From Candidatus Heimdallarchaeota archaeon (GTDB taxonomy: Archaea; Asgardarchaeota; Heimdallarchaeia; JABLTI01): 32,000 nt of DNA. The DNA lies in NCBI GenBank assembly GCA_030614005.1, contig JAUWKS010000024.1, forward strand, positions 1 to 32,000, given 5' to 3'. The notes under the pieces are model-generated. The model saw only the letters and a program-made list of their open reading frames with translations. It made no database searches and had not been told where the DNA came from. Of the stretch, positions 1-32,000 are shown one piece after another (within the stretch, counting starts at the first letter, position 1; every line of letters begins with the position of its first letter). The translations under genes and the position numbers were made by a program.

Positions 1-182
1 AGAACTATTCCAAGTCCTTCTGCTTCTTTAGGTAGAAGATCAGACCAAACTAAATCGGTCCTAACTCTTGGTTTGGATGGGGGTAATGTAAGTATTGGAA
101 CCCACTCTCTTGGAGTAGTTACTTCTAAAGGAAACTTTTGAGTTGCTTTGGTTCGTTTATTAAAATTATTTATTTTAGTCAT
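1..182 (-). CDS. Hypothetical protein, 3'-truncated by the window edge; third gene of the Cas1-fusion operon
   Basis: ATG at 182-180, 14 nt after the Cas1-fusion stop, with a GGTGA RBS (acaggtgaattacATG). Frame is open to position 1: MTKINNFNKRTKATQKFPLEVTTPREWVPILTLPPSKPRVRTDLVWSDLLPKEAEGLGIV... Confidence 0.65.
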   Translation of the reverse strand, partial: MTKINNFNKRTKATQKFPLEVTTPREWVPILTLPPSKPRVRTDLVWSDLLPKEAEGLGIV

Positions 183-195
183 GTAATTCACCTGT

Positions 196-3100
196 TTAAC
201 TGAAATATTGTTTGTAAATCTCCAAGTGCTCTATAATGCAGTTCAAAATTCGCAGCAAATTTCTCGGAGGGGACCAATCTAACCAAAAACTGTTTTGCTT
301 TATCTGCTGCGAGTGATTAATCGCTTCCAAAGCAGCAATTAGATTGATTGTTCTCGTATTGATATGGTCAAAGTTATTTACTAACTCAGGGAGATTTTCA
401 TCTTCTGTAGGAATTCTTCCGATAGAGTATAGTAATTCCTGTACCATTCGGCTAGTGGTGTTCAATTGGTAATAGCATTGCCTGTTAATTTTTTCACGAA
501 TTAATAGCCCCCGAGAAACCATTTGTGAGAGAATTCTTTGGGTTTGGTTTTGCGTCAATTGTAATATTTCTCGAATATGGTTTGTTGAATATTTAGCGAA
601 ATATAGTTCCATCTGAAGAGCATAGGAGAGTAGAACCAATACTATAATCAAACTTCTATCTTGTTCCTTCTTTTGGAATTTAGTTAGCTGTAACTTCTCC
701 CGACCTCGCTTATTATTCCAAGTACGCCATTTCTGCATTGCAAATCCTCGAAACACACTACGAGTTTTTCTAGCAGCGAGTACTCTTTCTTCACTTCCGG
801 CATACAAATCTGCATACTCTGAAGCAAATTTGTTCACTAGGGTGAGATCGCGTTCGATTCCAGAAGGGCATATAACAAAAGGGTTAAAATTAGCTTCTTG
901 AAAACATTGTTTGATTTTTCTCGTACTGAGCTGTTTTTCCAAACGGAATTCTTCAAAATAACTAATAAATGCTTTTCTAAAAATTGCTAAATAGTGCTCG
1001 AATGCTTGGAGAAAGGGAATAGTTTTTCCGTGATAATACACTGGGAGTGAAACTGCTGCTGTGATTAGTTGTTTGATCTTCTTTTGTGCGTTGTTTTTTA
1101 TTCGATAGACCTCTTGTCCTTTTTGTCCTAGCACGAGTGAACAATCATCAATAGTGAGCACTCCTGCTTGCATTGCTTCAAACATAGTTATCAAAGCTAG
1201 CACTCGCACTGGTTCGATAAGATCAAAATATAACCCAAGATTGTCTATATCTGACTTTGTTCGTCTTTTATGGAATAATCCCGCACCCATAAGAGCAGGC
1301 TCAAGACCAATCTTTCTAAACACTTCATCAATTTCTGAGCGGAAGCCCCTAATAAACTGATTAAGGATCACATCTAACGGTGCATATGCATGACTTGTTT
1401 TCCGACTAAAGGAAAGGAACATATCCTTAACTAACCGTGAGGTAACTCTCCCACGCGTCCAGAGACCAACCTTTGCTCCTTCATCTTTGAGCAATTCAAA
1501 GAAAAATCTGTTACTTTGTGCTTCCAGTTGCATGCCATAATAACGAGAGCGTACTCCTCCTGCAACCTTAATTTGTAAATCAATCATCTCGAATAACTGA
1601 CGGTTAATATGTTCATTCGGGAATTCTTTTCTCAGGTTTGTTTTTCTGAGGTATAACCCTCCGCCAATATTTGATAGATGTCTAGCTTGTAAAAAGGACT
1701 GATTGAATGTTTTCTTCTCACCTAGATAGGAAATCACTGTTTGCAAGAATTGGTATTGTTCTTTAGTGAATGGTTTTTCTCGGGATGATTCACTCGATAA
1801 GCTCCTTTTTGATTTTTTCTCTTTTGTTTTTGCTCTACTAATAGTGTAGTGATATTTTTCTGGTTCAAATTCTGCTAATGTTAATAGGAATTTCTCTATT
1901 CTTTTGTAGCGTTTCCCCGAAAAGAAAATATATTGTACTTTTTCAAGTGGTATTTCATTTTTGCAGATAGTAAGAACGAATGTTTTGTCACTCTTCCTTT
2001 CTAACTTTATATTTTCATTGTCATAGATTACAAAAGCATACGAAGGATCTTTTTCCAACAATACTTGTGGGATTGACCCTGCTATTTGATAATAGAGCAT
2101 CCTAAGAAAATGACGATGTTCTGTTTGAATAGTTATGCTTTCTTCATTTTTCTTGAAATAAACTGTGGAACACTTTGGACAACTAACACGTTTGCGAGGA
2201 AAGAATAATTGCTCCTCAGAACCGAACTCTTCTATTTTTTCTTGGCAAGAGCAACAATGGAAAACAGTTTTCTTTGTTTGTCCGAGGAAGTATGAATCAG
2301 CTATTTTTCTCATTTTTAGTGAGAGTTTTTGGATGTTGATAGTAAATCTAACCTTACTGAGAGCTGAATTAAAATCAGCTAAATCTTTGTGGTACTTGCA
2401 CGCTGTTGCCTCTGGTCTAATGGAGCTTTTAGCATAGTTATAATAGTCGCTTGGTACTAGGCTTGGATTGTATGCTTGGAGAAGACGTAGGAGTAAGCAG
2501 GTCTTGAATCGCTTATTATAGCACATACAATTCTCACAAGTTTTCGTTAGAAATGGAAATTTAGTAAATAATTCAAGAGTACCATACTTGAGTTCGGAAC
2601 TACCACTGTTATCGAAAATTTTTAGTGATGTAAGCAAGCCTTCCGCTTTGAAATTTTCCAACTCCTTTTTTGTTTTTTGAAAGTCAAGGTGAAATTTTAG
2701 ACTTGTTTGCTTTACAGTTATAGGTTCATACCCCGCAGATTTTAGCATTGCTTCGCTTCTTTTTTCTTCCCAGGTTCTTTTCTTGTTCTTTTTGTAACTT
2801 TTCAATCGCTGAAAGAATAAGTAAGCATTGGTTTCCATAAGCTTCTCAAAGGCACCCAGTAATTGTATAGATGCAAAACTGGTATAATCTTTGATTATAA
2901 ATCCGAATTCTCTCTCAATAAATTGATCGTAAACATCAAAGGAATCATTAACGAAAGAATCTAAATCCTTCTGCTCACTCTGTTCTGGTAATACCTGAAA
3001 GTCTACATTTTCTAGACCAATTAATAGACAGTAAAATCGAATGATCTCTTCGAGAGATAATTTTGCGCTTGCTTTGATCCGTTTATACAAACAACCTGCT

Positions 3101-3570
3101 AGTTTGTTCAAAAAGGACGAAAACCCGAGCTCTATTCCAGCAATATTAGAGGTGGCAACAAGAACTGCTTCACCTAGTCCTGTAAGATAGTATTTGCTAT
3201 CTTTCTTCTTCTCTACTAATGGAAGAAAAGGAGTGGATTCAGCCGGTTCTTGCCAAGAGATAGTGGTTTTTATCGAATTGCTTTCTGTGTGCCCATAGAT
3301 GGTGTGCGATACTCCCTTGGTAAATAAATTTAATATTTGAATAAGTTTTATCTGAATTCGTTTATCGATTTTTATTTTTCGTTTTTCTATTTTATTTTTG
3401 CAATCTTCATTGTTCCTTGCCAATTCTGGATAGATATTGTTACTAAATAGATGCAGCTTGTATGTTATAGTCTCTTGAATTTTCCTTCGTAAATCAGCGG
3501 CACTTTTTCTTCCACGAAAGAGCTCACCAAAGATGAAAAATTGATAATGTTCATCTGATAAATTTGGCAA
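196..3570 (-). CDS. Large multidomain solo Cas1-fold protein (winged helices + Cys cluster + Zn ribbon + Cas1 + C-terminal wHTH)
   Basis: Cas1 N-terminal beta-like segment (IKLERKSDKTFVL...IPLEKVQYIFFSG). Cas1 helical domain motifs LEAQSNRFFF (E683), PLDVILN...IGLEP...GLFH (H767), LYFDLIEPVR (D783/E786), and a tail resembling YHGKTIPF. Start is a TTG with no RBS, so the true start may be upstream (see findings). Confidence 0.8.
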   Translation of the reverse strand: MPNLSDEHYQFFIFGELFRGRKSAADLRRKIQETITYKLHLFSNNIYPELARNNEDCKNKIEKRKIKIDKRIQIKLIQILNLFTKGVSHTIYGHTESNSIKTTISWQEPAESTPFLPLVEKKKDSKYYLTGLGEAVLVATSNIAGIELGFSSFLNKLAGCLYKRIKASAKLSLEEIIRFYCLLIGLENVDFQVLPEQSEQKDLDSFVNDSFDVYDQFIEREFGFIIKDYTSFASIQLLGAFEKLMETNAYLFFQRLKSYKKNKKRTWEEKRSEAMLKSAGYEPITVKQTSLKFHLDFQKTKKELENFKAEGLLTSLKIFDNSGSSELKYGTLELFTKFPFLTKTCENCMCYNKRFKTCLLLRLLQAYNPSLVPSDYYNYAKSSIRPEATACKYHKDLADFNSALSKVRFTINIQKLSLKMRKIADSYFLGQTKKTVFHCCSCQEKIEEFGSEEQLFFPRKRVSCPKCSTVYFKKNEESITIQTEHRHFLRMLYYQIAGSIPQVLLEKDPSYAFVIYDNENIKLERKSDKTFVLTICKNEIPLEKVQYIFFSGKRYKRIEKFLLTLAEFEPEKYHYTISRAKTKEKKSKRSLSSESSREKPFTKEQYQFLQTVISYLGEKKTFNQSFLQARHLSNIGGGLYLRKTNLRKEFPNEHINRQLFEMIDLQIKVAGGVRSRYYGMQLEAQSNRFFFELLKDEGAKVGLWTRGRVTSRLVKDMFLSFSRKTSHAYAPLDVILNQFIRGFRSEIDEVFRKIGLEPALMGAGLFHKRRTKSDIDNLGLYFDLIEPVRVLALITMFEAMQAGVLTIDDCSLVLGQKGQEVYRIKNNAQKKIKQLITAAVSLPVYYHGKTIPFLQAFEHYLAIFRKAFISYFEEFRLEKQLSTRKIKQCFQEANFNPFVICPSGIERDLTLVNKFASEYADLYAGSEERVLAARKTRSVFRGFAMQKWRTWNNKRGREKLQLTKFQKKEQDRSLIIVLVLLSYALQMELYFAKYSTNHIREILQLTQNQTQRILSQMVSRGLLIREKINRQCYYQLNTTSRMVQELLYSIGRIPTEDENLPELVNNFDHINTRTINLIAALEAINHSQQIKQNSFWLDWSPPRNLLRILNCIIEHLEIYKQYFS

Positions 3571-3594
3571 AGAATTTCTAAATGGGTTGTTGTT

Positions 3595-4302
3595 CTATGT
3601 TCTCTGCCCTTCCTGACATCGAAAGAAAAGACAATTCTCAACTTTGAGCAAGTATTTGTATTCCTCTTGAGTAAGCTCTGGAAACTGAGCACTATCCAGA
3701 AGAAAGGAAAACTGAGGTCTTCGACACTTATGTCGGTGAAGCCCACCAATAATGACATCTAAATCAATAACCTCGTCTTGGCATCTGTATTTAGTTAGCG
3801 GATTAAGAAAGACAATTTGTTCTGTCGTTGGACAGACTTTGTTCACCACTAAATCTCTTAGTTTTTTATAGGTTAACAGAATAAAATCTGCAGTAGTATG
3901 GTTCTGAGATTTAAAGTCCTTGTCAATTTCATCCTTCAAATTATAGATCATATTATAGAGCTTACAACTAGTAGCGTATTTGGTTAATTCTTGTAGTAAT
4001 GCTTCCCCATCTTTCTTTGACTTTACAACAATAAAGACCGGAAATGGAGTGTGTTTTCTCAGAGCTAATATTCGACGAACAGTAAGAGAAACAAGAGTTG
4101 GATTAAGACAACGTTTTTTTGGTTGATAGTTTTTACAAATTAAAGCAAGACTTTTGTCATTTAGCACTAGTAATTTTTGCTCTTCTGTAGTTAAGTCCGT
4201 TAATACAGGGTCATCTAACAATTTTCCTTGCTCTAATATAGAAGTAATACCTAAGGAAAGGCAAAGAGGGATGCTCTTTTTCGGGAATGTTTCTGTACTC
4301 AT
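3595..4302 (-). CDS. Inactivated SF2 (Hel308/Ski2-like) RecA1 helicase domain
   Basis: Order and spacing of elements match a DExH domain 1: Q-like LTTEEQKLL, motif Ia-like VFIVVKSK, motif Ib-like ADFILLTYKKL, post-motif II LDVIIGGL, motif III-like FLLDSA. Walker A (GKT) and DExH are missing. ATG start with a gagttga RBS-like sequence. Confidence 0.6.
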   Translation of the reverse strand: MSTETFPKKSIPLCLSLGITSILEQGKLLDDPVLTDLTTEEQKLLVLNDKSLALICKNYQPKKRCLNPTLVSLTVRRILALRKHTPFPVFIVVKSKKDGEALLQELTKYATSCKLYNMIYNLKDEIDKDFKSQNHTTADFILLTYKKLRDLVVNKVCPTTEQIVFLNPLTKYRCQDEVIDLDVIIGGLHRHKCRRPQFSFLLDSAQFPELTQEEYKYLLKVENCLFFRCQEGQRT

Positions 4303-4508
4303 TATATCAACTCACAAAGGAGGGGTAGCTCTTCCAATAACCGGAAGATATCTCTCTGTATTCTTTTTGTCGGTTTTATTTATAAAGAGCTAAAAAACGC
4401 CCTTTTCCTTTATAAGCGGCAGAAAAAACGACATTCCTTTCTGATTATAATAGAAATTGTGTTTACTACTTTTTTTTATTTAAAATTACTTGTTTCTCAA
4501 TAGTTTTT

Positions 4509-4578
4509 CGCACAAGTGCGCCCGAAGGGTTGACTTCCGTAGGAAGGCAGATAGCACTATGCGAATCGGCTCCGAGCC
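4509..4578. other. Cluster of five adjacent GC-rich mini-hairpins (structured ssDNA or RNA element)
   Basis: CGCAC-aa-GTGCG, CCC-gaa-GGG, CTTCC-gta-GGAAG, ATAG-ca-CTAT, GGCT-ccg-AGCC within 70 nt of otherwise AT-rich intergenic DNA. Confidence 0.6.
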
Positions 4579-4610
4579 AGAGCATTGAAAGAACAATCAA
4601 TATTTTACAA

Positions 4611-6239
4611 CTATACTTTCAAATGAAAGAATTCCTTGACAAATGAATACAAAACTGTATTGTAAAATCTCCTCCCTTTAGGGATAGGGAGTGAAAAATA
4701 ATTACAAAATCTCTTTTTATAGTCTTTTAATAATTGATTTTGCTTGCCAATAAAAAAGAAATAGTTATTTTTGTTCAATTGTATTCCTTGTAACATTGTT
4801 AAAAGTACATCATTTGGTTGTGTATCCAATACACAAGTAGAATTAGTTGATTGAAAAGTTAATTTCTGATTTTCTGTGAAAAATCGTTGGAATGAATAAT
4901 TTGTTTGTATAAAAAAACGCTTGAGAAAGGAAATCGGTATCGCAGTAGCATTCCGTTCATATTGTGAAACCAAACTTTGAGTAATACGAAAGTTTTTAGC
5001 TAGTTCTTTTTGTGTTTGAGTACCGCGTAATGTTTTCAGAAACCCCCCTAACCCTCTAATGCTTATATGTGGTAGTTTTGTATAATCAAAAAAACCATCT
5101 AGTAATTTATCTTCTTTAAAAGCAAGAACCTGTCCTTTCCAGAACCCTTCCTTCAATAAAGTATGTGGTCGAGGAGAAAAACGATTAATTTTTCTTGCTA
5201 GAATTGTCTTTATCTCTGCTTGTTTTTGCGGATGAGCTGTTCCCACTAAATCAGTAAAGTCTTTCCTTGATCGCCCTAAAATACTGACACTATAGGTTAT
5301 ACCTCCAAAAACTTCTTGTTGGTAGTTCTGAAACGTGATATTATGTTGTTGTAGAAATGTCTCAAAGTCTGTAATCAATCTCCGGGAGGCAGAACCAAAT
5401 AATATTGTTGATTTGTAACTTCCATCTGCATCCATTAATCCTCGCCAGAACGCACATCTCATTACTTTATCCGTTTGAAACAAAAACGGTTCGCATAGTG
5501 AAGGATATTTCCGTTCATTTATCGGTTGTCCCGAAAGAAAATTAAAAAACCGAACGATCCATTTACCAAGTATATTTATATTCCAAGCTTGAGCATTTTT
5601 CTGAGGAAAAAACTCAATATTTGATTGGAAATTCTCTTCCAATAACTTCTCTAGATTCTCTATATGCTCTTTTGAATTATCAATGATATTAATAAAATAC
5701 TCTGCGAGATGACCATCACCCATGATAACTCCTACTAAATAAGCAATGTCTTCGGTAAGAAATAGAGGTAGCTGAAAACCTTCTCCTCGTGCAGATTGAA
5801 ACTGGATATATTGTTTTCCTTGAAAGAATCTTTCCCAAGAGGGAAACAACCGGAAAAGAGGAAAGGGGATGCGTTGTTGCTCTTCCAGATAGGAAATGAT
5901 CTTTTGTTGCCAAATACGAATGGACTTATTGTAATTAGAATTCAAAAAATAATGATGAGCTTTTTCTGCGAGAGCAAGAGAATGCTTCCTAATGACGGTA
6001 ACAATATTTGTGTCTAGGAGAATATACGGAAAGGATTGCAGTATTCGTTCTCCGGAAACAAAATCGTTCTTTCGGATCATAAAAGAATAAAGCTGGAATT
6101 GAGCATTAGCTGTAAAAATCTTCTCTCTTTGACCACTCTCTATAATGTCATTTGTTGCTAACCAAGTATTCGGGATAAGAGGTTCAGGGTCAACTAGTAA
6201 TGGATCCGTTCGCCAATTGAGAAAATCTTGCATGATCAT
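4611..6239 (-). CDS. Free-standing LAGLIDADG-family endonuclease-like protein with XRE-type HTH
   Basis: Two LAGLIDADG helices (IAYLVGVIMGDGHL; FWRGLMDADGS) and an HTH (TQKELAKNFRITQSLVSQYE). No intein Hint termini. Confidence 0.8.
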   Translation of the reverse strand: MIMQDFLNWRTDPLLVDPEPLIPNTWLATNDIIESGQREKIFTANAQFQLYSFMIRKNDFVSGERILQSFPYILLDTNIVTVIRKHSLALAEKAHHYFLNSNYNKSIRIWQQKIISYLEEQQRIPFPLFRLFPSWERFFQGKQYIQFQSARGEGFQLPLFLTEDIAYLVGVIMGDGHLAEYFINIIDNSKEHIENLEKLLEENFQSNIEFFPQKNAQAWNINILGKWIVRFFNFLSGQPINERKYPSLCEPFLFQTDKVMRCAFWRGLMDADGSYKSTILFGSASRRLITDFETFLQQHNITFQNYQQEVFGGITYSVSILGRSRKDFTDLVGTAHPQKQAEIKTILARKINRFSPRPHTLLKEGFWKGQVLAFKEDKLLDGFFDYTKLPHISIRGLGGFLKTLRGTQTQKELAKNFRITQSLVSQYERNATAIPISFLKRFFIQTNYSFQRFFTENQKLTFQSTNSTCVLDTQPNDVLLTMLQGIQLNKNNYFFFIGKQNQLLKDYKKRFCNYFSLPIPKGRRFYNTVLYSFVKEFFHLKV

Positions 6240-6352
6240 TCTCCTAGTAAATAGTAAGAAATTGTACTTTTAAAGGCATCTTTGTTTAGCTGTTCGAAAA
6301 ACTAAAAGATTAAGTATTCTTTTAAATAAAGGATAATACTTTCAGTCATCTC

Positions 6353-6381
6353 TTTAGCTAAATGAAATATATTTAGCTAAA
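6353..6381. repeat. Left-end subterminal palindrome of the IS605-type element
   Basis: TTTAGCTAAAT-gaaatat-ATTTAGCTAAA, perfect 11-bp inverted repeat 22 nt upstream of tnpB. Confidence 0.7.
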
Positions 6382-6402
6382 CAATAACAGTATGAAGAAA
6401 AA

Positions 6403-7902
6403 ATGCTCTCAAAAGAACAACGCCTCACAAGAAAAGCATACAAAACACTATTAGCTGATTTGCCAAAGGACGAACTAGAAAAAGCATTAGAACAAATAGG
6501 GCAGATAACAAAACCAGAAGCAAAGAAAAAACCATTACTGCTAACCACTAAAGTAAAGATCCACCCAACACCAGAACAAGAAAAGGTTCTCTGGGTACTA
6601 GCAGAAAACTGTCGGTTAATACATTACTTTGCTAATAAAGAGCGAAAAGAATGGTGGGATAAAAATGAGCATTTACCCAAAAAGAAACAAGATAAAAAGA
6701 ATAGACCGACCTATCACAAGCAGTCAGCACAATTGCCAAAATTAAAAAAGCAATATCCCAGATACAAACAGAACTATGCCAAAACTTTGCAAGAAACACT
6801 CAAACAATTAGAAGCGGATTACAAATCATTTTTTGCATTAAGAAGGAATGTCGATTCAGATGCCAAACCTCCCCGCTTCAAAGGAAAGAAATATTTTACT
6901 ACTATCCACTATAACCAGAGCGGATTCAAGATTGAAGGGAATAAGATTACTTTTAGCCATTTTTATCCAACGAAGGAAACAAAAGAGGTAGATTTAACTT
7001 TTGAGATGGAAGGGAAATTGACTTTCAATGGTAAGCTGGTCAAGCAAGCAACCCTCTTTCAAAAGCACAAGACTAAAGAGTTTTTCTTAGCGATCATTTA
7101 CGAAGAGGAAACACCAACCTACTATGACAATGGCATCTATCAGACAATAGACCTCGGAGTAATCAACCTTGTTGCAGCAACGAATAGCCATGCAGGAAAG
7201 TCATTTATAATCAAAAACAAGCGCGTGGACAAATATTGGCAACGAAAAATAGAGGAAATACAAGGTAAACGGGATCATTGTAAAAAATACTCTAATCGAT
7301 GGCATTGGCTCAATAACAAAATGTGGAAAATGATACGAAAACAAGCAAACCAGTTTAAAGATTTTCAGCACAAAATAAGCAAACAAGTGGTCGAGAACTC
7401 CAGAGCAAACACGATTATCATTGGTGATCTGAACGTTAAGGAAATGTCGAAGGGTAAAAAGAGAGATAAAAAGAACGATAAAAGCAGACATAGAACTATG
7501 CAAAGTACTGGTTCCCTTGGTCGCTTCGCTCGATACTTAACCTACAAAGCACAACGAGTAGGTAAGAAAGTAATAAGGATCAGTGAACGAGATACAACCA
7601 AACTATGCACCTATTGTATGAATAAGGAGAACAGAGCCCTCTCCGAACGAACTATCAGTTGTGATTGTGGGTTAGTAATAGGTCGAGACACAAGCAGTTC
7701 AGGAACACAAATGCAGCGCTTCCTCGCTTTACTAGCACTATCACAGAAACGCCTTGTGGTCAGGCAACGACTCTTGAAGGAATTTCGAGAGAAGTTTTTT
7801 GCGATACACAGCCAAACGTCAAACGAAAGTTCCTCCTGTATTGGAGTTGGGCGGACTCGCAGCGAATCAAAAGTTAACAGAAACGCTTTAAGCGTTCGTT
7901 AA
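6403..7902 (+). CDS. tnpB: RNA-guided endonuclease TnpB (IS605 OrfB family) with rearranged RuvC-II
   Basis: N-terminal KVKIHPTPEQEKVL (OrfB HTH), PPRFK, RuvC-I IDLG (D250), RuvC-II IIIGDL (G341) with alternative Glu in ISERDTTK (E395), Zn finger CTYC...CDCG, RuvC-III RD (D429). Confidence 0.9.
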   Translation: MLSKEQRLTRKAYKTLLADLPKDELEKALEQIGQITKPEAKKKPLLLTTKVKIHPTPEQEKVLWVLAENCRLIHYFANKERKEWWDKNEHLPKKKQDKKNRPTYHKQSAQLPKLKKQYPRYKQNYAKTLQETLKQLEADYKSFFALRRNVDSDAKPPRFKGKKYFTTIHYNQSGFKIEGNKITFSHFYPTKETKEVDLTFEMEGKLTFNGKLVKQATLFQKHKTKEFFLAIIYEEETPTYYDNGIYQTIDLGVINLVAATNSHAGKSFIIKNKRVDKYWQRKIEEIQGKRDHCKKYSNRWHWLNNKMWKMIRKQANQFKDFQHKISKQVVENSRANTIIIGDLNVKEMSKGKKRDKKNDKSRHRTMQSTGSLGRFARYLTYKAQRVGKKVIRISERDTTKLCTYCMNKENRALSERTISCDCGLVIGRDTSSSGTQMQRFLALLALSQKRLVVRQRLLKEFREKFFAIHSQTSNESSSCIGVGRTRSESKVNRNALSVR

Positions 7903-7920
7903 CCAAGATAGACCATAAAA
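7730..7920 (+). ncRNA. Predicted omegaRNA (sense-overlapping RNA) of the tnpB element; boundaries approximate
   Basis: Long low-complexity C-terminal tail after RuvC-III overlapping the right end, as is typical for TnpB omegaRNA. Terminal hairpin GTTAAC-aga-AACGCT-tta-AGCGTT-c-GTTAAC at 7873-7903. Confidence 0.45.
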
Positions 7921-8128
7921 CTATTCAAAGTGAAATATTTTGATTATAAACTACTTCAATAAATAATTTTCAAACTAAAGATAAACTCACCTCGTTAGCC
8001 TACGAAAATATTACAAAACAGATGGTTTACTGTTTGTTTTCTCTATTCGGATAGCAATCGGATAATAACTTATTAAAAGAGTCAATCTTGAATGAAAGAG
8101 AGTATAGTAAAATTTTGAGGAGATTTTC

Positions 8129-9043
8129 TTGGATAAAAAAAGGAAAATTGTTGAATCTGTTCCAAATTATAGCGAAGGAACTGATGGAAAAGTCGTTGAA
8201 GCAATTGTCGATGAAATACGAAAAACACCAAAAACAAACATCATCGATATACAATACGATTCTGATTACAATAGAGCAGTAATTACCTTCGTTGGTGAAC
8301 CGGAAGCAGTATTACAAGCAAATATTGCTGCATCAAAGAAAGCTCTTGAACTAATTGATATGACAAAACACAAAGGTCAACATCCACGCATTGGTGCAAC
8401 AGATGTAGTGCCATTTGTGCCTGCTCAGAATGTTTCAATGGAAGAATGTATTGAACTTTCTAAGAAATATGCAGAAGCTATGGCTACCGAAGGTGTTCCA
8501 ATTTACCTCTATGAAGAGGCTGCAACAAGACCTGAGCGTCGGGACATAGATAATATTCGTGTTGGAGATTACGAAGGATTACGCGAAACTATCAAAACAA
8601 ATCCAGATCACAAACCAGACTTTGGTCCTTCAGAATTCCATCCAAAAGGTGGTGCAACAGTAACCGGAGCAAGAATGGCTTTGGTTTGTTTAAACATCAA
8701 TTTAGGAACCACAAATGTCAAAGTTGCTAAAAGAGTAGCTCGAAGAGTGCATCTTGCTTCAGGTGGGTTAGTTAACATTAAAGCAATGGGCACAGCAATT
8801 GAAGGTAAGGATTATGTTCAAGTTGGTATTAGTAATATCAATTTTAAGAAAACGCCAATGTATAGACAGTTAGAACTTGTTCGGATTGAAGCTGCAAGAT
8901 ATGGTGTATCAGTTATCGGAACTGAACTTGTTGGACCAATTCCTTTAGAATCAGTGCTAAATTCTCTCGAGTATTATCTTCAAATAAACAATCCCAAGCA
9001 CTTGAAAGAAGAACACTTAATCGAACACTATTTCGATTTTTAA
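8129..9043 (+). CDS. ftcD: Glutamate formiminotransferase (FTCD N-terminal domain only)
   Basis: IVESVPNYSEG, DSDYNRAVITFVG, IDMTKHKGQHPRIGATDVVPFVP, PDFGP, GATVTGAR. TTG start with gaggag RBS. Confidence 0.93.
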   Translation: MDKKRKIVESVPNYSEGTDGKVVEAIVDEIRKTPKTNIIDIQYDSDYNRAVITFVGEPEAVLQANIAASKKALELIDMTKHKGQHPRIGATDVVPFVPAQNVSMEECIELSKKYAEAMATEGVPIYLYEEAATRPERRDIDNIRVGDYEGLRETIKTNPDHKPDFGPSEFHPKGGATVTGARMALVCLNINLGTTNVKVAKRVARRVHLASGGLVNIKAMGTAIEGKDYVQVGISNINFKKTPMYRQLELVRIEAARYGVSVIGTELVGPIPLESVLNSLEYYLQINNPKHLKEEHLIEHYFDF

Positions 9044-9058
9044 GTCAAATAATAGATT

Positions 9059-9077
9059 TTGCGAGTAAAACTCGCAA
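9059..9077. terminator. Hairpin between convergent ftcD and hutI
   Basis: TTGCGAGT-aaa-ACTCGCAA, flanked by T-rich runs, in a 45-nt convergent gap. Confidence 0.55.
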
Positions 9078-9088
9078 TTTAATCTTTT

Positions 9089-10378
9089 TTAATTTTCAAT
9101 AACTATTAGACCATTTTTGATAACTTTGGAGACAAGGTTTACTCCAAACTGGTATGATAAGAAATAATGATTTGCAACATCAAAAATTACTATATCAGCT
9201 TTTTTACCAACTTCCAAACTACCAACAGTACTTTCTCTTTGAATTGCACATGCAGCATTAATTGTTGCTGCTGTTAAGGCTTCAGCGGGAGACATTTTCA
9301 TGTTATAACAAGAAAGAACAATTACCATTAACATAGATTCTGTCCAACAATTTGGATTAAGATCTGTAGCAATAGCAACTGGTATACCATATTCAATCAT
9401 CTTCCTTGCAGGCGCGTAATCTTTCATCATTAAACAAAAGGGAGTGCCTGGTAACAAAGTAGCAATAACCTTTTCTTTAGCCATTGCTTTCAAACCTTCA
9501 TCATTTGACTGGAGTAAGTGCCCTGTTTGAACTGCCTGTAATTCTGCAGCAAGAGCAGCACCATTTGTATCAACAATTTCATCAATATGAATAACAGATT
9601 TTATGCTGCGTTTTTTTGCAGCAAGTAATATTTTTCGAGTTTGCTCTATTGAAAAAATACCCTTTTCACAAAAGACATCGCAAAATTCAGCAAGGCTTTG
9701 TTCTTCTATTATTGGAAGCATTTCATTGATGATCAAATCAACATATTCATCTGTTCTTCCTTTATATTCAGGAGGTATAGCATGAGCTCCGAGAAAAGTA
9801 GCAACTAAATCTATTGGATGCTGTTTGTCCAGTTCCTTGATTGCTTTGAGTGATTTTATTTCAGCTTCTACAGATAAACCATAACCAGATTTTGCCTCTA
9901 CTGTAGTGGTGCCGTATTGAAGCATTTTATCTAGTATATTTGCTCCATTTTTTACTAAATCTTCTATTGAAGCTTTTCTAGTTTCTCTGACAGTTTTCAG
10001 AATTCCTCCACCTGATTCAAGAATTTCTAAATAGGTTTTACCAGCGAGTTTCATAGATAGTTCATTTTCCCGAGAACCAGAAAAAATAAGGTGAACGTGT
10101 GGATCCACAAATCCAGGGGTAACCAATTTACCAGTAGCATCTACAACTGCTGTTTGATTACCAATTTTCATTTTCTTTAGAAACTCATCTGAAGTGCCAA
10201 CGAAAATTATCTTATCGTTTTTTATAGCAATTGCTCCATCTTTAATAATAGCTAATTCACTCATTGCCTTACCAACACGTGGTGCACCAATCTTTGAGTC
10301 CATGGTGACCAATTCATTTGCATGTAAAATTACTAAATCAGGAATTTCTTTACTAAAATCACTCTTATTGGAGGACAC
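9089..10378 (-). CDS. hutI: Imidazolonepropionase
   Basis: TPGFVDPHVHL, GGGILKTVRETR, GTTTVEAKSGYGL, TFLGAHAIP, FCDVFCE, ATDLNP. Confidence 0.95.
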   Translation of the reverse strand: MSSNKSDFSKEIPDLVILHANELVTMDSKIGAPRVGKAMSELAIIKDGAIAIKNDKIIFVGTSDEFLKKMKIGNQTAVVDATGKLVTPGFVDPHVHLIFSGSRENELSMKLAGKTYLEILESGGGILKTVRETRKASIEDLVKNGANILDKMLQYGTTTVEAKSGYGLSVEAEIKSLKAIKELDKQHPIDLVATFLGAHAIPPEYKGRTDEYVDLIINEMLPIIEEQSLAEFCDVFCEKGIFSIEQTRKILLAAKKRSIKSVIHIDEIVDTNGAALAAELQAVQTGHLLQSNDEGLKAMAKEKVIATLLPGTPFCLMMKDYAPARKMIEYGIPVAIATDLNPNCWTESMLMVIVLSCYNMKMSPAEALTAATINAACAIQRESTVGSLEVGKKADIVIFDVANHYFLSYQFGVNLVSKVIKNGLIVIEN

Positions 10379-10539
10379 TTTCTTACACTCCTATTTACTG
10401 AACAAATCCTTCAAGGGATAGACCTTTTAATAAATTTCCTTTAATAGATAGAAAAAATATAACAAATATTTAAAAAATCTAAAATAGGCATAAGATATCA
10501 TATAGAAGTTCGTTTAGTAACGAATGAAATCAACAGGAA

Positions 10540-12369
10540 TTGTTTAGTTTGACGGATCTAAAGAAGGAAATCGAAGTTTATGATCGACCTATGTATATGG
10601 ATTTGAAACCTGAAAAATCACTTGAAGCTGATGAAAGTGATAAAATTCTTCATTGTAAAACTTGGGATACAGAAGCGGCACTCCGAATGCTTTACAATAA
10701 TCTTAATCCAAAAGTTGCGCGTAACTGGGAAGAACTAATTGTTTATGGTGGCTCAGGTAGAGCAGCTCGTAATTGGAAAGAGTTTCACAAAATCGTTAGA
10801 GCACTAAAGGAACTCGAACCCGACGAGACACTTTGTATTCAATCCGGAAAAGCAGTTTATATTGCTCCAACGCATACAGAAGCACCTCGAGTGATTATTG
10901 CTAATTCAAATTTGGTTGGCAATTGGGCTACTCAAGGTTATTTCGATGATTTAGATCGTCTTGGATTAATGATGTATGGACAAATGACTGCTGGCAGTTG
11001 GATATACATTGGTACTCAAGGAATTCTTCAAGGAACCTATGAGAGTTTTGCTGCTTCTGCAAAGATTGATTTCAATGCAGATTCTTTGGCTGGAAAACTC
11101 ATCCTAACGGGAGGTATGGGAGCAATGTCGGGTGCGCAACCAATGGCAGCAACGTTGAATGATGCAGTTATTCTCGATGTTGAAGTTAAAGAATCAGAAA
11201 TCGCTCGTAAAGTAGAAGAAGATTACTGTGATAGATTAACCACTAGTCTTGATGAAGCTATTGAATGGGCAATGGAAGCAAAGAAGAAGAAAGAACCTCT
11301 CTCGATTGGTTTAGTTGGCAACGCAGCTGAAACTCATCCAGAATTAGTAAAAAGGGGAATTATTCCTGACATAGTTACAGATCAAACTAGTGCACATGAA
11401 GTAAAGAAATATGTTCCTGTTGGTTATGACAAGAATTATGTAGAATTGCTTGAAAGTGGTGTGAAAATACGAGAAGGAGAATATGTACGTGAATCCTTCA
11501 AAGCAATGGCTTCACATGTAAAAGCAATGATCGATATGCAAGCAAAAGGGGCTATTGTTTTCGATTATGGAAATGCTATAAGAAATCAAGTAGAACTTGC
11601 ACTTAATATTGTTAATAATAGAGCTCCACCAGAAAATAACATGACGGGAGAAGATGTAGCAGATCTAAAACAACACCTTAAGAAAATAGGCATACAATCT
11701 GTTCGAAATGAGCAAGGTGGATATGTTTTTCCAGGATTTGTTCTGAAATACGTTCGACCACTATTCTGTGAAGGAAAAGGACCGTTTAGATGGGCTTGTC
11801 TTTCTGGTAGTGCTAAAGATTTAGCTGCTATCGACGATGCATTACTCTCCACATTCCCTGATGATAAACCACTCACACGATGGATTGATCGTGTAAGAGA
11901 AAAAGTGCCCATATTAGGATTGCCTACAAGAATTTGCTGGTTAGGGTATGGTGAACGGGCGAAATTTGGTTTAATTATTAATGACTTAATCAAAGATGGA
12001 ACAGTAACTGCACCTGTTGTTATTGGCAGAGATCATCTTGATTGTGGTTCTGTTGCTTCCCCAAGCAGAGAAACTGAAGGTATGAAAGATGGTAGTGATG
12101 CTATTGCTGATTGGCCATTGCTTAATTTCGCACTCAATGGTATAAATGGAGCTAGTTGGGTTTCATTCCATCATGGTGGTGGAGTCGGTATCGGTAATTC
12201 CTTACATGCAGGAATGGTTATCGTTGCAGATGGCTCTCCGGAAAGAGAAAAAAGATTACAAAGAGTTCTCACTATTGATCCTGGAATAGGCATTGCTAGA
12301 CATGCAGATGCAGGCTATGATAAAGCAATTAGAATAGCTGAAGAACGAAAAATCAAAATACCAAAATAA
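10540..12369 (+). CDS. hutU: Urocanate hydratase
   Basis: [72 protein letters not shown]. Confidence 0.97.
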
Positions 12370-12387
12370 TGTGTTAGGTGCTACAAA

Positions 12388-13179
12388 ATGAGTTTAGATA
12401 GTTCAGCATTTGATATTGACTGTGATGCTATTTCAGCGAAAGTAGAGCATTTTATCAAAGAATATGTTGAGAATTCCAAAACGAAAGGTGTCGTTGTAGG
12501 TATTAGTGGTGGAATTGATTCAGCAGTTTCTGTAGCTCTCGCAGTTCGAGCATTAGGGAAAGAAAAAGTACTCGGTCTTATTCTTCCAAATGCTGCACTT
12601 AACCAAAAATACGAGAAAGATGCTCGTGAACTAGCTGAGCAATTAGGTATTGAAGTAAGGAAAATATCAATTGCAGGTATGGTTGATGCTTTCAAAGCAA
12701 GTGTAGACAAAGAATTTTTGGAAAACCGACTTGTTGTTGGCAATGCAATGGCGCGAAGTAGAATGGTTCTTTTGTATGCCCATGCAAATTATCTAAACTA
12801 CCTCGTTCTCGGTACTAGTAATAAAACAGAAATCTTAGTTGGTTATGTTACCAAATATGGAGATGGTGGAGCAGACTTTGAACCCTGTGGGGGATTATAC
12901 AAAACCCACATCTGTACACTTGCAAAGTACTTGGATATTCCAAAAGACATCATTACTAAACCTCCTTCTGCAGGACTTTGGGATGGACAAACGGATGAAG
13001 GAGAATTAGGTATTACTTATAAGCTTCTGGACAAAGTGCTTCTAGGTTTTGAGAAAGATTATTCCCATGAAAAAATTGCCAAAGAACTTGAAATAGATAT
13101 TGCCATAATTAAGAAAGTTGAACATATGGTCAAGAAGTCAGAACATAAAAGAAATATGCCCCCAATTTTGGAGTTTTGA
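12388..13179 (+). CDS. nadE: NH3-dependent NAD+ synthetase
   Basis: VVGISGGIDSAV, GNAMARSRM, GTSNKTE, GYVTKYGDGG, KPPSAGLWDGQTDEGELG. Confidence 0.95.
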   Translation: MSLDSSAFDIDCDAISAKVEHFIKEYVENSKTKGVVVGISGGIDSAVSVALAVRALGKEKVLGLILPNAALNQKYEKDARELAEQLGIEVRKISIAGMVDAFKASVDKEFLENRLVVGNAMARSRMVLLYAHANYLNYLVLGTSNKTEILVGYVTKYGDGGADFEPCGGLYKTHICTLAKYLDIPKDIITKPPSAGLWDGQTDEGELGITYKLLDKVLLGFEKDYSHEKIAKELEIDIAIIKKVEHMVKKSEHKRNMPPILEF

Positions 13180-13259
13180 TGAGTAATTTCATTTGAAGAG
13201 ACTAGTAGTTTATATCTCTATTTGGCAAGATATTTTTATGGGGGAATGGTTATTTCCCA

Positions 13260-14000
13260 ATGCAGAAAAATGGATGGTTAACTTTGATGAGTGGTTTACT
13301 GAACTTCCCAGATTTTGAAGAGTTAATTTTTGGAGAAAAAATTGATTCCAAAATAACGAAAAGTAAATTAGTACATATTTATGGCAAAGCGGGTTCGGGA
13401 AAAACTACAGTAGCGATTCAATTAGCCATTGGTTACTGTTTAAAAAATAAAAAAGTCATTTATATTGATACAGAAGGGAAGGTTTCTGGTGAAAAAATTA
13501 GTAACATTGCCTCAGAAGAAAATTTTGAAAAAGTGAATAAAAATATTAGAATCTATTTTCCAAATGATTTTGATACTCAACATGATTTAATTCAAAAATT
13601 GGAATTCTATATATCTAATCAGAATATCGGTGCAATTATTATTGATACAATAACCAACCTCTATCGACAAGCAATGCTTTTTAAAAAAGATACCAATATA
13701 TTGTATGAAAAATTAGCATTCGAAGTGGCATTTTTGAGGAAACTATCTCGAGATAAGAACATCTCAATTATATTAGTTAATCAGGCTACAATGCCTAAAG
13801 CAATTAAAAATGAGGATGACTCTTTAAGCTATAAGTATGAGCGAATTAATCCCGTAGCAAAAGCCATAATGAGTTATTGGGCAGATAGAGAAATCATTTT
13901 AGTTAGTCACGGTTGGGGGAACTTTGAGGCAAGAATTCCAGGTGAATTTGAGCGAAGAGTTAAATTTAGTATTGACTCCAATGGTATAGCACCTCGGTAG
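13260..14000 (+). CDS. RadB/RecA-family recombination paralog
   Basis: Walker A GKAGSGKT, YIDTEG, Walker B IIIDTI, VNQ motif. The RadB KHR motif is not evident. Confidence 0.75.
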   Translation: MQKNGWLTLMSGLLNFPDFEELIFGEKIDSKITKSKLVHIYGKAGSGKTTVAIQLAIGYCLKNKKVIYIDTEGKVSGEKISNIASEENFEKVNKNIRIYFPNDFDTQHDLIQKLEFYISNQNIGAIIIDTITNLYRQAMLFKKDTNILYEKLAFEVAFLRKLSRDKNISIILVNQATMPKAIKNEDDSLSYKYERINPVAKAIMSYWADREIILVSHGWGNFEARIPGEFERRVKFSIDSNGIAPR

Positions 14001-14015
14001 AAACAAGTCTTTCAA

Positions 14016-15047
14016 GTGAAGAAAATGACTCAAGAAGAACAAGCAAACTCTGAAAATAAGAGTGATGAAGAACAAAATTTTGATGAGCATCCAGAAGTAA
14101 TTGAATTGCAAAAAAACCTTACTGGGATGAGTAAGGATCTAATGAAAAAAAACACTGATGGCATTAGAGCAGATATTTCTCAAATATCATCAAAAATAGA
14201 TCAATTGAAAAAAGCAAGAGCTGAACATAATGCTGATGCTAGACATCATCGAAATATGCGGAACAATGTTTCAGATGAAAAATTCGCTATTATAGAAAAA
14301 TTGAGAGAAGAAGCTACTAATGAGAAAGAACTCAGAGAGAAGTGCAATGAACAAATTCGAAATAATAAAGCAAGACGTGAAGAAGTCAAAGAAGAAATTA
14401 GAGCTGCTTGGACTAAAGTAAAGGAGTTACGAGAACGATACTATAAAATGAAGGATGAAGTTGGAGTGATGCCAGAGCAACTAACAGATGAAATTAGAGA
14501 TTTGGAATGGCAGCAACAAACAACACAATTAACTCCAGATGAAGATGCAGCTATGACGAAAAGGATAATAGAATTGTATGAAAAAGCTTATTCTGCACAT
14601 ATTATTGGATATTCTTCAGATGAAACAGAAAAAGCAGTCGAGTTCGCAAAAGCATTGTCAGAAGAACATGATACCGCACATCAAAATGTTCTCGAGTATG
14701 CAGAGAAAGGACAAGTTCACCATGAACGAATGACTAAACTTTACGAGAAAATAGACGAGTCCAGAGCAGGTGGAAGTGGTTTACATGAGAAATATATGGA
14801 TTCGCGTCAAGCAGCAGATATAGCTCATAAAAAAATAGTTGAATTGTATGAGAAAATCAAATTAAATCAACATTTACTAGATTTAATTGATGATGAACAA
14901 ATTAGAAGAAGACATGAGAAATCACAACAAATTAGAAAAGAGCGAATTCAGGAAACGAAAGAAAAACAATCTTCCAATAAACGGATGACTCTTGAGGAAT
15001 TAAGACTTTTAATGGGTGATGATGAAGAAGAAGATGAAGAAAAATAA
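14016..15047 (+). CDS. Archaeal coiled-coil protein (COG1340-like)
   Basis: Heptad-rich K/E/R helical protein with LEWQQQTTQLTPDEDAAMTKRI and C-terminal RMTLEELRLL, a pattern typical of this family. Alternative ATG at 14025. Confidence 0.65.
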   Translation: MKKMTQEEQANSENKSDEEQNFDEHPEVIELQKNLTGMSKDLMKKNTDGIRADISQISSKIDQLKKARAEHNADARHHRNMRNNVSDEKFAIIEKLREEATNEKELREKCNEQIRNNKARREEVKEEIRAAWTKVKELRERYYKMKDEVGVMPEQLTDEIRDLEWQQQTTQLTPDEDAAMTKRIIELYEKAYSAHIIGYSSDETEKAVEFAKALSEEHDTAHQNVLEYAEKGQVHHERMTKLYEKIDESRAGGSGLHEKYMDSRQAADIAHKKIVELYEKIKLNQHLLDLIDDEQIRRRHEKSQQIRKERIQETKEKQSSNKRMTLEELRLLMGDDEEEDEEK

Positions 15048-15143
15048 AGAAGAGATAGTTAAAGATTAAATGGTAATATAATCGTAAAATTATTGAATGG
15101 TTAATTTTGAAATGCAAATGGAAGATTGTCGAAGGTAAGAATA

Positions 15144-17018
15144 ATGACTAGAATTGCTATTGTTGAGCGGGCTAAATGTAATAAAAAGAAATGTGCTCTC
15201 GAGTGTATCAATTTTTGCCCAGTAAACCGCACATCAGAAGACGAAGATTGTATTAGTCTTGATGAGACTACTGGGAAGGCAAAAATAATCGAGCTATTAT
15301 GTACTGGATGCGGTATTTGTATTAGAAAATGCCCTCGAACAGCTATTCAAATTATTAATCTTCCAGATGAACTTGAAACAGATTTAGTCCATAGATATGG
15401 TCGCAATGGTTTCAAACTATACCGATTACCTAAACCAAAACCAAACACAGTATTAGGATTAATAGGACAAAATGGTGCAGGAAAGTCAACTTCATTAAAT
15501 ATTCTTTCTGGACAATTAAAGCCAAATCTAGGGAGATGGGATGACCCTCCCGAATGGGAGGAAATAATTGAAACATTTAGAGGTTCTGAATTGCAGAATT
15601 ATTTTCAAGCTCTACAAAATAATGATTTGAAAGCAGCTATCAAACCTCAAGAAATTAGTGGATTACCCAAACATACCAAAGGTGTAGTTAAAGATCTAAT
15701 TACCAAAGTTGATGAAACTGGGGCAGTTGATGAAGTTAAGGCTTTACTAAACCTTGAAACGTTTTGGGAAAGAGATCTTTCGGTGCTTAGTGGTGGGGAA
15801 TTACAAAGAGTTGCTATTGCTGCAACCATTGTAAAAGATGCAGATGTCTATCTCTTTGATGAGCCTTCAAGTTTTCTTGATGTAAAAGAAAGAATGAACG
15901 CAGCTAAAGCAATCAGAACACTCATTTCTGATAAGAGAAGAATTGTAAATGTTGAACACGATCTTGCTGTTTGCGACGCTATTAGTGATCAAATTAGTAT
16001 GTATTATGGTTCCCCTGGAGCGTATGGTATAGTTACCAATCCAAGAGGAGTACGGGATGGTATCAATATTTTTCTGGATGGTTTTATTCCTGATGAAAAC
16101 ATGCGTTTTAGAGATTATTCAATTATATATAGTCGAGTACCTGCCCCAACAGATAGTGAAGGTAGTCATAAAATAGCACTCGATTACGGTAAATTCACTA
16201 AGGATTTCAACGGTTTCAAATTTGCAGCCAAGTCAGGTACTATTCATCAATCTGAAACAATAGGTATTATTGGTCCTAATGGTATTGGTAAAACTACTTT
16301 TGCTAAGATCCTTGCAGGGGATGAAACACCTACTACTGGTAAAGTGAGACTTGATGTTGATCTTCCAGAGATTTCTAAAGAGGAAAACGAAGAAGACGAC
16401 AAAATAAAAGAAAAGCAAGGAGTAAAAATCGCTCATAAACCTCAATACATAAACTTAGAGTTTGAGGGAACAGTTGAAGAATTCTTCCGCACAATTAGTG
16501 ACACATTATTAGCTGATCCTTGGACAAGAGCTGAAATAATTAGACCACTCAAAATTGAAAGTTTATTAACTAGAAATATCTCGGGCTTAAGTGGTGGTGA
16601 ATTACAAAAAATAGCTATTGCCGGAACACTTGCACAATCATGTGATATGTATTTGATTGACGAACCTAGTGCTTATCTGGATTCAGAAACAAGATTGATT
16701 GTTGGTAAAGTGATTCAAAAAATAGTTCGATCCAGTGGTAGAGCAGCATTCGTTATTGATCACGATCTTATGTTCATCGATTATCTTAGTGATAGTTTAA
16801 TGGTTTTTGAAGGAGAATCTGGAGTAAGTGGTAAAGTTAAGTCACCAACTACTTTGCGAAGAGGTATGAATAAATTCCTCAAAGCAGTAGATGTTACTTT
16901 CCGAAGAGATAAAGTCAGTGGACGACCTCGAGTTAATAAGAAGAATTCGAGATTAGATCGAACACAAAGAGATGTTGGCGAATTCTATTATGTCCCTACT
17001 TCATTAGAAAAAGAGTAA
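15144..17018 (+). CDS. rli: Ribosome recycling ATPase ABCE1/RLI
   Basis: N-terminal Fe-S domain (CNKKKCALECINFCP...CTGCGICIRKCP), two ABC domains (GQNGAGKS, LSGGELQ; GPNGIGKT, LSGGELQ), GRPRVNK tail. ATG at 15144 preferred over TTG at 15126. Confidence 0.97.
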   Translation: MTRIAIVERAKCNKKKCALECINFCPVNRTSEDEDCISLDETTGKAKIIELLCTGCGICIRKCPRTAIQIINLPDELETDLVHRYGRNGFKLYRLPKPKPNTVLGLIGQNGAGKSTSLNILSGQLKPNLGRWDDPPEWEEIIETFRGSELQNYFQALQNNDLKAAIKPQEISGLPKHTKGVVKDLITKVDETGAVDEVKALLNLETFWERDLSVLSGGELQRVAIAATIVKDADVYLFDEPSSFLDVKERMNAAKAIRTLISDKRRIVNVEHDLAVCDAISDQISMYYGSPGAYGIVTNPRGVRDGINIFLDGFIPDENMRFRDYSIIYSRVPAPTDSEGSHKIALDYGKFTKDFNGFKFAAKSGTIHQSETIGIIGPNGIGKTTFAKILAGDETPTTGKVRLDVDLPEISKEENEEDDKIKEKQGVKIAHKPQYINLEFEGTVEEFFRTISDTLLADPWTRAEIIRPLKIESLLTRNISGLSGGELQKIAIAGTLAQSCDMYLIDEPSAYLDSETRLIVGKVIQKIVRSSGRAAFVIDHDLMFIDYLSDSLMVFEGESGVSGKVKSPTTLRRGMNKFLKAVDVTFRRDKVSGRPRVNKKNSRLDRTQRDVGEFYYVPTSLEKE

Positions 17019-17038
17019 GAAAAAGTGAAGAATTACAG

Positions 17039-18460
17039 TTACATGAAATTAACTGTTTCTTCATCACTGGGATCTTGACCATAAATGCGTTCATGAGCCC
17101 ATGAAAATGGTCTTACTTTTTTATCCATTTCTTCAAGCAACCAATCCATGATCTTTTCACCAACATTTTCACCATAGATCTTCTTGGCATTTCTCATAGT
17201 CTTGATTGTTTCAGTATCTTCTTTGATGAATTCAACGATATTTTTGATATTTTCGGGAGTGGATGGTGGAACAAGGACATTGGATTGGGCATCAAAAATC
17301 GATTCCGGTCTATCGGTGTTAAAGCGCAGTGTTAAGCATAACACTTTTTGAATCTCGTTTAGTTCTTCCTGGATACTACCTGAATCAGTAAGCTCTGCAA
17401 AGCATTTGCCGCTCTTCCAAAATTCGATCACTTGACCATACTCTCTCCATAGTGGAGTGAAAATAAAATTATCGTATTTATCGTGAGCTTGTAAAACTTT
17501 CTTTCGTAAATTGAATTCTTCAAGAGCCCGCTTAGTAGCATTTAGTTCACACCAAGTTATTGGTACACCATCTTTAACAAGGTCTAATACACCACTAACA
17601 ATAGCTTTGAATCGTTTTGCAGTAAGATTACCACGACGATGAACGTCTACTCGTATCCAGTCATCATATTTCTCAAGATCCGGAAAGTCATCAAAAGCAG
17701 AGGTTTCTGGTTTGGGGACGAGATTTATGGCATCAACAACAGTATTTCCAACGACTCTAATTGATTTCTCAGGATATCCCTCTCTTAACAAATGCCCTCT
17801 TGCTGTCTCACAAGAAGCAAAGAGATATGATGCACCAGCTCCTGCAATAAAAGTATCCCATTGTTCCGGCCAAGGTTCAGCTCGATTCAATTCCCATTCA
17901 CCATACCATTGCTTTTGAATAAAATCTTGAACATCGGGAATTGTTTCTTTGAGCTGATTGATCTCATGGAAAGATTTTGGATGCATACCCCTAATTCCCG
18001 CTTCATTCTGGCCAACACCAGAGCGAGTAGACAGAAACCAAGCAGCAGAAACGATAGCTGCTGTCAGCGTATCACCATGAGGTATTGGTAAAACAACTCT
18101 CTTAGGATATTCCCTTTGTAACCATTTACCAATGTGACCTATTTTATAGAAAATTTCAACTGACTTTTGCAGTAAATCCCCTTTTATCTGTAAATCAATT
18201 AGCGGATTCATCTGAAATTCTTGTATTCCATGACCCAATAAATTATCGTAATGTTGACCTGTTGTTGTACATATCACAGGTATATTTTTCTTATTTGCCC
18301 AATAAAGAAGTGGGGCTTGCTTGTAGAAATCAGGTTTTGTCCCAATTGCAACCATTAAAATCCATTTACTTGTATCTGAACCTTCTATTACTTTTCTAAT
18401 TTCTTTTTCATTTACTTTTGGTGGGCTAAAATCTGGTTTTGGTTGCTCAAATGAAGTCAT
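17039..18460 (-). CDS. wecB: UDP-N-acetylglucosamine 2-epimerase (non-hydrolysing)
   Basis: GTKPDFYK, TGQHYD, HGDTLTA, NEAGIR, VGNTVVDA, TDSGSIQEE, TDRPES. Confidence 0.88.
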   Translation of the reverse strand: MTSFEQPKPDFSPPKVNEKEIRKVIEGSDTSKWILMVAIGTKPDFYKQAPLLYWANKKNIPVICTTTGQHYDNLLGHGIQEFQMNPLIDLQIKGDLLQKSVEIFYKIGHIGKWLQREYPKRVVLPIPHGDTLTAAIVSAAWFLSTRSGVGQNEAGIRGMHPKSFHEINQLKETIPDVQDFIQKQWYGEWELNRAEPWPEQWDTFIAGAGASYLFASCETARGHLLREGYPEKSIRVVGNTVVDAINLVPKPETSAFDDFPDLEKYDDWIRVDVHRRGNLTAKRFKAIVSGVLDLVKDGVPITWCELNATKRALEEFNLRKKVLQAHDKYDNFIFTPLWREYGQVIEFWKSGKCFAELTDSGSIQEELNEIQKVLCLTLRFNTDRPESIFDAQSNVLVPPSTPENIKNIVEFIKEDTETIKTMRNAKKIYGENVGEKIMDWLLEEMDKKVRPFSWAHERIYGQDPSDEETVNFM

Positions 18461-18585
18461 ATATAATCACTCTAATATCTACTGTGAAATAGAATATTTA
18501 TACGTCTTTTATTTTTAAAACTTTTTAAAATAATAATACAAAAAATGACCCAAATCCCATATTTACCCTATAAGTAGCACTAAAT

Positions 18586-19566
18586 TTAGCTTTGAATGCT
18601 TTTCTTTAGCATCTCACTATTTATTTTTCCAAATGAATGGGTTTTTCCAGTACTTGTATTATTAACATTTAATTTCGCAGGAGCAAAGATAGCAGGATCT
18701 ATCTTGTAAAAATCACCCTTCGCTTCCTTAACAATTTCATAAAATAATGAACCATATTTTGGTGATGTTTCTGAAGTTGCTTTCTTGAGATATTCAATCA
18801 GTTTATTTTCGTCCTTACATTCAACTTGTAAGAACACCTCTGCACCATAAATTAACATATCATTCGTTCGTCCCATCATTAAATCAGTGTTACTCTGATG
18901 AATGGGTGCAATTGGTGCGGAACCACTTGCAGAAATAATTTGAGAAACATCCATTCCAAGATCAAATAATTTATGTAAAGCCGTTTCAACGGATCTCCCA
19001 GAAATTTGGGTAGAGCCTGCAATGCTGGTTGTAGAAACAAGAACAACATATAGACAATCTAATTCAACGTGACATTTATCAGCTATATATTTCAAAACTT
19101 TATCAGTAGGATATTTATCCGTTTCTAAAACAATAACAGTTTCCTCAATTTCTTCAACTAATGGTAACTTCTCGAATATGTGCTTTGGTTTTCGAGCAAG
19201 GACTCTTGCAGGACCACTACCCATTGCTTTGTAATTGTCTTTATCAATTGACCACCCTGCGAATTGTGATCCCAAAGTCGCTTCAACGGGGAAGTCTGTT
19301 ATAATAGAGATAGATGAAAGAGAAAAATCATCAGTAAACTTTGTCGTAGTAAGTGAAACGTCTCCAATACCACCTAAACAAAGTTGAGTTACATATTCTC
19401 CCGCTAAGTAGCCTCCTTTTGCTTTAATGCCAAAATCAATAATTATTGGTCCAAGCTTTGTTTCTAGAACTTTAGCTTTTAGCACATCACTATTACTTAG
19501 CATTTCATCGAATAGTTCGATAGCAGCGGCATTCAAATTTGACTGAATAGTTTTTTTACTTGGCAA
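18586..19566 (-). CDS. mch: Methenyltetrahydromethanopterin cyclohydrolase
   Basis: IIDFGIKAKGGYLAG, ATLGSQFAGW, AMGSGPAR, QISGRSVETALHKL, MGRTND, FYKIDPAIFAPA. Confidence 0.95.
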   Translation of the reverse strand: MPSKKTIQSNLNAAAIELFDEMLSNSDVLKAKVLETKLGPIIIDFGIKAKGGYLAGEYVTQLCLGGIGDVSLTTTKFTDDFSLSSISIITDFPVEATLGSQFAGWSIDKDNYKAMGSGPARVLARKPKHIFEKLPLVEEIEETVIVLETDKYPTDKVLKYIADKCHVELDCLYVVLVSTTSIAGSTQISGRSVETALHKLFDLGMDVSQIISASGSAPIAPIHQSNTDLMMGRTNDMLIYGAEVFLQVECKDENKLIEYLKKATSETSPKYGSLFYEIVKEAKGDFYKIDPAIFAPAKLNVNNTSTGKTHSFGKINSEMLKKSIQS

Positions 19567-19590
19567 CTTAATTCCACCATTCTCTTCGCA

Positions 19591-20478
19591 TCAAATAAGC
19601 TCTTTCAAATTAATATTAATAGAACCTAATTTTCCATCATAATTTGAGCTAGTAATTTTCAATACTCTCTTGTCAACCTTGAGAACATTAATTATACTAC
19701 TCATAGCTTTTTTCATTTCATCAATGTTAATAGCGTTAATGACTATTTCATATGCACATTTGCCATCTTTTGGTAGAGAACTATCTTCAATTTTATCCTT
19801 AAGAGTGGGGCAGAATTTATGATTTGTAGATTCATTCATAAACGAGTATTTTGAACCTATCTTTGATCCGGCACGGCAAATTCCACCAGGAAATGCAGTA
19901 ATTCCTTTTGCACCGGAATTTTGTAAAGCTTTAATCCCATCTCTTGCTGCATTAAGTGTATCTATTTCAGATTCACCTATTATTATCAAAACTCCACCAG
20001 CAATTCCTTTGCCCATTTGGAATGATTCCTCGATTAGAAAAGAACCATCCATTACAGGAATATTCCACATTGTTTTATCAAAAAGTGTGACTTTCTTCTG
20101 ATGCCCATCACCAAAATAAGAAATCAATTTACCAATAGGTTCTGATTTATCTCCATCTTCGAGCATATTGAAGATGTTTGTAGTAGGAGCTGTAAGAGCA
20201 CTTTGTGATAACCTTGCTAACAATGCTTCTTTCATCTTCGAGCTATTTTGAGCCCAAATTTGAATTATTACTCCTGCTCTTCCATCAGGTGTTTCAGTTG
20301 GATTCAAAATTTTTTCTATTCCTGCTTCAGCAGAACACATTATTATACTGGTAGCAAAACCTACGGTATTGTTTGCAGCAATTAATGCTAATTCTAAATC
20401 AGCTGCAGTGATTAATATGCGTGAATAACGCATTTTAAAACATTCAGAAAAAGTATCTTCAACCTTTGCTTGACTCAT
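19591..20478 (-). CDS. ftr: Formylmethanofuran-tetrahydromethanopterin N-formyltransferase
   Basis: VEDTFSECF, GFATSIIMCSAEAGIE, TPDGRAG, GICRAGSKIGSKY, STNHKFCPTL, YEIVIN, NYDGKLG. ATG at 20478 preferred. Confidence 0.93.
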   Translation of the reverse strand: MSQAKVEDTFSECFKMRYSRILITAADLELALIAANNTVGFATSIIMCSAEAGIEKILNPTETPDGRAGVIIQIWAQNSSKMKEALLARLSQSALTAPTTNIFNMLEDGDKSEPIGKLISYFGDGHQKKVTLFDKTMWNIPVMDGSFLIEESFQMGKGIAGGVLIIIGESEIDTLNAARDGIKALQNSGAKGITAFPGGICRAGSKIGSKYSFMNESTNHKFCPTLKDKIEDSSLPKDGKCAYEIVINAINIDEMKKAMSSIINVLKVDKRVLKITSSNYDGKLGSININLKELI

Positions 20479-20479
20479 T

Positions 20480-20926
20480 TTATCTTCTCTCAGGTATATT
20501 TTCTTGTTGGTGTTCATGGTCAAGTATATGTTCGTTAAATGCTCTTTGCCACCGAGATTCAGTTACTATGGGAGCAATCCCAAATGTGCAAGCCCCTAGA
20601 ATAACAAATGTTAAGACAGCTTTAATTCCAATTGAACAATTTTCTGGGCTTTGTATACACGAAGTGCGAATATGATCATAAAGCAGAGTGTATTTAATAT
20701 AAATTGGATAGAATGGGAAGATAAATAGAAAAATCAGCATAGTAGTGGGGTTAGTTATCAAAGGATAAGCTCTTGGTTCTGTTTCAAACGCTTTCTCGTG
20801 ATGTTCCTCAAAATCTTGGAATAGCCAATATTGGTATATAATATAATAAATCCCAAAAGTTACTATTGATAAGAATAACACTCGTCTATATTTTCTCATA
20901 GTTCCAAATTTGTGTTCTTTAGGCAT
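20480..20926 (-). CDS. DUF4234-like small membrane protein
   Basis: LFLSIVTFGIYYIIYQYW and a second LGACTFGIAPI repeat. Likely start is ATG 20926 (MPKEHKF); the ORF track extends to 21055. Confidence 0.6.
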   Translation of the reverse strand: MPKEHKFGTMRKYRRVLFLSIVTFGIYYIIYQYWLFQDFEEHHEKAFETEPRAYPLITNPTTMLIFLFIFPFYPIYIKYTLLYDHIRTSCIQSPENCSIGIKAVLTFVILGACTFGIAPIVTESRWQRAFNEHILDHEHQQENIPERR

Positions 20927-21065
20927 TCTGCAACACTCCACAAAGCCGTTGATTAATAAAACAACAATCATTACTATTAAAGACTTTTCAAGGAATAGAA
21001 TTTCGTTACTTGAATTTTTGAAGAAAAAAAGAGGCAGAAGATACCTTGTAAACAAGGTAACTTTC

Positions 21066-21806
21066 TTATTTTAACATCTCAGTGGTTTTTAGGCTATCCC
21101 AAGCTTTCGCATCCCCACGTTTAATCTTCCTAAATTCAGGAAGATGTCTTATGGTTATTACAAGCCACATCCCAAGGGCATAAAGAAGGATAAAAGGCCA
21201 CCCGAGCTGTCCATCTGTGAAATAAATATGAGGCCAGAATGCTATAAACAGATCAGCTAATCCTAAAGAAGCAGAAATTGTATCTACAAGATACCAGAGC
21301 GGAGAAATGAAGAGTAACGACCAACAAGAGCCGATACCAGAAAAGCCGCTTACACGTATCATAACAAAAACGGCAACCATCCAGAATAAAGCTGTAGGCC
21401 AATAAATATAGACAAATAATCCAAGGCAAGTACCTAAACCTTTACCGCCTTTAAATCCTAGATAAGGCATCCAACAGTGACCAGCCACTGCTGCAATTGC
21501 GCATAATATTACATAAAATTGTGTATAGAAGCCTTCTGAACTAGTTTCTACAATTGGCGCTATAAGGTATTCAACTATTGCTACTGCAAGGGCTCCTTTT
21601 ACAATATCAACTGAAAAAGTTATTGTGCCCCATGGCCATAACCCTGCGGCACGAATAGTATTTCTTGTGCTTACAGAACCTGAACCAAATTCTCTGGGGT
21701 CAATACCAGCAACGCTTTTACTGACAATATACGCTGTTGGGAATCCACCAATAAGAAAACCAATTATAGGTGATATAAAGAAAGGCCAAATAAGTGCGAA
21801 CGACAA
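21066..21806 (-). CDS. plsY: Glycerol-3-phosphate acyltransferase (PlsY family)
   Basis: FLIGGFPTAY, GIDPREFGSG, DIVKG, AAVAGHCW...GFKGGKG, RH near the C-terminus; multiple TM helices. Confidence 0.85.
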   Translation of the reverse strand: MSFALIWPFFISPIIGFLIGGFPTAYIVSKSVAGIDPREFGSGSVSTRNTIRAAGLWPWGTITFSVDIVKGALAVAIVEYLIAPIVETSSEGFYTQFYVILCAIAAVAGHCWMPYLGFKGGKGLGTCLGLFVYIYWPTALFWMVAVFVMIRVSGFSGIGSCWSLLFISPLWYLVDTISASLGLADLFIAFWPHIYFTDGQLGWPFILLYALGMWLVITIRHLPEFRKIKRGDAKAWDSLKTTEMLK

Positions 21807-21906
21807 ATTAAATCACTAGTGCGTTCTATAATTTCCGCATTTAAAAAAAATTCGCTTGTAATGACTCTTTGACAATCAAATAATGGAAAAAGAATTGAAA
21901 AAATGG

Positions 21907-22614
21907 TTAAGCAAGACTTACTTTATTCTTAGCTAATAGAAGCAACCCATGCGTTTCCAACTCAACTAAGCGTTCATCTAAAGTTTCTTCAGAAATATGG
22001 AGGATAATAGACAAATCTTTAATTTCCAATATTCCACCTCGAGATGCCAATGTTTGAACAATGCGTTGATCCATTCGTTGAGGTAGCAGCTCAAAAGAAA
22101 TCGCGCGAATTTGGCGACGTATATTAGAATATGTTGCTTCTGCAATTGATTTTGCAACATTTATATCTTGAAGTTCCACACCTAGGCTCTTCAACAATTC
22201 ACTATATTCCGAAAGTTTACTTGTGGAATGTGGTTGTTTAGCTAACTCAGCGCATTTTTGGACTATTTCATCAAGTTCTGGAAAATCATCAGGTGTTTGG
22301 ATAGCTATTTTCGGAACATCAAATAAACCAATATCAAACATTTCAGGAGAAATCTGTACTTCAACACGTACAGCTCTTGCAATTGAATAATACCTACGAG
22401 GAGCGCCTTGACCAGCATCTTTGAAATCAGATTCAAGCAAACCGGCTGTTTCAAGTAATTGAAGATGTCTGAAAATGGCTTGTTGACCTAACTCAAGTTG
22501 GTATGATAATTGAGAAAGGTACATTGGTTCTGATGCAAGCATAGAAAGTATTTTTCTCCTTGTACCACTCTTTAGAGCCAAGAATATCTGATCAGTATCA
22601 GTCATTTTCATCAT
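21907..22614 (-). CDS. ArsR-family transcriptional regulator (Phr/HSR1-like heat-shock regulator)
   Basis: FLALKSGTRRKILSML...AIFRHLQLLETAGLL...PRRYYSI wHTH, a coiled-coil, and a second C-terminal wHTH. Start uncertain (22605-22641). Confidence 0.8.
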   Translation of the reverse strand: MMKMTDTDQIFLALKSGTRRKILSMLASEPMYLSQLSYQLELGQQAIFRHLQLLETAGLLESDFKDAGQGAPRRYYSIARAVRVEVQISPEMFDIGLFDVPKIAIQTPDDFPELDEIVQKCAELAKQPHSTSKLSEYSELLKSLGVELQDINVAKSIAEATYSNIRRQIRAISFELLPQRMDQRIVQTLASRGGILEIKDLSIILHISEETLDERLVELETHGLLLLAKNKVSLA

Positions 22615-22678
22615 CTTTTTACCGTTTTTTCTTTTATTCAATATTTATGTCATTGTATATTTCTTCATTCTACTTACT

Positions 22679-24922
22679 CTAAATGAAAGTTGAAACTTCG
22701 CCATCCTTAAACTTTTCATTTATACCACGATATCGTTTCAAATCTTCAGACGTTCCTTTGTGGATTTTTGCCAAAGCTTGTTCGAATAGTTTATGGGAAA
22801 TTGTAAATTCTTTCTTTGAAAGTTTCTCAATAGCTTCTTCTTGTGTCATTGATTTGGTAATAAAATTTCTAACGGCTAACATACCTGTTTCTTTTACCAT
22901 CGAGGCTATATCTGCTCCAGTAAATCCTTCTGTTTCTTTAGCAAGAGTACTAAGATTTACATTACTTGATAATGGCATATTTTGAGTATGTATTTTCAAA
23001 ATCGCTTTTCTACCTTTGAGATTTGGTAAATCAATACTAATGTAGCGATCTGTTCTTCCAGGTCGTAGGATTGCAGGATCAATAATATCTGGTCGATTAG
23101 ATGCCATAATAACTACCACATTCTTTAGCTTTGATAAGCCATCAATTTCGGTTAGTAATTGACTAACTACTCGTTCAGTGACATTATTATCACCTGATCC
23201 TACACGTCGAGGAGTTATACTATCAACTTCATCCATAAAAATGATACATGGTGCAGATTGTCGTGCCTTACGGAAAATTTCTCGAATCGCTTTTTCTGAT
23301 TCACCGACCCATTTACTCAGCATTTCAGGACCTTTTATACTAATGAAGTTGGTTTCACTCTCCGTTGCCACTGCTTTTGCTAAAAGAGTTTTACCTGTTC
23401 CTGGAGGACCATATAAAAGTATTCCTTTGGGTGGATCTATACCAGCTGCAGTAAAAACTTCAGGATATTTGATTGGCCATTCTATTGCTTCTTTTAATTG
23501 GTGAATAGCATTTTCTAAACCACCAATTTGATCCCATGTGACATCGGGTTTTTCAACAAATACTTCACGCAGAGCAGAAGGTTCTACCATCGCCAAAGCG
23601 TTTTGGAAATCGTTTTGTGTGACTTCAATTTCTTGTAACACTTCAGGTGGTACCGTTTCTTCTTGCCAATCAATTTTCGGCAAAATATTTCGTAAAGCAC
23701 TCATTGCTGCTTCTTTTACAAGAGCAGCCATATCTGCACCTACAAAACCGTGAGTAACTTTTGCAACTCGTTCCAAATCAAAATCTTCTGTAAGAGGCAT
23801 TCCTCGAGTATGAATTTGAAGTATATCAAAACGACCTTGGGCATCAGGCACACCAATTTCTATTTCACGATCGAATCTTCCTCCACGCCTTAGTGCAGGA
23901 TCAAGGGAATTGGGTCTGTTTGTAGCAGCAATTACAACAACTTGTCCACGACTCTGGAGACCGTCCATCAATGCAAGTAATTGAGCAACAACTCTTCTTT
24001 CAACTTCACCAGTTACTTCAGAGCGTTTTGGAGCAATTGCATCAATTTCATCAATAAAGATTATAGATGGAGCGTTATCTTCTGCTTCTTTGAAAACACC
24101 ACGAATATTGGCTTCACTTTCACCATAAAATTTCGACATAATCTCTGGACCGCTCAAGTGTATAAAATGACAATCTGTCTCACCAGCAACAGCTTTAGCT
24201 AACATTGTTTTACCAGTTCCAGGAGGACCGTATAAAAGCAATCCTTTGGGAGCTTCTACACCAAGTTTTTCAAAGATTTCTGGGTACCTCAAAGGAAGCT
24301 CAATCATTTCTCGGAGCTTCTGGATAACATCCTCTAATCCACCAATATCCTCATAGCTAATTTGAGCTATTTTTGTATCCTCAGCAGAAATAGGAGCAGA
24401 TCGTAAATCGATAGATGTTTTCTCTGAAACAATGACTGTATTTATTTGTTTAGGAGAAACTCTTGCAACTTTGAAAACGATTTGATTTCCTCCGAGTATT
24501 TGAATTCTAATTTGATCACCTATAGAAACAGGTCGACCATTAAGAATTTGTAGAAGAAATTTACCATCCAGTTCCCCTCTAATTTGCTGTGTTGGAGCAA
24601 CGACCACTTTTGTTCCAGTAGGAGGTTTTATTGGTTGTATTGTAACAAATTCATCTAGCTTTACACCAGAATTTAACCTAATAGTACCATCTATTCTGAT
24701 GATTCCTTTTTTCTCGTCTTCAGGATATCCCGGCCAAACTTTTGCAGCAGTTCGTGTTTTTCCAACTACTTCAATAATGTCTCCAGCAGATAATCCCAAT
24801 TGTTTCATAATTGAATGACCGATTCTGGCTAAACCTTTGCCTACATCCCTGTACTGTGAATCTGACACTCGTAAACGTATTAATTTATCTCTATTTTTAT
24901 CTTCTATTCCAGTAGATGACAT
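22679..24922 (-). CDS. cdc48: CDC48/VCP family AAA+ ATPase
   Basis: N-domain ([10 protein letters not shown]), two AAA modules each with GPPGTGKT and DEID/DEVD, SRH motifs ATNRP/ASNRP. Confidence 0.97.
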
Positions 24923-24982
24923 ACTATTCCATCTCCATTAAATATGTAATATTTTGCTTACTGATTTTAAAAAGTAAAAATC

Positions 24983-25567
24983 TTATTCGATCTTTACTTC
25001 AAATCCTTGCTCAGCCTTAGCATGTTCTTTTCTTTCCACAGTTAGTTCTAGGATTCCGTTGCGGTATTTTGCAACAGCTGTTTTTGGATTAATCTTTACA
25101 GATAATTCTCGTTCGCAAGAGTAATTACGATCAGGACCTGTTGCACTGATAATAATCTTTGAGTCAGTAGTTTTAACATTAACTTCGTTTTTTGCTACAC
25201 CAGGAAGTTCTGCAACAACTCGAACAACCTTATCTTCAATGAAGACATCTACAAGCGGTTCGCGATCTTTTGTAGCGATAGGAGCTCCTTTTAGTGATGG
25301 TTTTACATTTCCAAATTCTTTGAAAACTGGTTTTCCGTCAGGACCTATACTCATATTCCATCCCCATGTTAGTGGACCCATTTTTTTTCTAAATGCTTCA
25401 GGATCCGAAGCATCAAAATTTTCCATCATTTTGTTTACTTCTTCCATTAGTTGAGCAATGAATTCTTCATTAAAAACTCCACTATTTTCGAATAAATCAA
25501 AAGGCAACCATGGGAACATTTCTTTCCATTTCTCATATTCATCGTCTTTTTTTCTTCTCCAAGACAT
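24983..25567 (-). CDS. hsp20: Archaeal small heat shock protein Hsp20
   Basis: GPLTWGWNMSIGPDGKPVFKEFGNV, REPLVDV, VAELPGV, AKYRNGILE. ATG 25567 with gaggt RBS; the upstream extension in the ORF track is unlikely to be real. Confidence 0.93.
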   Translation of the reverse strand: MSWRRKKDDEYEKWKEMFPWLPFDLFENSGVFNEEFIAQLMEEVNKMMENFDASDPEAFRKKMGPLTWGWNMSIGPDGKPVFKEFGNVKPSLKGAPIATKDREPLVDVFIEDKVVRVVAELPGVAKNEVNVKTTDSKIIISATGPDRNYSCERELSVKINPKTAVAKYRNGILELTVERKEHAKAEQGFEVKIE

Positions 25568-25619
25568 TATTAGTACCTCATTTTTCAGTAATTTGTTGAA
25601 ATAGTTCTTTTTCTCACAG

Positions 25620-25678
25620 TTTAGAGAGTTACTCACTAAAAAGTTAATAGTAAAACAACTATCTAAGCAATATTTAAA
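25620..25678 (-). promoter_or_regulatory. hsp20 promoter: TATA box plus downstream inverted repeat (candidate operator)
   Basis: TTTAAATA at 25678-25671 on the minus strand. TTTAGAGAGT-t-ACTCACTAAA (9/10 match) at 25620-25640. Confidence 0.5.
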
Positions 25679-25754
25679 CCTTATCATATTGATTGAAAAA
25701 TAACTAATCAAGTAAAAGCTAGAAAAATAAAGTAATGGAAAAAACAAGAGAAAA

Positions 25755-25778
25755 AGTTGTTAGATAAGACTAACAACT
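25755..25778 (-). terminator. Terminator of the upstream membrane-protein gene
   Basis: AGTTGTTAG-ataaga-CTAACAACT perfect inverted repeat overlapping the stop codon, followed by T-runs on the minus strand. Confidence 0.55.
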
Positions 25779-26589
25779 AATTAATATCAACTTTGACTCG
25801 TGATAGAATTTCATACATATCATCGACTTTCTTGTTGATACGCATCACGTTCTTCAGGACAATTGCTCTATTAGATCGGATAGGAGTTAGCACAAGTGTT
25901 CCAGAGCGGAAAATGAGTAATTCAATTAGATCAGGAAATTCTTTCACAATGGACATATCGGAAGCTGGAAATCGTTCAATGCCACCACCAAACCCTTTGT
26001 GATGTAATAATTCATTCCCTTCAACGATGTAATAGTTGAATAATGCACTTAGTAGCGTAAATACTAAGATAAAGAGTAACAATGCAGCTATTATATAGTA
26101 AACCCAATAGGAGAAATAGATACTCATCTCAATACCAGTTCCACTGCCACTTGTAAGAAAACCCGTGTAAGCATTTACAAGTAAGAGAACAGCAATCAAA
26201 GCAACAAACAAAATTGCAAGAATAATAGTTGTTGCACGATCAAAGTCGAATGCAATCAGAATAAGATTTAGTGAAAAAATTACTAAGAATATAATACCAA
26301 TTATATTCCCATACCCATTTCCTACACTTGCTTCGTCATAAGGCATAGCAATTGTTAAATCTAAACTCATTTGAACAATCCCGCAAATAAGAGCAGTGAT
26401 GAATGAAGGGATAAATAATATCATTGAGGAATAAGAGCGAATAATCATTCTATCTTTGTATTCCTTACCCGTATCATCTTCGGGATCAACTTGTTTATCT
26501 ATATAAACTGTTTGAATTTTTACATGTTCATTGGAAGCATTAGTAGGTTTCATAGGAACTCCTTCATTTTCAATTTCGGTTTCGGACAT
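25777..26589 (-). CDS. Membrane protein with a C-terminal bacterial PH-like domain
   Basis: About 4 TM helices. C-terminal YIVEGNELLHHKGFGG...ELLIFRSGTLVLT resembles the bPH_2 pattern. ATG with ggtga RBS. Confidence 0.55.
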   Translation of the reverse strand: MSETEIENEGVPMKPTNASNEHVKIQTVYIDKQVDPEDDTGKEYKDRMIIRSYSSMILFIPSFITALICGIVQMSLDLTIAMPYDEASVGNGYGNIIGIIFLVIFSLNLILIAFDFDRATTIILAILFVALIAVLLLVNAYTGFLTSGSGTGIEMSIYFSYWVYYIIAALLLFILVFTLLSALFNYYIVEGNELLHHKGFGGGIERFPASDMSIVKEFPDLIELLIFRSGTLVLTPIRSNRAIVLKNVMRINKKVDDMYEILSRVKVDIN

Positions 26590-26751
26590 AGAATATCACC
26601 ATACTGAAGAGTAAAGCTTTATGATAAAATAAAGCTTCTTATGGAAGAAACTAAGAGCAAAAAAATTGTTTGTAGGCAAAAAGTCTAAAAAGATAGATAT
26701 TTAACTTCAAACACCTAATAATTAGATAGGTAGAACCTTTTCAAAGGATCA

Positions 26752-27429
26752 ATGGAGATTTTAATGTCACCACCCGATTACAAAAAATTATACGAAATCG
26801 TTTGTGATCTCTATTCTAACACAGAGCACTTCTATTATGGACAGTGGGATGAAACATTTTTTACCCTACGTGTTTTTGAGACTTGTAAAGATTTAATCAA
26901 AAAATCGAAAGCAAATGTTGAAAAAGAGGTAATTCTTACTGCAGCGATTTTCCATGATATTGGTAAAACTAAACTAAACACAGAAGAGAAAATCAAAAAA
27001 GAATGGGATGATCACCCGATTTATGGCGCTAAATTAACCCGTGAAATATTGTCTAAACAAGGTAAATATGAAAATGGCTTTATAGAAAAAGTTGTTGACC
27101 TTGTAAAACATCACGATGACAGACCAGGCAAAGTAGATATGATTCGCTCAGATGAATTGAAAATCTTACAGGATGCAGATCTATTGGCAGATATGGGCAT
27201 TGCTAGTTTTATCCGACCATTTCTCTATAGTGGAAAGAACAAACGAAGAACACTAGAAAATGTAAATTATATCAAAACAGAGAGAAGAACAAACGGCGGA
27301 ATATCGAAAGAAAACCTATATCGCTTAAATCTCAAATCATCAAAACGTTTTGCGAAAAAATTAATGAAAGAAGCACAAAAATTAGACAATAAGATATTAA
27401 AAATGACACAATCAGAATTAGTGGAATAA
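26752..27429 (+). CDS. HD-domain protein
   Basis: AAIFHDIGK, HPIYGA, VKHHD, LQDADLL. Confidence 0.8.
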   Translation: MEILMSPPDYKKLYEIVCDLYSNTEHFYYGQWDETFFTLRVFETCKDLIKKSKANVEKEVILTAAIFHDIGKTKLNTEEKIKKEWDDHPIYGAKLTREILSKQGKYENGFIEKVVDLVKHHDDRPGKVDMIRSDELKILQDADLLADMGIASFIRPFLYSGKNKRRTLENVNYIKTERRTNGGISKENLYRLNLKSSKRFAKKLMKEAQKLDNKILKMTQSELVE

Positions 27430-27563
27430 CATTATTGGCTTCTTTATAAATTTGCGCCGAAAACATTTGAACTTCGCAGAGGAATCTATCAAATAAGTAA
27501 GTGTTCTATTTCTTTTTGAGCTTATCATTGAGAGTCTATGTAAGCGAAATTGCAAAGAAATTA

Positions 27564-28273
27564 TTAAGAACTCTTTATCAACCTAAAGAAAATGAAATGT
27601 GGATTAGCTAAAAGTTGTTCATATATTTCAGGGTTCTTTTCTTTTGCTTCTTTTATCGGCAGAGGTTCCAAAAGAATATCAACAAAGAATCCAGTCTTTC
27701 TGAATATTGCAAACATACTTGCCAATGTTCTATGATAATAACTAACAGGGTAAGTTTTTCCATTAATAGTCCAAGATTCACTGTAAAGCTCCTTTTTGAA
27801 GTAATTAGGTTTATTGAACCAACGCCATCTGCATGAGGGTGATGTGTGGAAAAAACTACGTAACCATTTTTCTTAAGAATACGACTGAATTCTGTGAATA
27901 CAATCAACCAGTTACTGATATAATGAAGAACAAGTGAGGAAACAATAACATCAATAGAATTATCTGAAATGAAATCAAGAGGTTTGCTAAGATCAGCCAC
28001 AAGAACCTGTGCTTTATCGCCTAATCGTTTTTTCGTACATTTGACCATTTCTTCACTGATGTCACAAGCGATAACATTCGCACCTTGAGTCACTAACCAC
28101 TCTGTTAAACTCCCAGAACCACAACCTGCATCTAACACTTTATTACCTTTAATATCTGGCATTATTGCTTTTGTTGCAGGGCGCTCATACAAAGCATTAT
28201 GCAAACTGGTTTCATTCTTTTGAGCATAAAGCTCTGCCATATCATCATACTGTTTTGATGGATTAGCATTCAT
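27564..28273 (-). pseudogene. Class I SAM-dependent methyltransferase, frameshifted
   Basis: VLDAGCGSG, ACDISEEMV, SSLVLHY, STHHP. A single missing base at about 27826 restores DWRWFNKPNYFK...YYHRTL...GF.VD.LLEPLP...NPHFIFFRL, ending TAA at 27564. Confidence 0.8.
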
Positions 28274-28385
28274 AATTTTTATTATTACTTCAAGGATTAA
28301 AAACTGTTTATATTATAAATGCGATTTACTGAGTAATTAACAAAGGTTCATATTTAAGTTTAGAAAAATAGGATAGTGTTAGAGA

Positions 28386-29909
28386 GTGAGTGATATGAGT
28401 TACGTAGAAAAATCTGTTTACAGGTATTTGAAAAATATTGTTACCTCTGGTTTTAAAGCGCTGTTTACAAAGAAATTTTTGATTTATACAATCTTTTTCT
28501 TAGTCATTATTGCAACAACAACAATAACAGCCATAATCACAAAATCTCCTACGCCAACTATCTTTGGCGTTCCTTCTGCTGATATGATCAATTACCTTTT
28601 CTATTTTGAATTAGCATTTGCTTTATCGTATATTCTTGTCGGGTTTGCATTAGCTAAAACACCCACATTTATGCACGTATTATTGGTAATTTTATTTGCA
28701 AGTGGAATTACAACAGGCTTTATTTTACTTAATAATATTGTAATTGCCTTGATTATTTGTTCTGTGTTATACGGTCTTTGGATGTTTATCACTGTAGTTT
28801 CATCATATTCTTTTAGCAAGAATTTACTTGGAAGTAGAGTAACTGGTAGTATTCTATTTATGGGTAAAAAAGAAGGAGGAAATTCATTATTCAGTGGGAT
28901 ACTTACTCCACTCATCATTGCCTGTATCGGATTGAACGGATATCTTCTATATCAAGGAATAATTTTAACTTCTTGGCTCTATATTTCTACAAGCGCAATT
29001 GGTATCTTAATGGGTGGATTTTTACTATTAGTTATTTGGCGATTAGCAAGAAAAGATGATGTTTTTTACACCATTCTACCATTCTTTTATCTAATGACGA
29101 ACACTCGTGCAATACAATTAGTTATTCGACTTGTTAAAGGAGACACCAACTATGTTGCTTGGGTTAGTATTCTAATTTCAGCGTTTTTCTTGTTAAACAC
29201 TATCTCCAAATATTATCGGAAAGTAAAGAAATTGGATGCAGATTTTCTACCAAGAGAAACAACAGAGAAAACAATCGATGTTACAACACCAGATGCTACC
29301 AATCAAAATGAAACTCAGGAAGAAGTGAAAGAGGAATTCTACATTAGTGACGTGTTTAAATTTATTTCCGATAGGGGAGTAGTTATGATGATATTGGGAT
29401 TTGCACTAGCTTATCATAATATGGTTCTACAAATAGTATTTAACACCGATAATATCGAACAAATTCTCTTTTTCGATCAAGTAGGGGTTGTTCAAATTGG
29501 TCATAGCATTACAATGATTTTTGCTGCTTTAGTTGTTATTTTCAGTGTTATACTCTATTCTTCAAGTAGTAAATTCAAAAGCTATACTTCACCACATATC
29601 TATCGCTTGAACTTTCTTCCACCATATGAAGATGTTGAAAAATTTGTCATTGATGCTAAAGCCGGTAGAATTAATTGGAAGATTTTTGCTCGAGATGCTA
29701 CTGTTACTCTCGCAAAAAAGGGATTGAGCGCTTCTACAGAAATTGGTGTTTCAGTTAAAGAGCAATCTATTGATCTTGCTAAAAAAGGAATGGACGTTGT
29801 AAAAACAAAGACTTATTCAGTTGTTGAGAGATTGCGAAACAAAATAAGTGGTGCAGTAGTAGAGGACTCAGAAGAAATTATTGTTGAAGAAGCAGATGAT
29901 GATTTCTAA
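28386..29909 (+). CDS. Multi-pass membrane protein of unknown function
   Basis: 507-aa ORF with more than 10 hydrophobic segments and an acidic C-terminal tail. Confidence 0.7.
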   Translation: MSDMSYVEKSVYRYLKNIVTSGFKALFTKKFLIYTIFFLVIIATTTITAIITKSPTPTIFGVPSADMINYLFYFELAFALSYILVGFALAKTPTFMHVLLVILFASGITTGFILLNNIVIALIICSVLYGLWMFITVVSSYSFSKNLLGSRVTGSILFMGKKEGGNSLFSGILTPLIIACIGLNGYLLYQGIILTSWLYISTSAIGILMGGFLLLVIWRLARKDDVFYTILPFFYLMTNTRAIQLVIRLVKGDTNYVAWVSILISAFFLLNTISKYYRKVKKLDADFLPRETTEKTIDVTTPDATNQNETQEEVKEEFYISDVFKFISDRGVVMMILGFALAYHNMVLQIVFNTDNIEQILFFDQVGVVQIGHSITMIFAALVVIFSVILYSSSSKFKSYTSPHIYRLNFLPPYEDVEKFVIDAKAGRINWKIFARDATVTLAKKGLSASTEIGVSVKEQSIDLAKKGMDVVKTKTYSVVERLRNKISGAVVEDSEEIIVEEADDDF

Positions 29910-29916
29910 CGCCTAA

Positions 29917-29943
29917 TTTGAGGTGTTTTAAGAGCACCTCAAA
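29917..29943. terminator. Hairpin after the membrane-protein gene
   Basis: TTTGAGGTG-ttttaagag-CACCTCAAA. Confidence 0.5.
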
Positions 29944-30107
29944 AAAATTTCATTTTAGAACAACGAAATTTTGAAACTAGAGTAATTATAGTGAAATAAA
30001 AAAATAGTCGATTTTATGACTTGAATTTCCCAAATACATCATTTTATATATTGAAGACTTGACTTTTGTTTTATTGTTATTGTAAAAAAAAATAGGCTAT
30101 TGAAATA

Positions 30108-30464
30108 ATGTCAATCAAAGATGAGCTAACTAATAGAAATCTCGAAGAAATTGTTCGTAATGCAAACTCTCGTTCGGGAGCATGTATTTCTGTAGAAGAT
30201 TGTATTCAAAAGTTGGATTTACAAACCGCAAAAGAAGCATTGGATGAATTCAAAACAATACTAAAAACTGAAACATTAGATATAGAAATATTACAAGATA
30301 CAATAGCTTTATTATAGATCTTTCATGATTTAGGCAAAATCACTTTTCCAAGTCAAGATTATGGCATTGCATTGTCAGTGCAAAATATTGCATTAATAAA
30401 TCAGAAAGAGCTAGCTACGAAATTATTGCTCTTCCTTGAAAGAAATATTACGATTATCGAGTAA
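30108..30464 (+). pseudogene. Small helical protein interrupted by an in-frame TAG
   Basis: 69 codons, TAG at 30315-30317, then 48 more open codons (IFHDLGKITFPSQDYG...) to TAA at 30462-30464. Confidence 0.45.
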
Positions 30465-30587
30465 AAGCATTGTTAAGATTTGTTAATTGCAATTCAAATT
30501 AAAAATGAAAAAGAAAGAAAGAAAATTTATTAGAATATTTTATAAAGCAAGTAAAAGCTGCATATAATTACTTTCGGAATTGATTGT

Positions 30588-30998
30588 ATGTCTTCAAATG
30601 TATCAATTAAAACGTTGGATGATTTCGGTTTCCTTTTTTGTTTAATAGGTGGAATTTTAACAGTTGTAATGGGATTAATGTCATTTATTATTGCAATTGC
30701 AGGCGAAAAAATCAGTTGGTTTTTAGGTGCTGGTTTTATTGGACTTGCAAATGTCATTGCTGGTTCAATAGTTTCGATGATTTTTGGTGCACTTGCTGTA
30801 GTAATAGGCTTGAAATTATTTTTAGCGAAAATCTACGAATTTATTACTAAATTTGATTTAATTATTACTGCCATTGTAATGATAGTTATTGGCATCATTG
30901 TCTTTGGTATTAGTGGATTAATTATATTAGTTGCAGGCATACTCGTACTAGTTTATAGGTTACTACCAGATGGAGCTGCCAATCCAAATGGCAGATAA
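30588..30998 (+). CDS. Small membrane protein
   Basis: 136 aa, about 4 Gly-rich hydrophobic helices. Confidence 0.65.
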   Translation: MSSNVSIKTLDDFGFLFCLIGGILTVVMGLMSFIIAIAGEKISWFLGAGFIGLANVIAGSIVSMIFGALAVVIGLKLFLAKIYEFITKFDLIITAIVMIVIGIIVFGISGLIILVAGILVLVYRLLPDGAANPNGR

Positions 30999-31087
30999 CA
31001 ACGACAAATCCTAATTGAGTAATATAAAAAAAATGTAAGAAACATAGGATTGTCAAAAAAAATTGACCAATAAAGCAATGAAATAGG

Positions 31088-32000
31088 TTATTTTGAAAAA
31101 GCTTCACTCATTTCTGAAATCCATTCAGCAGATTGATGTTTAAAGTAGGTTTCATAAAGTTCAGAATAAAGCCCTTTTTCGTTCATTAGACTATCGTGGT
31201 CTCCTTGTTCTACAAGCTCACCGTGATCAAGGACAAGAATCCTATCAGAGTTTTTGATAGTAGTTAAACGATGAGCAATAACAATTGATGTTCTATTAGA
31301 GAGGAGTTTTTCAAGAGCATCTTGAATCTTGGATTCAGTATATGCATCAACAGCAGCAGTTGCTTCATCTAAAATTAGTATTTTTGGATTGGTCAATAAT
31401 GTTCGCGCGAAAGAAACCATCTGCCTTTGACCTGCAGATAGACCTTTACCACGCTCACCAAGAATGGTTTCTAAACCATTGGGTAAAGCATCAATAAATT
31501 CTTGGGCAGAAACTATGCGTAGAACTTCCACAATTTCCTCTATTGTTGCATCAGGTTTACTATAGCGAATATTATCAAGGACCGTACCACTGAAAAGAAA
31601 AACATCCTGACTTACTAAACCAATTTGTGATCTAAGATTTTGGATATCATAAGCTCGTAAATCAACACCATCAATTTTAATGGAGCCTTCATTGATATCA
31701 TAAAACCTCATTAGTAATGACGCGATAGTTGTTTTGCCAGCCCCAGTGTGTCCAACGATTGCTATAGACTCACCAGATTTTATATCTAGATTAATATTCT
31801 TTAATACAGGCGTGCCTTCTACGTAATATTGATGTACGTTCTCAAAAGTAATTTGACCGTCAATTTCTTTGACTATTGGATTCTCTGGATTTTTCACAGT
31901 TATTTCTGCGTCGATAATACTGAAGATTCGCTCCATAGCAGCAAAACCACTTTGTATAGTAGATATTTGTGCTGCAACACGCATCAGTGGATAGAGAAAT
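31088..32000 (-). CDS. ABC transporter (fused permease/ATPase exporter), 5'-partial
   Basis: GHTGAGKTT, VSQDVFLFSG, LSAGQRQ, ILDEAT, IAHRL. Frame is open to the window end. Confidence 0.93.
   Translation of the reverse strand, partial: FLYPLMRVAAQISTIQSGFAAMERIFSIIDAEITVKNPENPIVKEIDGQITFENVHQYYVEGTPVLKNINLDIKSGESIAIVGHTGAGKTTIASLLMRFYDINEGSIKIDGVDLRAYDIQNLRSQIGLVSQDVFLFSGTVLDNIRYSKPDATIEEIVEVLRIVSAQEFIDALPNGLETILGERGKGLSAGQRQMVSFARTLLTNPKILILDEATAAVDAYTESKIQDALEKLLSNRTSIVIAHRLTTIKNSDRILVLDHGELVEQGDHDSLMNEKGLYSELYETYFKHQSAEWISEMSEAFSK

Follow-up and report, generated by a model that had tools for sequence, protein, structure and literature searches.

The aCas1 Locus and Its Interrupted Gene

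The window, that is, the whole stretch of 32,000 nucleotides that was analysed, from the start of a contig of a Candidatus Heimdallarchaeota assembly, opens with an operon on the minus strand whose middle gene encodes a giant Cas1 homologue (aCas1), followed by a divergently oriented TnpB element. The features are listed below.

1..182, minus strand: 5' end of the helicase gene (ATG 182-180, GGTGA 192-188), cut by the contig end
196..3570, minus strand: C-terminal 1124 codons of the aCas1 gene, the open frame noted originally
862..2115, minus strand: predicted Cas1-fold domain, beta N-domain plus helical catalytic domain, from profile match and fold
1522-1524, 1270-1272, 1222-1224 and 1213-1215, minus strand: putative catalytic codons E683, H767, D783 and E786
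3595..3597, minus strand: in-frame TAG, codon 236 of the full gene, CAG in relatives
3598..4302, minus strand: N-terminal 235 codons of the aCas1 gene, assigned by frame with 196..3570 and by homologue lengths
4611..6239, minus strand: lead gene, a 542-aa LAGLIDADG (homing-endonuclease/WhiA-like) and HTH_3 protein
6268..7917, plus strand: 1.65-kb TnpB-only insertion element (tnpB 6403-7902), divergent from the operon

The original prediction had taken 196-3570 as the whole gene. The frame in fact continues across the TAG to position 4302, giving a full gene (196..4302, minus strand) of about 1368 codons split by this single stop, and full-length homologues measure 1370-1385 aa. The TAG was found in contigs from two runs of the source study; CAG is present at this position in the two closest paralogues and in a contig with 98.4% identity that comes from a separate study. 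As judged from these sequences, the TAG is a real, strain-specific and recent CAG>TAG nonsense mutation. Pyrrolysine insertion at the TAG was ruled out by the CAG of the paralogues and of the near-identical strain, and a search of the genome for PylS gave no match above cut-off.

In the full gene a degenerate SF2-helicase-like RecA domain is followed by a winged helix, two Cys4 zinc modules, the Cas1 domain and a C-terminal winged helix. The 1124-aa frame, P0001, consists of a helical/beta region, the winged helix, the two zinc modules, the Cas1 domain (approximately residues 500-900) and the C-terminal wHTH (approximately 963-1060), the last identified by three weak matches which all fall on one segment. 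The claim that Cas1 is embedded in large extra domains was therefore borne out, with about 1000 aa of additional sequence in the full gene. The N-terminal domain was modelled as RecA-like and SF2-helicase-like, with Hel308/XPF-type fold matches at E~1e-3; as it lacks Walker A/B motifs it is presumably inactive.

The chances are about even that the window copy is no more than a relic: a pseudogene that a duplication left behind and that now has no function, whatever the role of the family. The nonsense codon itself points this way, as does the downstream piece, where a TTG lies 8 codons past the stop with no GGTGA-type motif upstream and no good start or ribosome-binding site is available; the distal element end is also missing. 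Against this, the mutation is very recent, the remaining 1124 codons are intact with a dN/dS of 0.15 versus paralogues (0.14-0.17 between paralogues for aCas1 and the helicase, indicating purifying selection), and the stop lies in a variable linker past the N-terminal domain. Moreover, at the C110 locus the equivalent aCas1 regions are encoded as separate ORFs of 212, 680, 498 and 172 aa. This natural split suggests that a split protein could still work, provided that the second piece is translated. The description of the window gene as an active integrase is nevertheless doubtful, because a real nonsense codon splits it.

Identity of the Cas1 Domain

The Cas1 signature was located in P0001 at the positions originally predicted, with LEAQ at 682, PLDVILN at 731, GLEP at 755, GLFH at 764 and DLIEPVR at 783. 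Residues E683, R708, R712, N737, H767 and D783 were invariant in 21/21 family sequences, E683, H767 and D783 being among the proposed E/H/D-E metal ligands. Direct sequence searches with P0001 did not recover this relationship: there was no match to Pfam Cas_Cas1 (PF01867) even at E 0.1, phmmer against PDB sequences returned nothing, and no Cas1 match was obtained with Pfam, NCBIfam or a whole-protein A1 profile against the PDB.

The assignment rests instead on a transitive link, a domain profile and a predicted fold. A distant family member, P0029, matched P0001 over residues 693-867 (E 2e-7) and itself matched Pfam Cas_Cas1 at 7e-12 with 45.5 bits, above the 22.3-bit cut-off; as the link runs via P0029, PF01867 membership of P0001 is transitive only. 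A profile of the Cas1 region built from 21 sequences gave the casposase 6opm and the Cas1 protein 4n06 as its best two PDB matches, in alignments anchored on the LN, GxxH and DLxEPxR motifs (GFLH and DLxEPFR). The AlphaFold (AF2) model of residues 490-900 had a pLDDT of 82.6, and all 49 of the 49 Foldseek matches to the PDB at E<=1e-3 were Cas1, RT-Cas1 or casposase chains, the best at 1.5e-8 with a probability of 1.00. These alignments span approximately 380-420 columns and so take in the helical catalytic domain as well as the beta N-domain. In the predicted structure, residues ~500-900 thus show a complete two-domain Cas1 fold with an E-H-D(E) metal site and the GR..R and LN motifs; the absence of any Cas1 match over this region, which had been named as grounds for rejecting the prediction, was not what was found. 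Homologues of aCas1 are named in their sources as Heimdallarchaeota proteins.

The Conserved Operon and Its Five Loci

Comparison of loci showed aCas1 to be the middle gene of a conserved operon, ordered LAGLIDADG-HTH, aCas1 and SF2 helicase-MZB-metallophosphoesterase. Only 13 nt separate the aCas1 stop from the helicase ATG; the helicase gene is interrupted by the contig end and resumes on contig C18 from base 96, giving a product of approximately 1060 aa with DEAD/Helicase_C, MZB and calcineurin-type phosphoesterase domains. Five diverged loci of this operon are present in the genome, and it is conserved in another Heimdall genome as well. A TnpB gene is found upstream of the LAGLIDADG gene at 3/4 of the loci examined or assembled there, C110 being the one without, and the operon copy on C48+C29 breaks at a contig start within IS-like sequence. 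Besides the window locus, those with TnpB upstream are C63, C9, L007 and G081:C17. Across Asgard archaea, aCas1 was found in 23/399 genomes, including 8/10 in the genus, with up to 4 or more per genome.

The three window-type copies share hsdM flanks of differing length and therefore originated by segmental duplication or recombination and not by precise transposition. For the C63 copy, integration anchored on a tRNA was considered and rejected: the operon has a tRNA-Leu 100 bp upstream, yet no second copy of the tRNA 3' end occurs on its downstream side.

The original prediction had described a small operon with none of the usual Cas1 partners. With respect to cas2 and PolB this holds, while the conserved LAGLIDADG-HTH protein, the helicase and TnpB had been overlooked. 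No match to PF01867 or Cas2 was obtained anywhere in the assembly (90% complete), no CRISPR-like repeat array was detected within the window, and PolB was absent from the Pfam-annotated ORFs of the window, C18, C63, C9 and C110 and from the listed genes of L007. It would accordingly be most surprising if this were a Cas1 of ordinary CRISPR adaptation, or belonged to a PolB casposon, with its partners just past the contig edge; for the assembled sequence such a reading is refuted. It draws on the Cas1 fold alone; the recovered sequence past the edge encodes the helicase-phosphoesterase and hsdM/S/R, with no cas operon or PolB casposon, the other finding that had been named as grounds for rejection, canonical Cas1/Cas2 and an array are missing as above, and PolB was found in 0/5 operon loci.

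Surroundings of the Window Copy

The tnpB gene lies 164 bp upstream of the LAGLIDADG lead gene and about 2.1 kb from aCas1. By their end coordinates, copies of the 1.65-kb element start about 6268 and end about 7917, which places the window aCas1 copy just outside the left end; genome-wide there are about 16 copies of the right end, most of them at the edges of contigs. From 7931 onwards the sequence is again syntenic with the sister species, and the window copy resides within a 16.7-kb variable island, absent from the closest relative, which contains the type I R-M genes hsdMSR. The 3' end of the helicase gene overlaps hsdM. The C8-C18 contig join was validated, and sister-genome synteny argues against a mis-join.

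A search for an inverted repeat pairing the TnpB side with the helicase or R-M side of the window copy gave nothing convincing, and no distal element end was found. The GTTCACTCA motif of published aCas1-TnpB loci had no exact match within the window; matches with one mismatch were fewer than expected by chance and none lay downstream of tnpB. Its position outside the TnpB element, the hsdM overlap, the lack of a distal end, the variable island and the nonsense codon together indicate that the window copy is stranded and probably no longer (fully) functional.

A Mobile Sister Sub-Family

On contig C9, TnpB and the three operon genes are enclosed by a left and a right end that both belong to an IS200/605-like element family. 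This copy is bounded by a perfect 18-bp inverted repeat and spans 11,141 bp. The repeat surfaced with a targeted script, a generic repeat finder run on C63 and C9 having listed AT-rich noise at the top. An 84%-identical copy in G081 sits at another site, bounded by identical perfect repeats. At the C9 insertion site G081 has an intact host ORF, and G000 has a clean empty site where the G081 copy is inserted. The 11.1-kb unit has thus moved as a whole, occupying different sites in two sister species with reciprocal empty sites. Of the two alternatives first put forward, a non-canonical mobile element and a domesticated DNA-processing machine, this movement of the C9/G081 sub-family makes the mobile element the better reading.

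The right end of the C9-type element carries an omega-RNA-like scaffold. Its ends, which occur 25 times in G000 and are common to MITEs of about 290 bp, are asymmetric, with the 18-bp repeat in a subterminal position. At the clean insertion the duplication is at most 4 bp and ambiguous (GGTT); two other insertions show right-end side discrepancies of 292 bp and 408 bp. An internal region of the C9 element is 76-77% identical to the left-end region of short IS copies, as would be expected if a short TnpB element had captured adjacent genes. No match to Y1 TnpA (PF01797) or to a serine recombinase (PF00239) was obtained in the assembly.

Comparison with Known Systems

Casposon target-site duplications are about 14-15 bp, and family-2 casposases have a C-terminal HTH after the Cas1 domain, analogous to that of aCas1. 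With casposases (Methanosarcina mazei, PDB 6opm) aCas1 shares a predicted non-CRISPR Cas1 fold, 6opm being the best PDB profile match and among the best fold matches. It differs from them in its additional domains, in the absence of PolB and in its TnpB, LAGLIDADG and helicase-nuclease partners, and the C9/G081 elements differ from casposons in having no long TIRs at their true termini and a duplication of at most 4 bp. The analogy with casposons, built on terminal inverted repeats and long target-site duplications, therefore did not hold, the junctions being IS200/605-like instead. With CRISPR Cas1 (A. fulgidus 4n06; RT-Cas1 7kfu) the predicted two-domain fold, the E/H/D(E) metal ligands and the flanking motifs are in common. 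Unlike those proteins, aCas1 is fourfold larger, shares only 11-15% identity, is sub-threshold in Pfam and has no Cas2, array or leader.

The C9-type elements resemble IS200/IS605-IS1341 in their asymmetric ends, in a tnpB whose 3' end comes to within ~30 bp of the right end, where there is a structured GC-rich scaffold, in insertion by a short G-rich target without appreciable duplication and with scarless empty sites, and in the many TnpB-only and miniature (MITE, PATE-like) copies. They differ from IS200/IS605 in the perfect 18-bp subterminal inverted repeat and in the 11.1-kb form, where the three-gene aCas1 cassette takes the place of tnpA in a genome without Y1 or serine TnpA.

Proteins of this kind are already in the literature. 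Asgard Cas1 homologues were published by Makarova et al. (2020, CRISPR J 3:156), as reported in PMC8730458, and TnpB-linked aCas1 loci in Asgard archaea by Altae-Tran et al. (2023, PNAS, PMC10691335). The latter authors placed the aCas1-associated TnpBs in two Asgard groups (Cas1H-Asgard-1/-2) and proposed aCas1 as the transposase of repeat-flanked loci. Like the published loci, those described here have a Heimdall-group Asgard host, no array or cas2, and TnpB beside most copies; their Cas1 is extremely diverged and missed by standard profiles, and a transposase role is likewise a proposal. The C9/G081 sub-family also shares with the published loci that it is repeat-flanked and mobile. The window copy differs from them in that it is not repeat-flanked, lies outside the TnpB element ends, carries a nonsense codon and has no GTTCACTCA after a hypervariable stretch downstream of tnpB.

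Proposed Role of the aCas1 Cassette

Our main reading, to which we give a probability of about one half, is that the window gene is a stranded copy, inactivated not long ago, of the integrase gene of a mobile element linked to TnpB. In the proposed mechanism the DNA breaking-and-joining enzyme which moves TnpB-linked elements would be aCas1, probably working together with the helicase-nuclease and the LAGLIDADG-HTH protein. The cassette would do the work of the absent TnpA and also serve, in trans, the numerous derivatives that are TnpB-only or MITEs, and TnpB with its omega-RNA would serve retention or homing of the element. For the family as a whole we suggest only tentatively that the cassette is the transposition machinery of a TnpA-less, IS200/605-like TnpB/omega-RNA family, with the LAGLIDADG-HTH protein as targeting subunit, a 0-4-bp duplication and mobilisation in trans. 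A search of the literature found no experimental work on any aCas1.

The insertion junctions speak against a transposase role for aCas1, as they do not resemble Cas1 integration. An asymmetric, near-duplication-free insertion pattern is the classic product of HUH Y1 transposases. Such an enzyme could be encoded by a different replicon or by the 10% of the genome that is missing from the assembly, and the operon cassette could equally be cargo of the element. The origin of the three window-type copies and the absence of GTTCACTCA from the window likewise count against the main reading.

A role for the cassette as passenger is the substance of the other main explanation, which we consider rather unlikely. 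Here the operon would be an array-less, CRISPR-derived defence or DNA-processing system residing in defence islands and sometimes captured by TnpB/IS200-605-type elements, with aCas1 cutting or integrating foreign or damaged DNA. Genomic context is consistent with it: type I R-M genes adjoin 3/5 operon loci, the variable island housing the window copy contains hsdMSR, and the locus in the other Heimdall genome is about 2 kb from an SMC/AAA_23-JAB-ThiF cluster. Mobile elements too, however, typically occupy defence islands. The helicase, with its MZB and nuclease-type phosphoesterase domains, has SngC, DruE, BrxH, DpdJ and Cas3 as best matches in a defence library, but these are generic SF2 matches, and PADLOC has no system model matching aCas1 or the operon. 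Purifying selection keeps five diverged paralogous sets, the junctions are IS605-like and not Cas1-like, and the C110 version has no adjacent TnpB. On the other side, TnpB lies upstream of the LAGLIDADG gene even in paralogues only ~40-55% identical, and in other genomes as well, and for the dozens of IS/MITE copies no other transposase can be recognised in the genome. Defence roles have been predicted for some Asgard Cas1 systems (Makarova et al. 2020, as reported in PMC8730458).

With respect to the significance of an integrase of TnpB-linked elements, the window copy alone is less informative, given its truncation at the contig end and its nonsense codon; the giant form is found in five loci of one genome, with an intact paralogue at C63. 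The defined element ends, the reciprocal empty sites, the IS605-like insertion signature and the absence of any other recognisable transposase in the assembly provide concrete leads. The known settings of Cas1 are CRISPR adaptation and casposons; in Asgard archaea its homologues form a third radiation, which has hardly been explored. If aCas1 moves these elements, then TnpB, the ancestor of Cas12, and Cas1 would be functionally linked inside one transposon. Transposition by such machinery would represent a new transposition chemistry for Cas1, and would provide a living case of a Cas1 integrase cooperating with a Cas12 ancestor, with a direct bearing on the way in which type V CRISPR systems came together.

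Identity of the Cas1 domain

Within a large ORF of the window, the original prediction had placed a Cas1 domain with its catalytic motifs, and the motif positions and codons were verified as assigned. Searches of the window protein against Pfam and NCBIfam gave no Cas1 match, and phmmer against PDB sequences gave no match at all. The family to which this Asgard Cas1 homologue (aCas1) belongs is tiny, with 21 representatives among 1.84 billion proteins, and the overlap shared by its most distant members corresponds exactly to the region flagged as Cas1. One such distant member, P0029, matched Pfam Cas_Cas1 above the cut-off (7e-12). When this region was aligned across the 21 members, E683, R708, R712, N737, G755, G764, H767, G779 and D783 (numbering of the window ORF) were invariant, and the resulting profile had as its two best PDB matches the casposase 6opm (E 0.006) and the Cas1 4n06, with the LN, GxxH and DLxEPxR motifs all lying within the alignment. 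An AlphaFold model of residues 490-900 was confident (pLDDT 82.6), and the matches it gave in the PDB at E<=1e-3, 49 in number, were without exception Cas1, RT-Cas1 or casposase chains (best 1.5e-8). As the fold alignments extended over ~380-420 columns, both Cas1 domains were covered. The Cas1 assignment is therefore right and robust, as demonstrated by the Pfam match of P0029, the profile and the fold matches.

With respect to the remaining domains, residues 1-745 of an intact paralogue were modelled (pLDDT 79). At the N-terminus of this model is a RecA-like domain that consistently, though weakly, matched SF2 helicases and XPF's inactive helicase-like domain (E about 1e-3). Neither a Walker A nor a DExx motif was found in the sequence, and for that reason we read this domain as a putatively inactive helicase-like module. 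It is followed by a winged helix (helix-helix-helix-strand-strand at 511-574) with weak eS25 and TrmB-type matches, and then by two invariant Cys4 clusters. Past the Cas1 domain, ArsR-type HTH, Lin1244_N and PADLOC PDC-M05A each matched weakly to one segment of ~60 residues; these three independent matches point to a C-terminal winged helix.

The window gene and its nonsense codon

The ORF originally described at 196..3570 is real, lies on the minus strand and encodes 1124 aa, but it is only part of a larger gene (196..4302). A second ORF upstream (3595..4302) shares its frame, and the two are separated by a single TAG at 3595-3597. Every full-length homologue is a single protein of 1370-1385 aa; these proteins span both window pieces at 43-56% identity and, where named by their sources, are Heimdallarchaeota hypothetical proteins. 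The TAG is located in a variable linker past the N-terminal domain; translation could next begin at a TTG eight codons on, which is not preceded by any obvious ribosome-binding motif. Assembly error was ruled out as the source of this codon, since contigs from two runs of one study, one of them the probable source run, both carry it. Recoding was likewise ruled out: no PylS above the family cut-off was found in the genome, and CAG occupies the position both in the two closest paralogues of the same genome and in a contig of 98.4% identity obtained in an independent study. The TAG is therefore a recent, strain-level nonsense mutation.

Operon partners and copies in the genome

The protein had been described as a solo Cas1. 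This held in so far as CRISPR and PolB partners are lacking, but genes for a LAGLIDADG-HTH protein and a helicase adjoin it. The features surrounding the aCas1 gene are as follows.

4611..6239, same strand as aCas1 (minus): LAGLIDADG plus HTH protein, 542 aa, upstream of aCas1
ATG at 182, running off the contig: helicase 5' end, behind GGTGA, 13 nt past the aCas1 stop
6268-7917: TnpB-only element, 1.65 kb, with tnpB at 6403-7902 (NCBIfam guided_TnpB, 172 bits)

The frame opening at 182 shares 80% identity with the N-terminal end of a 1063-aa protein downstream of the paralogue on contig C63, which comprises DEAD/Helicase_C, a MrfA-type zinc domain (MZB) and a calcineurin-like phosphoesterase. 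Contig C18 opens with window bases 1-95 in reverse orientation and carries the remainder of the helicase. The three genes were found in conserved order at five places in the source genome, namely the window contig C8 with C18, C63, C48 with C29, C9 (about 40% identity) and C110, whose regions are distributed over separate ORFs, and the set is also present in another Heimdall genome. A tnpB gene precedes the LAGLIDADG gene in the window, on C63, on C9 and in the other Heimdall genome; none lies beside the C110 version, and the copy on C48 and C29 breaks off at its contig start within IS-like sequence. The C110 version (4831-14557), the fifth and highly diverged, has ORFs of 212, 680, 498, 172, 771 and 211 aa that carry the aCas1 regions and the helicase/phosphoesterase separately, with a NERD-domain protein upstream. 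Canonical cas1 and cas2 were absent from the assembly (90% complete), and no CRISPR array was present in the window.

The island carrying the window copy

The window cassette lies just outside the TnpB-only element, and a convergent hsdM gene overlaps the helicase at its 3' end. For this copy, neither a distal element end nor an inverted repeat is present. The right end of the TnpB-only element (...TAACCAAGATAGACCATA) occurs in about 16 copies in the source genome versus 0-4 in relatives, mostly <500 bp from contig ends, and it looks like a recent burst which fragmented the assembly. In the sister species (G081), no more than 231 bp separate the hut-operon flank (window 7931 on) from the sequence found after hsdR on C18. 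This junction validates the C8-C18 join and identifies the whole 16.7-kb block (window 1-7930 plus C18:96-8857), with TnpB element, cassette and type I hsdMSR, as an island missing in the closest relative. As 224 of the 231 bp that replace the island are similar to the 3' terminus of the HExxH (YgjP-like) gene after hsdR at the C63 locus, the comparison suggests that the island was turned over rather than simply inserted. The window copy has probably been stranded and only recently inactivated.

Core genes beside the island (window 8129-12369 and 18586-20523) include FtcD, an amidohydrolase in the hutI position and urocanase, of histidine utilisation, as well as the H4MPT C1 genes MCH and FTR, ABCE1 and CDC48. 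A 507-aa ORF at 28386-29909 had no Pfam match.

Mobility of the C9-type element

A perfect 18-bp inverted repeat flanks the C9 copy; its arms lie 11,141 bp from each other and enclose tnpB and the three genes. An element of 84% identity, bounded by these perfect repeats as well, is present at another site in G081 (about 84-90% DNA identity). The C9 site in G081 is an uninterrupted host ORF, 292 bp of which is missing in the source genome, and the site of the G081 element is a clean empty site in the source genome. Given this reciprocal presence and absence, the C9-type unit moved after the two species separated.

The 18-bp repeat is subterminal, with conserved sequence continuing 14-23 nt further out on both sides, and these ends occur 25 times in the source genome versus 0-10 times in relatives. 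They also bound ~290-bp MITEs carrying a GC-rich, structured tnpB-3' (omega-RNA-like) segment, likely an omega-RNA scaffold without a TnpB gene. MITE-like examples of ~290 bp bounded by the 18-bp inverted repeat are located at C5:1-325 and C124:1-330, and contigs of the assembly are interrupted at the IS/MITE ends.

At the clean junction, host ...GGGTT meets the element and element ...CGGTT meets host AAC..., while the empty site reads ...GGGTT AAC..., so that no duplication longer than the ambiguous 4 bp exists. At a second insertion, of a short element, the left-end junction is clean and the right-end side shows a discrepancy of 408 bp versus 39 bp. Judged from three insertions, the target may be a short G-rich stretch with GG or GGTT at its end. 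Junctions and ends share the hallmarks of IS200/605-type elements, whereas the junction hallmarks differ from those of casposons, and this evidence argues against a casposon-like mechanism specifically.

Selection, mosaicism and the wider family

Between close loci, aCas1 and helicase had dS of 0.2-0.47 and dN/dS of 0.14-0.17. Divergence is much higher for the LAGLIDADG-HTH genes (dS ~2, 56% aa identity; window 4611-6239 compared with its C63 and C48 counterparts) than for the adjoining aCas1 and helicase genes at the same three loci (86-93% identity), which indicates recombination or gene conversion within the cassette. Judged from these comparisons, each cassette locus is a mosaic on which purifying selection has acted. 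As the hsdM sequence shared by the three close copies amounts to 54 bp, 570 bp or the whole gene, these copies spread via segmental duplication or recombination rather than precise transposition.

The C63 cassette starts 100 bp past a tRNA-Leu gene (5438-5525 of that locus). At the orthologous site in the sister species (G081:C6:36799-45001), the tRNA and tnpB are shared, as is the LAGLIDADG gene over its first ~530 bp, and about 3.8 kb downstream lies a different, shorter Cas1-like gene (628-aa frame). Modules may have been swapped behind a conserved LAGLIDADG 5' half. In G126, a genome of another Asgard family, the aCas1 domain was also matched (E 1e-15 to 1e-18) in open frames of 2096-2772 aa, which are by this match apparently even larger aCas1 fusions.

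The family has a patchy, multi-copy distribution (23/399 Asgard genomes, 8/10 in the genus). The giant aCas1 proteins are of the published and thus already known Asgard aCas1 kind, and Altae-Tran et al. (PMC10691335) proposed aCas1 as a candidate transposase. In the main rival explanation, the cassette would be a passenger with a defence or DNA-processing role, to which the restriction-modification neighbourhood, the generic defence type of the helicase and the IS605-like insertion junctions all point. No Y1 or serine transposase was found in the assembly, which leaves aCas1 the obvious candidate. On this circumstantial evidence, we put the odds that aCas1 is the transposase of these elements at about even.

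Follow-up and report, generated by a model that had tools for sequence, protein, structure and literature searches.

A TnpB with a rearranged RuvC site at the right end of a 16.8-kb Heimdallarchaeian insertion that carries a Cas1-fold fusion gene

Two of the five major clades of TnpB, and eight large branches, are characterised by a rearranged RuvC-II motif; in the largest of them Glu is changed to Gly (PMC10691335). An archaeal rearranged protein, TvTnpB, has been tested and is active, and mutation of E467 in the mimivirus Fanzor2 abolishes cleavage (PMC10530073). Among TnpBs with an alternative Glu two clades are distinguished, one with D-hydrophobic-G and one with DPG, and only the DPG clade contains the Fanzors and the cyanobacterial IS607 pro-Fanzors, and the published Fanzor fingerprint is the combination of DPG and alternative Glu found in cyanobacterial IS607 TnpBs (PMC10711439). 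Fanzors are derived from these pro-Fanzors in published work. A TnpB branch associated with serine recombinases carries helicase and WhiA/meganuclease cargo, and Asgard loci with aCas1 and TnpB have been proposed as transposons (PMC10691335). The tnpB gene described here comes from a Candidatus Heimdallarchaeota archaeon of JABLTI01, the Gerdarchaeota lineage inside Heimdallarchaeia (PMC9723677), and was analysed within a stretch of 32,000 nucleotides (contig JAUWKS010000024.1, positions 1 to 32,000), hereafter the window. On balance, it probably encodes an IS605-derived predicted nuclease, not a pro-Fanzor, that was recruited by an Asgard aCas1 transposon moved by a Cas1 fusion protein. The features of the locus are given below with their positions in the window.

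1-182, minus strand: start of a DEAD/MrfA-Zn/metallophosphoesterase helicase gene, continuing on contig C18
196-3570, minus strand: rest of the Cas1 fusion gene, 1124 aa, with the Cas1 fold at about aa 600-930 and E683, H767, D783 and E786 invariant
3595-4302, minus strand: N-terminal part of the Cas1 fusion (235 aa), cut short by the in-frame stop TAG at 3595-3597
4611-6239, minus strand: LAGLIDADG-HTH gene, 542 aa, which constantly lies divergent to this tnpB in the large elements
6240-6402, no strand: divergent intergenic region, common to LAGLIDADG/tnpB pairs and short derivatives
6403-7902, plus strand: tnpB, intact, 499 aa, with rearranged RuvC-II and an N-terminal extension of about 45 aa
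7150-7152, plus strand: RuvC-I Asp250, in DLG, not DPG (sequence and homologue alignment)
7423-7425, plus strand: Gly341 at the canonical RuvC-II Glu position (sequence, structure-based alignment and homologues)
7585-7587, plus strand: alternative Glu395, six residues ahead of the Zn finger (aligned with E467 of the mimivirus Fanzor2)
7606-7668, plus strand: Zn finger C402/C405/C420/C422 (sequence and homologue alignment)
7687-7689, plus strand: RuvC-III Asp429 (sequence and homologue alignment)
7735-7916, plus strand: predicted omegaRNA scaffold, overlapping the 3' end of tnpB, with a closing stem of about 7738-7742 with 7907-7911
7895-7916, plus strand: right end of the element, ending in ACCAT; 16 exact genome copies of the last 16 nt, all with different flanks
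7917-7936, plus strand: host flank, putative guide source, as conservation is lost sharply past 7916
8129-9043, plus strand: host FTCD gene, outside the element, adjoining the FttA/beta-CASP gene of C18 in nine of nine matched genus relatives

The tnpB gene is the last gene, at the right end, of a 16,763-bp insertion that carries, in this order, a type I restriction-modification (RM) system, the helicase, the Cas1-fold fusion (broken by the TAG in this copy), LAGLIDADG-HTH and TnpB. The left part lies on contig C18, which overlaps the first 95 nt of the window identically, and the join is supported by synteny in relatives. Beyond the overlap, C18 encodes the helicase, hsdM, hsdS and hsdR, followed by the left-end motif at C18:8942. 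A separate insertion of tnpB beside a Cas1 island is disfavoured, since the left end is located past the helicase and the RM genes and not next to tnpB. The two ends form weak terminal inverted repeats, with complementarity at 13-15 of 22 positions. When the copies of the right end were compared, conservation was lost sharply after 7916, and their upstream sequences fell into two classes, one with a short left end and one with the LAGLIDADG-HTH pairing. About 13 copies are short, contain only tnpB, share the ends of the large element and are inserted at (R)TTAT; their left ends lie about 260 bp ahead of tnpB, as seen directly on C89, the others being cut by contig ends. LAGLIDADG-HTH is the most constant partner of tnpB, with 11 copies in this genome, and one locus (L003) is a full LAGLIDADG and TnpB two-gene unit with both ends. 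The four-gene order recurs with this TnpB in the genomes G004 and G006 and with an unrelated, canonical-site TnpB in G005 and G010 and on C9 and C63. Helicase fragments are retained in the deletion derivatives L006 and L324.

Further module versions and remnants were noted around this family. A second family in this genome (L101, C9:140901-152085) shares the Cas1/helicase/LAGLIDADG core, and carries a canonical-site TnpB with DPG; its subterminal inverted repeat is 18 bp long, and about 10 miniature copies of it occur. A third TnpB of this genome (L012, C78:4263-7254) belongs to a separate alternative-Glu clade and is divergent to a LAGLIDADG-HTH homologue, and in a distant version of the module (L102, C110:36000-44556) the Cas1 fusion is split into several genes. 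The TnpB copy L328 of G005 (C105:36696-38009) has four TAG stops and is probably decayed. Window positions 4500-4600, 3' of the LAGLIDADG stop, are a GC-rich non-coding stretch that might form a structured RNA, and the paralogues C86, L003, L004 and L009 have a different conserved GC-rich stretch in its place. The host neighbourhood at 8129-12369 consists of histidine-utilisation genes (FTCD, amidohydrolase, urocanate hydratase).

The two genes that flank the element lie next to each other in nine genus relatives; eight of these have no trace of the element at this site, and G010 retains a remnant of the left end. On the left side, the first AT of the element is preceded by (R)TT or GT. Where the filled site shows AT at each junction, one complete empty site in G010 has AT only once, and three half-sites are consistent with this. 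An earlier impression that no AT was shared at the window's own empty site, based on relatives of 75% identity, was overturned by the closer empty sites in G010. No target duplications of 5 bp or more were found among pairs of left and right flanks. Nor did DNA contigs contain joints of the sort that an excised circle would leave, a result that is neutral as to excision. Two readings fit the AT junctions: 2 bp that are duplicated or serve as a core, and a TTAT target of the Y1 type; in both cases the predicted TAM would be approximately TTAT. At C14:165 / C108:8726 of this genome, a short element apparently interrupts a frame that is continuous in G010.

Assignment of the protein to TnpB is based on the NCBIfam guided_TnpB profile (172 bits, cut-off 100) together with the presence of the RuvC/Zn-finger fold. 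The AlphaFold2 model (pLDDT 81) has a TnpB/Cas12f fold, with the TnpB of ISDra2 as the best structural match (Z 22.0) versus Z 18.1 for Fanzor2. G341 aligned with the position of the canonical RuvC-II motif of ISDra2 and with the Gly of the mimivirus Fanzor2 (9b0l), and E395, which directly follows the strand 389-394 in the model, aligned with E467 of the latter when counted from the alignment to the solved structure. Among 120 homologues D250 is conserved in all, G341 in 118 (two gaps), E395 in 116 (three gaps, one G) and D429 in 117, and this near-invariance argues that the active-site pattern is not due to chance. Gly at the RuvC-II Glu position with a Glu six residues before the Zn finger is the arrangement of the rearranged (alternative-Glu) TnpBs, and the initial annotation, which had proposed this group from D250, G341, E395 and D429 (nt 7150, 7423, 7585 and 7687), was borne out in the location of the residues, in the structure-based alignment and in the conservation of E395, whose absence it had named as refuting. 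It was also right about an Asgard host, since the closest homologues (70-83%) are labelled Heimdallarchaeota. D250, E395 and D429 would thus form the catalytic triad, with their convergence predicted by homology to the experimentally tested Fanzor2 residue. The RuvC-I motif is DLG, a form shared by 96 of the 120 closest homologues, none of which has DPG, and the second Zn pair is CxC. In RuvC-III the sequence is GRDTSS and not DRDxN, and the Asn is missing in the closest relatives too, so that nuclease activity stays a prediction. A TnpB that is catalytically dead or a mere binder, owing to the Gly swap and the eroded RuvC-III, is nevertheless improbable, given the conservation of the three acidic residues, DNA cutting by other rearranged TnpBs and the conserved structure of the predicted omegaRNA.

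The predicted omegaRNA region (7735-7916) has a consensus structure of 43 pairs, seven of them with compensatory changes, and a single-sequence z of -2.0, and had no significant family in Rfam. The conserved fold fits, as expected, a candidate omegaRNA whose guide would derive from the flank.

Most likely, the protein is an active nuclease that would cut DNA under RNA guidance, and it would belong to a type widespread in prokaryotes, 'D-hydrophobic-G plus alternative Glu' (RIIr-5-like or TnpB2-like), and not to the pro-Fanzors. The initial annotation had gone further, taking the Gly/Glu swap as the hallmark of Fanzors and their nearest relatives and the host lineage as relevant to Fanzor origins. 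The first of these claims does not hold, since the swap defines the two major clades and eight large branches mentioned above (PMC10691335), and the second loses its force because the clade of the query also occurs in MSBL1, Promethearchaeota, Bathyarchaeia, a Methanomethylovorans plasmid and the Firmicute Crassaminicella, so that the host says little about Fanzor origins. Three trees were computed, with the trait columns removed in the last two; their references comprised Fanzor2-type proteins from viral contigs only (among them L316, which matches 9b0l at E 2e-106), canonical TnpBs and profile hits, named pro-Fanzors and Fanzor1 not being included. A viral search with a canonical TnpB query gave no match. 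All three maximum likelihood (ML) trees place the query clade next to canonical TnpBs and apart from Fanzor2. In the careful tree, with trait columns removed, the query clade (98/95) is sister to canonical TnpBs (93/99) and the Fanzor2 clade (100/100) lies elsewhere. The tree requires at least four changes of the alternative-Glu state, and a single origin of all alternative-Glu groups was marginally rejected (p=0.040). A grouping of the query clade with Fanzor2 was not rejected by the AU test (LG+G4, 53 rows; p=0.142), deep TnpB trees being weak, and their sisterhood is therefore disfavoured rather than excluded. The phylogeny to which the initial annotation had appealed thus leans against it in the placement beside canonical TnpBs and leaves standing that a Fanzor2 sisterhood is unrejected.

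That the query clade is a sister or donor lineage of the Fanzors, inherited from Asgard archaea or transferred by them, is in our view very improbable. The same Gly/Glu swap at positions aligned with Fanzor2, the Asgard host, the AU result, a structural alignment with 9b0l that reaches into the N-terminal extension and the sporadic DPG found in some distant members of the wider clade can be cited in its favour. Against this, canonical TnpBs lie between the query clade and Fanzor2 in the ML trees; the protein has DLG where pro-Fanzors and Fanzor2 have DPG, and no IS607 serine-recombinase TnpA was found in the element; the clade is spread over many archaea and bacteria; the published origin is in cyanobacterial IS607 pro-Fanzors; and the N-terminal extension (window 6403-6540, about 45 aa, two helices) is restricted to a derived Heimdall subclade. 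The published fingerprint, DPG with alternative Glu, was also seen in prokaryotic TnpBs outside the Fanzor2 clade (P0151, P0153, P0176, P0177, P0197, P0200) and is thus not exclusive, and L316, a mimivirus-like reference, is without the P, so that DPG is not universal in Fanzor2. The active-site swap alone is ordinary, and such motifs in Asgard genomes are no evidence for Fanzor ancestry.

The Cas1 fusion has about 1370 aa when unbroken. The paralogues C48 and C63 have CAG at the position of the TAG, and the gene is intact in C63, C48 and C9; the stop allele is also present in the public runs X1 and X4. Readthrough of the TAG with pyrrolysine was considered and discarded, as no PylS above the cut-off was found. 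The Cas1 domain was missed by sequence searches of Pfam, ESM Atlas and PDB and was found only via PADLOC, which gave Cas1 matches in 13 of 21 fusion homologues, and via folding. With the confident model of the domain, the top Foldseek match was casposase 6opm (E 5e-7), and the top 18 matches were all casposase, Cas1 or Cas1-family structures. The catalytic E/H/D/E residues are invariant across the 21 homologues. Within the genus, the TnpB family was found in nine of ten genomes and the Cas1 family in only six of ten; this counts against movement by Cas1, as do the weak terminal repeats.

Which enzyme moves the element has to be weighed against the transposases usually found with TnpB. No Y1 TnpA was found in cis in the element, and no Y1, IS607 TnpA or resolvase in this genome (90% complete); across the genus, an intact Y1 was present in none of ten genomes and an IS607 TnpA in one of ten. 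We infer the movement by Cas1 from this absence of TnpA in incomplete MAGs, the transposase role of the fusion and all catalysis are predictions, and an unassembled TnpA is a real rival. An IS605-type ancestry of TnpB is indicated by a relative of 47% identity from another family, which is arranged divergently to a broken Y1 tnpA, as in the layout of IS605. It is unlikely, though to be taken seriously, that this is an ordinary rearranged TnpB with IS605 ends mobilised in trans, either by a Y1 TnpA or by a serine recombinase of the IS607 kind that uses an AT core, and that Cas1, helicase, LAGLIDADG and RM are cargo. In the textbook geometry of IS605 a left TTAT target is not duplicated, and in that of IS607 the core has 2 bp; the observed junctions fit both. 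With target TTAT, end CCAT and no duplication, they suit Y1 chemistry as well as movement by Cas1. The relative next to a Y1 tnpA, the broken Cas1 gene in this copy and the helicase and WhiA/meganuclease cargo known from the serine-recombinase branch (PMC10691335) point the same way. Yet neither TnpA was found in this genome and almost none in the ten genus genomes despite about 16 insertions, and the Cas1 catalytic residues are preserved throughout the homologues. The length of 16.8 kb also speaks against such movement, being a large size for single-strand transposition. We likewise see little chance that LAGLIDADG-HTH forms a two-gene unit with TnpB in which it, and not Cas1, would be the main driver of mobility or homing: its constancy as a partner and the complete unit at L003 would fit, but no recombinase domain was detected in the protein, the two-gene units resemble deletions of the four-gene module, and the tnpB-only copies lack LAGLIDADG-HTH too.

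In the preferred reading, movement by the Cas1 fusion, this protein would excise full and deleted elements and integrate them at (R)TTAT, and would be supplied by intact paralogues because the present copy has a nonsense codon. The omegaRNA would be transcribed from the 3' end of tnpB through the right end and would take its guide from the flank. TnpB would then cleave only the rejoined empty site, recognised by a TAM of approximately TTAT plus the flank, and the cut at the vacated site would lead to restoration of the element by repair. Restoration by cutting of the rejoined site is established for IS605 and IS607 TnpBs. A wider interpretation, to which we give somewhat less than an even chance, is that a polymerase-free, Cas1-driven transposon family of Heimdallarchaeia has captured TnpBs at least twice (one rearranged, one canonical), integrates specifically at TTAT while duplicating 2 bp, transports host-scale cargo, type I RM being an example, and mobilises tnpB-only miniatures in trans.

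This family makes the role of aCas1 as transposase of TnpB elements directly testable, as it offers both ends, intact paralogues of Cas1, a boundary for the omegaRNA, mini-elements that occur naturally and a predicted target and TAM of about TTAT. If true, the integrase fold of CRISPR and a Cas12 ancestor would be joined in a single natural mobile element, which would serve as a living model for their coming together and as a source of a compact nuclease from which collateral activity would be expected to be absent.

Compared with Fanzor2 and the pro-Fanzors (ApmFz2, PDB 9b0l), this TnpB shares the catalytic rearrangement at aligned positions and the overall fold, and differs by the lack of DPG and IS607 TnpA, its archaeal host, its separate ML branch and a structural identity of only about 19%. 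It is closer to the RIIr-5 branches (PMC10691335), TnpB2/TvTnpB (PMC10530073) and the D-hydrophobic-G alternative-Glu clade (PMC10711439), with which it has in common the Gly at the RuvC-II Glu position, the alternative Glu six residues before the Zn finger, the DLG in RuvC-I and, as predicted here, an omegaRNA overlapping the 3' end; unlike these, it has the 45-aa N-terminal extension, the CxC Zn pair, the eroded RuvC-III and no TnpA in cis. IS605 and IS1341 elements resemble it in the position of tnpB at the right end, the short T-rich target 5' of the left end and the non-autonomous tnpB-only copies, whereas here no Y1 TnpA was found and elements reach 16.8 kb. With casposons the element shares a Cas1-fold integrase with conserved catalytic residues, for which a casposase is the best structural match; it departs from them in its weak terminal repeats, a duplication of at most 2 bp and the TnpB it carries. 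No family B DNA polymerase was found among the ORFs of the element, all large ORFs of the 16.8 kb being otherwise assigned, and the GTTCACTCA motif described 3' of tnpB in Cas1H-Asgard loci is absent here with one mismatch allowed, so that the element is neither a confirmed Cas1H-Asgard member nor a casposon. Like the Asgard aCas1-TnpB loci Cas1H-Asgard-1 and -2 (PMC10691335), it has a diverged Cas1 beside TnpB in an Asgard genome and is bounded by repeats; unlike them, it has defined ends, target, empty sites and short derivatives and carries type I RM cargo. Our best reading is thus a TnpB of an already known type within an element of the aCas1 transposon kind that has been predicted in the literature and never tested.
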